From positions 1-46,777 of the forward strand of contig CAZKCH010000003.1 in NCBI GenBank assembly GCA_964551525.1: 46,777 bases of DNA, in the 5' to 3' direction. The translations under genes were made by a program, and so were the position numbers. The notes under the pieces were generated by a model. The model worked only from the letters and a program-made list of their open reading frames with translations. It had not been told where the DNA came from and did no database searches. The number at the start of each line of letters is the position of its first letter. The stretch's first letter is position 1. Source of the DNA: an uncultured Candidatus Saccharibacteria bacterium. Its GTDB lineage: Bacteria; Patescibacteriota; Minisyncoccia; Minisyncoccales; GWA2-46-15. Below, piece by piece: positions 1-46,777 of this stretch.

Positions 1-49
1 GGCACTTCGTGCCGACCCCATTTCGGCTTCCGATTCCGATTTTCAATTT

Positions 50-137
50 TGGCGGAAAGAGTGGGATTCGAACCCACGGTGGGTTTCCCCACGCAGCTTC
101 TCCAAAGCTGTGCCTTAAACCGCTCGGCCATCTTTCC
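50..137 (-). tRNA. tRNA-Ser (anticodon GGA), CCA encoded
   Basis: The reverse complement folds as a class II tRNA: acceptor GGAAAGA/TCTTTCC, anticodon stem CAGCT/AGCTG with loop TTGGAGA, long variable arm, T-loop GGTTCGAATCC, 3' G-CCA. Confidence 0.9.
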
Positions 138-169
138 TTTTCTTCCACTCGTAATTATACCTTATTTTA

Positions 170-1066
170 TTAAATACTCATCTCCTTTAAAGCCCTAATT
201 CTCTCCTCTATCGGCGGGTGCGTCGAAAACATTTTTACCAGCCAGTTAGTTGCCTGTTTACCACGAAAAGGGCTGGCAATAAAGAGATGGGCGGTAGAAT
301 CATTAGCGACTTTCAACAACGACTGGTCCTGGCTGATTTTTTCCAAGGCATTGGCAAGGCCTTCCGGATAACGGGTTAAAAGCCCGGCGGAAGCGTCGGC
401 CAGAAACTCTCTTTTGCGGGAAATCGCCAACTGAATCAAAGCGGCAACAATCGGCGCCAGAATCATAGCAATTAAACCAATAAGAGCAAGAAGGCCGCCG
501 GCCTTGCTGTTATTGTCGCGGCTTTTGCCGCCAAGGTGGCCAATCCGGAGAAACACATTTGCCAGCATGGAAATAATGCCGACCAAAATTACAGTCACGG
601 TCATCACTAAGGAATCGCGGTTGCCGATATGCGATAATTCGTGGGCGAGAACGCCTTCCAGCTCCGGCTTTTCCAGTTTTTCCAAAAGTCCGCGGGTGAC
701 AACAATAGCGGCATGTTTGGGATCGCGGCCAGTAGCAAAAGCATTGGGTTGGCTTTCTTCGAGCAGATAAAATTTCGGCAAGGGCAGACCCGAAGCAATG
801 GTTAAGTTTTCAAGCAAATGATAAAGTTCTTGATTCTCGCTATGATTGATTTCTTTTGCCTTCGTCATTGCCAAAATAATTTTGTCCGAATACCAATAAC
901 TGGCAATGCTTTGGATAACACTTAAGCCGACGGCGAAATACAAGATTGCCTGATTGCCGTAGTAATAACCGAAAAACCAGCCCATACCGATTATTAAAAT
1001 CAGGAATGAACCGAGTAAAAACCAGGTCTTGCGGATATTCGCGCTGGCGAAAGTATAAGTTGTCAT
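170..1066 (-). CDS. htpX: Zinc metalloprotease HtpX (peptidase M48)
   Basis: 298 aa with multiple hydrophobic helices and the HELSH (HExxH) motif. The sequence pattern is HtpX-like throughout. It lies directly downstream of lemA, as is often seen. Confidence 0.9.
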   Translation of the reverse strand: MTTYTFASANIRKTWFLLGSFLILIIGMGWFFGYYYGNQAILYFAVGLSVIQSIASYWYSDKIILAMTKAKEINHSENQELYHLLENLTIASGLPLPKFYLLEESQPNAFATGRDPKHAAIVVTRGLLEKLEKPELEGVLAHELSHIGNRDSLVMTVTVILVGIISMLANVFLRIGHLGGKSRDNNSKAGGLLALIGLIAMILAPIVAALIQLAISRKREFLADASAGLLTRYPEGLANALEKISQDQSLLKVANDSTAHLFIASPFRGKQATNWLVKMFSTHPPIEERIRALKEMSI

Positions 1067-1068
1067 AA

Positions 1069-1611
1069 TTAAAACTTCACCTGCACCGGTTCTCTCGCTG
1101 CTTCCTCAACGCCGAAAAACTCCAGCGACTTATAACCAAATACCGGCGCGATCAGATTGGTCGGAAATACCTGAATAGCAATGTTGAAATCGCGAACATT
1201 GGCGTTGTAAAATCTTCTGGCGGCTTGGATTTTGTCTTCGGTGTCGGTCAGCTCGGTCTGAAGCTTAGTAAAACTCTCAACTGCTCTTAATTGCGGATAA
1301 TTCTCGGCCACGGCGAATAATGATTTCAATGTTTCTGACAAAGCATTTTCCGTTTGAGCGTGTTCGGCCATTGTTTTTGCGCCCATGGCCGCGGCACGAG
1401 CTTGAGTCACCCGATCAAAAACCCCGGCTTCATGACTAGCGTAGCCCTTGACCGTCTCCACTAAATTAGGGATCAGATCGTAACGGCGTTTCATCTGTAC
1501 CTCGATGTCTGACCACGCCTCTTTGGCGCGCAAGCTTAAAGCCACCAGCTTGTTGAAAATCAGCACCAGCCAAGCGGCAATAACCGCTAAAACGATTAAA
1601 ACATATTTCAT
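1069..1611 (-). CDS. lemA: LemA family membrane protein
   Basis: 180 aa with an N-terminal TM helix and LemA-type motifs (RRYDLIPNLVETVKGY, AARRFYNANVRDFN). Confidence 0.88.
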   Translation of the reverse strand: MKYVLIVLAVIAAWLVLIFNKLVALSLRAKEAWSDIEVQMKRRYDLIPNLVETVKGYASHEAGVFDRVTQARAAAMGAKTMAEHAQTENALSETLKSLFAVAENYPQLRAVESFTKLQTELTDTEDKIQAARRFYNANVRDFNIAIQVFPTNLIAPVFGYKSLEFFGVEEAAREPVQVKF

Positions 1612-1671
1612 ATTTTTATGTGGTTAGTTTATTAATCTTAGTTTATCTTGACAAAAAAACCCGGTTTTAGC

Positions 1672-1703
1672 AAATAAAAAGAAGGTGTTTGACAACGCCT
1701 TCT
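1672..1703 (-). terminator. Rho-independent terminator candidate after the HExxH gene
   Basis: On the minus strand, AGAAGGCG / CACCTTCT forms an 8-bp stem (one G-U) with an 8-nt loop, followed by TTTTTATTTG. It lies 3 nt after the stop at 1706-1708. Confidence 0.5.
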
Positions 1704-1705
1704 CT

Positions 1706-2185
1706 TTACTTTTTCGGTTGGGAAAGTAAAACTTTCTTGATACTTTTGAGAGGACGGCCCCTCGTAATCAGACGCATACAGAGACCCTCGATAATCCATG
1801 AATCAATTTGCATAGGATCTTCTGTATCAAAGAATGGCCATTCTCGAAGAAAAAGGAAAACCCTTTCGTCGATAAGGGGACGAATCGAGGCGATATTCTT
1901 TTTCGTCCACAGCCTCGTTCCGCCAAGCTGAAGCTTATGACGCATTTCGTGAATAGCGAGACGAATCAAGGTTCTTTTCTGCGAGTATCCCCATAAACGG
2001 CGCAGACGCGAAACATACCTGACAAAAAGCCGTTCGCGTATCCTGATCTCTCGCGTTTCGGAACAGGCGACTGGCTCATTTTTCCTATCCCCAACAATAA
2101 GCCTAATCTCCAGGACTTCGCCCGGAAAAATCAAAGCATCTATCCTGACCAAAATTTTTACAAAGTTCCTTACGGTTTTTAACAC
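1706..2185 (-). CDS. Hypothetical protein with an HExxH motif (possible small Zn-metallopeptidase-like protein)
   Basis: ORF of about 159 aa. AAGGAGG at 2200-2194 lies 8 nt upstream of the GTG at 2185. The first GTG at 2194 overlaps the SD and is unlikely to be the start. Motif AIHEMRHKLQ is present. No family was confidently recognised. Confidence 0.5.
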   Translation of the reverse strand: MLKTVRNFVKILVRIDALIFPGEVLEIRLIVGDRKNEPVACSETREIRIRERLFVRYVSRLRRLWGYSQKRTLIRLAIHEMRHKLQLGGTRLWTKKNIASIRPLIDERVFLFLREWPFFDTEDPMQIDSWIIEGLCMRLITRGRPLKSIKKVLLSQPKK

Positions 2186-2253
2186 TGCAATCACCTCCTT
2201 TCAAAGAGATTAGTCCCAACCATGAAAATTTAAACACGCTTTATGACTTTCGT

Positions 2254-2286
2254 CAAACAAAATCAAAACGCCCGCACAAGGGCGCT
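2254..2286 (-). terminator. Rho-independent terminator candidate after groEL
   Basis: On the minus strand, a GCGCCC-TTGTGC-GGGCGT stem-loop is followed by TTTGATTTTGTTTG, about 35 nt after the groEL stop. Confidence 0.55.
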
Positions 2287-2318
2287 TCGATTTCAAATTT
2301 CAAATTATAAATTTAAAA

Positions 2319-3962
<1,644 letters not shown>

Positions 3963-4040
3963 TTAATACTGATACGACTGATTAATACCGATAATCAGCA
4001 TAAATCAGTTAAAATCCGTATGAATCAGTGCGAATTTAGT

Positions 4041-4331
4041 TTATTCTATTATTGCTAAAATATCCTCTTCTTTGGCGATTAAATATTCTTTGCCTTCAAT
4101 CTTAATCTCATTCGGCCCGTATTTGGTAAACAAAACTTTATCGCCCGGTTTGACGGACAGAGAAATAATTTTGCCGTCGTCGTCTTTTTTGCCCGGACCG
4201 ACAGCAATGATTTTGCCCTGTTCCGGCCTTTCTTTTTCCGCCGACTCGGGCAAATAAATGCCGGCCTTTGTTTTTTCCTCAAAAGGCAAGGGCTCAATGA
4301 GAACGTGATCGAAAAGCGGTTTGATATTCAT
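4041..4331 (-). CDS. groES: Co-chaperonin GroES (Cpn10)
   Basis: 96 aa with a typical GroES sequence (MNIKPLFDHVLIEP..., GKIIAVGPG), upstream of groEL on the same strand. Confidence 0.97.
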   Translation of the reverse strand: MNIKPLFDHVLIEPLPFEEKTKAGIYLPESAEKERPEQGKIIAVGPGKKDDDGKIISLSVKPGDKVLFTKYGPNEIKIEGKEYLIAKEEDILAIIE

Positions 4332-4366
4332 AGATTATATTAATTAATGTTAATCCTTTATAGATT

Positions 4367-5977
4367 CTATAGAAGCTCTCCCAGAACGTCAAGGCGCAAT
4401 TCTATCTTCCGCTGACTATTAACCCCGGCATCATAGCGCAAAACCCTTTCTTCGCCTGCTTTAAAACCAGGCAAAACACCTTTAACTTGAGCGACATAAT
4501 CAGCCAGCCAAAGATAAGTAGTATTGATTTCGAAAGCCGGTCCGCGGTTAATCACCTTGGCCAAAAAAGCATTATTGATTTTTTCAATGCTTAAAATCGC
4601 CAAATCCGGCTTTTCGGTCTCATAAACAGCGACCATTATGCTTTTCTCGTTCGCCAATCCACCTTTTTCCGCCCTCACTCTTAAATTATAAGTGCCGATC
4701 TGGGAATAAACGCAGGGATTAACAAACACTTTTTCGCTTTCCAAAACATCGCTCTCGATTTTTTCCCAAACGCCGTCATCATTACAATTAATTTTAAAAT
4801 CAACGCTGCCGGCAGAAACATTGGTGAAAATACTCGCGGCTAAGTCAAATTTATTTACAGGCGCCAAACCGCCGAAGCTGTCAGTAAACTCCTTACCGGC
4901 AAAAATTGCTTTCAGATTTAATTCCAAAACCGGCTGGGGCAAAACATTAACTTCCACTTCGTCTTTGGCCGTACCGCCCACGCCGGAACAAGAAAGGCCG
5001 AATGCGGTCGATTCAACTAAATTTTTGATTTCTTCAGAACCGGAAACAGGCCGTTGGCCCTGCCAACTGCCGAATGCCTCGCATTTATCCGCCAAAGATG
5101 AAAACCAAGAAAGCTTGATTGAATTGCCGTAATTAATGGTCAGCGGCCCGTTGGCGTCATTAACGCGCAAATCAACTGCCGGAGTAAAAGAAACACCGAA
5201 CGAACGGGAAACATAATCGCTCTTAAAACCATTTTCCGCCCTCACCCGCCAATGATAAATGCTATCAGGCGAGAGGACGCCGGGAGAAATGAAATAGCTT
5301 GTTTTTAAATCATCGAGCGCTACTTCTACCAACGGACTGGAAAAATCAGGATTGTCGTCAATTTGGAGTTGGTATTTTTTATTGTCCGGACAGCCGCTCC
5401 CCCAATCAGACAAAGGCGACCAAACCAAATTAAATGACGTGGACAGGCCGGATTCGTTATTCTTTGGAAAAAGCAACGCCGGCATTCCGGGTTTTGCCGC
5501 GAAACACGATATTGAAGAATCCATGGCGGCGCCCGCCACGGCCGGCAAAGAAATGTCCGGCGCTAAAACAGAATTGATTTTCTCGCGCGTCTGGTTATCA
5601 AAACTGCCGCTGGCTTTTTCTAAATACTTTTCCTGAAAAGCAATCAGGCCCAGATAAGTGCCGCGGCCGAAAAAGCCGGTCACTCGGCATTGAGAGCAGA
5701 AAACGCCTTCTGATTTTAAAATCATTTGCAGATAAGCCACCTCGATATTGTAGTCGCTGAACTTTAAGTCCTTTTCAAAGCGGAAACCAGCCGGCAACCG
5801 GCCGCTGCTTTCCGCAATCGCCAGTTTCATCTGAATGTCAAAAATTTTTTTCTGCAACTGGCTGATTTGCGCCAAAATCCCCATGGCCGCCTGAGTTTCT
5901 GCCGCAGATAAACAAAAAACCGCCGCGCCCATGGCGATTATCAATAAAACCCTGGAAAGAGAATTCGTCTTAGCCAT
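4367..5977 (-). CDS. Secreted protein with a peptidoglycan-binding (PG_binding_1-like) domain and Ig/FN3-like beta-rich repeats
   Basis: 536 aa with an N-terminal signal-like segment (LLIIAMGAAVFCLSAAETQAA). It carries a PG-binding-like motif (VAYLQMILKSEG...VTGFFGRGTYLGLIAFQEKY). The remainder is beta-rich. Confidence 0.65.
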   Translation of the reverse strand: MAKTNSLSRVLLIIAMGAAVFCLSAAETQAAMGILAQISQLQKKIFDIQMKLAIAESSGRLPAGFRFEKDLKFSDYNIEVAYLQMILKSEGVFCSQCRVTGFFGRGTYLGLIAFQEKYLEKASGSFDNQTREKINSVLAPDISLPAVAGAAMDSSISCFAAKPGMPALLFPKNNESGLSTSFNLVWSPLSDWGSGCPDNKKYQLQIDDNPDFSSPLVEVALDDLKTSYFISPGVLSPDSIYHWRVRAENGFKSDYVSRSFGVSFTPAVDLRVNDANGPLTINYGNSIKLSWFSSLADKCEAFGSWQGQRPVSGSEEIKNLVESTAFGLSCSGVGGTAKDEVEVNVLPQPVLELNLKAIFAGKEFTDSFGGLAPVNKFDLAASIFTNVSAGSVDFKINCNDDGVWEKIESDVLESEKVFVNPCVYSQIGTYNLRVRAEKGGLANEKSIMVAVYETEKPDLAILSIEKINNAFLAKVINRGPAFEINTTYLWLADYVAQVKGVLPGFKAGEERVLRYDAGVNSQRKIELRLDVLGELL

Positions 5978-6173
5978 AACCGATTAGTACATTTTAGCAG
6001 AAATCACTAAAAACTAAAACCCAAAAAATAGCACTCCTTACGCTTCAGCGTCCCCAGAGGTCTGCCGATGCTATTAAATCAAACCTGTCAACAATACCCA
6101 CGATCGCTTGTATTGTTGACAACCGCAATTTTGCCTCATCTAAATTAAGGAGTATAATTGTATAATTTGAATT

Positions 6174-7202
6174 ATGGTTAAATCGCTGACAAAAATTTTG
6201 ATTTTGATTCTATTGATCGCCTTGATCGGCGCCGGCGTTGTTTTTGTTTTACAGCCATTGATTATTGAAATTTTCCCGCAAAAACCAGAAGTCGTCCTGT
6301 CGACCACGGCCAAAATCATTTTTGTCGGCGACATCATGCTCGACCGGGGCGTGGAATACATGGTAAAAAAACAAGGCAATAATGATTTTGCTTTTCCTTT
6401 TGCTAAAATCGCCGCTAAGCTCCAGGCCGCTGATCTCGCTTTCGGCAATCTGGAAAGTCAGATTTCCGACCAAGGCCAGAACATCGGCTCAATTTATTCT
6501 TTCCGCGCCGATCCCGAAGCCATCGAAGGGTTAAAATCCGCTGGCTTTGACATTGTTTCTTTGGCCAATAATCATGCCTTTGATTATGGCCGGCTCGCCT
6601 TGCAAGACAGTATTAATCGCTTAATCACGGCTGGTATTTCTCCCATCGGCGGCGGCAATGAAAATCAGGCCTTTAGCCCGGCAATAAAAACTATTACTGG
6701 TTCGACTAGCGCGCCATCGCTACGGCTGGCTTTCTTCGCCTATACTGACCAAGGTCCAGAATCATGGCAAGCCACAAGCCAAATCGGCATCGCTCAAATC
6801 ACCACCGAAAATTTGGAAACGATTAAGGCCGACATTAAACTGGCAAAAGAACTGACCGACTTCGTCATTGTCTCTTTTCATATGGGCAATGAATACCAAA
6901 CCAAGCCGAGCGAAAACCAAATTCTCTTCTCCCAAGCATTAATCGATGCTGGCGCTGACCTGATCATTTGCCACCACAGCCATATCATCCAAGGCGAAGA
7001 ACAATATAAAAACGGCTATATTTTCTACGGCTTGGGCAACTTTGTTTTTGACCAGGGCTTTTCCCAAGAAACCCTGGAAGGAAAAATGGTGGAACTAACC
7101 CTTAAAAAAACCCGGGAAGATATGAAGCCTGAATCCGAAATCAAAACCCATACGGTGAAACTAAATCAATTCTTTCAGCCGGAAATCATTGCCGCGCCAT
7201 AG
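6174..7202 (+). CDS. CapA family (PGA_cap metallophosphatase-like) protein
   Basis: 342 aa with an N-terminal TM helix and motifs IIFVGDIMLDRGV, GNLESQIS, LANNHAFDYG and ICHHSH, typical of the CapA family. Confidence 0.8.
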   Translation: MVKSLTKILILILLIALIGAGVVFVLQPLIIEIFPQKPEVVLSTTAKIIFVGDIMLDRGVEYMVKKQGNNDFAFPFAKIAAKLQAADLAFGNLESQISDQGQNIGSIYSFRADPEAIEGLKSAGFDIVSLANNHAFDYGRLALQDSINRLITAGISPIGGGNENQAFSPAIKTITGSTSAPSLRLAFFAYTDQGPESWQATSQIGIAQITTENLETIKADIKLAKELTDFVIVSFHMGNEYQTKPSENQILFSQALIDAGADLIICHHSHIIQGEEQYKNGYIFYGLGNFVFDQGFSQETLEGKMVELTLKKTREDMKPESEIKTHTVKLNQFFQPEIIAAP

Positions 7203-7239
7203 TTGACCGCCTCGTTTTCTTTTGCTATGATGTCTTAAC

Positions 7240-7587
7240 ATGTGGAATCTGCTCCTAAGAATAGCGGGATCAATTGCCGGCCTTTGGCTTGCTGACAAAT
7301 ACGTCCCGGGCGTCCAGATATTGGGCGATTGGAAAATTTTGGTTCTGATCGGCACCTTTCTCGGCGGCGTTAATTTTTTCTTGAAACCGATTCTCGATGC
7401 CATCACCTTGCCGCTAAAACTCCTCACCCTCGGCCTGATCAGTTTAATTATTAATATGGGCTTGGTCTGGCTGATTGACATTGCTTTCCCGGAACTGGTC
7501 ATCTTAGGACTGCTCCCCTTGTTCTGGACCACTATTATTATCTGGCTGATAAACTTTATCCTTCAAAAGTGGCTGCCGAATAAATAA
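7240..7587 (+). CDS. Small 4-TM membrane protein, DUF360 / phage-holin-family-4-like
   Basis: 115 aa, four hydrophobic helices. The sequence pattern resembles the PF04020 family. Confidence 0.55.
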   Translation: MWNLLLRIAGSIAGLWLADKYVPGVQILGDWKILVLIGTFLGGVNFFLKPILDAITLPLKLLTLGLISLIINMGLVWLIDIAFPELVILGLLPLFWTTIIIWLINFILQKWLPNK

Positions 7588-7588
7588 T

Positions 7589-7831
7589 ATGAATGTATTT
7601 CAACTCATCGAACAAACCAGACCTTATCTGCCCGCGGCGCAAATCGCCATTGCTTTGCTTTTGATTATTTTAATCTGGCTCCAGCCCCGCGGCGAATCGC
7701 TGGGATCGGCTTTTGGACAAAGTTTTTCTTTGCCCGGCAAATTGCGCGGCTTTTCCAAAAAAATCTTTTGGCTGACAATAATGCTCAGCGTCTTTTTCGT
7801 CATCTTAGCTCTCTTAGATTTGCTGGCGTAA
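7589..7831 (+). CDS. secG: Probable preprotein translocase subunit SecG
   Basis: 80 aa with two TM helices separated by a Gly-rich loop (LQPRGESLGSAFGQSF...RG). This is the SecG-like pattern. Confidence 0.5.
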   Translation: MNVFQLIEQTRPYLPAAQIAIALLLIILIWLQPRGESLGSAFGQSFSLPGKLRGFSKKIFWLTIMLSVFFVILALLDLLA

Positions 7832-7846
7832 TAATCAACAGATAAA

Positions 7847-9838
7847 ATGTTCTCTTTGAAGTCATTTCCTTCTTTTGACCAATGCCGGAAAATTTTCCGG
7901 GTTTTAAATAACAAGGAAAAAAACATTTTCCTTTTTTTGGCGATCATCAGCTTCGTTTCTCTATCGGCTTGGGGAATAAGTTTTTACTTTCGCGCCACTA
8001 CCTTGGTACCGGCCGTCAGCGGCAAACTGATTGAGGGCGTCATCGGCCAGCCAAGATTCATCAATCCCGTTCTCTCTTCCGCCAATGACGCTGACCGCGA
8101 CTTAACCGAATTGGTCTTTGCCGGCTTAATGAAATATGCCCCCAACGGCGACGTTATCCCTGATTTGGCGGCGGGCTACGAAATCAAAGACAACGGCAAA
8201 ACCTGGGAAGTAACCTTAAAAGAAAACCTTGTCTTTCAAGACAACACACCCTTAACCGCCGATGATGTCATTTTCACCGTCAAAACCATCCAGAATCCCG
8301 ATTATAAAAGCCCGCTAAGAGCCAGCTGGCTCGGCGTAGAAGTGGAGCAAATCTCCGCTTTCACCATCGCCTTTAAGTTGAAAAACAGCTACCCGCCCTT
8401 TTTAGAAAATCTGACTTTGAAAATAATCCCCAAAGCGATTTGGAAACAGATCAGCCCGGAAAACTTCTCCTTGGCCATTTTCAACTTGAAACCAATCGGC
8501 TCCGGCCCTTACTTGGTTGATAAAATCATCCAGGAAAAAAACAGCGACGGCCGGATTAAATCGCTTTCTTTAAAAATCAATCCCCGCTACGTTGGCGAAG
8601 CAGCTAAGATAAAAGAAATTTCTTTTTTGTTTTTTGAAAACGAAAATGATCTGGCCCAGGCGGCAAAAACAAGAAAGATCAGCTCGTTAGTGATACCGTC
8701 GCCCGACCAAAAAAATGAATTGCTTAAAAAATCGTTTCAAGCCGTTGAATTTGAATTGCCCCGGTATTTTGCTGTTTTCCTCAACCCCAAAAACCAAATT
8801 CTGGCGGAAAAATCAGTCCGGCAAGCCCTGAACTACGCCACCGACAAAACAGGACTGATCAATAATGTTCTGGCCGGCAACGGTACGATAGTAGAGTCCC
8901 CGCTTTTACCCGCGATTTTCGGCCTAAGCGAACCGAAAAATATTCTCGGCTTTGATTTGGCAAAAGCGAATGAAATCTTGGATAAAGCCGGTTTTGTTAA
9001 AAATGCGGAAACCAATATCCGCGAAAAAGAAGTGGCGCGAACGCTTGCCTTTGAATTCAAAAGCAAGTTGGTCAAGGGCTCGCAAGGCGCAGAGGTAAGA
9101 GAACTCCAGAAATGCCTTGCTAAAGACGCGGCCATTTATCCCGAAGGCGAAGTCACTGGTGTTTTCGGCGACAAAACCAAGCAAGCCGTCATTCTTTTCC
9201 AGGAAAAATTCCGCCAAGAAATTCTAGTGCCGGCCGGACTGACCGAGGGCAATGGCGAAACCGGCGTTCTAACGAGAAGCAAGCTTAATGAATTCTGCTT
9301 CGGCCCCAAAAAAGAATTGCGCCAGTTGAAATTCTCTTTAATCACCGTTGACGATCCCGTCCTCATCAAAACCAGCCAGCTCCTTAAAGAGCAATGGTTA
9401 GCCATTGGCGTTGATCTCCGGATAGAATCAGTCAATTTCTCCCAGCTGAATACCGATTATTTGAAATCAAGGAATTACGATGCGCTTTTATTCGGTGAGG
9501 TTCTCGGCCGAACATTAGACCCGTTTCCTTTCTGGCACTCTTCCCAGAAAAAAGATCCCGGCCTGAACTTGGCGCTTTACGAAAACAAAGAAGCAGACAA
9601 ACTTCTTGAAGAGGCCAGACAGACAAGCGACGAAACAATCAAAAACCAGAAATTGGAGAAATTCCAGGAAATCGTTTTAAATGACGCCGCCGCGGTTTTC
9701 CTTTACCAGCCCGACTTTACTTATCTGCTCCCGGCTAAGTTAAAGGGCGTGGAAACGGGATTTATCATCGATCCTTCAAAAAGATTCGCCGGCATTGAGA
9801 ATTGGTACTTCAAAACAAAAAGAGTATGGTCAAAATAG
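7847..9838 (+). CDS. ABC transporter substrate-binding protein, family 5 (peptide/nickel type), with an inserted peptidoglycan-binding domain
   Basis: 663 aa with an N-terminal TM anchor and SBP_bac_5-like sequence on both sides. A PG_binding_1-like segment (GSQGAEVRELQKCLAKD...VTGVFGDKTKQAVILFQEKF) lies at about 9070-9300. Confidence 0.78.
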   Translation: MFSLKSFPSFDQCRKIFRVLNNKEKNIFLFLAIISFVSLSAWGISFYFRATTLVPAVSGKLIEGVIGQPRFINPVLSSANDADRDLTELVFAGLMKYAPNGDVIPDLAAGYEIKDNGKTWEVTLKENLVFQDNTPLTADDVIFTVKTIQNPDYKSPLRASWLGVEVEQISAFTIAFKLKNSYPPFLENLTLKIIPKAIWKQISPENFSLAIFNLKPIGSGPYLVDKIIQEKNSDGRIKSLSLKINPRYVGEAAKIKEISFLFFENENDLAQAAKTRKISSLVIPSPDQKNELLKKSFQAVEFELPRYFAVFLNPKNQILAEKSVRQALNYATDKTGLINNVLAGNGTIVESPLLPAIFGLSEPKNILGFDLAKANEILDKAGFVKNAETNIREKEVARTLAFEFKSKLVKGSQGAEVRELQKCLAKDAAIYPEGEVTGVFGDKTKQAVILFQEKFRQEILVPAGLTEGNGETGVLTRSKLNEFCFGPKKELRQLKFSLITVDDPVLIKTSQLLKEQWLAIGVDLRIESVNFSQLNTDYLKSRNYDALLFGEVLGRTLDPFPFWHSSQKKDPGLNLALYENKEADKLLEEARQTSDETIKNQKLEKFQEIVLNDAAAVFLYQPDFTYLLPAKLKGVETGFIIDPSKRFAGIENWYFKTKRVWSK

Positions 9839-10398
9839 AAAACCGCTTCGTTAAAGACATAAAGAAAATTCTTTATGACGTAAAGTGGCTTAAAACTGCG
9901 CCGAATTTTAAGGTTTATGAAGTCAAACGGGGAATCAAATTTGAGGACGGCCTAAGATACGACGAGACCATAATTTATCCCCGCCTACTGGGCCAGGAAT
10001 TCCCGAAAACCAAAGGTCACGAGCACCCCAAAGAATACCAAGAGCTGATTAAGGTTATAAAAGGAAGCGCGATTTTCCTTTTGCAAAACGATGAAAAAAA
10101 CACGATTAAAGACATTTACTTCATCCAAGCAAAAAGAAATCAGGCGATAATTTCGCCGGCGGGCTATTCCCATACCACTATCAATGCCTCAAAAAAAGTT
10201 TTGGAAATAGGCACGTGGATCGAGGACGTTTCCGCCAGCGAATATGGCAATATTAAAACCCATCAGGGCTTCGGCTATTATTACACCCTGACCGGCTGGC
10301 AAAAAAATAAAAACTATAAAAGAACGCTTAAACTGAAAGAAAAGAAACCGCTGAAGAAAATTCTAAAGAATCTCAATTTTCTCAATTCCCGTTCATAA
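9826..10398 (+). CDS. Cupin-type glucose-6-phosphate isomerase family protein
   Basis: It carries the motif TKGHEHPKEYQELIKV plus a later His (GYSHTTIN), which resembles the archaeal cupin PGI metal site. The start was taken at MVKIENRF (ATG 9826), overlapping the upstream gene by 13 nt. Confidence 0.55.
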   Translation: MVKIENRFVKDIKKILYDVKWLKTAPNFKVYEVKRGIKFEDGLRYDETIIYPRLLGQEFPKTKGHEHPKEYQELIKVIKGSAIFLLQNDEKNTIKDIYFIQAKRNQAIISPAGYSHTTINASKKVLEIGTWIEDVSASEYGNIKTHQGFGYYYTLTGWQKNKNYKRTLKLKEKKPLKKILKNLNFLNSRS

Positions 10399-10405
10399 AA
10401 ACTCT

Positions 10406-10489
10406 GCCGAGGTGGCGGAATTGGTTTACGCGCAGCGTTCAGAACGCTGTGAGCGCAAGCTCATGCGAGTTCAACTCTCGCCCTCGGCA
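10406..10489 (+). tRNA. tRNA-Leu (anticodon CAG), no encoded CCA
   Basis: Acceptor GCCGAGG/CCTCGGC, anticodon stem CAGCG/CGCTG with loop TTCAGAA, long variable arm, T-arm GCGAGTTCAACTCTCGC. Confidence 0.9.
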
Positions 10490-10537
10490 TAATTTAGATA
10501 TTAGAAATTAAAAATTAGTAATTAGAAATTAGATCCT

Positions 10538-12304
10538 ATGATTATGCAAAACAAACAACGGCCGGCGCATCGTCGGACAACTTATCGGCCAACGCGGCGG
10601 CGTTTCCCCGCTCGGCCCATAAATCAATCATGGCCGGATACGCTCAGAGTCATTCCCCTCGGCGGCCAAGAAGAAGTCGGCCGCAACATGACGGTTTTTG
10701 AATACGGCCAAGACATTGTTGTTTTAGACATGGGCCTGCAATTTCCAGAAGAAGACATGCCCGGCATTGATTATATCATTCCCGATGCCCGCTATCTCTA
10801 CGGCAAAGAAAGAAACATCAAAGGCGTGATTTTAACTCACGGCCACCTTGACCATATCGGCGCTATTCCCCATTTGTTGCCACGCCTCAATTGGCCCATG
10901 GTTTACGGCAGTAAAATGACTCTGGCTTTGGTCCGCAAGCGCTTAGAAGAAGCCCGGCTTTTAAGCTTTTTCAAATCGCAGGAAATCAAATCGCCGGACG
11001 AGGAAATCAATTTGGGCAAATTCAAGATAAGTTTTTTTGCCGCCACTCACAGCATCATGGATTCCATGGGCATTGTCTTGCAGACCCCGGTGGCTAATAT
11101 CATCCACCCGGGCGATTGGCGCTACGACCTGAATCCGGTGGCCGGCCAGCCCACTGACTTTTCCCACCTCTCCCGCTGGAATACGAAAAACGTTCCTTCG
11201 ATTCTGATGATGGAAGGCATCGGCTCCACCAAAGAGGGTTATCAAATACCGGAACGGACAATTTACGAAAATATCAAAAAGATTATTCAGGATGCCCCCG
11301 GCCGCATTATTATTGCTACCTTTGCTTCTATGATAGAGCGCGTCGCCTGGATTGTCAGCATTGCCGAAAAACTCGGTAAAAAAGTGGCTCTCGATGGTTA
11401 TTCAATGAAATCCAATATTGAAATAGCGAAAAAACTCGGCTACGTAAAATTTGATTCCAGCACCTTGATTGATGCCAAACGGCTGAACGATTATCCGGAT
11501 AATAAAGTGATTATTGTTTGTACCGGCGCCCAAGGCGAAGACCGGGCGGTTTTGATGAGAATTGCCAATGGCGAACACCGCCAAATCCGCCTCAAAAAAA
11601 CAGATACGATTATTTTTTCCTCCTCGGTCATTCCCGGCAACGAGCGCACCATTCAACGCCTTAAAGACAATCTTTATCGCCAGTGCGATAATGTCATCCA
11701 CAAAGAAATTATGGACGTCCACGGCGGCGGCCACGGTTTGATTGAAGACATCAAGCGCCTGATCCAGGAAGTCAAACCGAGATATTTAATTCCGGTCTAC
11801 GCTAATTATTATTTGTTGAAAGAAGCGGCCAAGGTCGCCATTTCGATTGGTTTTCCCCGCCAAAATATTTTTCTTCTGGATAACGGCAGCGTTCTTGAAA
11901 TAAAATCGCACGGCGTCAGAATCGCAGATAAAAAAATACTGATTGAATATATTTTCGTGGACGGCCTGGGCATCGGCGATATCGGCGAAGTGGTTTTGCG
12001 CGACCGGCAAGTCCTGGCCAAAGACGGCATGTTCGTCGTTATTGCCGTCATTGACCGCAAAACCGGCAAAGTGCTCGGTTCGCCCGACATTATTTCCCGC
12101 GGTTTTGTCTATCTGCGAGAATCAAAAGAATTACTGACGCAAACGAGAAGAAAAGTGGTAGTGATTATCGACCGGGCCGCCAATTCCGGCGGCGCCGTCA
12201 ATTGGACCTATGTCAAAGAAGAAATCCGGGAAAAAGTAGGCGGCTTTTTGTACCAGCAAACCCAGCGCCGACCAATGATCCTCCCCGTGGTTATTGAGGT
12301 TTAG
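10538..12304 (+). CDS. rnj: Ribonuclease J (metallo-beta-lactamase / beta-CASP)
   Basis: 588 aa with motifs THGHLDHIG, the beta-CASP region and a C-terminal domain, typical of RNase J. Confidence 0.9.
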   Translation: MIMQNKQRPAHRRTTYRPTRRRFPARPINQSWPDTLRVIPLGGQEEVGRNMTVFEYGQDIVVLDMGLQFPEEDMPGIDYIIPDARYLYGKERNIKGVILTHGHLDHIGAIPHLLPRLNWPMVYGSKMTLALVRKRLEEARLLSFFKSQEIKSPDEEINLGKFKISFFAATHSIMDSMGIVLQTPVANIIHPGDWRYDLNPVAGQPTDFSHLSRWNTKNVPSILMMEGIGSTKEGYQIPERTIYENIKKIIQDAPGRIIIATFASMIERVAWIVSIAEKLGKKVALDGYSMKSNIEIAKKLGYVKFDSSTLIDAKRLNDYPDNKVIIVCTGAQGEDRAVLMRIANGEHRQIRLKKTDTIIFSSSVIPGNERTIQRLKDNLYRQCDNVIHKEIMDVHGGGHGLIEDIKRLIQEVKPRYLIPVYANYYLLKEAAKVAISIGFPRQNIFLLDNGSVLEIKSHGVRIADKKILIEYIFVDGLGIGDIGEVVLRDRQVLAKDGMFVVIAVIDRKTGKVLGSPDIISRGFVYLRESKELLTQTRRKVVVIIDRAANSGGAVNWTYVKEEIREKVGGFLYQQTQRRPMILPVVIEV

Positions 12305-12330
12305 TAAAACAAAGGCCTCTCTTTCTCCCC

Positions 12331-12359
12331 TTGACAAGCTTTTTGGTTTCAGTTATTAT
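12331..12359 (+). promoter_or_regulatory. Sigma-70-type promoter candidate for the trpR/yerC-like gene
   Basis: TTGACA (12331-12336), a 17-nt spacer, then TATTAT (12354-12359). Confidence 0.5.
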
Positions 12360-12363
12360 ACAG

Positions 12364-12375
12364 CATACTAGTATG
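12364..12375. promoter_or_regulatory. Perfect 12-bp palindrome CATACTAGTATG (candidate TrpR-type operator)
   Basis: It lies 5 nt downstream of the -10 hexamer and so overlaps the expected transcription start. Its centre is ACTAGT, the hexamer repeated in E. coli trp operators. Confidence 0.4.
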
Positions 12376-12398
12376 TGGTATATAACACTAAACAGAGA

Positions 12399-12659
12399 AT
12401 GGTTATGAACTGGGAATTTGTCGATGAATTTATCGAAGCCCTGCTTCGCCTCAAAACCCATAAAGAGGCGCGGGATTTCCTCATGGGCATTTTAACGCCC
12501 AAGGAGCTACAAGAAATCCCCACCCGGTTGCAGATCGTCAAAATGCTCAAGCGTCGCCTCCCCCAGTACCGGATCGCGGAAAAACTGAAAGTCGGCATCG
12601 GCACCATCACCCGCGGCTCGAATGAAATAAAAAAAGGGCGATTTAAACAAGTGAAATAA
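12399..12659 (+). CDS. TrpR-family / YerC-YecD-like DNA-binding protein
   Basis: About 86 aa. The pattern (ARDFLMGILTPKELQEIPTRLQIVKML...YRIAEKLKVGIGTITRGSN) matches the Trp-repressor-like YerC/YecD family. The start is uncertain: ATG 12399 or 12405, or GTG 12375. Confidence 0.75.
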   Translation: MVMNWEFVDEFIEALLRLKTHKEARDFLMGILTPKELQEIPTRLQIVKMLKRRLPQYRIAEKLKVGIGTITRGSNEIKKGRFKQVK

Positions 12660-12660
12660 A

Positions 12661-12756
12661 ATGAAAAACCAATCAGATAAAAATTTATTAATAACAAATA
12701 GCTGGTGGTGGACTTTGCAGGCCTATCCGCAAAGTCCTGGTTTCGTGTTGACTTAA
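12661..12756 (+). CDS. Putative Trp leader peptide (31 aa, MKNQSDKNLLITNSWWWTLQAYPQSPGFVLT)
   Basis: The ATG lies 1 nt after the upstream TAA stop. There are three consecutive TGG codons at 12703-12711, followed by alternative hairpins and a terminator. Confidence 0.55.
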   Translation: MKNQSDKNLLITNSWWWTLQAYPQSPGFVLT

Positions 12757-12811
12757 TATATTTTTATATAGCCATCGAAACTTCTCTCGGACTGCGCGGG
12801 AGGAGTTTTTT
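12710..12811 (+). promoter_or_regulatory. Candidate transcription attenuator (segments 1-4 ending in an intrinsic terminator at 12780-12811)
   Basis: Pairing 1:2 is 12710-12718 with 12729-12737 (9 bp). Pairing 2:3 is 12733-12745 with 12776-12793 (5 + 7 bp). Pairing 3:4 is 12780-12789 with 12797-12806 (10 bp including 2 G-U), followed by TTTTTTGTTTG. Confidence 0.55.
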
Positions 12812-12910
12812 GTTTGTGTTGATGGTTAGATGTTTTTAGTAAAAATGCATAACCACCAGCACGAATGTCGTGCTGGCTTGTTCTTTCAAAATCAAACAAA
12901 AGGAGAAAAT

Positions 12911-14071
12911 ATGGAAGCCAAACATTTACTAAAAGACCATGCATATCAAAATATTCCGCTCACGTTTAAGGAGGCGTATCTTCTGGGGCTATACGCCCTT
13001 GAGGGATGTGCGGGTAATCAACTTGCACAGATTCAGAGTATTGCGGTTCTCTCTGCATTACACACTCATTCCACATACGCATGGCAGTGGAGCGAGGTGG
13101 CCGAATGTCATCACGGACACCGATTACCCCCAAATGCCGCCGAACAAATCGCAGGTGTCTGTGCCGCGGTGTTTCAAAAAGACATCGCAATATCCCAATT
13201 TGGGTTTCTTAAACCCAATATCCCCTATGCAATGGATAATTGCGGTATGGGAGGAGACCTCGTCGTGACGGCAAATGTAAGCACTATTGCTGCCCTCATC
13301 GCTTCGGCTGCAGGAATCCCAATGTGTAAACACGGATCGCCCGCGAATGCCGACAATGGCCACCACGGCAGTTCTGATTTTATCTCTCTGCTCGGTATCA
13401 GCACATACGCGACGAGAGATGAAGTCGAAAAGTGTGTTGAGGCGGAAAACTTCGGCTACACAGAAGCTTTAGATACTCGCTACAAACGGATTCACTTACA
13501 AACCCACGAAGTTGCAAGACTCCCGCACATGAACGACATCATCGGACCAATAACGAATCCGTTATCGGCACAACTCATGACACGGCGAGTGCTGGGCGTA
13601 AATCATCTAATCTCTCCGCGTATAGTTGCCGAGGCGTATCAAGTTCTCAATAAACACGGGGTGACAAATCTCCAACACGGCCTTTTCGTTCGCGGCTTCA
13701 CTGATAATTGTCGCTACGAAGGCGTGGATGAGGCTTCCATCTGCGGAGGAGGCACACAAGTTGCAGAGCTTCAAGATGGAACAATCCACGAATATCACCT
13801 CGATGCGCTCGATTTCGGACTCAGCTCTGTTTCACCTACGACAATATCTCCGCCGCACGGAATGAGCAAGGGCGATTTCTCTCTTAGAATCTTAAAAGGA
13901 GAAATCATCGGTCCCCCTCTTGAAATGGTTCTGGTCAACGCCGCACTTCTTTTTTATCTTGCTGAACGCTCACAAGATTTAAAAGAATGCTACGCTATGG
14001 CAAGGGTAGTACAAATGGCCGGTAGAGCATACGGAAAAGCTCTACGTCTTCGCCAAAGATTGCCCAAATAA
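12911..14071 (+). CDS. Divergent anthranilate phosphoribosyltransferase-like protein (TrpD / glycosyltransferase family 3)
   Basis: 386 aa from the ATG at 12911, which is preceded by AAAGGAG. TrpD-like blocks are DNCGMGGD, NVSTIAALIASAAG, KHGSP...GSSDFISLLGI, NDIIGPITNPL and GVDEASI...VAELQDG, with altered catalytic-loop residues. It is visibly more GC-rich than its neighbours. Confidence 0.72.
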   Translation: MEAKHLLKDHAYQNIPLTFKEAYLLGLYALEGCAGNQLAQIQSIAVLSALHTHSTYAWQWSEVAECHHGHRLPPNAAEQIAGVCAAVFQKDIAISQFGFLKPNIPYAMDNCGMGGDLVVTANVSTIAALIASAAGIPMCKHGSPANADNGHHGSSDFISLLGISTYATRDEVEKCVEAENFGYTEALDTRYKRIHLQTHEVARLPHMNDIIGPITNPLSAQLMTRRVLGVNHLISPRIVAEAYQVLNKHGVTNLQHGLFVRGFTDNCRYEGVDEASICGGGTQVAELQDGTIHEYHLDALDFGLSSVSPTTISPPHGMSKGDFSLRILKGEIIGPPLEMVLVNAALLFYLAERSQDLKECYAMARVVQMAGRAYGKALRLRQRLPK

Positions 14072-14076
14072 GTTAA

Positions 14077-14118
14077 GGGGCGATGATTTCTCTCATCGCC
14101 CCCACCTCTTTCCTTTTA
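14077..14118 (+). terminator. Terminator candidate after the trpD-like gene
   Basis: A 10-bp stem GGGGCGATGA / TCATCGCCCC with a 6-nt loop, 6 nt after the stop, followed by the pyrimidine/T-rich CACCTCTTTCCTTTT. Confidence 0.5.
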
Positions 14119-14153
14119 GGAATTGGAAATAAGTTTTATAATTCAATTGAGAT

Positions 14154-14972
14154 ATGATTTTAGCTAAAATTTTCAAGAAAAATAAAAACATAACAATAGG
14201 AGCGATTCATTTGCCGCCGCTTTTGGGCTACAAAAACTTCCCAGGTTTTAATGTTGCGCTTAAAAACGCTCTTGACGACCTAAAAGCATTTGAAAATGGT
14301 GGAGCAAATGGAATTATTTTCGAAAACAATTATGACATTCCGCACAAAATTTTTGTAGATGCTTCTATTATAAGCGCGATGACTTCTTTGGGGAAAAAAT
14401 TAAGAGAAGCCACGTATTTACCATTAGGCATAAGCGTCCTATGGAATGACTATCGTGCCGCATTATCAATAGCCAAAACGCTTAACTTGCAATTTATTCG
14501 AGTTCCGGTTTTTGTTGATAAAGTAAAAACAAGTTATGGGATCGTAAAAGGAGAACCTAAAAAAGTTATCGATTTTAGGAAATCAATTAATGCGGAAAAT
14601 ATAGCTATATTTACAGACATTCATGTTAAACATGCAAAATTATTATCCAAAAACGACTTGATAACTTCCGCAAAATTAGCTATCAAAAACAAATCTGACG
14701 CAGTAATTATCACCGGCAAATGGACCGGAGATGCTCCCGCCATAGAAAGAATAAAGTCCCTGAGAAAAAGTATCGGCACATTTCCAATTTTAGTCGGAAG
14801 CGGAACAGATAAAGATAATATCAAAACCTTATTTCAATTTGCCAATGGGGCAATAATAAGCACTTCTTTGAAAAATGGCTTAAGAAAAAATGGTGAGATC
14901 AACGTGAAACCCTACGCACAAAGGATAAACCCGAATAAAGTGAGGAGCTTAATTAATAGTATTATGGTATAA
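14154..14972 (+). CDS. BtpA/SgcQ family TIM-barrel protein
   Basis: 272 aa. The N-terminal IGAIHLPPLLGY motif and the overall pattern are typical of the BtpA family (PF03437). The gene is very AT-rich relative to its neighbours. Confidence 0.75.
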   Translation: MILAKIFKKNKNITIGAIHLPPLLGYKNFPGFNVALKNALDDLKAFENGGANGIIFENNYDIPHKIFVDASIISAMTSLGKKLREATYLPLGISVLWNDYRAALSIAKTLNLQFIRVPVFVDKVKTSYGIVKGEPKKVIDFRKSINAENIAIFTDIHVKHAKLLSKNDLITSAKLAIKNKSDAVIITGKWTGDAPAIERIKSLRKSIGTFPILVGSGTDKDNIKTLFQFANGAIISTSLKNGLRKNGEINVKPYAQRINPNKVRSLINSIMV

Positions 14973-14992
14973 TAAAAAATTAAGATACTATT

Positions 14993-15967
14993 ATGCGCAT
15001 ATTTTCGGGAATACAACCGACGGGCGCCTTGCACATCGGCAACTACCTGGGCGCCATCAGGCAATTTGTTGAACTTCAGGAAAAAAATGAGTGTGTTTTT
15101 AGCATTGTCGATTTGCACGCCATGACCGCGCCGTATAAAGCCGAGGAAATGCCCCAAAATGTCTTGGATGCCGCCGTCGCCTATATGGCCTCGGGCATTG
15201 ATCCGGAAAAATCAATCCTTTTTGTCCAATCGCAGGTGCCGGAACACACGGAATTGGCCTGGATTTTGAATTGCGTCACCCCGGCCGGGGATTTGCTGCG
15301 CATGACCCAGTACAAAGAGAAAGCCAAACAATTCAAAGACAATATCAATGCCGGGCTGATGAATTATCCCGTTTTAATGGCGGCTGACATTCTGATTTAC
15401 AAAACAGAAATGGTGCCGGTGGGCCACGACCAGAGCCAGCACGTGGAATTGGCGAGAACGATTGCCAGAAAATTCAACCAGAGATTCGGCCAAACCTTTC
15501 CTGAACCGAAACTGAAACTACCGGAAGCAGGCGCGAGAATTATGTCTCTTTCCGACCCAAAAAAGAAAATGTCAAAATCAGTCCCTTCTTCCTGCCTTTA
15601 CCTTTTTGACGAACCGGAAACAATCAAAAAGAAAATTATGTCCGCGGTTACCGATCTGGGCAAAGAAATAAAATTTGATCCGGACAAAAAGCCCGGCATT
15701 GCCAATTTGCTGGTGATTTACAGCTCTTTTTCGGGCAAAACCATTAAAGAATTGGAAAAAAAGTTTAAGGGTTCCGGCTATGGCAAATTCAAAGAATCAT
15801 TGGCTAATCTTTTGATTGAAAAATTAGAGCCATTAAGGCGCAAAAGAAAAGAATTGCTCTCGCGCGAGGTTTATCTTAAAGAAATCTTAAACCAAGGAGC
15901 GAAAAGAGCCCACTCCATTGCCGAGGAAACAATGAAAGAAGTCCGCAAAAAAACCGGCCTGACTTAG
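14993..15967 (+). CDS. trpS: Tryptophan--tRNA ligase
   Basis: 324 aa with a class I HIGH-type motif (GALHIGNYLG), KMSKS and TrpRS-like sequence throughout. Confidence 0.95.
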   Translation: MRIFSGIQPTGALHIGNYLGAIRQFVELQEKNECVFSIVDLHAMTAPYKAEEMPQNVLDAAVAYMASGIDPEKSILFVQSQVPEHTELAWILNCVTPAGDLLRMTQYKEKAKQFKDNINAGLMNYPVLMAADILIYKTEMVPVGHDQSQHVELARTIARKFNQRFGQTFPEPKLKLPEAGARIMSLSDPKKKMSKSVPSSCLYLFDEPETIKKKIMSAVTDLGKEIKFDPDKKPGIANLLVIYSSFSGKTIKELEKKFKGSGYGKFKESLANLLIEKLEPLRRKRKELLSREVYLKEILNQGAKRAHSIAEETMKEVRKKTGLT

Positions 15968-16002
15968 TATTTAGTATTTTGTATTTAGTATTTTGTATTT
16001 AC
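15967..16002. repeat. Tandem 14-mer GTATTTAGTATTTT, about 2.5 copies
   Basis: A direct repeat spans the convergent stops of trpS and the PGM/PMM gene. It shares the 11-mer GTATTTAGTAT with 19673-19683. Confidence 0.7.
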
Positions 16003-17431
16003 TAAGACCTAATACTTCCAGGGTCTTTTTTATTACAGGAATATCGACTTTTTGAAAAATTGCCAATGATTTCAATTCAATCTCTTTGAGGTCTTTTTTT
16101 GTTTTGCCCTCGAAACGGCATTTGATAAACGGGGTGGTGTTGGCGGCCCGGGCCAAGGCCCAGCCCTGGGGAAAATTGATGCGGGCGCCGTCAACGCTGA
16201 CAAAATCAAACTTATTCTTTCGCAAATACTGCTGGAGTTTTTTAATAATCTGGAATTTTTTGTCATCGGGACAAGGAATGAAAACCTCGGGGCTGGCGCA
16301 ATAACGGGGCAAAGTGTCGATGTAGCGGGCAAAATCAGGCTGGTCAGCCGCCACCTGCGCCACTTTTAAAGAAGCGAATAAACCTTCGTCGCACAGATAC
16401 CAGTCCTTAGGGAATAAAAAATGCATGGTGATCTCTCCCCCGAAAACCGCCTTAACCTGTTTAATTTTTTTAATAATCGCGCTGTGGTAAGAAACAGAAA
16501 AATAAGTTTTCACCCGTTTTTTGGACATCTCGTCCAAAAATGCTTTAGAAATTCTGACATCGTGGACGATGGGGCCGTTATATTGTTCCAACGCCTGCCG
16601 GGCTAAAAGGAAAAGACAATTATCCCCGCTGGCCAATCGTCCCCGGCCATCGATCACCCCCACCCTATCACCATCACCGTCATAGGCAAAACCCAAATCA
16701 AACTTTCCTTGTAAAACCTGTTTCTTAATGACGAAACAATTCTTCTCTTCGTAAGGATCGGGCAAGTGGTTGGGAAAATTGCCGTCGAAATCGCCAAAGA
16801 TTGTTTTCACTTCGCAGCCAAGTTTCCTAAAAACTTTCTCCGGCAAATAGCCCATGGCGCCATTGCCCGAATCAATCAGGATTTTTAACGGCCGCTTTAG
16901 TTTAATCTTCGCGGTTACGCTTTTGAGATAATCTTCAGTCGGATCAAAAACAACAATTTTGCCCTTTGCTTCTCTGCCTTCGGCAGACCAGTCGTAGGCT
17001 GGTAACTTCTTACCATCTATTACCAGTTTCTTGATCTTTTCCATTTCGCCCAAAATAACGTCTCCCTGCTTTGCCTTGCTCGTTTTCTGAATACACAAAG
17101 TCAGACCATTGTATTCCGGCGGATTATGCGAGCCGGAGATCATGATGCCGGCGTCATAGCGATAATAAAAAATAGAAAAGTAAAAAAGCGGGTCGGGCGC
17201 AGTGCCTAAGAAAATAACGGTTTTGCCGGCCGCGACTAAGGCGCTGTTTATGGCCATAGCCAAAGCTGGCGAGCTTTTCCGAGTATCGTGGGCGACAACA
17301 ATGGTTTTGGCCAAAGGATAAATAGCAATAAAGGCCCGGGCGATTCTGGCCGCCACGGCCTCGTTTAAATCCCGGGGATAAACGCCCCGGATGTCATAAG
17401 CGCGAAAGATATTAGGGTTGATTTTAGCCAT
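15971..17431 (-). CDS. Phosphoglucomutase/phosphomannomutase family protein
   Basis: 486 aa with the active-site loop SGSHNPPEYNG, the Mg-binding block FAYDGDGDR and a typical alpha-D-phosphohexomutase layout. Confidence 0.9.
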   Translation of the reverse strand: MAKINPNIFRAYDIRGVYPRDLNEAVAARIARAFIAIYPLAKTIVVAHDTRKSSPALAMAINSALVAAGKTVIFLGTAPDPLFYFSIFYYRYDAGIMISGSHNPPEYNGLTLCIQKTSKAKQGDVILGEMEKIKKLVIDGKKLPAYDWSAEGREAKGKIVVFDPTEDYLKSVTAKIKLKRPLKILIDSGNGAMGYLPEKVFRKLGCEVKTIFGDFDGNFPNHLPDPYEEKNCFVIKKQVLQGKFDLGFAYDGDGDRVGVIDGRGRLASGDNCLFLLARQALEQYNGPIVHDVRISKAFLDEMSKKRVKTYFSVSYHSAIIKKIKQVKAVFGGEITMHFLFPKDWYLCDEGLFASLKVAQVAADQPDFARYIDTLPRYCASPEVFIPCPDDKKFQIIKKLQQYLRKNKFDFVSVDGARINFPQGWALARAANTTPFIKCRFEGKTKKDLKEIELKSLAIFQKVDIPVIKKTLEVLGLSKYKILNTKY

Positions 17432-17450
17432 CTTATCTTAATCTTAGCAT

Positions 17451-17479
17451 TTTGACAGGGAAATTTTAATATGATAATA
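17451..17479 (+). promoter_or_regulatory. Sigma-70-type promoter candidate for rpsF-ssb-rpsR
   Basis: TTGACA (17451-17456), a 17-nt spacer ending in TGA (extended -10 like), then TAATAT (17474-17479). The rpsF ATG is at 17492. Confidence 0.55.
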
Positions 17480-17491
17480 TGTCTTTGTAAT

Positions 17492-17911
17492 ATGAAACAG
17501 AATTACGAGTTAAACTACATTGTCTCCGGGCAGCTGCCGGAAGAAACAGTAAGCAAGATTTCCCAGAAAATCAATGGTTTTATCGAGCAAAAACAAGGAC
17601 TGATTACTGACAGCCAATTGGCCCAGAAAATAACGCTCGCCTATAAAATCAAAGGGGAAACCATGGCTTGGCTGCAAAACACTTCCTTCTCAATAGAAAC
17701 GAGCGGTTTGCCTGAATTGGAAAAAGAATTAAGGGAAACAAAAGAAATCATGCGTTTTTTGGCATTGAGAAAGGACTCACAAAAACCAATGGTGATCAGG
17801 CGGAGAAGGGTCAAACCAAAAACAGCTGAAACCACCACGGCAAAACCAGAAGCGGCCTCCAAAGCGGACTTAGAAGAAATTGAGAAAAAATTAGAAGAAA
17901 TATTAAAGTAA
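17492..17911 (+). CDS. rpsF: 30S ribosomal protein S6 (with a charged C-terminal extension)
   Basis: It starts MKQNYELNYIV, is S6-like, and occupies the conserved rpsF-ssb-rpsR gene order. Confidence 0.88.
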   Translation: MKQNYELNYIVSGQLPEETVSKISQKINGFIEQKQGLITDSQLAQKITLAYKIKGETMAWLQNTSFSIETSGLPELEKELRETKEIMRFLALRKDSQKPMVIRRRRVKPKTAETTTAKPEAASKADLEEIEKKLEEILK

Positions 17912-17912
17912 T

Positions 17913-18395
17913 ATGAATTTAAATAAGATATTTTTATTGGGCCGGGTGGCGAGCGACCCGGAAATGAGAACCACCAATGCCGGCCAGCCGGTCTGCTCTT
18001 TCCGCATGGTCACCAATCGGAATTACACTGACAGCGCCGGGACAAAACAGGAAAAAGCCGAGTTTCACAGCATTGTTCTCTGGCGCCGCTTAGCCGAGAT
18101 TGCCGGCCAATACCTGACCAAGGGCTCATTAGTGCTGATTGAGGGCCGGATCGAAACAAGAATGTGGCAAGACAATACCGGTACTAAAAAATATCGCACC
18201 GAAGTAATTGGCGAACGGCTCCAATTAGGGCCAAAATCAGCCAATGCCAATAGACCAACAGCGGGAACAGCCAGCCAGCACGAAGAGCCAATCGGCGCCG
18301 CGGTTGAAGAAGAAAAACCAGCCACTCCGGAAGAAATCCCCATTATCGAGGAAGACCAAAGCGATGAAATTAGCGTTAAGGACATCCCCTTCTAA
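17913..18395 (+). CDS. ssb: Single-stranded DNA-binding protein
   Basis: 160 aa with an OB-fold N-terminus (MNLNKIFLLGRVASDPEMR...) and an acidic C-terminal tail ending DIPF. Confidence 0.95.
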   Translation: MNLNKIFLLGRVASDPEMRTTNAGQPVCSFRMVTNRNYTDSAGTKQEKAEFHSIVLWRRLAEIAGQYLTKGSLVLIEGRIETRMWQDNTGTKKYRTEVIGERLQLGPKSANANRPTAGTASQHEEPIGAAVEEEKPATPEEIPIIEEDQSDEISVKDIPF

Positions 18396-18396
18396 A

Positions 18397-18594
18397 ATGG
18401 ACTGCTATTTTTGCAAAAAAGACACCAATCAAATAGATTTTAAAGATCTGGAACTTCTCAAGAAGTTCACTTCCGGCATGGCAAAAATCCGGGCCAAAAA
18501 AAGAACCGGCGTTTGCGCCAGCCACCAAAGAAAATTAGCCACCGCCATTAAGAGGGCGAGGTATTTGGGACTACTGCCGTTTACGAGAAAGTAG
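18397..18594 (+). CDS. rpsR: 30S ribosomal protein S18
   Basis: 65 aa. The sequence CYFCKK...IDFKD...LKKF...GKI...R..TGVCASHQRKLATAIKRARYLGLLPF is S18-like. The ATG at 18397 is in frame inside the longer ORF listed in the track. Confidence 0.9.
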   Translation: MDCYFCKKDTNQIDFKDLELLKKFTSGMAKIRAKKRTGVCASHQRKLATAIKRARYLGLLPFTRK

Positions 18595-18601
18595 TACTTA
18601 T

Positions 18602-19645
18602 CTAACTACTCTCTACTGGTTCGACTGGAACCGCCTCAAACGAGGCCTTTTTTATTTGCTCAGCGATCTTGGGATTCTCTTTCAGAAACTTTTTCGCCGC
18701 ATCCAGGCCTTGGCCCAAGCGCGTTTCGTTGAAATCAAACCAGCTGCCGGATCTCTTGATCACTCCCTGTTTAATCCCCAAATTCAGCAAATCCGTAACG
18801 TAAGAAATGCCTTCGTTGTAATAAATATCAAATTCAGCAATCCTAAAGGGCGCCGCCACTTTGTTCTTGACCACCTTAGCCCTGATCCGCGAGCCGATAA
18901 TTTCTTCCCCGTGTTTTATCTGGGCAATACGCCGCAAATCAATCCTGACCGAGGCGTAAAATTTTAAAGCCAAACCGCCGGAGGTTGTTTCCGGATTGCC
19001 GAACATAATACCGATTTTCATGCGCAGCTGGTTGATGAAAACAACCACGGTTTTAGTTTTGGAAATAGCGCCGGACAACTTCTGTAAAGCCGATGACATC
19101 AAGCGCGCCTGCAACCCGATCTGAAACTCGCCCATCTCCCCTTCAATGGCGCTCTTGGGCGCCAAGGCGGCCACGGAATCAACAACAATAATATCCACTT
19201 GGCTTGACCGAACCAGCGTCTCCACTATCTGCAAGGCCTGTTCGGCAGAATCGGGCTGGGAAATCAAAAGCTCATTAGTGTCAACGCCAAGCCGCTTGGC
19301 ATATTCCGGATCCAAAGCATGTTCCACATCAATAAAAGCAGCCACGCCGCCTTGTTTCTGCGCCTGGCCGCAAACGTGCAAAGCCAAAGTGCTTTTGCCC
19401 GTTGACTCCGGACCGAAAATTTCCACCACCCGGCCGCGAGGAAAACCGCCCACGCCCAAAGCAAAATCCAAAGAAGGAGAACCGGTCGGAATGGCATCCA
19501 CTTTCTCCACGATATGGGACTCGCTTAATTTCATAATCGCGCCCTCGCCAAAGCGCTGTTTGATTTCATCAACCGCCTCTTTCAAATCCTCTTTGTCTTT
19601 GTCTTGGCTTGTTTCTTTTTTTTCTTCTTTTTTATGTTTGACCAT
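18602..19645 (-). CDS. recA: Recombinase RecA (with a Lys/Glu-rich N-terminal extension)
   Basis: 347 aa with Walker [10 protein letters not shown] and RecA core sequence throughout. Confidence 0.97.
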
Positions 19646-19654
19646 ATTGAATGC

Positions 19655-19720
19655 TTTTGTATATTGTATCTTGTATTTAGTATCTTGTATACGACGTAAT
19701 ACTAAATACTATATACAAAA
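19655..19720. repeat. Long AT-rich imperfect palindrome between ftsK and recA
   Basis: The outer arms are TTTTGTATAT (19655-19664) and ATATACAAAA (19711-19720). The inner arms are GTATTTAGTAT (19673-19683) and ATACTAAATAC (19699-19709). Confidence 0.65.
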
Positions 19721-19734
19721 TACCAGATACTCGT

Positions 19735-22023
19735 TTAGACTTTCTCCCACTCATCATTTTTTTCTCCGGCTTCATTATTTTTAACCTCAATGGCCACCCC
19801 GGAGTCCTCTGTCTCAGGCGCTTCTCCGCTAGCAAAACTTAAACCCGGCTCGGTTTTCTCGCCAAAGTAAACCTCGCGCGGCTTGGCGCCGTCAGCCGGC
19901 CCCACCACGCCCCTTTCTTCTAAAATATCCAAAAGCCGAGCCGCTCGGGCATAACCGATTCTCAACCGGCGCTGGAGCAAAGAGGCCGAGGCCTTTTTCG
20001 ACTCAATCACCCATTGCTTGGCCTGGCCGTAAAGCGGGTCTTCGTCAATATTGCTGTCGCTGGAAAAAATTTCGCCCTCGGGAGAAACCTGAAGCAATTC
20101 TCTTTTTAATTCTTCGGCCAAGAAATTCTCTTTCAAAATAGCAAAGTCCTCTTTCTGGCCCTTAAGAAAATCCGTCACCCGCCGCACTTCTTTTTCTGTA
20201 ACATAAGCGCCTTGGAGACGGCGCGGCTTTGATGTTTCCGAAGAAATGAAAAGCAAATCGCCCGCGCCCAATAATTTCTCCGCGCCCGCCATGTCAATGA
20301 CGGTCCGGGAATCAACTTGAGAAGCGACTTGGAAAGTGATTCGGGAAGTGATATTCGCTTTAATCAGGCCGGTAATGACTTCCACTGACGGCCGCTGGGT
20401 GGCAACGATCAAATGAATCCCGACGGCTCTGGCCATTTGAGCCAAACGGACAATGCCGCCCTCAACCTCTTTGCCGCGAGCCGCCATTAAATCAGCCAAT
20501 TCATCAATAACAACAACAATGTACGGCATGATCTCCCTGTCTTCGGCGCCATTATTATTCTTTGCTTCCCGGTTAGCGAGAATATCACGGTTATAACCAT
20601 TAATGTCGCGCGCCTTAGCGCCGGCCAAAACCTCAAACCTTCTTTCCATTTCCTTGACCAGCCATTTCAAAGCGTTGACGGTCTTTTGGCTATCAAAAAT
20701 AACATCGGATAAAAGATGAGGGATGCCCTGATAAATCGGGAACTCCACTCTTTTCGGATCAATTAAAATCAAGCGCATTATTTCCGGCGAATTGCGGTAA
20801 AGCAGATTAAGAATAATGGAATTCAAGCAGATGGTTTTGCCCGTGCCCGTGGAACCGGCAACCAACAAATGGGGCATTCTCCCTAAATCAGCGAAACAAG
20901 GATTGCCCGCCACGTCCCGGCCCAGAGCGAATAATAAAGGTTGAGGCGAAGCGCGAAACTCTTGCGTTTCAAAAATATTTCTCAACCGCACTTGAGTACG
21001 CGACTTGTTCGGCAATTCAATGCCCACCAATGACTTGCCCGGAATCGGCGCCTCAATCCTGATCGGATGAGTCGCCAAAGCCAAAGACAAATCATTGCCT
21101 AAAGTGGTGATTTTAGAAAGCTTGATGCCTTCGGCCGGCTTTAAAGTATATTGGGTGACGGTCGGACCGACATTAACTTCTGACATTTCCACCGGAATGC
21201 CGAAATTCTCCAGGGTTTTTTTGATCACCGCCATATTATTCCTGATGTCGCCGGTAATCGGCTCGCCCCGGTCAATTTCCAAAAGATCAAAAGCAGGTTT
21301 TTTGTAAGCGGCGTATCTTGTCGATTGAGGCACGGGCTTGGTTTTCAATTCCGGCAAGCCATTGGCCTTGGCCGGCGCTTCCTTGCCCGCCCGGCTGTCC
21401 CGATCGGGCACTTCTTTCATTCTCAATTTCGGCTCAAAAATCTTTTTGATGATCGGCGGTCTTTCCAAAAACTCTTTGACTTCAGTCGGTTTGATTTTCT
21501 GCGAGATCTGCCAAAAGATGAAAAAGCCCAAAGCAATCAGGCCGCTGAAAAAAATCAAATTCACCCAAAAACCGAAAAACTTAAACAAGGGCCAGCTCAA
21601 AAAATAACCGACCACTCCGCCCAGGCCCGGGTCTTTCAAGATGAATTTTTTGACCGGGCCCAAAGAATTCAAAACCGAAGCCAAACCGAAAACAAGGCAG
21701 ACAATGGCCAGAAAAATCGTGCGGAAACTTTCTTCGGAACGGTGGCCGCCGGCAAAAAAAATAACGCCGGCGAGCACGAGAAAAATAGGTAAAAGAAAAA
21801 TTGTTTTGCCAATCGCAAAAGTGAGAAAATCAAGGATTTTTTCTCCGCCCTTGCCCGCCAAGCCAAAAAAGGAAAGAATGACAATCAGGGCCAAAAGCAG
21901 AAAAACAAGACCTAAAAGGTAATTTTTTGCCATCGAGGGCAAAGAAAAAGAACGATCGTCTTTTTCTTTCGCTCCCGCCGAGTCATTTTTCCCGTTTTTG
22001 CCGTTATTTCTTTTGTTTACCAT
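19735..22023 (-). CDS. ftsK: DNA translocase FtsK/SpoIIIE
   Basis: 762 aa with N-terminal TM helices, a linker, a motor domain with Walker A GSTGTGKT, and a C-terminal gamma/winged-helix domain (LLQRRLRIGYARAARLLD). Confidence 0.95.
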   Translation of the reverse strand: MVNKRNNGKNGKNDSAGAKEKDDRSFSLPSMAKNYLLGLVFLLLALIVILSFFGLAGKGGEKILDFLTFAIGKTIFLLPIFLVLAGVIFFAGGHRSEESFRTIFLAIVCLVFGLASVLNSLGPVKKFILKDPGLGGVVGYFLSWPLFKFFGFWVNLIFFSGLIALGFFIFWQISQKIKPTEVKEFLERPPIIKKIFEPKLRMKEVPDRDSRAGKEAPAKANGLPELKTKPVPQSTRYAAYKKPAFDLLEIDRGEPITGDIRNNMAVIKKTLENFGIPVEMSEVNVGPTVTQYTLKPAEGIKLSKITTLGNDLSLALATHPIRIEAPIPGKSLVGIELPNKSRTQVRLRNIFETQEFRASPQPLLFALGRDVAGNPCFADLGRMPHLLVAGSTGTGKTICLNSIILNLLYRNSPEIMRLILIDPKRVEFPIYQGIPHLLSDVIFDSQKTVNALKWLVKEMERRFEVLAGAKARDINGYNRDILANREAKNNNGAEDREIMPYIVVVIDELADLMAARGKEVEGGIVRLAQMARAVGIHLIVATQRPSVEVITGLIKANITSRITFQVASQVDSRTVIDMAGAEKLLGAGDLLFISSETSKPRRLQGAYVTEKEVRRVTDFLKGQKEDFAILKENFLAEELKRELLQVSPEGEIFSSDSNIDEDPLYGQAKQWVIESKKASASLLQRRLRIGYARAARLLDILEERGVVGPADGAKPREVYFGEKTEPGLSFASGEAPETEDSGVAIEVKNNEAGEKNDEWEKV

Positions 22024-22100
22024 GTAAAATCAAAAAGGCGCCTTTAATCAATCATTATATCAAAAAACCCCGCAGCAGAACAGGTTTCCCGCGGAGCAAT

Positions 22101-22135
22101 TCCAGGAGTCCGACCCCAGGAGTCCGACTCCTGGA
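22101..22135. repeat. Palindromic repeat, family 3 (TCCAGGAGTCCGA CC CCAGGAGTCCGACTCCTGGA)
   Basis: It is 1.5 direct units and forms the hairpin CCAGGAGT-CCG-ACTCCTGG (22116-22134). It is nested in the outer pairing AGGTTTCC (22082-22089) / GGAAACCT (22133-22140). A near-identical copy lies at 40675-40714. Confidence 0.7.
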
Positions 22136-22235
22136 AACCTCTTACGATGAAAATAGCATCTCCAGACCCCATGGGTTGTGCGAAGTTCAACTTCGCACAA
22201 GAACAAAATGACCAAAAAATCGCCTCTTTGGTGAT

Positions 22236-22817
22236 TTAAGATTTAATAAATTCCATGATCTCGGAATTTCTAATAAGAATAGTGCGGTCAGTGGTAAACG
22301 TTAATCCTTTATTTGGCGTTGCTTCAAACCCAAGATAAATACGCTCAATATTGTTTCTTCTCAACTCAGCAATTGCCGGCTGCAAATCAGAATCCGAACT
22401 CCCGATAATCGCTGTTTTCAGCTCATTATTATGAGCTAAGGTGATCAAATCAACGGCAATTTTTACATCGACGCCCTTCTCTTTAAAAGTTAGGGTTTCG
22501 TGGCCCATAAAGCATTTTTCGAGGTGCCCTCTGACTCTTCCGGCAATAATAATTTCGAAACCTTGTCGCTCTAAATGTGTTTTTAATTTTCTTTGTTTTT
22601 CTATGAGATCTTCTGATTTTTTAATCGTTTCCGGATGTTTAATTAATCTGCCCAAATAGAATAATTTTCTATCTATTTCCACGCCAGCTAGCACCTTGCT
22701 AATAAGACCTTTGAAATCATAAGTAGAAAAGTCGATCTCTTTTTTCTTTCCGGGATCTATCACAGATCTAATTTTATCAATAAAATTGCGTCCGTCTATA
22801 AAAAGTATGGTTTTCAT
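22236..22817 (-). CDS. NYN-domain (LabA-like) protein
   Basis: 193 aa. The N-terminal ILFIDGRNF and the later SSDSDLQPAI acidic motifs are typical of NYN/LabA PIN-like nucleases. Confidence 0.75.
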   Translation of the reverse strand: MKTILFIDGRNFIDKIRSVIDPGKKKEIDFSTYDFKGLISKVLAGVEIDRKLFYLGRLIKHPETIKKSEDLIEKQRKLKTHLERQGFEIIIAGRVRGHLEKCFMGHETLTFKEKGVDVKIAVDLITLAHNNELKTAIIGSSDSDLQPAIAELRRNNIERIYLGFEATPNKGLTFTTDRTILIRNSEIMEFIKS

Positions 22818-22834
22818 AAATAAACCCTATTCTT

Positions 22835-22873
22835 AAATAAATAAACCCCAGCGGACCTTGCGGCTGGCTGGGG
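22835..22873 (-). terminator. Terminator-like hairpin downstream of rpoC
   Basis: On the minus strand, CCCCAGC-N14-GCTGGGG is followed by TTTATTTATTT. It lies between the rpoC stop and the NYN gene start. Confidence 0.5.
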
Positions 22874-22886
22874 CGTCTATATCTTG

Positions 22887-22914
22887 ATTATATAAGATTA
22901 TCACTGCTTGTCAA
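22887..22914 (-). promoter_or_regulatory. Consensus-like promoter candidate upstream of the NYN gene
   Basis: On the minus strand, TTGACA (22914-22909), a 16-nt spacer, then TATAAT (22892-22887). Confidence 0.4.
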
Positions 22915-22918
22915 TAAC

Positions 22919-25900
22919 TTACTTTTTGAAGCCGGTGCCGGCCGGAATTAATTTTCCAATAATGACATTTTCCTTCAAGCCCTGGAGCCGGTCTTCTTTG
23001 CCGCAAATGGCAGCCGAGATTAAAATGCGCGAGGTCTCAATAAAGGAAGCGGCAGACAAGAAACTATCGGTCGCCAAAGCCACCTTGGAAATGCCCATCA
23101 AAACCGGCAAAGCGACAATTTCTTTTTTGCCCTCTTTCTTCAGTTTTTTATTCTCTTCGGCAATGCGGGTATGGCTGATAATTTCCCCGGCAATAAACTG
23201 GCTGTCGCCCGAGTCCTTGACTTTACAGCGGGAAAACATCTGCCTGACAATCACTTCCAAATGTTTGTCGTGAATCGAAGCGCCCTGGGAAGCATAAATG
23301 CGCTGGACCTCAGTAATAATATGTTTTTGCGTCAGCCCGGGCCCGACGGCCTTAAACAGCTCTTTCAAATCGGCATTGCCTTCGGACAATGACTGGCCGG
23401 CCACGATCGTATCCCCGGCTTTAATTAAGATCTCTCTGCCCGCCGGCAACTCATATTCAATCACGTCATTATTTTTTGTCTTCTTTGACCTTGCTTTTTT
23501 ATCCGCCGAGCTTTCTCCTTCCGGCTTCACTTTAACAATGAGATTTTCCACTGACAAAACCTGGCCGTTAACCTGGGAAATCACTGCTTTGCCCAATGGC
23601 ACTCTTGATTCAAAAATTTCTTCCACCCGAGGCAAACCCATGGTGATATCAGCGCCGGCAATGCCGCCCAAATGAAACGTTTTCATCGTCAGCTGGGTGC
23701 CTGGTTCGCCAATGGCCTGGGCGGCAATAATGCCCACCGCCTCGCCCGTATCCACGATTTTATTAGTACCCAAGCTCCAGCCATAACAATGCTGGCAAAC
23801 GCCTCTTAAAAGTTTGCAGGTCAGGGGCGAACGGCAATGAACCGCGGCAATATTGTTTTTCACGATTTCTTTGCCTTTTTCCCAATCAATAAATTCGCCT
23901 TTTTTAACAATCAGCTTTTTTTCTTTTCCCACCTCGGCCTGGCTATAAACATCTTCCAAACAAATCCGGCCGATAATTTTCAAAAGAAAGTTCTGGCCGA
24001 TGTCTTCCGCTTCTTTCCTCACAAAAACCATGCCTTTATTATCGCCGCAATCCTTTTCCTCAACAATAACTTCATGGCTGACATCAGCCAAGCGCCGCGT
24101 CAGATAACCGGCCGTCGAAGTCCGCAAAGCCGTGTCGGCCGTGCCTTTTCTCGCCCCGTGAGTAGAAAGAAAGTATTCCAAAACATCAAGGCCTTCTTTA
24201 TAAGAATGTTTGATCGGTAATTCAATGATCCGGCCGACCGGGTTAATCACCAGTCCTTTCATACCCGCCATCTGCACCGGCTGGGCCCAAGAGCCGCGGG
24301 AGCCGGAATCAATAATGGCAAACACCGGCCCGTCCAAGGGCAAGGTTTTGGGCACCAGTTTTTCTATTTCTGATTTTGTTTTTTGCCAAATCTCAATGGA
24401 ACGCTGATATTTTTCATCGCGGGAAAGCAAACCCTTTAAAAAATGGCTGTCTAATTGAGCGATTTCTTTTTCCGCCGCTTCAATTAATTTCGGTTTTTCT
24501 TCCGGCACTTTCAAATCATCCATGCCCCAGCTGATGCCCGAACGGGTGGCGCCGTCAAAACCAACGTTTTTGATGCTGTCCAGAATCGGCGGCGCTTTCT
24601 CAATCGTGTATTTATCAATCACTTCTCTCACCAATTCTTCCAGTTTTTTGGAATTCATTTCCTTATTTTGGAAAGGAAAATCCTCGGGCAAGGCCTCGTT
24701 GAAAATCAACCGGCCCACGCTGGTGGAAATAAACCGCCCTGATTCGTCTTTTATCTTTCCCGACTGATTCTGAATTTTTATTTCTGCCTTGATATCAATT
24801 TCTCCCATTTCATAAGATAACTCCGCTTCTTCGGGCGCTCCAAAAACCCGGCCTTCGCCCTTAGCGCCCGGTTTAAGTTTCATCAACCAATAAGCGCCAA
24901 GAACGATTTCCTGGGTCGGACTGACAATGGGCAAACCGGTGGCCGGCTTGAGCAAGTTTTTCGATGAGAGCATAATGTCCCTCGCTTCTGCCTGCGCCTC
25001 TTCTGATAAGGGCAAATGAACCGCCATCTGGTCGCCGTCAAAATCAGCATTGAACGCCCGGCAAACAAGAGGATGAAGCCGGATAGCATTACCTTCAATC
25101 AGAATCGGCTTAAAGGCCTGAATGCCCAGCCGATGCAAAGTCGGCGCCCGATTTAAAAGCACGTGTTTGCCTTGAACCACTTCCTCCAAGATCGCCCAGA
25201 TATCATCTGTTTCCTGCTCAATCAAGCGGGAAGCGCCCCTCACATTAAAAGCCAATTCTTTGTCCAAAATTCTTTTAATGACAAAGGGTTTAAAAAGCTC
25301 CAAGGCCATTTTCTTAGGAATGCCGACCTGGTGCAAAGCCAAATCCGGGCCAACCACAATCACTGACCGGCCGGAATAATCAACTCTTTTGCCGAGCAAA
25401 TTTTGGCGGAAGCGGCCCTGTTTGCCTTTCAAAATATCTGCCAATGATTTCAAAAGCCGCCGGCCGCCCGTAGTCGCCTTAGTCATCGTCCCTTTTCTCA
25501 TCGTGTTATCAATCAAAGCGTCAACCGCTTCCTGCAACATTCTTTTTTCATTGCGGACAATCACTTCCGGCGCCCCGATCTCGAGCAAATATTTTAAACG
25601 ATTGTTCCTGTTGATAACGCGGCGGTAAAGATCATTCAAATCAGAAGAAGCGTAGCGGCCGCCGTCCAATTGGACCATGGGCCTCAAGTCGGGCGGCAGA
25701 ATCGGCAAAACCGTCACGAACATCCATTCCGGCCTGATGCCGGCCCTTTCCATACCCTGGAAAAGCTTTAGCTGTCTCAAGATTTTTCTTTTTTGCAAAG
25801 GCGTGGCTTCTTCCAACCCTATTTTTAATTCATGGATCCGCTTTTTTAAATCAACTTCGCTGAAAATCTTTCTCAACACTTCTCCGCCCGTGCCCGCTTC

Positions 25901-26590
25901 AAAACACTGGCCGTATTTCAAAGACAGATCGAAGTAATCGGCTTCTGATAAAATCCGCAAAACCTTGATGCCCTGAACATCTTCTTTGGCCTTGTCCCGC
26001 GCCTCTTTCAAATCATGGTCTTCTTTCTTGTCTCCCTTCTTTTCTTCTTTTTTCTCTTCTTTATTCTTTCCTTTTCCCTCTTTTTCACCTGTTTTATGCC
26101 TCGTGGTTTGCGTTTTCAGTTTCATCTGGTATTCCTTCTCGATCTGCTCCAAAAGATTCTTTTTCGCTTCTTCATTCACCTTAACGACAATATAAGCGTT
26201 GAAATAAATGACTTTTTCCAAATGGATCATGGGCAAATCCAAAATCTGACCCATTCTTGACGGCACGCCCCGCAAAAACCAGATGTGGGAGACCGGCGTG
26301 GCTAATTTGATATGGCCCATTCTTTCCCGCCGCACTGCCGCCTTGGTCACTTCCACGCCGCACTTGTCGCAGATAATACCTTTGTGCCTGATGCCGCGGT
26401 ATTTGCCGCAATAACATTCATAATCCTTTTCCGGCCCAAAAATCTTTTCGTCAAAAAGCCCTTCTTTTTCCGAGCGCTGGGTGCGATAATTGATTGTTTC
26501 CGGCTTCGTTACCTCGCCATGAGACCATGACAAAATCTCCTCGGGCGAGGCCAATTTGATTCTGATCGCTTCGATGTCGAAAACCCGCAT
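22919..26590 (-). CDS. rpoC: DNA-directed RNA polymerase subunit beta-prime
   Basis: 1223 aa with an N-terminal Zn finger (CYCGKYRG...CDKCGVEV) and the catalytic NADFDGDQM motif. It sits directly downstream of rpoB. Confidence 0.98.
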   Translation of the reverse strand: MRVFDIEAIRIKLASPEEILSWSHGEVTKPETINYRTQRSEKEGLFDEKIFGPEKDYECYCGKYRGIRHKGIICDKCGVEVTKAAVRRERMGHIKLATPVSHIWFLRGVPSRMGQILDLPMIHLEKVIYFNAYIVVKVNEEAKKNLLEQIEKEYQMKLKTQTTRHKTGEKEGKGKNKEEKKEEKKGDKKEDHDLKEARDKAKEDVQGIKVLRILSEADYFDLSLKYGQCFEAGTGGEVLRKIFSEVDLKKRIHELKIGLEEATPLQKRKILRQLKLFQGMERAGIRPEWMFVTVLPILPPDLRPMVQLDGGRYASSDLNDLYRRVINRNNRLKYLLEIGAPEVIVRNEKRMLQEAVDALIDNTMRKGTMTKATTGGRRLLKSLADILKGKQGRFRQNLLGKRVDYSGRSVIVVGPDLALHQVGIPKKMALELFKPFVIKRILDKELAFNVRGASRLIEQETDDIWAILEEVVQGKHVLLNRAPTLHRLGIQAFKPILIEGNAIRLHPLVCRAFNADFDGDQMAVHLPLSEEAQAEARDIMLSSKNLLKPATGLPIVSPTQEIVLGAYWLMKLKPGAKGEGRVFGAPEEAELSYEMGEIDIKAEIKIQNQSGKIKDESGRFISTSVGRLIFNEALPEDFPFQNKEMNSKKLEELVREVIDKYTIEKAPPILDSIKNVGFDGATRSGISWGMDDLKVPEEKPKLIEAAEKEIAQLDSHFLKGLLSRDEKYQRSIEIWQKTKSEIEKLVPKTLPLDGPVFAIIDSGSRGSWAQPVQMAGMKGLVINPVGRIIELPIKHSYKEGLDVLEYFLSTHGARKGTADTALRTSTAGYLTRRLADVSHEVIVEEKDCGDNKGMVFVRKEAEDIGQNFLLKIIGRICLEDVYSQAEVGKEKKLIVKKGEFIDWEKGKEIVKNNIAAVHCRSPLTCKLLRGVCQHCYGWSLGTNKIVDTGEAVGIIAAQAIGEPGTQLTMKTFHLGGIAGADITMGLPRVEEIFESRVPLGKAVISQVNGQVLSVENLIVKVKPEGESSADKKARSKKTKNNDVIEYELPAGREILIKAGDTIVAGQSLSEGNADLKELFKAVGPGLTQKHIITEVQRIYASQGASIHDKHLEVIVRQMFSRCKVKDSGDSQFIAGEIISHTRIAEENKKLKKEGKKEIVALPVLMGISKVALATDSFLSAASFIETSRILISAAICGKEDRLQGLKENVIIGKLIPAGTGFKK

Positions 26591-26619
26591 TTGTTTAGGT
26601 TAATTAGAAATTAGAATAA

Positions 26620-29600
26620 TTAATCTTTCGTTTGATCTTCTCTTTCTTCTTTAATTTTCTCCTTGACTTCCACGGCCAAACCCAATGATTTCAATTCGGC
26701 CACCAATAAATTGAAAGAAGCGGGGATGCTGGGATTTCTGATCGGCTCGCCTTTCAAGATTGATTCATAGCTGGCGGCCCGGCCCGGCACGTCGTCTGAT
26801 TTAATGGTTAAAATTTCCTGCAAAGTATGGGCGGCGCCATAACCCTCGAGCGCCCAAACCTCCATTTCGCCGAAGCGCTGGCCGCCGAATTGCGATTTGC
26901 CGCCCAAGGGCTGCTGGGTAATCAAAGAATAAGGGCCAATGGAACGCATGTGGATTTTATCCTCCACCATATGGATCAATTGCATCATATAGATTTCCCC
27001 GACCGTTACCCGATCCGGAAAAGCCAAGCCGGTCCGGCCGTCAAAAACCCTTAATTTGCCGTCTTCGGGATAGCCGGCTTTTTTCAATTCCTCTTTAATA
27101 TCTGCTTCCACTGCCCCCAGTAAAGCCGGGGTGACGGCCCGGTAACCGAGTTTCTTGGCCGCTAATCCCAAATGGGTTTCCAAAATCTGGCCTAAGTTCA
27201 TTCTCGAAGCCACGCTCAAAGGATTCAAAACAATATCCACGGGCGTACCGTCTTCCAAAAACGGCATTTCTTCTTCGGGCAAAACCGTGGAAATCACGCC
27301 TTTATTGCCGTGACGGCCGGCTAATTTGTCCCCGGCTTGAATTTTCCTCAACTCTGCCATTTCTACCTGAATCCTTTTTAATATTCCCGGCTCCAATTGA
27401 GCGCCCTTTTCCCTTTCCCAGGTTCTGACATTAATGACCCGGCCCCGCTTGCCGTATTCCAAAAGCAAAGAAGTGTCCTTAACTTCCCTGGCCCGTTCGC
27501 CGAAAATGGCGCGCAAAAGCCGTTCTTCCGGAGTCAAATCCGTTTCACCCTTGGGCGAAATCTTGCCCACTAAAATATCATGGGAGCCGACTTCGGCGCC
27601 GATTCTAACAATGCCCTCTGAGTCCAAGTCCTTTAGTTTTTCCTCGCTGACATTAGGAATATCTCCGGTGGTCATTTCCGGACCCAGTTTTGTTTCTCTG
27701 ATATCGCAAAAAAAGTTTTCCAAATGGATAGAGGCGTAAACATCTTCTTTAATTATCCTTTCTGACAGGATAATCGCGTCTTCAAAATTCCTGCCCCGCC
27801 AAGGCACAAAAGCAACCAAAATATTTCTGCCCAAAGCCAGCCAGCCGTTTTCAATGGCGGCGCCGTCAGTCAAGACCTGGCCGGTTTTTACTTTCTCCCC
27901 TTTTTTAACAATGGGCCGCTGGTGAAAACAAGTATATTGATTTGTCCTCACAAAAGTCCTTAATAAGTATTCGGTGGAAACCCTTGTTTTCTGGTTTTGA
28001 GTTTTAATATGGCTGCCATCCACTTCCGTCACCACTCCCTCGTCTTTGGCAATTAAAACCTGGCCCGAATCCTCTGCCACTCTCGGCTCCACGCCGGTGC
28101 AAACCAAGGGCGCTTCCGGATTCAAAAGCGGCACGGCTTGGCGTTGCATATTTGATCCCATCAAAGCGCGGTTGGCATCATCGTTTTGCAAAAAAGGAAT
28201 CATGGCCGTGCCGGCGGAAATCGCTTGTTTGGAGGAAACGTCAATGAAATCAATTTTTTCTTTTTCGATCTGGCCCGGTTCGCCGTGAATCCTCGCCGTT
28301 ACTTTAGCCGGAATAATTTTCCCGTCTTTATCAAGCGGCGTGCCGGCGTGGGCAATGCTATACCGCTCTTCTTCATAAGCATTTAAATAATGGACTTGGG
28401 AAGTAACTTTGGTTTTATCTACTTTAAAGTAAGGTGTTTCTAAAAATCCTAGAGAATTAATCCGAGCAAAGCAAGCCATGTGGGAAATTAAACCCACATT
28501 CTGGCCCTCGGGCGTCTGGATCGGGCAAATGCGGCCATAATGCGACGGTTGAACGTCCCTCACTTCCAGCCCGGCTCTTTCCCGAGCTAAACCGCCCGGC
28601 CCGGTGGCGGACAAACGCCGCTTGTGTTCCAACTCGGCCAAAGGATTTTCATTGTCCATAAACTGGCACAATTGGCTCGAAGTGAAAAATTCTTTGATTA
28701 CCGCCATTAACGGCCTCGGATTAATCAATTGCGCCGGCATCATCATCCCTTCTTCAATAGTTGACATTCTGTCTTTGATAATTCTTTCCATGCGTAAAAG
28801 CCCGACTCGCATCCGGTTCTGCAAAACCTCGGCTGAGGTCCTGACGCGCCGGTTGCCTAAATGATCAATCGGATCCGCCACTGCTCCGGGCGTATTATTG
28901 AGACGGATGACTTCACGAATAACCGCCACAATATCTTCCGGCTTTAAAACCCGATCTTTGATGGTGATTTCTTCTTCTTTCTTGGCTTTCTGGTCAAATC
29001 TTTGACTCACCCGCCAACGGCCCACTTTTGACAAATCATACCTTTCAAAATTGAAAAACATGCTTTCAATCAGTTCCCGAGCCGTATCCGGCGTGACTAA
29101 ATCGCCTGGTCTCAATCGTTCGTAAATTTCCACCAAGGCCTCGGCTTGATTGTGAGAAGGATCTTTTTTAATTGTCTCCTCAATGTATTTAATATCCGGA
29201 TCATTATCAACGGTCTGGAAAAGCTCTTTTAGGGCCTGGTCATTGGCAATGCCAAAGGCGCGCAAAATGGTGGTCGCCGCCACTTTTCTTTTGCGGTCGA
29301 TTTTAACGCCGATAAAACCCGAGGCATCGCTTTCCATTTCCAGCCAAGCGCCGCGATTGGGAATAATTTTCGCGCCAAAACATTTTCGTCCGCCCAATTG
29401 CTGGCTGGTGAAAAACACGCCCGGGGAACGGATGAGCTGAGAAATCGCCACCCGCTCCACGCCATTGACAATAAAAGTACCTCGCTCGGTCATCAAAGGG
29501 AAATCGGCTAAAAAGACCTCCTGCTCTTTGGTTTCTTTGGTCCGGATATTGACTAAGCGCGCCTTGACCCGCAAAGACGCTTCGTAAGAACCGTTATCGA

Positions 29601-29820
29601 GTTTGGCTTCCAAATCATCTTTATATTTCGGCTCCTCGATTTTAAAATCCGAAAACCAGAGTTCAAATTCTTTTTTGGTGTAATCGCGGATGGGCGACAC
29701 CTCGCTGAAAAGTTCTTTAATGCCGTTTTTCAAAAGCCACTGCCAGCTATCTTTCTGGAGAGCGCAAAGGTAGGGAAGGCGGAAAGAAACCTTTGATTTA
29801 GAGAATGATTTTACCTGCAT
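26620..29820 (-). CDS. rpoB: DNA-directed RNA polymerase subunit beta
   Basis: 1066 aa with conserved RpoB blocks throughout (for example GRHGNKGV and FGEMEVWALEGYGAA). Confidence 0.98.
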   Translation of the reverse strand: MQVKSFSKSKVSFRLPYLCALQKDSWQWLLKNGIKELFSEVSPIRDYTKKEFELWFSDFKIEEPKYKDDLEAKLDNGSYEASLRVKARLVNIRTKETKEQEVFLADFPLMTERGTFIVNGVERVAISQLIRSPGVFFTSQQLGGRKCFGAKIIPNRGAWLEMESDASGFIGVKIDRKRKVAATTILRAFGIANDQALKELFQTVDNDPDIKYIEETIKKDPSHNQAEALVEIYERLRPGDLVTPDTARELIESMFFNFERYDLSKVGRWRVSQRFDQKAKKEEEITIKDRVLKPEDIVAVIREVIRLNNTPGAVADPIDHLGNRRVRTSAEVLQNRMRVGLLRMERIIKDRMSTIEEGMMMPAQLINPRPLMAVIKEFFTSSQLCQFMDNENPLAELEHKRRLSATGPGGLARERAGLEVRDVQPSHYGRICPIQTPEGQNVGLISHMACFARINSLGFLETPYFKVDKTKVTSQVHYLNAYEEERYSIAHAGTPLDKDGKIIPAKVTARIHGEPGQIEKEKIDFIDVSSKQAISAGTAMIPFLQNDDANRALMGSNMQRQAVPLLNPEAPLVCTGVEPRVAEDSGQVLIAKDEGVVTEVDGSHIKTQNQKTRVSTEYLLRTFVRTNQYTCFHQRPIVKKGEKVKTGQVLTDGAAIENGWLALGRNILVAFVPWRGRNFEDAIILSERIIKEDVYASIHLENFFCDIRETKLGPEMTTGDIPNVSEEKLKDLDSEGIVRIGAEVGSHDILVGKISPKGETDLTPEERLLRAIFGERAREVKDTSLLLEYGKRGRVINVRTWEREKGAQLEPGILKRIQVEMAELRKIQAGDKLAGRHGNKGVISTVLPEEEMPFLEDGTPVDIVLNPLSVASRMNLGQILETHLGLAAKKLGYRAVTPALLGAVEADIKEELKKAGYPEDGKLRVFDGRTGLAFPDRVTVGEIYMMQLIHMVEDKIHMRSIGPYSLITQQPLGGKSQFGGQRFGEMEVWALEGYGAAHTLQEILTIKSDDVPGRAASYESILKGEPIRNPSIPASFNLLVAELKSLGLAVEVKEKIKEEREDQTKD

Positions 29821-29962
29821 AGTAAAAAATGTTTACCTTTGGGTATGGATAAGGCAAAAAACCCCTTTTAAGTCGGGGGCTGAAAAAAAACAATTTTTAA
29901 AGATTGAGTCGCCTTGACACTAAGGTCAAAGTTTTAAACTTTTAAAAAAGCGCAGTACCTTC

Positions 29963-29992
29963 ATTATAAGCACAACTCCTTATTCCCGTCAA
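29963..29992 (-). promoter_or_regulatory. Promoter candidate for rpoBC
   Basis: On the minus strand, TTGACG (29992-29987), an 18-nt spacer, then TATAAT (29968-29963). It is about 140 nt upstream of the rpoB ATG and abuts the IS target-site repeat. Confidence 0.4.
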
Positions 29993-29997
29993 CCCCC

Positions 29998-31049
29998 TGT
30001 ACTGGTTCATGACATATGATACACTTGCCACCACATGAAAGGCAGGTACAATGGTTGCCGTATGACTATCTACGGCACAGTAATTCCCCGAGCCCGGTCA
30101 ATCGCCTCCTGAGCTTGGCGGACAGAATCGTTAACCGCTAAGGCGAGATATAAGATGAAGATATTGGATTGGCATCGGATTCACGGAAACAATGCCTCTC
30201 TGCTGCAAGACATTTTGGTCTGGGAAGAATGACAATCCGGAGATGGTTAAAAAGGATTAAGACAATCGGCATCGTCGGTCTTAACGAATATTCCCGTAAG
30301 CCCAAAAGATTAAGGCAACCGACCACGAGTTGGGAGATAGTCAGTCAAACCGTTGAATTAAGACAACAATATCCGGCCTGGTCAAAGTATAAGCTGCAGA
30401 TTCTTTTAGAAAGACGGGGGATAAAAACATCGGTTAGCACGGTGGGACGAATTCTAAAAAGAAAGAGTTTGATCAACCGCAAGATTTCGCAAAAGAGGAG
30501 GAAAGCGGCTTTAAGGCCCAAAGCCAGGTTTCCCAAGGGGTTGGTCATCTCTCGCCCCGGAGACATGATCCAGATAGACGTTAAGCATATCATGCTTGTG
30601 GGCGGACATAGGTTTTACCAGTTCACTGCCATTGACGTCCTGACTAAGTACCGGATCCTAAGGATCTATCCGTCGGAATCTTCCCGTAATGGCGCCGACT
30701 TCCTGAAAGAATGCCTGAAGGAATTTGAAAGAATGACCAAGGAATATGGATTACCTCACTACTTCATTTACCCAAGGAATCCAAAACAGAATACTTACGT
30801 GGAAATCTCTCACGGAGCGGATAAACGGGAATTCTACCAGTAAGGCAATGTTTGTTCTTTCCTGGAAACCATGCGAGAAAGAATCAAGGGAAGACAGCTC
30901 GTCTGGAACACGGTCAGACCCCACCAGGCGCTTAACTATCTGACGCCTACTGAATACCTGGCCAGACTCCAAACTATCCCGCTTCCTACTCGAGATTTCA
31001 TCACATTACAAACTTAACGAGGTGTATCAGATGTATCTGAACCTGGACA
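29998..31049 (+). mobile_element. Decayed IS481-like (rve/DDE) insertion sequence, 1052 bp
   Basis: The imperfect terminal inverted repeats start with TGT: 29998-30024 against the reverse complement of 31022-31049, about 22 of 28 positions matching. The element is flanked by CCCCC on both sides (29993-29997 and 31050-31054). It encloses a disrupted transposase reading frame. Confidence 0.7.
30155..31017 (+). pseudogene. Disrupted rve-type (IS481-like) transposase
   Basis: The ATG at 30155 opens MKILDWHRIHGNN in a different frame from the HTH and catalytic part (30169 onward). The segment expected between ECLKEF and YGLPHYFIYPRNPKQN, normally holding the second catalytic Asp (TDNG-type block), is missing. 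An in-frame TAA at 30841-30843 precedes the conserved tail WNTVRPHQALNYLTPTEY, which ends at 31017. Confidence 0.7.
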
Positions 31050-31065
31050 CCCCCGTCAAGTCCAA

Positions 31066-31105
31066 AAATAGCACCTCCAAAGATCGGATCTTTGTGAGTG
31101 CTATT
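31066..31105. repeat. Palindromic repeat family 1, copy a
   Basis: AAATAGCACCTCCAAAGATCGGATCTTTGTGAGTGCTATT forms a two-tier hairpin (ATAGCAC/GTGCTAT and CAAAGATC/GATCTTTG). It overlaps the stop codon of the Y1 gene. Confidence 0.8.
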
Positions 31106-31832
31106 CTGCTTCTATGATCGGGTCACTCAAGCTAACCGCATTTCTTCGATTATTCAAATATTGTTTTATAATTTTTAAACAATTATTCCCGCCGCCGATC
31201 ATCTCTATAAAAAGTTTTCTTTCTGTTACTGATGGGAAGTTTTTCTTTCCTAAATAATCTTGAAAGCTTGACCATTTATATCCCTTCAAAAAGCTAATCG
31301 CTTTTTTAAAATCCCTTATTCCGGTCTCTTTCCATTTCGGAAAAATAATTGCCAATGAGTTGCTATGGATATAAGAAAATACAATCATTAATTGTTCGTC
31401 GTTCTTAATGTGAACCGCCCTAAACTTTCCGGCAAAGAGATGCCCGCTTCTCTTTCGCCGCTTGTTAAAATATGTGGCATACCCAATCCCAAGTTTTTGG
31501 ATAAATTTACTTATGCCAGCTGATTTTAATTGCCGAACTAAAAGATGGATATGATTCGGCATTAAGCAAAAAGCCAAAACGTCTACTAACTTTTTACGTT
31601 CGAGTAACGGGATATTTTTCGGGACTAAATTCTTATTAATTTTGATTAGATTTTTAAATCGTTCTCGCTCTTTTCTCCGGTCACGGATAATAACCGGCGC
31701 TGACGTATTAAATTCAAATAATGAAAAGATCCCGCGATAATAATCCTCTTTATCTAAAAATATCCTCCGTTGTTCTACGCCTCTGAGAATAACATGATAA
31801 ATTTCTCCTTCGACTAAGAGTGGCCGATTCAT
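31101..31832 (-). CDS. HUH/Y1 tyrosine transposase-like protein (IS200/RAYT family), copy 1
   Basis: 243 aa from MNRPLL. It carries the N-terminal YHVILRG..RRIF motif, the HUH motif PNHIHLL and the Tyr motif YIHSN. The ATG at 31859 in the ORF track lies inside the flanking repeat and was not used. Confidence 0.8.
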   Translation of the reverse strand: MNRPLLVEGEIYHVILRGVEQRRIFLDKEDYYRGIFSLFEFNTSAPVIIRDRRKERERFKNLIKINKNLVPKNIPLLERKKLVDVLAFCLMPNHIHLLVRQLKSAGISKFIQKLGIGYATYFNKRRKRSGHLFAGKFRAVHIKNDEQLMIVFSYIHSNSLAIIFPKWKETGIRDFKKAISFLKGYKWSSFQDYLGKKNFPSVTERKLFIEMIGGGNNCLKIIKQYLNNRRNAVSLSDPIIEAE

Positions 31833-31844
31833 ACTTTTACATTG

Positions 31845-31884
31845 AAATAGCACCTCCAAAGATCGGATTTTTGTGAGTGCTATT
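31845..31884. repeat. Palindromic repeat family 1, copy b
   Basis: It is identical to copy a at 39 of 40 nt. The single C-to-T change (31869) converts a G-C pair into G-T, so the stem is preserved. It lies 13 nt upstream of the Y1 gene start. Confidence 0.8.
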
Positions 31885-31888
31885 TACG

Positions 31889-34105
31889 TTATTTTTGGAG
31901 CTGGGAGAGCTTGGCTTTCAGGGTTTCGTTGTTGGGACTGACAAGCAAGGCCCGCTGTAAATAATCTATGGCTTTATTGATTTCTTTTTTCTTTTCGTAA
32001 GACAGAGCCAAAGAATACAAGCTGTCCAAATGCCGGGGATTGATTTTCAGCACTGCCTCGAATTGAGCAATGGCTTCGCTTGGCTTGTTCTGATTGTAGT
32101 ATAAGCGGCCAAGCTGAAAAATCGGATCAATATTTAAAGGATATCTTTCCTGAAGATGAATTAATTGCTCAATCGCGGGCCGGAAGCTCCCCTCTTTTTC
32201 TTTGACTAAAGCGGAAAAAAGGTACGGCTCCAGTAAATCCGGTTTAAGTATTTTTGCCCGAGCAAGGCTTTCTTTGGCCAGATCCAATTCATTGGCGGCA
32301 AAATATATTTTAGCCAAGCGAAGATGAAGCAGCGGGTTAGATGGTTCTAACTCAATTGCTTTTTGAAATGATTTAATCGCCCAATCTTGGGCGCCGTCTA
32401 TGGCCGATATCAATTCCTGATATAAGATGCCGGCATTTTCCCAAGCCGCCACCCAGTAAGGAAAACTAGTGGTGGCTTGATTGGCTGCGGTTGAAGCCGA
32501 AGAAACCATTTGGAAAATCCTTTGATTGTCCGCGGCCGAAACCCCTGGTTTTTGCGATTCTGCCAAGGCCAATAAAATGAGATTACGGCTCAAAAGAATC
32601 TGGTATTCGCCGGCACTGGGATTAATGGCCGCTGCCTTTTGGAGCAAGGCGATCTTTTCCTCGCCCAAATCCTTTTTCATCGCTACATTATATAAGTAAT
32701 CAGCCCTGACTATTTTGAAGCCATAGAAAGCAATATAAACAATCACGGAAATGGCAATCAAAGACCCGAGCACTGACGCCGTTCGCTGCCATAATTCAGT
32801 TTTGATAAAATTAAAGTGCGGCAAAGAAATTTCTCTTTTTTGAGCCGACAAGCCGGCGATCAGACCTAAAAACAGCCAGAATAAAAGAGATAAGGCGAAG
32901 TTTTGGTAATAAACCGCTTGGCCGATGACCACGGCCAGAAAAGTAAAACCGAGGCCGTTGTTCTTAATACAAGATACTGAATACCAAAGACCAAATATTA
33001 TTAATGCCAAATGAGCCAAAATCCCTATTATTCCGGTGGTGGCCAATATTTCTGCCAGGCGACTGATTGGCCGGTCAAATCTCACTTGCCACAATGGATC
33101 TTGGTTAAAATCCGGCTGACGGAAACGGGAAAAATCATAGAAAAAAGTGCCGGGACCGGACCCAAACAAGGGCTTAATTTTAAAGGCGTCGAAAGAAAAC
33201 TGCCAACTCGTTTCTTGGTCCAAAGTCACTTCTTGCGGCACAGACAAAAACCGCGTCGTCAAAGGCCTAATATTAATGGCTAATCCTAAAACCGAAATGG
33301 AAAACAAGACAATTAACGCCCAAGTTTTGCATCCCTTGAGCGAGGCCTGCTTGCCTTCTTTTAAAAAAGTAAAGGCCAATTGCAAGAAAGCCCCTGTTCC
33401 TACTATTATCCAAGCCGGGCTATAATCGACTAATAAAAGCAGAATTGAAGACAAAACAATTAACGCCTTGGCCAGAATATTTTTTCTTTCCAGCGCTAAA
33501 AAGATCAAGGGCGCTAAAAAGATCAGCAGACCCTCTAAGGACGGGGCGACCAAGTTAAAATTATTCGGCAAGCCCAGCCATTTCAGGCCGCCCAGCATAG
33601 CCAATAAGGCCATCGCCGCGGCTGTTAAGCCGGAGACGGATAAAGCAGTTTGTAGTAAGTAGTATGTAGTTTGGGTTTGGGTTTGGGTTTGGGAAATGAG
33701 CCGGCTGATGAAAAAATACACCATGGCCATTAAGGCCAGAATAATCAAACTGCCCGAAGAGCGGCCGTAAAATCCGAAAACGGAAAAGTTTTTATCCACT
33801 GAAAAGAAAGCCGAAACCACGTTTACCAATAGGGAAAGGATAACCAAGGCGTCAAAAGGCCAAAGACTTACCAGCCTACGGCTGGTCTGCCGAAGGCAGA
33901 AAACTTGAAACCGATTGACGACTTTCACCGCTAGGAAAACAAGGCAAGCCGAAAACAACAGAATCAGTTTCGGGAATTCCCAGCGCTCAAAAAAGAAGGG
34001 CAGCCAAAATAAGGGCAATAGAAATACTAAAACCGCGAACCAATTTTTACCGGCGAAGTTAAAAATCTTTTTCAGAAACATTTGAGGGTGATAATTTTTA
34101 ATCAT
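31889..34105 (-). CDS. O-antigen ligase-like (Wzy_C) polytopic membrane protein with C-terminal TPR repeats
   Basis: 738 aa with about 10 or more TM helices, a GSGPGTFFYDF-type motif, and a C-terminal third made of TPR-like repeats. Confidence 0.75.
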   Translation of the reverse strand: MIKNYHPQMFLKKIFNFAGKNWFAVLVFLLPLFWLPFFFERWEFPKLILLFSACLVFLAVKVVNRFQVFCLRQTSRRLVSLWPFDALVILSLLVNVVSAFFSVDKNFSVFGFYGRSSGSLIILALMAMVYFFISRLISQTQTQTQTTYYLLQTALSVSGLTAAAMALLAMLGGLKWLGLPNNFNLVAPSLEGLLIFLAPLIFLALERKNILAKALIVLSSILLLLVDYSPAWIIVGTGAFLQLAFTFLKEGKQASLKGCKTWALIVLFSISVLGLAINIRPLTTRFLSVPQEVTLDQETSWQFSFDAFKIKPLFGSGPGTFFYDFSRFRQPDFNQDPLWQVRFDRPISRLAEILATTGIIGILAHLALIIFGLWYSVSCIKNNGLGFTFLAVVIGQAVYYQNFALSLLFWLFLGLIAGLSAQKREISLPHFNFIKTELWQRTASVLGSLIAISVIVYIAFYGFKIVRADYLYNVAMKKDLGEEKIALLQKAAAINPSAGEYQILLSRNLILLALAESQKPGVSAADNQRIFQMVSSASTAANQATTSFPYWVAAWENAGILYQELISAIDGAQDWAIKSFQKAIELEPSNPLLHLRLAKIYFAANELDLAKESLARAKILKPDLLEPYLFSALVKEKEGSFRPAIEQLIHLQERYPLNIDPIFQLGRLYYNQNKPSEAIAQFEAVLKINPRHLDSLYSLALSYEKKKEINKAIDYLQRALLVSPNNETLKAKLSQLQK
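33669..33692. repeat. Hexanucleotide microsatellite (GTTTGG)x4
   Basis: A perfect tandem repeat that encodes QTQTQTQT in frame within the gene at 31889-34105. Confidence 0.85.
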
Positions 34106-34107
34106 TA

Positions 34108-36495
34108 TTATTCTCCAGTTTCTTCTTGAATCGGCGGCTCGCTCTCTACTTGAACCCCTTGAAGCGCGGGCTTGCCTGCTTTCAGATTAGCAACGATCTT
34201 GGGCACTTCCGCATTATCCGGATTAAGCTTGGCAATCGCTTCAAATTGCTCTAAGGCCAGGGCTTTCTTGCCGGCCTTATCGTAAATCAGGCCCAAGAAA
34301 TAGCGGGCATTGGAATAATTCTGATTCAAAGAAACAGTTCTTTCAAACTCAACCTGGGCTTTATCCATCTGATTATCAGAGTAATAAACAAGACCTAACT
34401 GGAAAGACAAGCCGACATCAAAAGGAGCAATGGTTTTTGTTTCCTCCAACTTAACAATCGCGTCTTTGGTTTTATTCTCGCGGATGTCAATCATGGCCAG
34501 TTGGTAGCGGGCCGGCGCATAATCAGATTTTAATTCCAAGGCCTGCTGGAATTTTTCTTTGGCCGCGGCTAAAAATTCGATTTTCTTTGCCTCTTCTTTA
34601 GTATTATCCGCCCGGGCAATAAAGAGTTGGCCGATCTCGGTGGGCAAAGACGGGTTAGTCGGTTCTAATTTAAATGCGGTTTCGTATGACTGGATCGCCC
34701 AATCATCAACGCCGGTAATGGTCGGAAACAAGCTGGCATAAACCGCGCCGCGGATCGTCCAGTTGGCAACGCTCTTCGGCGAAACATCAGTGGCCGCCTT
34801 AGCGCTGGCAATCACCTGGGAAATCAAATCATTAATCCTCTTGGAAAGCTCTTCTTTAGATAGAGTGGTATTCTGCGCCTCTTGATTAATCTGATAAATA
34901 TAGACCTGGGACAAATCACGCCAGAGGTTATCCTGTTTTCTTTCGGTCAAACCAATGGCGCTGGCCAGAATATTAATGGCTTTGACATTATCGCCGGCCG
35001 CCACTGCTTTCAAGGCCCCCATATATTTCACTTCGGCCAAATAATGTTGGCCCTGAAAAAAGAAAATCATCAGCGTCGCAATCAAAACAACAATAAAAGC
35101 CGCGGAAACACCAATGGGCAATAAAACCGCTTTAGACATTTTCTTTCCTTCTTCTCCCCCGGTAACGGTAACTGGCCGATGAAATTCAAAAGTCCGGGTA
35201 TTAACGCCAATGACGCCGAATAGCAAAGCCAATAACAGCCAGAAAATAAAGGCAAGGGTTAAATTGCCGCCGTAAAAAATTTGGCCCACCACTGAAGCGA
35301 CAAAGCTGGCAAAAACCCCGGTTAAAAGCGCTAAACTAAAATCCTCTTTGCGGGCAATAATCCCAGTCGTCAACGCCTTAAAACCATAAAAGCCGGCAAT
35401 AAAAATTACGGCCAGAAAAGAAACCAAGCCGAGAATGCCGGTCGTCGCCAACTTATCGATTATGTCCGAAGCGCCGGAAACAAATCTGGTCGCCCAAAAA
35501 CTTGTCTGATTAACTGCCAATGGCTTGTATAAAGAATAGTCATAAACAAAAGTACCAGGGCCGGAACCGAATAGAAAAGACCAGGGCGGCTGGAAGTTTT
35601 GAATGGTAGCAAAGGCGATTTTGGCCGTGGCGTTGAACGACGGGCTGACCTCGGCCGGCAAATTAGCAATGGGCAAAAGCGAAGTGGTGAGCACTAAGGA
35701 CAAAAAACTAATGGCCAATAGAATCATCGGTAAAGCCAACTTGCCCATGCTGAAGCTTTCCCGCCGGGTAATGCCAAAAATTAAAATGAGAGCCGAGCCG
35801 GCTAATAAGGCGATCCAAGCCACTTTAAAGTTAATGACCAGAAGTAAAAATAAAGATAACAGAATAAAAGACCAGCCAAGAATTTTCAATATCTTTTTGA
35901 CCGGAGAAAAAACCAAGCTGGAGGCCAGGGGCAAAAGCACGGCTAAGAACACGGCCAAACTATTAATCGTGCCGATGGTATTAAAGGAATTAACCTTGGC
36001 AAAATCAAAGGGCAGAAAAAACTTGCCTAGAATATGGGGCAGAGCGATTAAAGCGACGAGCAAACCGGAAATAATGGCGATGTGAGCAATGCCGAGAAAA
36101 TCCTTGGCCTCGCTGAAAACATGAGTCAAAATAAAATAGAATAAAACCAAGGCCAAGGAAACCAAGAAACTGGCGCCGGCGGCCAAAGGCCAGCCCCAAA
36201 AACTGGCATAGGGATAAGCCGATATCAGCGTGGAAATGCCCAAGGCAACGACGAGAATAAGGGGCAAAAGATTAAACCGACTGACATTCAAACTGATTTT
36301 CTCTTCTAACAACGCCTTCAACAACCAAAAGAGAAACGCGCCGAGAGTTAACAAGACCAATATCACCTGCTTATTAAGATCTAAAACATTGCTGGTGAAC
36401 GGCAGGAAAAACACCGGCACTAAAAAGACCGCAATTAAAAGCGCTTTTTGGGAAACTTTTAGCCAATGGTTAGCCGAACTTTGAATGTCTGTCAT
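34108..36495 (-). CDS. O-antigen ligase-like (Wzy_C) polytopic membrane protein with C-terminal TPR repeats (paralog)
   Basis: 795 aa with the same architecture as the downstream neighbour (GSGPGTFVYDYS motif, TPR-rich C-terminus). Confidence 0.75.
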   Translation of the reverse strand: MTDIQSSANHWLKVSQKALLIAVFLVPVFFLPFTSNVLDLNKQVILVLLTLGAFLFWLLKALLEEKISLNVSRFNLLPLILVVALGISTLISAYPYASFWGWPLAAGASFLVSLALVLFYFILTHVFSEAKDFLGIAHIAIISGLLVALIALPHILGKFFLPFDFAKVNSFNTIGTINSLAVFLAVLLPLASSLVFSPVKKILKILGWSFILLSLFLLLVINFKVAWIALLAGSALILIFGITRRESFSMGKLALPMILLAISFLSLVLTTSLLPIANLPAEVSPSFNATAKIAFATIQNFQPPWSFLFGSGPGTFVYDYSLYKPLAVNQTSFWATRFVSGASDIIDKLATTGILGLVSFLAVIFIAGFYGFKALTTGIIARKEDFSLALLTGVFASFVASVVGQIFYGGNLTLAFIFWLLLALLFGVIGVNTRTFEFHRPVTVTGGEEGKKMSKAVLLPIGVSAAFIVVLIATLMIFFFQGQHYLAEVKYMGALKAVAAGDNVKAINILASAIGLTERKQDNLWRDLSQVYIYQINQEAQNTTLSKEELSKRINDLISQVIASAKAATDVSPKSVANWTIRGAVYASLFPTITGVDDWAIQSYETAFKLEPTNPSLPTEIGQLFIARADNTKEEAKKIEFLAAAKEKFQQALELKSDYAPARYQLAMIDIRENKTKDAIVKLEETKTIAPFDVGLSFQLGLVYYSDNQMDKAQVEFERTVSLNQNYSNARYFLGLIYDKAGKKALALEQFEAIAKLNPDNAEVPKIVANLKAGKPALQGVQVESEPPIQEETGE

Positions 36496-36568
36496 ATTTT
36501 TTGTTTAAACTTTTTAATAATTATTGAGTTTATCGTTTATAATAGCTTGATTTTAAGCTGAAAACAAG

Positions 36569-36943
36569 TTAATTAATGATATTTTCGTAGTGGTTTAAGC
36601 GATCTACGGCATAATCTTGTTTCAAGACGATGCAAACCGCGTCTACCCGGCAAGCGCCCTTCCACTTGGCTTTGGCCGCATAAGCCAGAGCATTGCCCCA
36701 AAGTTTTCCCAATTTTTTCCTATTAATGGTTTCTTCCGGGCTGCCGAAATTCTCGCCTATTTTTGTTCTCACCTCCACGAAAACCAATTGCTCTTTTTGT
36801 CTTGCTACTAAATCGATTTCCCCGTATTTTGTCTTGTAATTTTGCTCGACTATTCTGTATCCTTTTTTCTCCAAATATTTTTTGGCCATCTCCTCGCCTC
36901 TTTTCCCGGTTACCAAATTAGTTTGTGATTTATAGGGCCTCAT
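36569..36943 (-). CDS. yraN: YraN family (UPF0102) endonuclease-like protein
   Basis: 124 aa with GKRGEEMAKKYLEKKGYRIVEQNYKTKYGEIDLVA...VFVEVRT, typical of YraN. It overlaps the upstream gene by 14 nt. Confidence 0.85.
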   Translation of the reverse strand: MRPYKSQTNLVTGKRGEEMAKKYLEKKGYRIVEQNYKTKYGEIDLVARQKEQLVFVEVRTKIGENFGSPEETINRKKLGKLWGNALAYAAKAKWKGACRVDAVCIVLKQDYAVDRLNHYENIIN

Positions 36944-38465
36944 ATGTTTTGGACCGGTATTGCAAGGCCTCGGCCATATGGGAAATATTTATCTCTTCGG
37001 CCTTTTCCAAATCGGCAATAGTGCGGGCGACCTTTATCATTTTCATATAAGACCGGGCGGACAACTGGAATTTCAAACTGGCCTGCTTCAGAAGTTGTTC
37101 CACCTCTTTTTCCAGCCGGCAGTATTTTTTAATGTGGCTGTTTTTCATCTGGGCATTCGTATAAATCGTTTCTTTTTTAAAGCGTTCTTGCTGGATGCGG
37201 CGGGCCAAGGCGACCCGCTTCCCGATGGCCAAAGATGGCTCTAAAAATTCTGAGGCCTTTTGATTTTCCGAAAAACTCTCTACGTCAACCGGCTGAACCG
37301 CCACGTGCAAATCAATCCGATCAAGAATGGGCCCGGAAATTCTTTTTTGGTATTTCCTGATTTGACGGGAAGAGCAAACGCAATTTTTCTTGGGGTGGTT
37401 TAAATAACCGCAAGGACAGGGATTAGCCGAGGCGACCAGCATAAAATCAGCCGGATATTTGATTCTCTCTCTGCTTCTCGAAATGGTTAAGTAGCCGTCT
37501 TCCAAGGGTTGGCGCATGGCTTCCATTACCGATCGAGGAAATTCGCTGAACTCGTCCAGAAAAAGCACGCCCCGGTGCGCCAAACTGATTTCCCCGGGCT
37601 GGGGCCGAGTGCCGCCGCCGACTAAACCAACCAAAGAGGCGGTGTGGTGCGGCGCCCTGAATTGACGGCTGGTCACCAAAGAGCCGCCCGGAGGAATGTT
37701 GCCCGAAGCAGAATACAACCTTGTCACGGCCAATGATTCTTCCTCATTTAGAGGCGGCAGAATCCCGGGCAAAGCCCTGGCCAGCATAGTTTTTCCCGAT
37801 CCCGGACTGCCGATCATAATAATGTTGTGGCCGCCGGCCGCGGCAATTTCCATGGCCCGCTTGGCCTGTTCCTGACCTAAAATTTCTTTCATATCAAATT
37901 CAGCCGGGGCAGAAGATCGATCTTCGCCTTTTTTATAAACCGCCGGCGCAATCAATTCTTTTCCGGAAAAATACGAAGCGAGTTGAAAAAGATTTTCCAC
38001 CGGGTAAACCTTGATTTTTTTGATCACCGCCGCCTCATTGGCTGAGTCATGAGGCACAAATAAATTTTCAAATCCCAATTCTTTGGCGAAAAGCGCCAGC
38101 AAAAACGCTCCCTTGGTGTGGCGCAAAGAACCATCCAAAGACAATTCCCCAAAGAACAATGATTTCTCTGGCAAGGAAAATTGCATCACGCTTTTCAATA
38201 TTCCCATGGCAATGGGCAAATCGTAAAAAGAACCCTCTTTAGGAATATCAGCCGGCGCCAAATTAACGGTGATTTTCTTCATCGGAAACTCCACGCCCGA
38301 ACTGACAATCGCCGCCCTCACTCTTTCCTTGCTTTCTTCCACCGCCTTGTTCGGCAAGCCGACAATGTCAAAACCGGGTAAGCCACGGCTAGCAAGATTC
38401 ACTTCCACGTCTATTTTAATGGTCTCCAGCCCCAAATTGGCAGCTGATTGAATTTTAATTAACAT
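36930..38465 (-). CDS. comM: YifB/ComM family Mg-chelatase-like AAA+ ATPase
   Basis: 511 aa with an N-terminal Lon-like domain, Walker A GSPGSGKT, Walker B LFLDEF and a Cys-rich insertion. Confidence 0.9.
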   Translation of the reverse strand: MLIKIQSAANLGLETIKIDVEVNLASRGLPGFDIVGLPNKAVEESKERVRAAIVSSGVEFPMKKITVNLAPADIPKEGSFYDLPIAMGILKSVMQFSLPEKSLFFGELSLDGSLRHTKGAFLLALFAKELGFENLFVPHDSANEAAVIKKIKVYPVENLFQLASYFSGKELIAPAVYKKGEDRSSAPAEFDMKEILGQEQAKRAMEIAAAGGHNIIMIGSPGSGKTMLARALPGILPPLNEEESLAVTRLYSASGNIPPGGSLVTSRQFRAPHHTASLVGLVGGGTRPQPGEISLAHRGVLFLDEFSEFPRSVMEAMRQPLEDGYLTISRSRERIKYPADFMLVASANPCPCGYLNHPKKNCVCSSRQIRKYQKRISGPILDRIDLHVAVQPVDVESFSENQKASEFLEPSLAIGKRVALARRIQQERFKKETIYTNAQMKNSHIKKYCRLEKEVEQLLKQASLKFQLSARSYMKMIKVARTIADLEKAEEINISHMAEALQYRSKTYEAL

Positions 38466-38479
38466 AGTTTCTAAAATTT

Positions 38480-39406
38480 TTAATTAATGAAATATTTGTC
38501 TCCTTCTTGTTTAATAAATCCTTTGATTTGCATTAAGGATAAGCTGGCGCTGATTTTAGAAACCGGGGTCTTGAGCATTTCCGCCAAATCATCAGCCGCC
38601 AATGACTCCCTTTTTAATTCCTCTATAATTTTTTGCTCAATAACAATCGTTGTTTTTAAGTTCAGGGTTTGGAATTTGGAATTTACCTGTCCCGTAGGAT
38701 CGCAAGGCAATTCCTTCGGGGATTGAAAATTAAAAATTGAAAATTGAAAATTCGTTTTATAGAAATCTATAATATCTTTCGCTTGCGTGACCACTTCCGC
38801 CCCCTCTTTTATCATCTGGGCTGTGCCCTTGGAAACCTCGCTGGTCAAAGGCCCGGGCACGGCGAATATTTTCCGGCCGAAACTTTTGGCGTGCCTCACC
38901 GTAATAAAAGTGCCGGAAATGAGCCCCGCTTCTATCACCAAAACCACTTGAGAAAGGCCGGCCACGATTCTGTCCCTTTTGGGATAAGTCCAGAGCGCCG
39001 GCGAAGAACTGCCTTCAAACTCGGAAATAATTAAACCATGGTTATCTAAAATTTTTTGGTAAAGTTCTTCTTGATATTCGGGATGAATTAAATCTATGCC
39101 GCAGGGCATGACGGCAATGGTCCTGCCGCCCACTTCGACGGCGGCCCGATGAGCCGCCTCGTCTCCGCCATACATAAACCCGGAAACAATAGTAATGCCG
39201 GCGGCGGCGATTTCCGAAACCAGCAATTCAGTCATTCTTCGGCCATAGCTCGTCAAACGCCTCGACCCGACCACGGCCAAACAATTCTTAAAGATATCGT
39301 CATCGTATTCACCCTTGTAATAAAGTTTCTTAGGCGCGCCCTTGGTTTCCTTCAACAATGCCGGGTATTCTTGATCTTGTATATTGATAATTCCCGTCTT
39401 AACCAT
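38480..39406 (-). CDS. dprA: DNA-processing protein DprA (Smf)
   Basis: 308 aa with a Rossmann-like DprA core (VVGSRR.T.YG, SGFMYGGDEAAHRAA, EAG..SGT) and a C-terminal winged-helix-like tail. Confidence 0.9.
   Translation of the reverse strand: MVKTGIINIQDQEYPALLKETKGAPKKLYYKGEYDDDIFKNCLAVVGSRRLTSYGRRMTELLVSEIAAAGITIVSGFMYGGDEAAHRAAVEVGGRTIAVMPCGIDLIHPEYQEELYQKILDNHGLIISEFEGSSSPALWTYPKRDRIVAGLSQVVLVIEAGLISGTFITVRHAKSFGRKIFAVPGPLTSEVSKGTAQMIKEGAEVVTQAKDIIDFYKTNFQFSIFNFQSPKELPCDPTGQVNSKFQTLNLKTTIVIEQKIIEELKRESLAADDLAEMLKTPVSKISASLSLMQIKGFIKQEGDKYFIN
38722..38749. repeat. Heptanucleotide tandem repeat ATTGAAA ATTAAAA ATTGAAA ATTGAAA inside dprA
   Basis: Four units with a 7-nt period, one of them variant. 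The repeat encodes FQFSIFNFQ in the linker before the C-terminal domain. Confidence 0.8.
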
Positions 39407-39520
39407 TTCAATTTTTAATTTGAATTTTGAAATTTAAATTCAATTTGAAAGTTATTAATTTGAAATTTAAAAACTAACTTTTAGTGGCTTGTGCTTGTCG
39501 TGTTTAGCCGGTTATGCTTG

Positions 39521-39545
39521 TTGTGCTTGGCCGGGCCAAGCACAA
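39521..39545. repeat. Palindromic repeat family 2, copy a
   Basis: TTGTGCTTGGCC-G-GGCCAAGCACAA has 12-bp arms and lies 8 nt downstream of the stop of the second Y1 gene. Confidence 0.8.
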
Positions 39546-39552
39546 GCCATAT

Positions 39553-40269
39553 TTATTCTAAGGATAAATTATTGACTCGTTCCCACTTCTTGCCTTCTAA
39601 AACATCTTCAACGAATTGATTATACTTCCATTTATTTGAGAAAATTTCGCCGAGTAATCCTTTTTCAATAATTATCGATTCCCTCTTTCCGGTGTATTCC
39701 TGATGAGTGCTCCAAGAATAATCGTCGGCGAAACGCATGATTTCTTTCACATTATTAACCCCTACTTCTTTCAATTTAGGTTCTACTAACTCGCCCGGAT
39801 TAATTACATTAATATAGACGAGTAGATACTCTAAATATGTTTCTTCCTCCACCGGAGCGGCCTTAAATCGACTCTGAAACAAAGCGCCAACTCGATTATA
39901 TTTGTTGTTAAAATATTCAGCGTATCCCGTACCGAGTTTATGCATAAATCGAGAAATGCCACCTTCTTTTATTTCCTCAAGTAAAAGATGGAAATGATTC
40001 GGCATCAAACAATCGGCCATTATTCTAACTAATGGTTCTCGATTCCTTTTTTCTCTTGCGAAAAACATTTTAAGTACCCTGAAAGTTACTTTTCCTCGAT
40101 CTCTTTCCATCTGCCAAAGTAGATTTGCCGTCGTCTTTTCATCGTTAAAAAGGAAAAGGCCTTGTAGAAAACGCCAATAATCATTATCGCTTTTAAAAAT
40201 TACTCTTTTCTCGACGCCTCGATTAAAAACGTGGTAAATTTTTCCTTTTTCAAACTTGAATTTTCTCAT
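39553..40269 (-). CDS. HUH/Y1 tyrosine transposase-like protein (IS200/RAYT family), copy 2
   Basis: 238 aa with YHVFNRG..KRVIF, the HUH motif PNHFHLL and the Tyr region YLLVYINVINP. It is clearly paralogous to copy 1 but diverged. Confidence 0.8.
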   Translation of the reverse strand: MRKFKFEKGKIYHVFNRGVEKRVIFKSDNDYWRFLQGLFLFNDEKTTANLLWQMERDRGKVTFRVLKMFFAREKRNREPLVRIMADCLMPNHFHLLLEEIKEGGISRFMHKLGTGYAEYFNNKYNRVGALFQSRFKAAPVEEETYLEYLLVYINVINPGELVEPKLKEVGVNNVKEIMRFADDYSWSTHQEYTGKRESIIIEKGLLGEIFSNKWKYNQFVEDVLEGKKWERVNNLSLE

Positions 40270-40278
40270 CTGCGTTTG

Positions 40279-40303
40279 TTGTGCTTGGCCCGGCCAAGCA
40301 CAA
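40279..40303. repeat. Palindromic repeat family 2, copy b
   Basis: TTGTGCTTGGCC-C-GGCCAAGCACAA is identical to copy a except for the central nucleotide. The flanks (TTG before, G(T)CCATA after) are also shared. It lies 10 nt upstream of the Y1 gene start. Confidence 0.8.
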
Positions 40304-40355
40304 GTCCATAGTTTTGTGAATTTGTTTGGATTTTTGTGTTTTGTTTTTTTGTGTT

Positions 40356-43300
40356 TTACTCCGCAGAAACAGGGACGCTTTCGGCCGGTGCTGACTCTAC
40401 TACGGGCGCTGGAGCGGACTCTATCACGGGCACTGATTCTACCACGGGCGCCGGAGCAGGTTCTGCTACTGCCGGAACTTCCGGGGCGGGCGCGGGTTCT
40501 GGCACTGATTCTATCACCGGTGTCAACTCTACTGATGGCGCTGGCTCAACTAAAGGCGCTGACTCTGATTCCGGTATAACCGGCTCTGCCTCTGGAACTT
40601 CTGGTATAACCTCTGGCGCGGGCTCTGCTTCTGGAACTGGTGTTGTTTCTGGCTCGGCTGAAGTTTCCGGCACATCCTCCAGGAGTCCGTCCTCCAGGAG
40701 TCCGACTCCTGGAGATGGTTCTGGAGTAATTTCTTGGCTATCGCCTGCTGTACCTACGGCGGAATCATCACAATCCCCTCTGAACTTCTGCCACTCGCCG
40801 TTTTCTATCCAAACGCACCAGGTCTCGCCAGTCGCATTATCAACCATTTCCATTTTGTCCAAGCGCGCCTCGTTAACGGTTATCTTTTCGGCAAAAATTT
40901 CTTTCAAGCTGGCCATGCCGTTTTCAATAACAAGCCCGAGCGAAGCGAGGGCCTGCTTAACTTTCTCGGCAAATAACTCCGCCGTTGTTTTTGGCGCCGG
41001 CGCCGGCTGGCCGTCTGCCAAGACCCCTTCCGCGCTAAGATTATTATTTACGCCCAGCATTTTTTGCAATTCTACAATTTGTTTTTGCTGTTCTTTGATG
41101 CCTTCAACCAAAAGCGCAGTTAGTTTTTCATAATGAATGCTGTAATACTCTTCACCGCTGTCGCTGTTAGTGAAAGCGAATGTCGCTTCGGGCAAAACCG
41201 CCATCACATCCTGGGCGGAAAGGCCCAGCCGTTTTTTGGCATCATCGGCATCTTCAAGAGAATTGTAAAGAAAACCATTAAGAGCGGTGATCTTTTCCAA
41301 GGCGTTTTCAATGGGAGTAATATTCTTTTTCAAACGAATGTCGGAAGTAACTAAGCCGAGATTTCCCGTACCGTCGTCTCTATAAACCGCAGTGTCGCCG
41401 TCAGCCGTCCAAACGCTCATTTGAATCCGGCCGATCACATCCAAGGCCTGGTCAGGAGAAACTTCGCCGATGCCGAGATATCCGCTTTCATTAAGCCGCA
41501 TCGCTTCGGTTAAAGTGCCGGCCCGCATCGTGGAAAAAGCAAGGGCACCGTCTTCAGTGGCATCAGAAACATCAACGGCAATAGCGGTCAGACGGCCGTA
41601 ATTAATCTGTTCATCAGCATCATTCTGGCCAGCCAAAGTCAGGAAAACAATGTTGTCGCTGTCAGCCGGCGTGGCTGAATTGTGATGGAAAATCGCCTCA
41701 ATACCAGTGGCGCCGTCGGCATGCGAACGAGCCGTCAAATTGCCAAGCTGGTCAACCATAAATGCCTCCTGATGCTGGGGCTCACCGGAATTATCACGGT
41801 CGTTGTTATAAACATTAAAAACCTTAAAAATATTATTAACCACCACTGTATCTTTAACGAGCGTGGAAGAGGTAAGCGAAGTCAGCACCGTATCCAAGGA
41901 AACATCAGAGGTTTCGAGCCAGGCAGTAGTAGTGTTTTGTTCAACGATGGCTAAGATGAATGCATCTCCTCTTGATTGTTTGGTTCCCAGATCATATTGA
42001 GTATTGTAGTAACCGGAAACAGAGATATCTTGGACTCGATCAATATTGAAAGCATTGCCCGAATCATCGGTCTTGGCATTATCTATGGTGTAGGTATCAA
42101 CTCTAGAATCGGAATCAATACCAAGAATAGAAACTGCTCCGTCATCTGCGTTTCCTGTTCCTACAAAAATGACTTGATTACCGTCATCAACAACAATAGC
42201 ATAAACATCATCTTCGCCGTTTTGTAATTGCTGGAGATCGTCGGTGTCGGTAACGCCATCGTCATCGGTATCAACTAAAGTATTGTGCATCTGCTTGGCT
42301 CGTTTGCCGACTTCGTATATTTGTTTGACTTGACCATATGATAATGTTTCGGCGGTAATCATCACCTCGTCTATGGTTCCGGCAAAAGGAGTAAGAGTAG
42401 CGACCGCGTCATCGGCATCATAGTCGGCAATAGTGAAATCGCTTGTTACATCTTCAAGTCCCAGGAAGGAAGCGTTAAGGGAAGAGGAGTTAACTACTCC
42501 ATCTACATATAGTTTGGCATCTCCAGCTGCTCCTGCCACTCCACCGTTAAATGTTGCTGTCAGATGATACCAGGTAGAGACAGCCACTTTATCAACAGCC
42601 TGAGTAGCTGTTATTGTCTGGTCAGTACTCTCATCATACACATCAAACTGGAAGTTACCTGTTGTGTCAGCATCATCATTCTCAAGAATAACCCTGTATC
42701 CTCTTTGAGCACTGGTTGCATCCCATTTACCAACAATCAGATCCTGTTCAGTGGAACCTGGCATAGTATCTACATATACCCAGGCTGAGACACTGAAAGC
42801 TTCACTACCATTAAAGTCTAAATCAGCATCTGAAAGAGTAGGAATACTTAATAACTCTGTACTTCCGTCAAATGAAGCTCCTTTACCTCTGACTCCAGTA
42901 ACTGCATCTCCTGAATCAATGTTAGTTGCTGTTAATACATTGGCCTTTACAGATAAATCTTCCAGATCAGCATTAGCCTTGTCCATATTCAAAGGCCACA
43001 TAGCTCTCACATCTCCCACCATCTCTTCAGTGATATATGAAGTCGTGTAATACTTTACCGATCCATTACTTTCATCTCCGGCTTTGTCATTAATGACAGT
43101 CATTCCATCTCCATGAGCTACATAGATAGTATCTGATGAGCCATCAACTGTGGAAGTTCCTTGTGTGACAAAAAGCGAGTGGATAGTTGATAATGTGGGT
43201 GCAGCTGCGTCTTCAGTCAACGACGGAGTTGAAGCTTCATCCCAGACTTTATCTGGTGTTCCATTAGCTTCAGAAGCTGTATCTAAATGAACATTATTCC

Positions 43301-46300
43301 ATTTTTCTACTTGTGCCAGAGTGTTATTGTACCCATATAGTTCTCCTCCTGGAGTCAGCCAAGCGCCATAATAGGAATTGCCTGTGACATCTGAGTAAGT
43401 GTAGGCAGTATTATCAGTGTCGTTGACAACGACTAAATAAGAAAGGGTTGCAACAGCAATATATGTTTTACCGTTGATAATTTGTGGAGTAGCAACATCA
43501 CGGATATTACCATCACTGACAGTTGATTTAACAGTAATTCCGTCCGTATCTTTAGTGGCATTTCTTTGGGAGAGATTGCCTTTGTATGCGCCCAGATAAG
43601 TGGTTGTATGATAGTTGTAAGCTGAGTCGGTATTTAAATCTATTCTGACAAGACCGGTACTAACAGTCCCTACATAAATGACACCATTTAAGGCAGAGAT
43701 TGTATAAGGCTGCGACTCTAAAATATCTGTTGAGGCAACTGCAAATCTCATCCACATCGTATTATCCTGTGCATCAAAGATGTACATATTGGTGTTTGTG
43801 GCAACAATTACTGCCTTCTGAGGAAACTCCCTGCTTCCACAACGGTCATCGGTGCCAATCACACAAGCTGATCCTATATTATCAATGGTTTCGTTGTACC
43901 AGGAGGAAGCTTTTGTTTTTTCAGAAAATCTCCAAGCACCGCCATCAGAATCTTTAGTAGTATCATATATATAAATACTACTGGTGCTAGCACCTGAAAG
44001 TGCTTTCCTGTCAATCTTGCCTTTGAGGATGGTGTCTTTGCCGCCATTTTGGGTGATGGTACTGGCTACGGTTAAGATACCATCGGCAAATAAGTCTCCG
44101 TCTACTTCAAGATCATCGGAGATAAAGACGTCGGAGGAGCTGGTGACTTCTCCTGTTGCCGTATGGGAAGCATCACCGGTGCCAATGGTATTGTAGCTGT
44201 TGCCATCAGGGGTTGAGTCGGCAAACGAGAAAGCTCCTGATGATGTCAAATATCCGGTTGAATCCACAGTAAAACTATTGGCCGGAAACGGTTCTCCTGT
44301 TGTAGTATCCCTGCCATTGGCATCTGAGTTGACAACTTTTAGAAGGTTATTGGCAATAAGAGTGTCTTTAACAAGATTAGGAGAAGTAAGCGAAGCTATA
44401 GCAGTATCCAGAGAAACATCTGAGGTTTCCAGCCAGGCAGTGGTGGTATTTGACTCAATAATAGCGATTGTAAAGGCATCTCCTCTTGCCTGTTTTGTGC
44501 CTAAATCATACTGAACATTGTAGTTGCCGGAAACAGCAATATCATAAAAACGGTCAATATTAAAAGCATTTCCACTATCATCTGTCTTGGCATTGTCAAC
44601 GGTATATGTATCCACTCTTGAATCAGAATCAATACCAATGACAGATACAGCTCCATCATCAAGATTGCCTGTTCCTACAAATACAGCCTGGTTTCCATCA
44701 TCAACAGCAATAGCGTAAGTATCATCCTCGCCATTCTGCAATTGCTGGAGATCGTCTGTATCGGTGATACCGTCATCATCGGTATCTGCACTGGTATTGT
44801 GCATCTGTTTGGCTCGTTTACCAACTTCATATATCTGTTTAACTTGTCCAATTGATAATGTCTCAGCTGTCACCATTACCTCATCAATAGTTCCAGTAAA
44901 AGCTGTATCTGTTGCAACTATATCATCAGCATCATAATCAGCAATGGTAAAGTCAGATGTTACATCTTCAAGTCCTAAGAAAGAAGCATTAAGAGCTGAT
45001 GAGTTAACTACTCCGTCAACATATAGTTTGGCATCACCAGCTGCTCCTGTCACTCCACCATTAAATACAGCTGTCAGATGATACCATGTAGAGACAGCCA
45101 CTTTGTCAACAGCCTGAGTGGCTGTTATTGTCTGGTCAGTACTCTCATCATACACATCAAACTGGAAGTTACCGGTTGTGTCAGCATCATCATTCTCAAG
45201 AATAACCCTGTATCCTCTTTGAGCACTGGTTGCATCCCATTTACCAACAATCAGATCCTGTTCAGTGGAACCTGGCATAGTATCTACATATACCCAGGCT
45301 GAGACACTGAAAGCTTCACTACCATTAAAGTCTAAATCAGCATCTGAAAGAGTAGGAATACTTAATAACTCTGTACTTCCGTCAAATGAAGCTCCTTTAC
45401 CTCTGACACCTGTGACTGCATCTCCTGAGTCAATATTGGTGGCTGTTAAGACATTGGCCTTTACAGATAAATCTTCCAGATCAGCATTGGTCTTGTCCAT
45501 ATTCAAAGGCCACATCGCTCTCACATCTCCCACCATTTCTTCAGTGATATATGAAGTTGTATAATATTTGACACTGCCATTTGTCTCATCTCCGGCCTTG
45601 TCATTAATCACTGTCATTCCATCTCCATGGGCAAAGTAAATCGTGTCACTTGTTCCATCAACAGTTGAGGTGCCTGGGATGACGAAAAGCGAATGATAAA
45701 CAGTTGCTGTTGGCGCGGCTGCATCTTCAGTTAACGATGGAGTTGACGCTTCATCCCAAACTTTGTCTGGAGTTCCATTAGTCTCCGAAGCCGTATCCAA
45801 ATGAACATTATTCCATTTTTCCAGTTGCGATTGTGTAGTATTGTATGCATACAGTTCTCCTCCCGGAGTAAGCCAGACACCGTAATAATCGTCACCAGTG
45901 ACATCGGAATAGGCATAAGCGGTATTATCCATTTCATTAATAACGCTTAAGTAGTAGTCGGTAGCAATAGCCACATAAGTTTTGCCATTGATAATTTGCG
46001 GAGGGGCAATATCATAGACAGAAGCAGGATTGGTACCAACTGCAGCTTTGGCAGCAATACCGTCAGTATCTTTAGCGGCGTTTCTTTGAGATAGATTACC
46101 CTTATAAGTACCTAAGAATGTACTTCCATGGTAGCAATAAGATGAATCAGTAGTGAAATCGATTCGAGTAAGAAGGTAAGAGCCTAAGCCTACATAAATA
46201 ACACCGTTTGATGCAGAAATACCCCAAACACTTGAGCTTTCAAGAATGTTCATTGAGGCGGCCGCAAACTTCATCCATAAAGTATTGTCCTTGGCATCAA

Positions 46301-46777
46301 AGACATATAAGCCGCCACTGGTCGCCAATAAAATTGCTTTCTGGGGAAATTCCTTACTTCCGCAGCGGTCATTGGAAGCAATCACACAAGCAGCTCCTGT
46401 ATTGTCAATTGTTTCGTTATACCATGAGGAATTTTTAGCTTTCTCGGAATATCTCCAGGCTCCTCCGTCAGAGTCTTTAGCAGTATCATAAACATATGCT
46501 GAATACTGTGTACCACCAGTGGCTTTCCTGTCAATCTTGCCTTTGAGAATGGTGTCTTTGCCGCTGGCTTGAGTAATTGTGTTATCAGCAAATAAATTAG
46601 TATCAACCTCAAGATCGCCGGAAACCAAAAGATCAGAGGAACTGGTGACTTCGCCCGTTGCCGTATGTGAAGCATCACCTGTACCAATGGTATTGTAGTT
46701 ATTTCCATCAGGGATGGAATCGCCGAATGAAAAAGCTCCGGAGGAAGTTAAATAGCCGGTTGAGTCAACCGTAAAAC
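40356..46777 (-). CDS. Giant modular surface/tail-fibre-like protein, 5' end outside the window
   Basis: The reading frame stays open from the stop at 40356 to the window edge, and 46629-46777 translates as FTVDSTGYLTSSGAFSFGD... with no stop. There are two complete modules of about 835 aa plus the tail of a third. Each module carries a LamG-like domain, and the C-terminus has a Peptidase_S74-like domain and a Pro/Glu-rich tail. Confidence 0.85.
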   Translation of the reverse strand, partial: FTVDSTGYLTSSGAFSFGDSIPDGNNYNTIGTGDASHTATGEVTSSSDLLVSGDLEVDTNLFADNTITQASGKDTILKGKIDRKATGGTQYSAYVYDTAKDSDGGAWRYSEKAKNSSWYNETIDNTGAACVIASNDRCGSKEFPQKAILLATSGGLYVFDAKDNTLWMKFAAASMNILESSSVWGISASNGVIYVGLGSYLLTRIDFTTDSSYCYHGSTFLGTYKGNLSQRNAAKDTDGIAAKAAVGTNPASVYDIAPPQIINGKTYVAIATDYYLSVINEMDNTAYAYSDVTGDDYYGVWLTPGGELYAYNTTQSQLEKWNNVHLDTASETNGTPDKVWDEASTPSLTEDAAAPTATVYHSLFVIPGTSTVDGTSDTIYFAHGDGMTVINDKAGDETNGSVKYYTTSYITEEMVGDVRAMWPLNMDKTNADLEDLSVKANVLTATNIDSGDAVTGVRGKGASFDGSTELLSIPTLSDADLDFNGSEAFSVSAWVYVDTMPGSTEQDLIVGKWDATSAQRGYRVILENDDADTTGNFQFDVYDESTDQTITATQAVDKVAVSTWYHLTAVFNGGVTGAAGDAKLYVDGVVNSSALNASFLGLEDVTSDFTIADYDADDIVATDTAFTGTIDEVMVTAETLSIGQVKQIYEVGKRAKQMHNTSADTDDDGITDTDDLQQLQNGEDDTYAIAVDDGNQAVFVGTGNLDDGAVSVIGIDSDSRVDTYTVDNAKTDDSGNAFNIDRFYDIAVSGNYNVQYDLGTKQARGDAFTIAIIESNTTTAWLETSDVSLDTAIASLTSPNLVKDTLIANNLLKVVNSDANGRDTTTGEPFPANSFTVDSTGYLTSSGAFSFADSTPDGNSYNTIGTGDASHTATGEVTSSSDVFISDDLEVDGDLFADGILTVASTITQNGGKDTILKGKIDRKALSGASTSSIYIYDTTKDSDGGAWRFSEKTKASSWYNETIDNIGSACVIGTDDRCGSREFPQKAVIVATNTNMYIFDAQDNTMWMRFAVASTDILESQPYTISALNGVIYVGTVSTGLVRIDLNTDSAYNYHTTTYLGAYKGNLSQRNATKDTDGITVKSTVSDGNIRDVATPQIINGKTYIAVATLSYLVVVNDTDNTAYTYSDVTGNSYYGAWLTPGGELYGYNNTLAQVEKWNNVHLDTASEANGTPDKVWDEASTPSLTEDAAAPTLSTIHSLFVTQGTSTVDGSSDTIYVAHGDGMTVINDKAGDESNGSVKYYTTSYITEEMVGDVRAMWPLNMDKANADLEDLSVKANVLTATNIDSGDAVTGVRGKGASFDGSTELLSIPTLSDADLDFNGSEAFSVSAWVYVDTMPGSTEQDLIVGKWDATSAQRGYRVILENDDADTTGNFQFDVYDESTDQTITATQAVDKVAVSTWYHLTATFNGGVAGAAGDAKLYVDGVVNSSSLNASFLGLEDVTSDFTIADYDADDAVATLTPFAGTIDEVMITAETLSYGQVKQIYEVGKRAKQMHNTLVDTDDDGVTDTDDLQQLQNGEDDVYAIVVDDGNQVIFVGTGNADDGAVSILGIDSDSRVDTYTIDNAKTDDSGNAFNIDRVQDISVSGYYNTQYDLGTKQSRGDAFILAIVEQNTTTAWLETSDVSLDTVLTSLTSSTLVKDTVVVNNIFKVFNVYNNDRDNSGEPQHQEAFMVDQLGNLTARSHADGATGIEAIFHHNSATPADSDNIVFLTLAGQNDADEQINYGRLTAIAVDVSDATEDGALAFSTMRAGTLTEAMRLNESGYLGIGEVSPDQALDVIGRIQMSVWTADGDTAVYRDDGTGNLGLVTSDIRLKKNITPIENALEKITALNGFLYNSLEDADDAKKRLGLSAQDVMAVLPEATFAFTNSDSGEEYYSIHYEKLTALLVEGIKEQQKQIVELQKMLGVNNNLSAEGVLADGQPAPAPKTTAELFAEKVKQALASLGLVIENGMASLKEIFAEKITVNEARLDKMEMVDNATGETWCVWIENGEWQKFRGDCDDSAVGTAGDSQEITPEPSPGVGLLEDGLLEDVPETSAEPETTPVPEAEPAPEVIPEVPEAEPVIPESESAPLVEPAPSVELTPVIESVPEPAPAPEVPAVAEPAPAPVVESVPVIESAPAPVVESAPAESVPVSAE
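40675..40714. repeat. Palindromic repeat family 3, copy inside coding sequence
   Basis: TCCTCCAGGAGTCCGTCCTCCAGGAGTCCGACTCCTGGAG contains the hairpin CTCCAGGAGT-CCG-ACTCCTGGAG (40692-40714). It matches 22101-22135 at about 33 of 36 positions and reads in frame as GVGLLEDGLLED. Confidence 0.7.
41750..46777. repeat. Tandem repeat of about 2.5 kb coding modules (period 2502-2514 nt), at least 2 copies plus a partial third
   Basis: Homologous landmarks are 42564/45078 and 42751/45265 (offset 2514) and 44114/46616 (offset 2502). The boundaries are approximate. Confidence 0.8.

Follow-up and report, generated by a model that had tools for sequence, protein, structure and literature searches.

A probable leader-peptide attenuator responding to charged tRNA-Trp upstream of a TrpD-like gene in a Parcubacteria bacterium

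Introduction

The trp operon of E. coli is controlled both by repression through TrpR and by attenuation through the trpL leader peptide, a mechanism summarised in PMC7755916. In Corynebacterium and Streptomyces, too, classical attenuators are described, both for trp operons and for trpS (PMC1262725). In Chlamydia trachomatis, the annotated TrpL has no adjacent Trp codons, has not been validated and seems ill-suited to attenuation (PMC7755916).

The locus analysed here lies in a stretch of DNA of 46,777 nucleotides, called the window throughout, that belongs to a Parcubacteria (CPR) bacterium whose RpoB is 84% identical to that of Wildermuthbacteria-like genomes. In CPR bacteria, amino-acid biosynthesis is believed to be absent and regulators to be few. 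A full-text search turned up no report of T-boxes, leader peptides or the TrpD-like/BtpA gene pair described below in connection with CPR or Patescibacteria. The attenuation mechanism is of the classical type and already known; what is new is the lineage and the regulon.

The locus resembles the E. coli trp operon in the position of tandem Trp codons at the edge of segment 1, in the logic by which pairings 1:2 and 3:4 alternate with 2:3, in the intrinsic terminator placed before the first structural gene, and in the TrpR-family repressor with a CTAG-core operator at the promoter. In contrast to E. coli, its leader has no Shine-Dalgarno sequence and is not matched by the Trp_leader model (RF00513, to E<=10), there are three Trp codons instead of two, the repressor gene is part of the operon and separates promoter from leader, the antiterminator uses the terminator loop, a second hairpin switch comes after the terminator, and the regulon consists of a TrpD paralogue, btpA and trpS rather than trpEDCBA. 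The actinobacterial attenuators likewise combine tandem-Trp leader peptides with a terminator outside the Proteobacteria, some of them before trpS, and initiation near the 5' end of the transcript is also plausible there; however, they belong to an unrelated lineage and have no sequence similarity to the CPR elements, which occur in organisms thought to be devoid of amino-acid biosynthesis. The chlamydial trpR-intergenic-trpBA arrangement is similar in its succession of repressor gene, regulatory intergenic region and Trp-related genes in a reduced, host-dependent bacterium, but the leader in the window is canonical and conserved, unlike TrpL.

Results and discussion

Organisation of the locus and a putative TrpR-type operator

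A sigma-70-type promoter (12331..12359, + strand; TTGACA, 17 nt spacer, TATTAT; 11 of 12 consensus matches) precedes a gene for an 84-residue TrpR/YerC-like protein (12405..12659, +; Pfam PF01371, 74 bits; TAA at 12657-12659), which scores below the NCBIfam cut-offs for both TrpR and YerC. The window scan revealed no further promoter-like site upstream of the leader ORF. Beyond the leader follow the gene for a TrpD-like phosphoribosyltransferase paralogue of 386 residues (12911..14071, +), the first one under the proposed attenuator control, a BtpA/SgcQ-family TIM-barrel gene (14154..14972, +), and trpS, encoding tryptophanyl-tRNA synthetase (14993..15967, +; TIGR00233, 358 bits vs. a cut-off of 177). 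The presence of trpS inside the operon was counted as support for a Trp attenuator. Between the TrpD-like gene and btpA there are a hairpin (14076-14103) and a TATAAT box (14137-14142), which may uncouple btpA-trpS from the attenuator.

The palindrome CATACTAGTATG (12364..12375), starting 5 nt past the -10 box, is a probable operator. Its TACTAGTA motif is unique in the window, and [GA]TACTAGTA[CT] was detected at promoters in all six related loci that encode a YerC homologue. TACTAGTA shares its CTAG core with the E. coli TrpR operator. By sequence, both parts of a candidate TrpR repressor/operator pair are present, a protein of the Trp_repressor fold and a CTAG-core palindrome at the promoter. 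As this E. coli-like operator lies at the promoter of the yerC-like gene, control of the operon is probably dual.

The leader ORF and its tandem Trp codons

An ORF of 31 codons (12661..12756, +) encodes MKNQSDKNLLITNSWWWTLQAYPQSPGFVLT; its ATG lies one base past the stop codon of the yerC-like gene (TAAAATG) and its own stop is at 12754. Three tandem Trp codons (12703..12711, +), the proposed sensing site, are contained in it. The initial annotation had called such codons unlikely by chance, and the numbers bear this out: TGGTGGTGG occurs once in the 46.8 kb window, counting both strands, Trp makes up 0.94% of the 12,481 codons in 20 window ORFs, where WW is never found, and the probability of WWW within 31 codons is ~2.4e-5. 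The coordinates that it had given for the genes, the ORF, the TGG codons and the pairing segments also held base for base against the sequence.

No Shine-Dalgarno sequence for the leader ORF was found in the window, so that translation would depend on coupling in this locus, or on near-leaderless initiation in the relatives. Here, coupling to the stop codon of the yerC-like gene is the probable route of leader translation. Among the relatives, 21 of 24 loci have an in-frame ATG located 6-24 nt past the -10 box of a TTGAC-N16-18-TAnnnT promoter.

When related loci were compared, tandem Trp codons turned out to be kept in frame, as the initial annotation had anticipated: of about 145 loci, at least 33 have a leader ORF with WW, WWW or an in-frame W-x3-W, and this ORF keeps a fixed spacing to the same TrpD-like gene that follows it. 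At positions -350..-100, TGGTGG was found 23 times on the coding strand vs. 3.8 expected, and twice on the other strand. These data bear on the reading that the U-tract hairpin simply terminates transcription of the yerC-like gene, with the WWW ORF being there by coincidence, which would agree with the location of the element directly 3' of that gene in the window. However, nearly all relatives have no yerC upstream of the leader, which there has its own promoter with the same terminator and the same gene, and a WWW probability of ~2e-5 together with a sixfold enrichment of TGGTGG on one strand only can hardly be put down to chance; the comparative data thus refute this reading, to which we give practically no credence.

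The leader peptides are dissimilar outside close relatives except for their Trp codons. The common sequence ...IISLNWWW(T/A)L of the close relatives would be compatible with a functional Trp-rich micropeptide to which the hairpins are unrelated, but past that group conservation is confined to the Trp codons and to the bases of the pairing segments, and the peptides range from 16 to 31 residues with unrelated C-terminal parts, making a functional micropeptide highly improbable.

Alternative hairpins in the leader RNA

Four pairing segments were delimited on the + strand. Segment 1, GGACTTTGC (12710..12718), overlaps the last Trp codon and is paired with segment 2 in the minimum-energy fold. Segment 2 (12726..12745) is formed by GCAAAGTCC (12729-12737) plus GGTTTCG (12739-12745) and can have either segment 1 or segment 3 as partner. 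Segment 3 (12776..12799) covers the flank, the 5' arm and the loop of the terminator, including CGAAACT (12776-12782) and GGACT (12789-12793). The intrinsic terminator (12780..12817) has a 10-bp stem containing G+C (12780-12789:12797-12806) and then the U tract TTTTTTGTTTG, with a run of six U immediately 3' of the stem; it was recovered by a consensus scan of the window. The stop codon of the leader lies 9 nt past segment 2.

Hairpin 1:2 and the terminator were present in both the minimum-energy and the centroid folds, with folding z values of -2.7 (12700-12830) and -4.0 (12657-12915) and helix energies of -13.5 (1:2), -9.6 (2:3) and -14.0 (3:4) kcal/mol. Folding with and without masking, as suggested in the initial annotation, produced the switch that it had described. 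The RNA folded into 1:2 plus terminator when unmasked and also when masked at the stop codon, in agreement with the claim that a ribosome there favours termination, whereas masking of 12690-12722 made the antiterminator 2:3 the minimum-energy structure, even with the full terminator sequence present.

The composition of the antiterminator required a partial revision. The GGTTTCG:CGAAACT helix contained in the original proposal does contribute here, compensating for a 2:3 core that has two mismatches in the window and is weaker than in the relatives, but this helix is 62% paired in the alignment; the conserved core is instead formed by segment 2 with the terminator loop (GGACTTTGCG), 94% paired in relatives. 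The conservation of this loop is attributed to its pairing with segment 2.

Across 17 alignable leaders, the terminator was 93% paired, with compensatory changes in 8 of its 10 pairs, and helix 1:2 was 87% paired, while control versions slid by 1-3 columns reached only 20-58%. The covariation expected for all three stems was strong solely for 3:4, the terminator, and modest for 1:2 and 2:3, segments 1, 2 and 3 being largely conserved in sequence. A covariance model of the leader gave one match in the window, and its strong matches were all on the + strand and 5' of the TrpD-like gene; among them were four loci that had not been used for training. Computation established the sequence features and the alternative folds, as well as the conservation and covariation of these.

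In folds of truncated transcripts from 24 loci, upstream RNA pre-empted on average 10.7 nt of the 5' half of the terminator with the ribosome placed at the W codons vs. 5.2 nt with it placed at the stop, a signal of moderate size. With the complete terminator, about half of the related loci kept it in the minimum-energy fold despite the stall mask; thermodynamics alone is thus not a discriminating test, and the switch in these relatives must be kinetic, as in E. coli.

A second switch downstream of the terminator

Past the terminator there is a second three-segment switch (12816..12876, +; A 12816-12825, B 12853-12862, C 12870-12876). The site is terminator-like, and the B:C hairpin is followed by CTTGTTCTTTC. 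With segments registered by hand, A:B was 87% paired (7 of 10 pairs compensatory) and B:C 93.5% paired (5 of 7). It could serve as another terminator or as a sequester. That it is set by the first one was not borne out thermodynamically in the window, where B:C formed under both the ON and the OFF constraints, so the coupling is a hypothesis, drawn from the complementarity of X:A and A:B as judged by eye within the closest clade.

Further downstream, the motif GTTCTTTC (12880..12887, +) is conserved ~25-45 nt 5' of the start codon with either type of sensor, leader peptide or T-box. In one constrained fold, its UUCUUU pairs with the Shine-Dalgarno sequence AAAGGA, making GTTCTTTC a possible anti-Shine-Dalgarno sequence. 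Such pairing, and the conservation of both the second switch and a GTTCTTT motif between terminator and start codon, also downstream of T-boxes, would fit a role of the structures mainly in translation of the TrpD-like gene or in mRNA stability, through GTTCTTTC:Shine-Dalgarno or A:B/B:C, with the U-tract hairpin acting as an inefficient terminator. We consider this very unlikely, as the first hairpin has a canonical 10-bp stem plus six U, conserved with covariation, and the Shine-Dalgarno sequence is ~95 nt downstream, outside segments 1-4.

T-boxes at orthologous loci and comparison with known RNA families

In at least 34 other related loci, the place of the leader ORF is occupied by a T-box (RF00230; E 3e-12 to 1e-2, with scores below the Rfam gathering score), in which UGG was the sole invariant triplet at the specifier position (29 of 30 T-boxes). 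The presence of Trp T-boxes at orthologous loci independently ties the gene to the charging of tRNA-Trp. Both elements would have this charging as input and the choice between antiterminator and terminator as output at the same position, but in the window the proposed sensor is the translating ribosome instead of direct tRNA binding: there was no RF00230 match in the window, including 12250-13050 at E<=10, no T-box core GGUGGNACCGCG and no Stem I. Nor was a TRAP-type array of at least five (G/U)AG repeats present in 12657-12910, the criterion in Bacillus being 9-11 (G/U)AG triplets at 2-3 nt spacing. No Trp sensors were found 5' of separately located TrpS-like genes in related loci.

None of the curated leader families, Trp_leader (RF00513) among them, gave a match at the gathering threshold, or at E<=10 in 12250-13050. 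The element appears to work like these families without being homologous to them. Rfam matches at E<=10 in the leader were at chance level (PyrR, 19.7 bits, E 4.3), as were those of microRNA models, which picked up the long hairpin 12812-12867.

The T-boxes that read UGG at the same position in sister lineages, along with a leader ATG devoid of a Shine-Dalgarno sequence, could also point to a switch made of RNA only, with the leader untranslated and UGGUGG read by a trans factor (the anticodon of tRNA-Trp or an RNA-binding protein) that chooses between antiterminator and terminator. Apart from the lack of T-box features and of a (G/U)AG array in the window, this is contradicted by the leaders themselves, where the Trp codons in every case share the reading frame of an ATG at a fixed promoter distance, with no stop between, the codon spacing is kept in variants such as W-R-R-S-W (locus L006) and WWWQW (L042), and the stop codons are always located in or past segment 1. 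Hence, an untranslated leader has very low probability.

Proposed mechanism

The element is very probably a transcription attenuator of the ribosome-mediated (leader-peptide) type with charged tRNA-Trp as its signal, and it most likely switches on a tryptophan-linked operon when charged tRNA-Trp is low. The four-segment model of the initial annotation is thereby upheld, with support from the in-frame conservation of Trp codons, covariation, masked folding and replacement by T-boxes. We infer that the leader is translated, that transcription terminates at 12806-12817 and that the outcome responds to tryptophan.

According to this attenuation model, transcription from 12331-12359 would run through the TrpR/YerC-like gene, and a ribosome terminating at its TAA would re-initiate one base further on and translate the 31-codon leader. 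With ample Trp-tRNA, the ribosome would pass the three Trp codons and get to the stop at 12754, segment 2 would be held by segment 1 or covered by the ribosome, the terminator (12780-12806) would form, and RNA polymerase would halt at 12806-12817, within the U tract. Under a shortage of Trp-tRNA, the ribosome would stall at 12703-12711, covering segment 1, and segment 2 could pair with the flank, the loop and parts of both arms of the terminator, which would then not form, allowing read-through into the TrpD-like gene and probably also into btpA and trpS. As a probable second layer, binding of the TrpR-like protein to the TACTAGTA operator would repress the promoter. Such a Parcubacteria genome would have a complete two-level tryptophan circuit of the E. 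coli style, made of a TrpR-like repressor/operator and a leader-peptide attenuator, and the alternation between leader peptide and T-box in related lineages would represent a natural exchange between two sensors of tRNA charging.

The TrpD-like and BtpA proteins

The product of the first controlled gene, annotated initially as trpD-like, is indeed related to TrpD, but it is not a canonical TrpD, given that it reaches 146 bits vs. a cut-off of 199 for TIGR01245, has KHGSP where TrpD has KHGNR, and belongs to a paralogue confined to CPR bacteria and DPANN archaea. It also carries CGMGGD where TrpD has GTGGD, and its best sequence matches in the PDB were AnPRTs (E = 8.5e-25 or weaker). By these sequence criteria it is a divergent TrpD paralogue, the acceptor of which probably differs from that of TrpD.

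The TrpD-like gene and the BtpA-family barrel occur as a pair in almost every locus. A PDB sequence search with BtpA gave no matches, and a fold search returned generic phosphate-binding TIM barrels (CutC, PriA, HisA/HisF, ThiE, RPE and TrpF; TM-scores ~0.46-0.63), from which no specific assignment was obtained. The role of both proteins in tryptophan supply is putative. Tentatively, and with more doubt than confidence, they could form an as yet unrecognised tryptophan-supply pathway (salvage or short-cut biosynthetic) of ultra-small symbionts, with a leader that is perhaps two-stage, the choice between A:B and B:C being set by the first attenuator. Both types of sensor suggest tryptophan as the signal for this conserved CPR/DPANN gene pair, and the shared signal provides a testable lead on how the symbionts secure tryptophan. 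TrpB was considered as a cluster neighbour and was seen in two loci only. Genes resembling HAD phosphatases and PfkB kinases are further members of the cluster in some genomes.

The leader ORF and its predicted RNA switch

The TrpR/YerC-like gene (12405-12659; Pfam Trp_repressor, 74 bits) ends with a TAA at 12657-12659, and an ATG at 12661 opens a leader ORF of 31 codons (MKNQSDKNLLITNSWWWTLQAYPQSPGFVLT; stop codon at 12754-12756) with three consecutive TGG codons at 12703-12711. The initial annotation had proposed here a transcription attenuator sensing tryptophan through this WWW run, and reading of 12300-13100 together with the ORF table bore out all of its coordinates: segment 1 at 12710-12718, segment 2 at 12729-12737 plus 12739-12745, segment 3 at 12776-12782 plus 12789-12793 and, by consensus scan, a terminator at 12780-12806 followed by TTTTTTGTTTG. 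Segments 1 and 2 form a hairpin, 2 and 3 the antiterminator and 3 and 4 the terminator. Trp makes up 0.94% of the 12,481 codons of the 20 window ORFs, in which WW is absent, and TGGTGGTGG occurs only once in the 46.8 kb, both strands counted. From these values, the chance probability of WWW in an ORF of 31 codons is about 2.4e-5, in agreement with the earlier judgement that such a run was unlikely to be fortuitous.

Hairpin 1:2 and the terminator were both present in the minimum-energy and centroid folds (z-scores of -2.7 and -4.0), and the helices as originally drawn had energies of -13.5 (1:2), -9.6 (2:3) and -14.0 kcal/mol (3:4). When the transcript was folded from the leader ATG under three ribosome conditions, both the absence of a ribosome and a footprint over the stop codon yielded hairpin 1:2 plus the terminator. 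Masking of 12690-12722, equivalent to a ribosome stalled on WWW, produced the antiterminator fold, both before the 3' arm of the terminator had been made and with the complete terminator. In the latter case segment 2 paired with CGAAACU plus GGACU of the terminator loop, and CCGC:GCGG also joined it to the start of the 3' arm. The window RNA behaves as expected for a classical attenuator, a mask over segment 1 switching it from terminator to antiterminator as had been claimed. Truncated transcripts were also folded for 24 loci: upstream RNA pre-empted on average 10.7 nt of the 5' half of the terminator under the stall mask, compared to 5.2 nt when the ribosome sat on the stop codon and 6.9 nt in its absence.

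Conservation of the leader among related loci

Loci with a TrpD-like gene were taken from species-representative genomes (L001-L067) and metagenome contigs (L068-L147). Between -350 and -100 of the gene start, 23 copies of TGGTGG were found on the coding strand in 17 of the first 63 loci, where 3.8 were expected and the opposite strand held 2. At least 33 loci have at this position a short ORF in which Trp codons recur in frame as WW, WWW or W-x3-W (for example MKSNRSIISLNWWWALQTYSQSPSFALA, MIIRLDVRLSSWWWLFVTHP, MGQTTAKRKAWWALRNP, MNIVRKMSAWWAMKSLRT, MDYQNSINQTWRRSWHASLLSCDFVLV and MKSSKQTIALNWWWTSYLSP), and beyond close relatives these codons are all that the leader peptides have in common. 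In L119/L120 (1830-2500), an additional gene coding for some 120 aa lies between a complete leader and attenuator (that of MKSSKQTIALNWWWTSYLSP) and the TrpD-like gene.

Pairing was counted on an alignment of 17 leaders (A2): the terminator was 93% paired, with compensatory changes at 8/10 pairs, helix 1:2 was 87% paired and the helix between segment 2 and the terminator loop 94%, compared to only 20-58% in a control slid by 1-3 columns. The terminator arms vary freely, whereas the loop, GGACTTTGCG, repeats segment 1 and is conserved. Where the loop does change, segments 1 and 2 change with it, as in L065 (the three read GGAACTTTGC, GTAAAGTTCC and GAACTTTGCG) and L004 (segment 2 GCAAAGCC, loop GGCTTTGC). 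The same topology is shared by the sequence-unrelated leaders of L015, L063, L112, L026 and L136. A covariance model built from A2 matched the window once (12691-12818, 109 bits), and in 0.94 Mb of loci all its matches with E < 1e-6 lay on the coding strand 5' of the TrpD-like gene, including four loci outside the training set (L006, L084, L119 and L120).

In 21/24 loci a TTGAC-N16-18-TAnnnT promoter precedes the leader, whose in-frame ATG is located 6-24 nt past the -10 hexamer and lacks a Shine-Dalgarno sequence; the leader would therefore come first on a near-leaderless transcript. The exceptions are the window and L136, in which the leader ATG lies a few bases past the stop codon of the upstream ORF, an arrangement that suggests translational coupling. 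The near-leaderless arrangement is seen in L068, L073, L025, L042, L044, L063 and others. As read from the sequences, these starts would imply leaderless or very-short-leader initiation in Parcubacteria, where structural genes have strong Shine-Dalgarno sequences.

Replacement of the leader by a T-box

In at least 34 other loci, a T-box core (GGTGGNACCGCG) sits 110-330 nt 5' of the TrpD-like gene, and it never co-occurs with a leader ORF at one locus. These loci match the Rfam T-box model with E values of 3e-12 to 1e-2, all below the gathering score, probably as a reflection of their short Stem I. In 29/30 distinct T-box leaders, N-UGG-G (with U, G or C as N) stands in the 3' internal loop of Stem I, which leaves UGG (Trp) as the only invariant candidate specifier. 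As two distinct sensors of tRNA-Trp charging, a leader-peptide attenuator and a T-box, thus occupy one site before orthologous genes, the replacement gives strong regulon-level support to the reading of the window element as a Trp attenuator.

The short-Stem-I T-boxes with a UGG specifier include those of the CPR loci L007, L009, L014, L020, L023, L027, L083, L086, L087, L097, L103, L115, L117 and L141; at 27-64 bits, relative to a gathering score of 93, they would be missed by standard annotation. Many T-box loci have a terminator 3' arm GAGAAG, then a small hairpin and the complement CTTCTC. In L007, where the TrpD-like gene is under T-box control, a tRNA-Trp (CCA) gene (1274-1346) is located about 2.6 kb further upstream, directly 5' of a TrpS-like gene.

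The regulated genes

Downstream of the leader lie genes for a Glycos_transf_3 protein of 386 aa (12911-14071), a BtpA-family protein (14154-14972) and tryptophanyl-tRNA synthetase (trpS, 14993-15967; TIGR00233, 358 bits vs. a cut-off of 177). The first had been described as trpD-like, which stands as far as likeness goes; it is not TrpD, since it scores 146 bits vs. a cut-off of 199 and carries CGMGGD and KHGSP (alignment A1) at the sites where TrpD has GTGGD and KHGNR. Its best PDB sequence matches are AnPRTs, with E = 8.5e-25 or weaker. Its close homologues (65-83% identity) all come from Patescibacteria or Parcubacteria metagenome bins and the window RpoB shares 84% identity with sequences from Wildermuthbacteria and Parcubacteria; therefore, the window derives from a CPR bacterium.

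In the scans of species-representative genomes and metagenome contigs, CPR bacteria and DPANN archaea were the sole carriers of the TrpD-like gene, which btpA follows in nearly every case and which often has trpS nearby. The DPANN carriers include Woesearchaeota, Nanoarchaeota, Aenigmatarchaeota and others. Genes similar to HAD phosphatases, PfkB kinases or APH are inserted between the TrpD-like gene and btpA in L012, L022, L028, L036, L040, L057, L077 and L106, and in two loci (L142 and L114) a TrpB2-like gene lies directly 5' of the TrpD-like gene. The structural model of BtpA is confident (pLDDT 88.7) and shows a phosphate-binding TIM barrel, with CutC, PriA, HisA/HisF, ThiE, RPE and TrpF as the nearest solved folds (TM-scores of about 0.46-0.63). 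A phosphoribosyl transfer and then a barrel-catalysed step feeding the tryptophan supply is a reasonable guess, and no more. Regarding the btpA start, the public gene call (entry P0241, 253 aa) begins 19 codons downstream of 14154, but a reading from 14154 gives 272 aa, 99% of which is covered in alignments with homologues of 271 aa, making the longer start likelier.

A putative operator at the operon promoter

A consensus scan located a sigma-70-type promoter at 12331-12359, and 5 nt past its -10 box starts the palindrome CATACTAGTATG (12364-12375). TACTAGTA is unique within the window, and the core of the palindrome is that of the E. coli TrpR operator. Every locus with a YerC homologue (L003, L038, L039, L051 and L081) has 1-4 copies of [GA]TACTAGTA[CT] at promoter-like positions, and in L038 one copy separates the -10 box from the leader ATG. 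From this distribution, the YerC-like proteins of CPR bacteria would be genuine Trp repressors whose DNA specificity resembles that of E. coli TrpR. An operator at the promoter together with a leader attenuator indicates that the window operon is probably under both repression and attenuation, as in E. coli, with the repressor gene between promoter and leader. The operator sites are at L003:201, L038:2397/3437/3801, L039:868/909/2393/2790, L051:3926 and L081:576/584/1044.

Comparison with known attenuators

The mask-dependent folds, the covariation and the T-box replacement support, with high confidence, a leader-peptide Trp attenuator before the TrpD-like gene. It works like the E. coli trpL attenuator (PMC7755916 for the model) and the actinobacterial trp and trpS attenuators (PMC1262725), but it matched none of the curated RNA families in an Rfam search and has no sequence in common with them; the window element therefore belongs, as an independent member, to a known mechanistic class and brings no new mechanism. 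New are the CPR lineage, the predicted start of leader translation by a near-leaderless or coupled route, the position of the repressor gene inside the operon, the interchange of the attenuator with Trp T-boxes among sister lineages and a regulon formed by two genes that are confined to CPR and DPANN. Full-text literature searches found no prior report, which, given their incomplete coverage, is absence of evidence only. The value of the element lies mainly in what it tells of regulation in CPR bacteria and in the functional lead that it offers for the TrpD-like and BtpA genes.

A second switch and the extent of control

Past the terminator and before the start codon of the TrpD-like gene lies a second conserved three-segment element, formed by A (12816-12825), a variable hairpin, B (12853-12862), GAA and C (12870-12876), followed by CTTGTTCTTTC. 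Pairings A:B (87% paired, 7/10 pairs compensatory) and B:C (93.5%, 5/7 pairs) are mutually exclusive and both covary; the segments were brought into register manually, a source of bias for the percentage paired and not for the counts of compensatory changes. The element also follows T-boxes (L022, L100 and L126), occurs in L003 without a leader and is rearranged in L015, L063 and L112. In the closest clade, segment A can also pair with the 5' flank of the first terminator (12770-12778, complementary to 12819-12827), covarying by eye, so that the state of the first switch may set the second; constrained folds of the window, however, keep B:C in both states. In the window the switch spans 12816-12890; it is present also in L006 and might serve as another terminator or as a translational sequester.

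The motif GTTCTTT(Y)AAAA, at 12880-12887 in the window and at about -25 to -60 in the majority of CPR loci, is kept 5' of the TrpD-like Shine-Dalgarno sequence, with T-box or leader peptide as sensor alike. GTTCTTT occurs in nearly all loci of either sensor and can pair with AAAGGA or AGAGGA, so that it may act as an anti-Shine-Dalgarno sequence.

Between the stop codon of the TrpD-like gene and btpA (14076-14153), there is a strong hairpin (GGGGCGATGA-tttctc-TCATCGCCCC; 14076-14103) with a C/U-rich tail, followed by a TATAAT 11 nt 5' of the ATG of btpA, a start without a clear Shine-Dalgarno sequence. Hairpin and TATAAT may constitute a partial terminator and an internal near-leaderless promoter, in which case btpA-trpS may not be fully under the attenuator.

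Follow-up and report, generated by a model that had tools for sequence, protein, structure and literature searches.

The closest described relative of the protein studied here is TrpD, the anthranilate phosphoribosyltransferase (TIGR01245; PDB 1ZYK, 1KGZ, 9UCW and an M. tuberculosis series). We analyzed a stretch of 46,777 nucleotides (the window) from an uncultured Candidatus Saccharibacteria bacterium, which encodes a TrpD homolog that we call TrpDl. The two proteins have the same full-length, two-domain fold (TM about 0.8), common PRPP/Mg motifs and Trp-responsive control of the same kind. However, TrpDl is 19-26% identical to TrpD, scores 146 bits against TIGR01245 where the family cut-off is 199, is in no trp operon that we found, and has BtpA, phosphatases and kinases as its partners.

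TrpD2/YbiB and the nucleoside and AMP phosphorylases share the alpha/beta Glycos_transf_3 domain with TrpDl, but it has no significant profile match to them and no PYNP_C domain. TrpD2 has lost the PRPP motifs that TrpDl keeps. The BtpA protein encoded nearby is a clear member of the BtpA/SgcQ family (PF03437, TIGR00259) with a TIM-barrel model, although it is under the cut-off of the cyanobacterial BtpA equivalog (185 vs 400 bits). To our knowledge, no enzymatic role has been established for this family, and a sequence search found no solved structure for it. In the literature searched, we found neither a pairing of BtpA with a TrpD-like gene nor a paper on the TrpDl family.

The regulatory region resembles trp control of the E. 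coli type in its promoter with a palindromic operator (ACTAGT core), its short leader ORF with consecutive Trp codons, and its alternative 1:2, 2:3 and 3:4 hairpins with a U-tract terminator. It differs in that the repressor gene lies within the regulated transcript, 1 nt ahead of the leader; the leader has three Trp codons rather than two; a second pair of overlapping, conserved hairpins follows the terminator; and the regulated target is one gene, for the TrpD-like enzyme. Relatives of this locus instead resemble the Trp T-box (RF00230), with the T-box sequence GGUGGNACCGCG, a terminator/antiterminator, a stem IIA/B region and a UGG specifier. Compared to RF00230, their stem I is short, and the codon is in a 3′-side bulge, followed by G.

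The initial annotation gave the gene order as TrpR-like, WWW leader, trpD-like, hairpin, BtpA and trpS, and ORF and profile evidence places each part where it was described (Table 1). The reported absence of trpE/G/C/F/B/A holds for the 26 window ORFs that were scanned, five further called ORFs (7161-7532, 17913-18395, 22919-26590, 26620-29820 and 40356-46628) being outside the scan. Calling the trpD homolog an orphan is also correct at the locus level, as none of 61 TrpDl loci has a canonical trp gene within +/-6 kb.

Table 1 Features of the TrpDl locus (positions in the window)
Feature	Position	Strand	Details
Sigma-70-type promoter	12331..12359	+	-35 TTGACA 12331-36; 17-nt spacer; -10 TATTAT 12354-59
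Probable TrpR operator	12364..12375		Perfect palindrome CATACTAGTATG across the transcription start
TrpR-like repressor gene	12375..12659	+	Start GTG 12375, or ATG 12399 (chosen in the initial annotation)
Leader peptide ORF	12661..12756	+	MKNQSDKNLLITNSWWWTLQAYPQSPGFVLT, then stop; 31 codons; begins 1 nt past the trpR stop codon
Attenuator regions 1 and 2	12710..12737	+	GGACTTTGCAGG (12710-21) pairs with CCGCAAAGTCC (12727-37); minimum-free-energy folds
Attenuator terminator (regions 3:4)	12777..12819	+	13-bp stem 12777-12809, then TTGTTTGTGT; terminator scan
Second conserved RNA element	12818..12886	+	Overlapping hairpins A and B, then GTTCTTT (12880-86)
Hairpin A of second element	12818-28 with 12850-60	+	
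Hairpin B of second element	12856-76	+	CCAGCACG/CGTGCTGG
TrpDl, TrpD-fold phosphoribosyltransferase homolog	12911..14071	+	386 aa; ribosome-binding site AAGGAG 12900-05
GC-rich hairpin	14076..14103	+	Directly past TrpDl stop codon; weak U-tract; probable (partial) intrinsic terminator
-10-like TATAAT	14137..14142	+	11 nt ahead of BtpA ATG
BtpA/SgcQ-family TIM-barrel protein	14154..14972	+	272 aa; Pfam BtpA 4e-59
Extended -10, probable trpS promoter	14964..14972	+	TGGTATAAT; overlaps BtpA stop codon; direct sequence reading
trpS, bacterial-type tryptophanyl-tRNA synthetase (TrpRS)	14993..15967	+	TIGR00233 358 bits (cut-off 177 exceeded)

The promoter agrees with the consensus at 11/12 positions, and comparable TTGACA promoters precede the leaders of relatives. 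A palindrome of the form (G/A)TACTAGTA(C/T) is found downstream of promoters adjoining TrpR-like genes in L007, L040 and L041; in L040 it is present twice, with one copy ahead of a WW leader. The palindrome is kept in four genomes, and we take its ACTAGT core to match the E. coli trp operator. The TrpR-like ORF exceeds the cut-off of the Pfam Trp_repressor model (1.4e-20; 73.6 bits, cut-off 27) and is under that of TIGR01321 TrpR (53.8 bits, cut-off 67).

The leader ORF contains three consecutive TGG (Trp) codons (12703-12711), and attenuator region 1 begins within the last of these. Short ORFs with tandem Trp codons are found upstream of 10 of 42 TrpDl genes, compared to 3 of 356 control genes (Fisher p 1.4e-8). 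The pairing of regions 1 and 2 is kept in L051, L005, L006 and L028. Region 3 (GGACTGCGCGG, 12789-99) has region 2 as its alternative partner, resulting in an antiterminator. In the window this 2:3 duplex has a predicted energy of -18.2 kcal/mol (z -3.1 vs shuffles), and the minimum-free-energy fold changes to the 2:3 pairing when a ribosome footprint is masked at the Trp codons. Complementarity of regions 2 and 3 exceeds that of shuffles in eight of nine leaders, with compensatory changes (co-variation) in L001 and L019. Masking flips the fold in four of the nine; in the other five, the terminator remains the minimum-free-energy fold at equilibrium despite the masked region 1, and the attenuator model therefore depends on co-transcriptional kinetics. 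In the second RNA element, the hairpin arms covary in L008 and L007. Its GTTCTTT motif is also found in T-box-type leaders.

In 24 loci, and also in L050 and L052, the attenuator is replaced by a T-box with a UGG specifier, located ahead of the leading gene in the TrpDl operon. The bulge in stem I reads g(u/c)UGGg, and the match to the Rfam model is 51.9 bits, under the gathering threshold of 93. There is no T-box in the window, where the leader peptide is used. Three independent mechanisms place TrpDl under predicted Trp control, in about 35 of 45 species. Among the RNA runs searched, none contains the window sequence. Elsewhere, T-boxes of this class control the canonical trp operon of L084, TrpB2-TrpRS, a Trp dehydrogenase of the ScyB-like type and carboxylate-amine ligase/deacylase genes. 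Given that TrpDl and these Trp-supply genes have a T-box class in common, TrpDl probably belongs to a Trp-supply regulon. In L145, a ScyB-like, Trp-dehydrogenase-like gene is in the same operon as TrpDl.

The signals after TrpDl indicate that the locus is not a single Trp-controlled operon. A GC-rich hairpin comparable to that in the window follows the TrpDl stop codon in about 24 of 30 related loci (manual count), mostly with a U-tract. Shine-Dalgarno-like sequences are missing from all 41 BtpA genes, and 23 of these have a -10-like hexamer at most 22 nt from the ATG, which suggests a separate promoter for BtpA and an mRNA that is almost leaderless. The trpS ATG is preceded by the extended -10 and by no Shine-Dalgarno sequence. 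Trp control is thus clear for TrpDl only, and both BtpA and trpS appear to have promoters of their own. Since BtpA is seemingly transcribed separately, adjacency is all that ties it functionally to TrpDl.

Base composition had been read as a sign of mosaic acquisition, with a GC-rich trpD-like gene and an AT-rich BtpA gene. The former is not borne out: the GC content of TrpDl is 0.477 compared to a window gene mean of 0.445 +/- 0.044 (z +0.7), its GC3 of 0.44 is under the window mean (z -0.7), and only GC1 is elevated, because of the amino-acid composition. The BtpA gene is indeed AT-rich (GC 0.347; GC3 0.32, z -2.3), but in 31 of 35 related loci the GC3 of BtpA is lower than that of the neighbouring genes. 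Its AT-richness is therefore a trait of the whole family, and does not argue for recent mosaicism in this genome.

TrpDl matches Pfam Glycos_transf_3 (1.2e-33), and its N-terminal domain has no match to Glycos_trans_3N. All top 50 Foldseek matches of the structure model (pLDDT 91.8) are TrpD. Its start is probably ATG 12911, which sits behind the AAGGAG, and not 12830. The altered catalytic loops that the initial annotation pointed out are seen in alignments to solved TrpDs and one canonical Patescibacteria TrpD: GTGGD becomes GMGGD, and KHGN(R/K)..GSAD becomes KHGSPANADNGHHGSSD with a 2-residue insertion, which is absent in archaeal and divergent members of the family. The PRPP/Mg motifs GxGGD, NxST, KHG, GSxD and DE are invariant. 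By contrast, the Asn of canonical KHGN and the Arg-Thr position are both replaced, and we infer that these are anthranilate contacts. In place of the canonical Arg/Lys-Thr-x-Phe-Asn stretch is Pro-His-Met-Asn-Asp (PHMND), a block that is invariant across the clade. KHGS is found in 23 of 25 clade members, compared to KHGN outside the clade, and in a search across 1.84 billion representative proteins the score falls from 159 to 116 bits. Judged by its sequences, TrpDl is a separate clade with a KHGS/GMGGD signature. The canonical TrpD in the full trp operon of L084, a Patescibacteria genome, is only 24% identical to TrpDl and scores 341 bits against the TrpD equivalog. It has Lys at the position aligned to the canonical Arg, so Arg is not strictly needed, and its substitution in TrpDl is suggestive, but not decisive.

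BtpA is adjacent to TrpDl in 42 of 48 related loci in Patescibacteria and DPANN archaea, and also adjoins a TrpDl subfamily with just 28-35% identity to the window protein. Of the 48 loci, 25 have a TrpRS gene at most 6 kb to either side of TrpDl, including the archaeal L048 and L049. Conservation of TrpDl and BtpA exceeds that of TrpRS in the same loci, and the core pair has 55-83% identity across many Patescibacteria lineages and DPANN archaea. In many genomes, the operon with TrpDl also encodes phosphatases (HAD or LMW), PfkB-like kinases and an EamA transporter. The window BtpA exceeds the TIGR00259 cut-off (205 bits vs 153), and its model (pLDDT 88) matches only generic phosphate-binding barrels (TM 0.5-0.7). 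From these gene neighbourhoods, TrpDl-BtpA is a conserved module of Patescibacteria and DPANN rather than a peculiarity of a single genome.

TrpDl might be a divergent, but ordinary, anthranilate phosphoribosyltransferase, with TrpF/C/A and TrpB or TrpB2 elsewhere in the genome as a patchwork pathway. TrpD is its closest relative by sequence, profile and fold, its PRPP/Mg motifs are intact, and its regulation is in the style of trp operons, with the T-box class of the L084 operon, whose TrpD also lacks the Arg. Moreover, TrpB2 under the same control exists in Patescibacteria. Nevertheless, we consider this unlikely, given the sub-equivalog score, the clade-wide change to KHGS and the PHMND block. 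None of the 61 TrpDl loci adjoins trpC/F/A/B or TrpB2, operon partners such as phosphatases, kinases, a nucleoside hydrolase and BtpA are at odds with canonical Trp chemistry, and Parcubacteria reportedly lack most amino-acid biosynthesis (PMC5220378). It is very hard to believe that TrpDl is a non-catalytic protein that binds nucleic acids (as TrpD2/YbiB) or regulates TrpRS, because every PRPP- and Mg-binding motif is invariant, the YbiB model (NF006005) is not matched at E<0.01 and no TrpD2 structure is among the top 50 fold matches. Macromolecule binding could, however, explain why TrpDl is conserved more than TrpRS, to which it is often linked.

A detoxification role is improbable: a TrpRS inhibitor or Trp analogue would lower tRNA-Trp charging and induce TrpDl, which would ribosylate the compound, aided by kinases, an acetyltransferase, an exporter and a second TrpRS. 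Some operons do add a GNAT acetyltransferase, a PfkB-like kinase, an EamA transporter, phosphatases or a 300-aa ORF with no Pfam match (kinase-like is a guess), and two TrpRS genes flank the module in L025, L026, L035 and L043. Such a role would also recall Streptomyces, where auxiliary antibiotic-resistant TrpRS genes are under Trp-codon attenuators. However, each accessory gene occurs in at most a quarter of the loci, the other members of the T-box regulon are Trp-supply genes, and housekeeping better fits a core pair kept so widely in tiny genomes. More doubtful still is nucleotide or pentose salvage by TrpDl and BtpA, resembling the AMP phosphorylase route that archaea and Patescibacteria use, with Trp control being incidental or a general starvation cue. 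TrpD shares a fold class with nucleoside and AMP phosphorylases, BtpA is a phosphate-binding barrel resembling ribulose-phosphate enzymes, some loci have an IU-nucleoside hydrolase, HAD nucleotidase-like proteins, a PfkB kinase or NUDIX, and the occurrence in Patescibacteria and DPANN parallels that of the AMP phosphorylase salvage route. Yet canonical TrpD gives weak matches to nucleoside/AMP phosphorylase profiles, where TrpDl has no significant ones, and it lacks their PYNP_C domain. Three distinct Trp-specific sensors precede TrpDl, and its neighbours are TrpRS, TrpR and a Trp-dehydrogenase-like gene.

On balance, we favour, with some reserve, the view that TrpDl is a PRPP-dependent phosphoribosyltransferase with an altered acceptor, switched on by Trp starvation as part of a regulon and working with BtpA. 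The earlier suggestion that TrpDl is a TrpD paralog which acts on another substrate but retains Trp-responsive regulation fits best with the distinct clade, the changed KHGN and Arg-Thr positions, the intact PRPP motifs and the Trp control. The single promoter would drive the trpR-like gene, the leader and TrpDl, with a TrpR-type operator over the transcription start and a ribosome-mediated attenuator downstream. If too little tRNA-Trp is charged, a ribosome stalled on WWW would cover region 1, so that regions 2 and 3 pair, no terminator forms and transcription continues into TrpDl. Sister genomes would use a T-box riboswitch sensing tRNA-Trp in place of the attenuator. The terminator past TrpDl would close the regulated unit. 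TrpDl itself would be a catalytically competent descendant of TrpD with a remodelled acceptor pocket (KHGN to KHGS, and the Arg-Thr..Phe-Asn stretch to PHMND), and its acceptor is therefore probably an aromatic other than anthranilate. The ribotide product may be passed to the BtpA barrel, with participation of the phosphatases, kinases and transporter that are co-encoded in many genomes.

The purpose of the module would most likely be to obtain more Trp from a scavenged precursor, within the Trp-starvation regulon of Patescibacteria. That three classical tryptophan sensors control TrpDl points to an undescribed tryptophan-related pathway, whose highly conserved TrpD relative is retained beside BtpA in tiny symbiotic bacteria and some tiny archaea.

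The arrangement predicted by the initial annotation is present in full between 12331 and 15967: a TrpR-like gene, a leader with three consecutive Trp codons, a trpD-like gene, a hairpin, a BtpA/SgcQ-family barrel gene (here BtpA) and trpS occur in that order. We call the protein encoded by the trpD-like gene, and its relatives in other genomes, TrpDl; related loci in other genomes are designated by L and a number. The absence of trp biosynthetic genes from the window, also claimed earlier, holds for the 26 ORFs scanned, with five further called ORFs lying outside the scan. The window has a GC content of 45%, its other genes include those for RNase J, GroEL, RecA, FtsK, DprA and ribosomal S6/S18, and the closest relatives of its proteins are annotated as Patescibacteria, Parcubacteria or Paceibacterota. 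It also carries an rve-integrase fragment, two IS200-like Y1 transposase genes and an NYN-domain gene (30169-30843, 31101-31859, 39553-40269, 22236-22817).

Positions of the features of the TrpDl locus in the window
Feature	Position	Strand	Details
Promoter	12331-59	+	TTGACA-17-TATTAT, near-consensus
Putative TrpR operator	12364-75		perfect palindrome CATACTAGTATG, ACTAGT core
TrpR-like ORF	ends 12659	+	Pfam Trp_repressor, 1.4e-20
Leader peptide ORF	12661-12756	+	MKNQSDKNLLITNSWWWTLQAYPQSPGFVLT, 31 codons; starts one base past TrpR-like ORF
WWW codons of leader peptide ORF	12703-11		
Structured leader		+	250 nt; -74.9 kcal/mol, z -3.9; two terminator-like hairpins
Second conserved RNA element	12818-12886		past the attenuator terminator
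TrpDl gene	12911-14071	+	probable real start ATG 12911, preceded by AAGGAG
GC hairpin after TrpDl	14076-14103	+	
TATAAT before BtpA	14137-42		
BtpA gene	14154-14972	+	
trpS	14993-15967	+	TIGR00233 358.4 bits, equivalog cut-off 176.75

In profile searches, TrpDl matches TrpD models only. Its score on TIGR01245 (146.4 bits) is below the equivalog cut-off of 199, whereas the canonical Patescibacteria TrpD of L084, to which it is only 24% identical, reaches 340.9 bits. The model of the DNA-binding YbiB/TrpD2 proteins, NF006005, gave no match at E<0.01, TrpDl keeps the PRPP motifs that TrpD2 has lost, and no model of nucleoside/AMP phosphorylases (NP-II) matched; Glycos_transf_3 is the sole Pfam domain, in contrast to the NP-II set of Glycos_trans_3N, Glycos_transf_3 and PYNP_C. 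TrpDs were also the sole alignments among solved structures (E 1e-25 or weaker). A structure model (pLDDT 91.8) superposes on TrpDs along its whole length, and the top 50 Foldseek matches are all TrpD (TM 0.77-0.84 to target, 19-26% identity), so that the model predicts the two-domain TrpD fold.

The altered motifs that had been read from the sequence, GMGGD and KHGS, are real and are kept across the clade. The PRPP/Mg motifs CGMGGD, NVST, KHG, GSSD and DE are invariant in 30 TrpDl relatives, and GMGGD, NVST, KHG, GSSD and DE are invariant in archaeal members too. By contrast with TrpD, the Asn of KHGN is replaced by Ser, and the canonical Arg/Lys-Thr-x-Phe-Asn stretch aligns with Pro-His-Met-Asn-Asp. 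We take the KHGN Asn and the RTxFN Arg positions to contact anthranilate in canonical TrpD, from work on the M. tuberculosis and S. solfataricus enzymes; structures of the TrpD variants N138A and R193A/L occur among the Foldseek matches of TrpDl. Of 25 clade members, 23 carry the Ser of KHGS; sequences outside the clade have KHGN. Conserved Cys residues were considered as a metal site and dropped, as archaeal members share only C111 and C139.

A search of 1.84 billion representative proteins with TrpDl returned 25 clusters at 159-389 bits, separated by a gap from ordinary TrpDs at 116 bits or less. In a neighbour-joining tree, these clusters form one clade with the archaeal and divergent members, and the canonical Patescibacteria TrpD lies outside it. 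Since the tree was not bootstrapped and only a short branch leads to the clade, our case for the clade depends mainly on the score gap and the signature residues. Judged from its sequence, TrpDl is a TrpD-fold enzyme, yet not a TrpD by that family's own tests.

The window BtpA scores 205.1 bits on TIGR00259 (cut-off 153.4), and its model is an eight-stranded alpha/beta barrel (pLDDT 88); it belongs to the BtpA/SgcQ family, with a predicted TIM-barrel fold. On NF045918, the equivalog for BtpA of cyanobacterial photosystem I biogenesis, it scores 184.8 bits, below 400. A PDB sequence search gave no match. Foldseek recovered only generic phosphate-binding barrels (CutC, ThiE, PdxJ, PriA, RPE, TrpA, TrpF and HisF) at TM 0.5-0.7, which is not specific enough to name a reaction.

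The two genes form a conserved module and not an oddity of one genome. TrpDl homologs of 65-83% identity are numerous in metagenomes, and a scan of species-representative genomes found 45 loci, which belong to Patescibacteria and to three DPANN archaea (the archaeal ones at 47% identity). BtpA is adjacent or nearly adjacent to TrpDl in 42 of 48 loci. In 25 of the 48, including both halophilic archaeal loci, a bona fide TrpRS gene is found no more than 6 kb away. BtpA or the same accessory genes follow TrpDl even in a subfamily whose identity to the window protein is only 28-35%. In the loci that hold all three, TrpRS is less conserved than either TrpDl or BtpA (in L029, 42% versus 61% and 63%). 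Genome-wide amino-acid identity among Parcubacteria is reported to be about 47-59%, with one pair at 70% (PMC5220378).

Subsets of genomes have accessory genes in or beside the operon, encoding HAD phosphatases, a short PfkB-like kinase, a Cof-type HAD protein, a GNAT protein, an M20 deacylase and, in some operons, a 300-aa protein. In some genomes an EamA transporter and an LMW phosphatase are directly upstream of TrpDl, and in some an IU-nucleoside hydrolase, a group-II PLP decarboxylase or a radical-SAM/SPASM protein is nearby. The amidotransferase upstream of TrpDl in L032, L038, L044, L050 and L052 is of the PRK09065 type (155 bits) and was rejected as TrpG (TrpG/PabA, 34 bits). A fusion of a chorismate-mutase type II domain and a SAM methyltransferase adjoins TrpRS near TrpDl in 10-11 bacterial loci (L006, L008, L017, L026, L028, L032, L036, L042, L044, L047 and L052), and a CM_2-domain protein is directly upstream of TrpDl on the Woesearchaeota contig L046 (5-721). 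Chorismate-mutase domains are odd in organisms thought to lack the shikimate pathway. Two TrpRS genes flank the module in L025, L026, L035 and L043, which come from very small genomes (TIGR00233 was passed where tested).

The TrpR-like protein exceeds the Pfam Trp_repressor threshold (73.6 bits, against 27) and falls below the cut-offs of TIGR01321 (53.8 bits, against 67.25) and of the YerC/YecD model (37.2 bits, against 42.2). A palindrome of the form (G/A)TACTAGTA(C/T) is found downstream of promoters next to TrpR-like genes in the window, in L007 and L041, and at two places in L040. It reads GTACTAGTAC in the three other loci and, with its ACTAGT core, lies at the regulated promoter as a putative operator.

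The leader upstream of TrpDl in the window is a predicted trp-type leader-peptide attenuator. Region 1 starts within the final Trp codon, and its partner, region 2, has an alternative pairing with the loop and 5′ arm of a terminator that bears a U-tract. The antiterminator and the terminator hairpin exclude each other. Short ORFs with tandem Trp codons occur within 300 nt upstream of 10 of 42 TrpDl genes; among the other genes of these loci the count is 3 of 356 (p 1.4e-8). The 2:3 duplex is significantly better than shuffles in eight of nine leaders (z -3.1 in the window), and it covaries, with GCUAAGU/ACUUAGC in L001 and UGCGGGGC/GCCCCGCA in L019. With a ribosome footprint masked on the Trp codons, the antiterminator replaces the terminator as the minimum-free-energy fold in the window, L006, L008 and L019. 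Because equilibrium folding flips in only these 4 of the 9 leaders, we did not accept it as proof of a switch and used the duplex statistics and covariation.

An Rfam search of the window leader matched no family and detected no T-box, and a known riboswitch was rejected in favor of the attenuator. Apparent WW leaders in archaeal loci were likewise discarded: the TGGTGG of L049 is the TrpDl start itself (ATGGTGGTC), and the archaeal loci showed no sign of an attenuator. In relatives the leader has its own promoter, whereas that of the window directly follows the TrpR-like gene. Given that the leader ATG is one base past the trpR-like stop (TAA A ATG, 12657-12663), its translation may be coupled to that of the repressor gene.

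The second conserved RNA element also occurs in the leaders of L005, L006, L007, L008, L001 and L028. The 3′ arm of its hairpin (CCACCAGC) shares bases with the 5′ arm of a second, smaller hairpin (CAGCACG..CGUGCUG), and GUUCUUU, a motif shared with T-box-type leaders, comes next, about 20 nt before the ribosome-binding site. L007 retains the element despite the loss of the leader ORF. Possible roles are those of a second terminator switch, a processing site or a binding site for a protein. The sequencing runs that hold the locus are DNA metagenomes only, with no RNA run.

Another 24 TrpDl loci, as well as L050 and L052, have a T-box in place of the leader peptide. RF00230 matches L003 with 51.9 bits (E 1.9e-10), short of its gathering threshold (93). 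Besides the T-box motif and a terminator, these leaders have a short stem I whose 3′ bulge reads g(u/c)UGGg, a predicted Trp specifier, with UGG in 22-23 of the 24 loci. TrpDl relatives 79-81% identical to the window protein use either the attenuator or the T-box.

Scanning genomes with the T-box stem-II sequence revealed at least 120 loci, almost all in Patescibacteria and most with UGG in the stem-I bulge. Genes behind the T-boxes listed include TrpDl operons and radical-SAM genes. The commonest first gene among these listed loci (20: L115, L152, L126 and 17 others) encodes a YbdK/GCS2-like carboxylate-amine ligase of 268 aa, and the gene after it an AstE/AspA-like deacylase or a gamma-glutamylcyclotransferase-like protein; these genes may form a route that frees Trp from conjugates. 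A TrpB-like PLP enzyme, TrpB2 (NF009057, 732 bits), lies behind Trp T-boxes, often with TrpRS following (for example, L114, L099, L118 and L142), which implies indole salvage in supposed amino-acid auxotrophs; it is absent from all 61 TrpDl loci. A dehydrogenase (354 aa, Glu/Leu/Phe/Val-type) that best matches the tryptophan dehydrogenase ScyB (305 bits, below cut-off) is also under a Trp T-box. It is the first ORF after the T-box in L116 and the third in L075 and L154, and in L145 (2526-3587) it is directly upstream of TrpDl and co-operonic, the one such case among the loci listed. L084 (JBAZCA010000001.1, 742-7683) has a complete canonical operon, TrpE-G-D-C-F-B-A, behind a Trp T-box of the same kind.

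The locus appears to comprise three transcription units. Most of 30 loci have a GC hairpin behind the stop codon of TrpDl, usually with a U-tract (about 24, counted by eye); the U-tract of the window is weaker than those of relatives. A Shine-Dalgarno-like sequence is missing from all 41 BtpA genes, whereas TrpDl genes have strong ones. Of the same 41 genes, 23 carry a -10-like hexamer no farther than 22 nt from the ATG, and in the window and these relatives a TATAAT-like box is often 5-12 nt before the ATG, which suggests that BtpA has its own promoter and a near-leaderless mRNA. The trpS gene is preceded by TGGTATAAT, overlapping the BtpA stop codon. Given the hairpin and the probably separate BtpA and trpS starts, Trp control can be argued from these features only for TrpDl, and read-through may reach BtpA.

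The initial annotation saw a GC-rich trpD-like gene and an AT-rich BtpA gene as signs of mosaic acquisition. At silent sites TrpDl is not GC-rich (GC3 0.44, z -0.7). The AT-richness of BtpA is confirmed (GC3 0.32, z -2.3), and BtpA groups with the two IS200-like transposases and the NYN gene. However, in 31 of 35 loci the GC3 of BtpA is lower than that of neighbouring genes, and in nearly all it is lower than that of TrpDl, so its composition is a property of the gene family and not a mark of recent acquisition here. The transposases and NYN gene are similarly low in GC3 (0.33-0.36), and a 2090-aa ORF at 40356-46628 (-) combines low GC3 (0.36) with high GC1.

One rival explanation is that TrpDl is an ordinary TrpD in a scattered pathway. 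It shares the fold and the PRPP/Mg motifs of TrpD but differs in KHGS, the PHMND block and its sub-cut-off score. Given the genes that share its T-box class and its low identity to the L084 TrpD, it is clearly not the lineage's ordinary TrpD and belongs to a regulon otherwise composed of Trp-supply genes. Other rivals are that the module detoxifies TrpRS inhibitors, that it serves pentose or nucleotide salvage, or that TrpDl is a non-catalytic binder. The strongest evidence that TrpDl acts in the tryptophan economy is that three unrelated Trp sensors, the predicted attenuator, T-box and TrpR, converge on the same gene. TrpDl presumably still uses PRPP, with an acceptor other than anthranilate, and we infer that BtpA acts on its product and that the purpose of the module is Trp supply.

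A more specific proposal, which we regard as improbable, is that TrpDl and BtpA are the core of a new Trp route in Patescibacteria and DPANN that bypasses tryptophan synthase. TrpDl would join a scavenged indole-type or aniline-type compound to PRPP, the BtpA barrel would rearrange or cleave the ribosyl phosphate chain, with phosphatases and kinases taking part in some lineages, and the resulting indole keto-acid would be converted to Trp by a ScyB-like Trp dehydrogenase or an aminotransferase. Our literature search found nothing on BtpA together with TrpD, the function of the BtpA family, TrpD in CPR or the TrpDl-BtpA module.

Tryptophan is the rarest and costliest amino acid. The feature described here is real and well-defined; its regulatory devices are of known kinds, and the enzyme pair is a so far uncharacterised variant of known families that is widely conserved and whose function is likely new. 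That a two-gene module keeps 55-83% identity over many candidate phyla, above TrpRS in the same loci, and is tied by three different sensors to tRNA-Trp charging argues strongly, on comparative grounds, for an enzyme step linked to Trp supply that has yet to be described. The module places the function-less BtpA/SgcQ family in a clear metabolic context for the first time, offers enzymology a TrpD-fold enzyme with a rebuilt acceptor pocket, and outlines a Trp regulon of Patescibacteria with a canonical trp operon, TrpB2-TrpRS, a Trp-dehydrogenase-like gene, ligase/deacylase genes and TrpDl. The usual description of Patescibacteria (CPR) and DPANN archaea is that they cannot synthesise most amino acids (PMC5220378). 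If the new route were real, waste products of the host could serve supposed strict Trp auxotrophs as a source for making Trp.

Follow-up and report, generated by a model that had tools for sequence, protein, structure and literature searches.

A giant reading frame cut short by the contig end

What does a bacterium of the small-genome type encode in a gene so large that the contig ends before the gene does? The 46,777-nucleotide stretch analysed here (the window) is an entire contig, and on its minus strand 2,139 codons (40359-46775) read without a stop before a TAA at 40356-40358, which was checked in the translation. The claim of the sequence-only reading that this frame stays open from 40356 to the window edge therefore holds, and because the window is the whole contig, the N-terminus of the protein lies beyond recovery. 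That reading was also right to dismiss the TTG at 46628 as an artefact of the ORF lister, since the 49 in-frame codons upstream of it (FTVDSTGYLTSSGAFSFGDS...) agree with aa 835-884 in 45 of 50 positions, continuing the module sequence. The host, suspected to be a small-genome episymbiont, is of Patescibacteria type, with an RpoB that shares 84-85% identity with proteins of Candidatus Wildermuthbacteria and Parcubacteria.

Within the frame, a module of the proposed ~835-aa length occurs exactly twice (aa 1-834 and 835-1671; 834 and 837 aa, with a start-to-start DNA spacing of 2502-2523 nt), followed by 468 aa that lie outside the repeat and had gone unmentioned. The description as a giant modular protein is thus accurate, and every motif string quoted in its support was found in the translation, among them DTDDDGITDTDD (aa 664) and DTDDDGVTDTDD (aa 1502).

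Table 1. Features of the giant-protein gene, in window coordinates
Feature	Coordinates	Strand	Evidence
Giant-protein ORF, 5'-truncated by contig end	40356-46775	-	Stop-free translation; window is whole contig
Module A, aa 1-834	44274-46775	-	Self-alignment, segment phmmer mapping, Pfam Laminin_G_3
Module A linker	46521-46775	-	
Module A propeller-like N-domain	45408-46520	-	
Module A LamG	44802-45407	-	
Module A C-terminal beta blades	44274-44801	-	
233-nt block in LamG core of both modules, 100% identical to 42661-42893	45175-45407	-	Longest exact match, per-segment dS
Acidic motif DTDDDGITDTDD	44751-44786	-	Regex; fits DxDxDGxxDxxD
Module B, aa 835-1671	41763-44273	-	Self-alignment, segment phmmer mapping, Pfam Laminin_G_3, AlphaFold2 model, Foldseek
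Module B linker	43998-44273	-	
Module B propeller-like N-domain	42894-43997	-	
Module B LamG	42288-42893	-	
Module B C-terminal beta blades	41763-42287	-	
Acidic motif, second copy DTDDDGVTDTDD	42237-42272	-	Regex; fits DxDxDGxxDxxD
Fibre stalk, aa 1672-1809, tail-fibre/MAT-type repeat (...GALAFSTMRAGTLTEAMRLNESGYLGIGEVSPDQALDVIG...)	41349-41762	-	phmmer vs PDB, PHROG
Peptidase_S74 intramolecular chaperone domain, aa 1810-1911	41043-41348	-	Pfam PF13884, PHROG, 6F45, AlphaFold2, Foldseek
Predicted catalytic Ser1811	41343-41345	-	Motif SDIRLK
Predicted catalytic Lys1816	41328-41330	-	Motif SDIRLK
Post-chaperone segment, aa 1912-2003: linker, helix, small beta unit, C1987 and C2002 (...MEMVDNATGETWCVWIENGEWQKFRGDC...)	40767-41042	-	AlphaFold2
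136-aa Pro/Glu/Val/Ala-rich tail (P 22%, E 19%)	40359-40766	-	Composition; pLDDT < 55

The C-terminus resembles that of trimeric fibres

With the C-terminal stalk and S74 domain taken into account, the protein no longer looks like a monomer strung with beads but like a trimeric fibre, of the type of phage receptor-binding proteins (RBPs) or of the Bdellovibrio mosaic adhesive trimers (MATs). Some 50 aa of the stalk match 8OML, a trimer of Bdellovibrio Bd1334 residues 818-1151 (phmmer, E 2.7e-4), with a weaker second stretch; PHROG tail-fibre profiles reach into the same region, where the monomer model is of low confidence. The domain that follows is matched by Pfam PF13884 at aa 1811-1864 (E 4.8e-15; 56 bits, cut-off 22 bits), by many phage tail-fibre PHROGs at their extreme C-termini (E down to 2.6e-24) and by 6F45, phage S16 gp37 (E 1.7e-6), whose SDRRIK aligns to SDIRLK here. 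Ser and Lys of the SDxxxK motif are each at least 90% conserved in a 25-sequence alignment, and the Ser1811/Lys1816 dyad is intact. AlphaFold2 models the domain at pLDDT 85-95 (aa 141-240 of the C-terminal fragment), and its top Foldseek matches are 4UW8, 7DC3 (TM 0.60-0.63, normalised to the target) and 3GW6. An S74 domain above the Pfam cut-off, a conserved dyad, a confidently predicted fold and the stalk match to 8OML together argue for a trimeric fibre.

The chaperone is followed by 228 aa and so is not terminal, unlike the S74 region in the phage tail-fibre profiles, and this conserved extension is not accounted for by a simply discarded chaperone. Its first part, modelled as a helix (260-274) and strands (277-328, fragment numbering) at pLDDT 64-78, is common to the relative P0016 and the syntenic orthologues. 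The 136-aa tail beyond it is predicted to be disordered and includes a 15-nt tandem repeat (40675-40714, TRF); similar tails occur in P0009, P0010, P0016 and L038.

Modules predicted to combine a propeller-like domain with a LamG jelly-roll

The LamG/ConA-like jelly-roll proposed for each module is supported by Pfam Laminin_G_3 (94.2 bits against a 27.6-bit cut-off, E 1e-26, in two stretches) and by Foldseek, which matches it to isolated LamG-like domains at target-normalised TM-scores of 0.66-0.78 and an rmsd of ~3 Å. The AlphaFold2 module model, built on a 14-sequence alignment, is all-beta (pLDDT 70.5, pTM 0.76) and mostly confident over residues 86-790; in the PDB it is matched best by propeller-plus-lectin trans-sialidases and by the GH43 arabinanase AbnA, a resemblance in fold (E 4e-12) with whole-model TM-scores of only 0.2-0.27. 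The earlier suggestion of beta-rich, possibly propeller-like flanks is therefore reasonable, and in the model each module consists of an all-beta, propeller-like domain that bears a LamG jelly-roll. The C-terminal blades share a weak profile-profile signal with those of the N-domain (E ~1e-3).

The thrombospondin-type-3 part of the proposal did not stand. Each module holds a single 12-mer that fits DxDxDGxxDxxD, the giant protein has no Pfam TSP_3 match at E ≤ 1, the motif falls within a low-pLDDT loop of the model (665-673), and relatives are non-acidic at this position (for example, HTSSQITGITNADAYQQL); we therefore rejected a thrombospondin type-3 repeat.

The propeller-like domain belongs to no Pfam family, and an exhaustive HMMER search found 1,279 cluster representatives of its N-domain, mostly giant proteins of 1,500-5,600 aa, several of which carry two to four tandem modules (P0039-P0043). 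An N-terminal hydrophobic segment is present in 63 of the 92 full-length family members, and two members (P0045 and P0057) bear collagen triple-helix repeats, which on sequence grounds point independently to trimers. S74 is absent from all of the top 145 N-domain relatives, so the combination of propeller-like domain and S74 is without a second example.

The fold raises the possibility that the fibre is an enzyme rather than an adhesin, a depolymerase whose propellers are glycoside hydrolases, each with a lectin domain attached, and whose target is a partner-cell capsule, S-layer glycan or cell-wall polymer. The tailspike of phage K1F, an endosialidase, is built from a propeller into which a lectin-like domain is inserted, a stalk and a chaperone of the S74 type, and the order of propeller-lectin, stalk and S74 is the same here; Pfam names the S74 family 'Chaperone of endosialidase', the best PDB matches of the module model are sialidases or trans-sialidases (propeller plus ConA-like lectin) and AbnA, and invariant acidic, aromatic and arginine residues (Y103, D104, D108, W114, E128, R237 and R462) cluster in the N-domain. 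Against this, the TM-scores are low and the resemblance is one of fold only, the N-domain has no sequence match in the PDB, and there is no Pfam glycosidase, GH43, BNR or Asp-box match even at E ≤ 1, on which grounds membership of the GH33 sialidases or of GH43 was rejected. Sialidases use an arginine triad, whereas only two arginines are invariant here. We consider an enzymatic fibre unlikely.

A conserved chromosomal locus with exchanged fibre bodies

The gene lies upstream of dprA-comM-yraN-TPR/Wzy-rpoBC, a conserved locus. Its neighbours are dprA, comM, yraN, rpoB, rpoC, ftsK, recA and groEL, and no further gene for phage structure, packaging or lysis lies within the 46.8 kb. A Y1 transposase-like gene adjoins it. 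Several Parcubacteria genomes with RpoB 82-85% identical to that of the host carry a fibre gene at the same position upstream of rpoB, and related contigs repeatedly break inside it. The syntenic fibres L001, L037/L038 and L039/L040 keep the C-terminus and have completely different bodies. Retention of the C-terminal chaperone and tail alongside wholesale replacement of the body is the pattern expected of a specificity determinant.

This setting makes it very improbable that a phage or prophage has left a tail-fibre gene, intact or as a remnant, in the chromosome here. The C-terminal 160 aa do match phage tail-fibre families, the distant N-domain relatives P0006-P0008 resemble phage fibres, with P0007 matching cyanophage tail-fibre genes over its N-terminal part, and the transposase-like neighbour would also fit such an origin. 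Yet the gene stands among housekeeping genes and keeps its locus across genomes, full-length relatives have N-terminal membrane anchors, and a tblastn search of the N-domain against 50,697 GenBank phage records returned no match. Given this housekeeping, not phage, context, we favour a cellular fibre.

Divergence between the tandem modules

Modules A and B align in one 836-column alignment at 80.9% amino-acid identity (blastp, E = 0) and 77.5% nucleotide identity. Between them dS is ~1.1 and dN/dS 0.12, indicating old, selected copies rather than an assembly duplication, and both modules are under purifying selection. A 233-nt block is identical in the two copies; dS is 0.43 in the LamG segment versus 1.4-2.3 in the other segments. 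This block is probably the product of gene conversion, and it is also a potential spot at which short-read assembly could mis-join the copies. The sequence-only reading had named an assembly artefact as the finding that would undo the tandem arrangement, and the many synonymous differences speak against one: the idea that two paralogous genes were joined into a chimera through the 233-nt block could draw on the position of this exact repeat in the LamG core, on the contig stopping within the gene and on related contigs breaking in the same gene, but it is highly unlikely given a frame uninterrupted through both copies and their junction, divergence on either side of the block (dS > 1, dN/dS 0.05-0.12) and independent assemblies with two to four modules per ORF (P0001 in addition to P0039-P0043).

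A candidate cell-recognition fibre

Taken together, the 2,139 aa of the ORF are probably the C-terminal part of a far longer homotrimeric fibre that a Parcubacteria-type (CPR) bacterium encodes itself and bears on its surface; this fibre is best read as a mosaic adhesin closest to the MAT proteins of Bdellovibrio and to phage receptor-binding fibres. If full-length relatives are a guide, the fibre would be held on the cell by an N-terminal signal or membrane anchor and, after it, a long shaft. By analogy with the studied S74 proteins endoNF, T5 pb1, MyRF and Bd3182, the chaperone, whose sequence and fold are recognizable here, would register three chains, act as the template on which the beta-helical stalk before it folds, and finally cleave itself off at Ser1811 using Lys1816. 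Near its distal end the shaft may bear, on every chain, at least two knobs in tandem in which a LamG lectin domain is inserted into a beta-propeller-like domain, and the ~130-aa inter-module segments, unfolded in the monomer model, may form trimeric shaft. The knobs could bind glycans or other epitopes on the partner or host surface multivalently (three chains, each with at least two modules), while the conserved locus, as the genome comparison shows, keeps the C-terminal chaperone and tail and exchanges the fibre body. The protein is thus a candidate cell-recognition fibre, for which we infer a role in binding a host or partner.

MAT fibres of Bdellovibrio bacteriovorus, which include an S74 subgroup (for example, Bd3182) and Bd1334 (8OML), share a conserved ~130-aa beta-rich N-terminal domain after the signal peptide, and the 13 S74-type members end in the S74 domain (Caulton et al. 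2024, PMC10769870). In common with the fibre proposed here, they resemble phage fibres yet are encoded by the cell, in a bacterium living on other bacteria, with an S74 chaperone bearing SDxxxK, a stalk repeat to which ours is matched (Bd1334, as above) and a mosaic evolution that conserves one end and has exchangeable parts. They differ in size (626-1,151 aa among those with stated lengths (PMC10769870), against at least 2,139 aa for the fragment here and up to 4,600 aa in relatives), in varying at the C-terminal tip where our protein has two large internal propeller-LamG knobs inserted in the shaft, in lacking the 228 aa after S74, and in belonging to a diderm predator rather than a Gram-positive-like CPR host. 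The conserved end seen here is the C-terminus; an N-terminal MAT domain would lie beyond the contig end.

Phage fibres and tailspikes (K1F endosialidase, 3GW6; T5 pb1, 4UW8; S16 gp37, 6F45) resemble the protein in S74 sequence, predicted fold and dyad and in having a stalk directly upstream of S74; the K1F endosialidase does so also in the propeller and attached lectin-like domain before the stalk. Our gene, in contrast, sits in a chromosomal, housekeeping setting without virion genes, its receptor-binding-like modules form a tandem duplication, its chaperone is non-terminal, and its propeller-like domain has no detectable sequence relation to sialidases. The ICA domain of the eukaryotic myelin regulatory factor MyRF (7DC3) has an S74-type fold and is likewise internal, with sequence continuing after it; MyRF is a membrane-tethered transcription factor with a transmembrane helix after the ICA, whereas S74 is followed here by a small unit with Cys and a tail rich in Pro and Glu, neither of which has a hydrophobic segment.

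Large Patescibacteria surface proteins (>1,500 aa) with ConA/LamG, FN3 or integrin-like domains are candidate host-adhesion proteins (PMC13059738), and ours is like them in size, LamG/ConA-like content and proposed role. Such reports (for example, PMC13059738) are domain inventories; a trimeric S74-fibre architecture, a propeller-LamG module and a conserved locus with swapped bodies are undescribed in the Patescibacteria surface-protein literature that we found.

More tentatively, the chromosomal fibre locus beside rpoBC may be a host-range determinant of CPR episymbionts, encoding an S74-assembled, trimeric, phage-RBP-like fibre whose bodies are swapped between lineages as the C-terminal chaperone and two-Cys/Pro-Glu tail are retained. 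If so, the body swapped in here would be the propeller-LamG knobs in tandem, drawn from a large domain family not yet described, conservation would run in the opposite direction to the pattern published for MAT proteins, and the tail beyond the chaperone would serve its own purpose, for example in export, in tethering or as a released signal.

A giant open frame with a phage-type chaperone near its end

The minus-strand frame at the contig end holds 2,139 stop-free codons before its TAA. We confirmed that the TTG at 46628, which the sequence-only reading had dismissed as a product of ORF listing, is merely the first start-like codon past the sequence edge: the 49 codons 5' of it read FTVDSTGYLTSSGAFSF... 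and agree at 45 of 50 positions with aa 835-884, so coding runs on to the window edge. The window's own RpoB is on record with a longest contig of 46,777 bp; the window is therefore the complete contig, and the gene is cut by the contig end. The giant-protein feature is real, and its 3' end is well delimited. Splitting the protein gave two copies of the proposed tandem module of about 835 aa (module A, aa 1-834; module B, aa 835-1671), which are 80.9% identical over 836 columns (E = 0) and recur at 2502-2523 nt in the DNA; this 2.5-kb repeat was not reported by TRF, owing to its period limit, or by blastp self-comparison, owing to self-hit culling.

The earlier account lacked a phage-type chaperone, which is the most informative part of the protein. 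Within the 468-aa C-terminal fragment that follows the modules, aa 1811-1864 score 56 bits for Pfam Peptidase_S74 ('Chaperone of endosialidase'), whose cut-off is 22 bits, and PHROG tail-fibre profiles match aa 81-239 of the fragment (E down to 2.6e-24), always at the extreme C-terminal end of the profiles. The S74 region matches gp37 of phage S16 (6F45), with SDIRLK aligned to SDRRIK, and the stretch just 5' of it matches 8OML, residues 818-1151 of the Bdellovibrio mosaic adhesive trimer (MAT) fibre Bd1334. Ser1811 and Lys1816, the predicted catalytic dyad, are kept in 90% or more of the sequences in an alignment of 25. When the fragment was modelled with AlphaFold2, the chaperone domain alone was very confident (pLDDT 85-95), and the top PDB matches were T5 pb1 with its chaperone (4UW8), the MyRF ICA domain (7DC3) and the endoNF chaperone (3GW6).

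Beyond the S74 domain lie a helix, a small two-cysteine beta unit (pLDDT 64-78) and, last, 136 aa of tail with 22% Pro and 19% Glu content; this downstream sequence contains no hydrophobic segment, transmembrane helix or sortase motif. A 15-nt tandem repeat of 2-2.6 copies encodes GLLEDGLLED within the tail. Among syntenic orthologues, conservation is highest in the 228 aa 3' of the chaperone, yet they would depart with it if cleavage occurs; simple disposal of a chaperone does not account for this conservation.

Among described systems, the MAT family of Bdellovibrio bacteriovorus comes closest; its members are trimeric fibres that are displayed on the surface and akin to phage tail fibres (Caulton et al. 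2024, PMC10769870). The S74 domain is terminal in 13 of 21 MATs, and its SDxxxK serine self-cleaves, as shown for Bd3182 S782; the anchoring end is conserved and the tips are diversified, one of which was shown to bind prey glycans (PMC10769870). Because the stalk and chaperone of the window's protein are homologous to those of MATs and the lifestyle is analogous, we read it as a putative MAT- or phage-like trimeric adhesin fibre in a CPR bacterium.

Fold of the repeated module

The structural description of the repeat in the sequence-only reading was largely right. In Pfam, Laminin_G_3 scores 94 bits (cut-off 27.6) over two stretches, matching the proposed LamG-like jelly-roll, and nothing else in the module gives a credible hit; DUF7772 (E 0.17) did not recur across nine relatives and was rejected as chance. 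A PDB sequence search with the module gave no match. The AlphaFold2 model of module B (alignment depth 14 sequences; pTM 0.76, mean pLDDT 70.5) is mostly confident over residues 86-790, not over 1-85 and 791-837, and comprises about 25 strands, the LamG jelly-roll (~464-640), a long helix (646-663) and seven strands (690-787). Its top PDB matches are trypanosomal trans-sialidases and sialidases, which pair a beta-propeller with a ConA-like lectin domain, and the GH43 arabinanase AbnA, followed by LamG-type folds such as clostridial neurotoxin binding domains; among viral proteins it matches LamG-like jelly-roll structural proteins, of which many are from cyanophages. The all-beta model and the propeller-plus-lectin matches favour the suggested propeller-like beta segment, but whole-model TM-scores are just 0.2-0.27, so that a propeller with an attached or inserted LamG domain is supported, not proven. 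The post-LamG strands weakly resemble the blades of the propeller-like N-terminal domain (N-domain) in profile comparison (hhalign, E ~1e-3).

The thrombospondin type-3 assignment is not supported, with no Pfam TSP_3 match at E <= 1. The acidic 12-mer behind it, DTDDDG(I/V)TDTDD, agrees with the DxDxDGxxDxxD consensus once per module and falls within a loop modelled at low confidence behind the long helix, a position at which relatives are non-acidic; we regard it as a lineage-specific acidic linker, with or without calcium-binding ability.

The main rival to an adhesin is a depolymerase fibre, a reading that draws on the domain order of endosialidases (propeller-lectin, stalk, S74) and on glycosidases being the best structural matches of the module model, whereas no glycosidase sequence family was detected.

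A conserved locus with exchanged fibre bodies

The contig is ordinary chromosomal DNA carrying groEL, RNase J, recA, ftsK, rpoC, rpoB, yraN, comM, dprA and a class I (Trp/Tyr-type) tRNA synthetase, and the proteins closest to its RpoB (84-85% identity) bear the names Candidatus Wildermuthbacteria and Parcubacteria. In genomes whose RpoB is 82-85% identical, the neighbourhood recurs with a fibre gene at its upstream end. Housekeeping context and synteny together make it unlikely that the gene is a prophage fibre.

Features of the fibre gene and its contig
Feature	Coordinates	Strand	Size	Remarks
Fibre gene, open frame	40359-46775	-	2,139 codons	TAA at 40356-40358
Identical block, module A	45175-45407		233 nt	LamG core
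Identical block, module B	42661-42893		233 nt	LamG core
Tandem repeat in tail	40675-40714		15-nt unit	
Y1_Tnp homologue	39553-40269	-		IS200-like tyrosine transposase
TPR protein	34108-36495	-	~740-800 aa	Adjacent to TPR/Wzy_C gene
TPR protein with Wzy_C	31889-34105	-	~740-800 aa	O-antigen ligase-like
Y1_Tnp homologue	31101-31859	-		IS200-like tyrosine transposase
ORF with HTH_32 and partial rve	30169-30843	+	224 aa	rve integrase core present in its first part only, 2-65 of 102 profile positions
SBP_bac_5 solute-binding protein	7847-9838	+		Inserted PG_binding_1 peptidoglycan-binding domain; uncommon combination
ORF	4367-5977	-	536 aa	No Pfam match at E <= 1e-5; between groEL and PGA_cap gene

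Among the neighbours, the TPR gene pair is kept beside rpoB in all relatives inspected. The two Y1_Tnp homologues flank the dprA-comM-yraN-TPR/Wzy block and have corresponding places in the related loci L001, L039, L121 and L122 (RpoB 82-85%), which suggests that they are long-resident, possibly domesticated (RAYT-like) genes and not active insertion sequences. The 224-aa ORF, between a Y1_Tnp gene and rpoB, has the appearance of a truncated IS transposase.

The fibre gene itself varies between relatives. L001 carries an S74-plus-tail gene cut by the contig start. The L037/L038 loci carry a complete 2,823-aa gene in which S74 occurs in two stretches, alongside the Cys unit and a tail rich in Pro; from aa 536 onwards, the fibre body consists of tail-fibre repeats without a propeller-LamG module, and the protein aligns with window aa 1734-2091 alone (46% identity). 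One S74 stretch of the L038 protein (3-6866; JGI 3300035659, Ga0373628_0000283) is internal, about 130 aa upstream, and the second C-terminal; a chaperone domain placed internally within a fibre is unusual. At L039/L040 the contig start again truncates the gene, whose end is identical to the C-terminal sequence of the related protein P0016. P0016 matches about 43% of the window's C-terminal fragment (46% identity) and has the closest version of the window's two-Cys unit, yet lacks an S74 domain. P0016 and L039/L040 (1-223) have the two-Cys unit and Pro/Glu tail as in the window; in P0016, S74 is replaced by a domain without a Pfam match (GFDIAEEYQTKDE...VALAGRILVKVS...), a stretch similar to the end of P0040, another relative, and this domain may be an alternative auto-chaperone. 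L121 has a different surface protein (PT-HINT/Lcl_C) 5' of the Y1_Tnp-TPR-rpoB block, and no fibre gene was seen within the 10 kb shown.

A scan of metagenome contigs with the S74 region gave 80 loci, the contig of the complete syntenic orthologue not among them; the four best metagenome matches lie 0.1-2.8 kb from a contig end. Comparison of the syntenic loci indicates a conserved locus and C-terminus with an exchanged body, and the genes cut at contig starts, together with S74 matches near contig ends, point to a gene that repeatedly breaks assemblies.

Old module copies and a large N-domain family

In codon alignment, the two module copies share 77.5% nucleotide identity with many synonymous differences (Nei-Gojobori dS ~1.1, dN 0.13, dN/dS 0.12), and dN/dS is 0.05-0.12 in every sub-segment. 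Given this synonymous divergence and low dN/dS, the modules are old duplicates held under purifying selection and not a product of assembly. ORFs with 2-4 such modules also occur in independent assemblies of other organisms (related proteins P0039 to P0043 and partial P0001), which with the divergence makes an assembly artefact unlikely as the source of the duplication itself, a statement about the two copies that the window shows and not about the number upstream. A 233-nt block in the LamG core is identical in both copies, with a local dS of 0.43 versus 1.4-2.3 elsewhere in the modules; it fits gene conversion, and is also the only site at which short-read assembly could jump from one copy to the other.

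A word-index protein search with the module found eight relatives, whereas exhaustive HMMER with aa 924-1294 recovered 1,279 representatives (clustered at 50%) at E <= 1e-3, 118 of them at E <= 1e-30; the apparent near-uniqueness was thus a limit of sensitivity. Across nine relatives, the N-domain falls outside every Pfam family, and tblastn with it against GenBank phages gave zero matches. The relatives are mostly giant: the 92 with a Met start and at least 1,000 aa have a median of ~2,200 aa, and 63 carry a hydrophobic segment within the first 400 aa. In P0039 (4,612 aa) and P0040 (4,384 aa), an N-terminal region and a transmembrane segment around residue 280-300 lead into a long shaft built of GNVGIGT-type repeats, which three propeller-LamG modules follow. 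P0045 and P0057 place collagen triple-helix repeats ahead of the module, which independently points to N-domain proteins being trimeric fibres. A C1q-like head at the P0039 C-terminus had a weak cerebellin match (E 0.22) as its sole support and was not relied on. The S74 domain is absent from the 145 best N-domain relatives, making the window's combination of module and S74 unusual.

A pattern scan of genome contigs found the N-domain at 34 loci, none in the window's genome, in MAGs titled Gottesmanbacteria, Parcubacteria, Saccharibacteria, Moraniibacteriota and Patescibacteria and in others nominally of Gammaproteobacteria, Pseudomonadales and Bdellovibrionales. Directly 5' of P0039 lies a second giant gene of 3,395 aa (L002, 1-7750; GCA_964611875.1, CAZTBF010000004.1). 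Because several further contigs of this MAG carry N-domain matches (L005, L016, L030, L031), the family is expanded in that genome.

Implications for partner recognition

The open frame, its modules, LamG, the S74 domain in sequence and predicted fold, and the synteny are observed; for the proposed adhesin fibre we infer that the protein trimerises, is cleaved, lies at the surface and binds ligands. Three chains would be brought into register and folded by the S74 domain, which would then cut at Ser1811. The inter-module segments, modelled at low confidence, would make up a trimeric shaft, and the propeller-LamG knobs would act as multivalent binding units near the distal end. In the library searched, no paper links S74 or MAT-type fibres with Patescibacteria; the papers found on partner recognition in CPR/Patescibacteria deal with type IV pili and, in general terms, with 'large adhesin-like proteins' (PMC12206443, PMC13059738), and large CPR membrane proteins with concanavalin-like domains are listed as adhesion candidates (PMC13059738).

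The N-domain representatives flag a large domain family without a Pfam model or a solved structure. Since fibre genes systematically break short-read assemblies, they are likely to be recorded too rarely and to be wrongly annotated, as short entries of the kind 'tail fiber domain-containing protein, partial'. For partner-cell recognition by ultrasmall CPR/Patescibacteria, a largely uncharted process, the window's fibre is a concrete candidate built like a phage receptor-binding protein: its trimerisation domain is predicted to cleave itself at a defined catalytic residue (S1811), its lectin-like module is well defined, and its conserved genomic address holds different bodies in related genomes.
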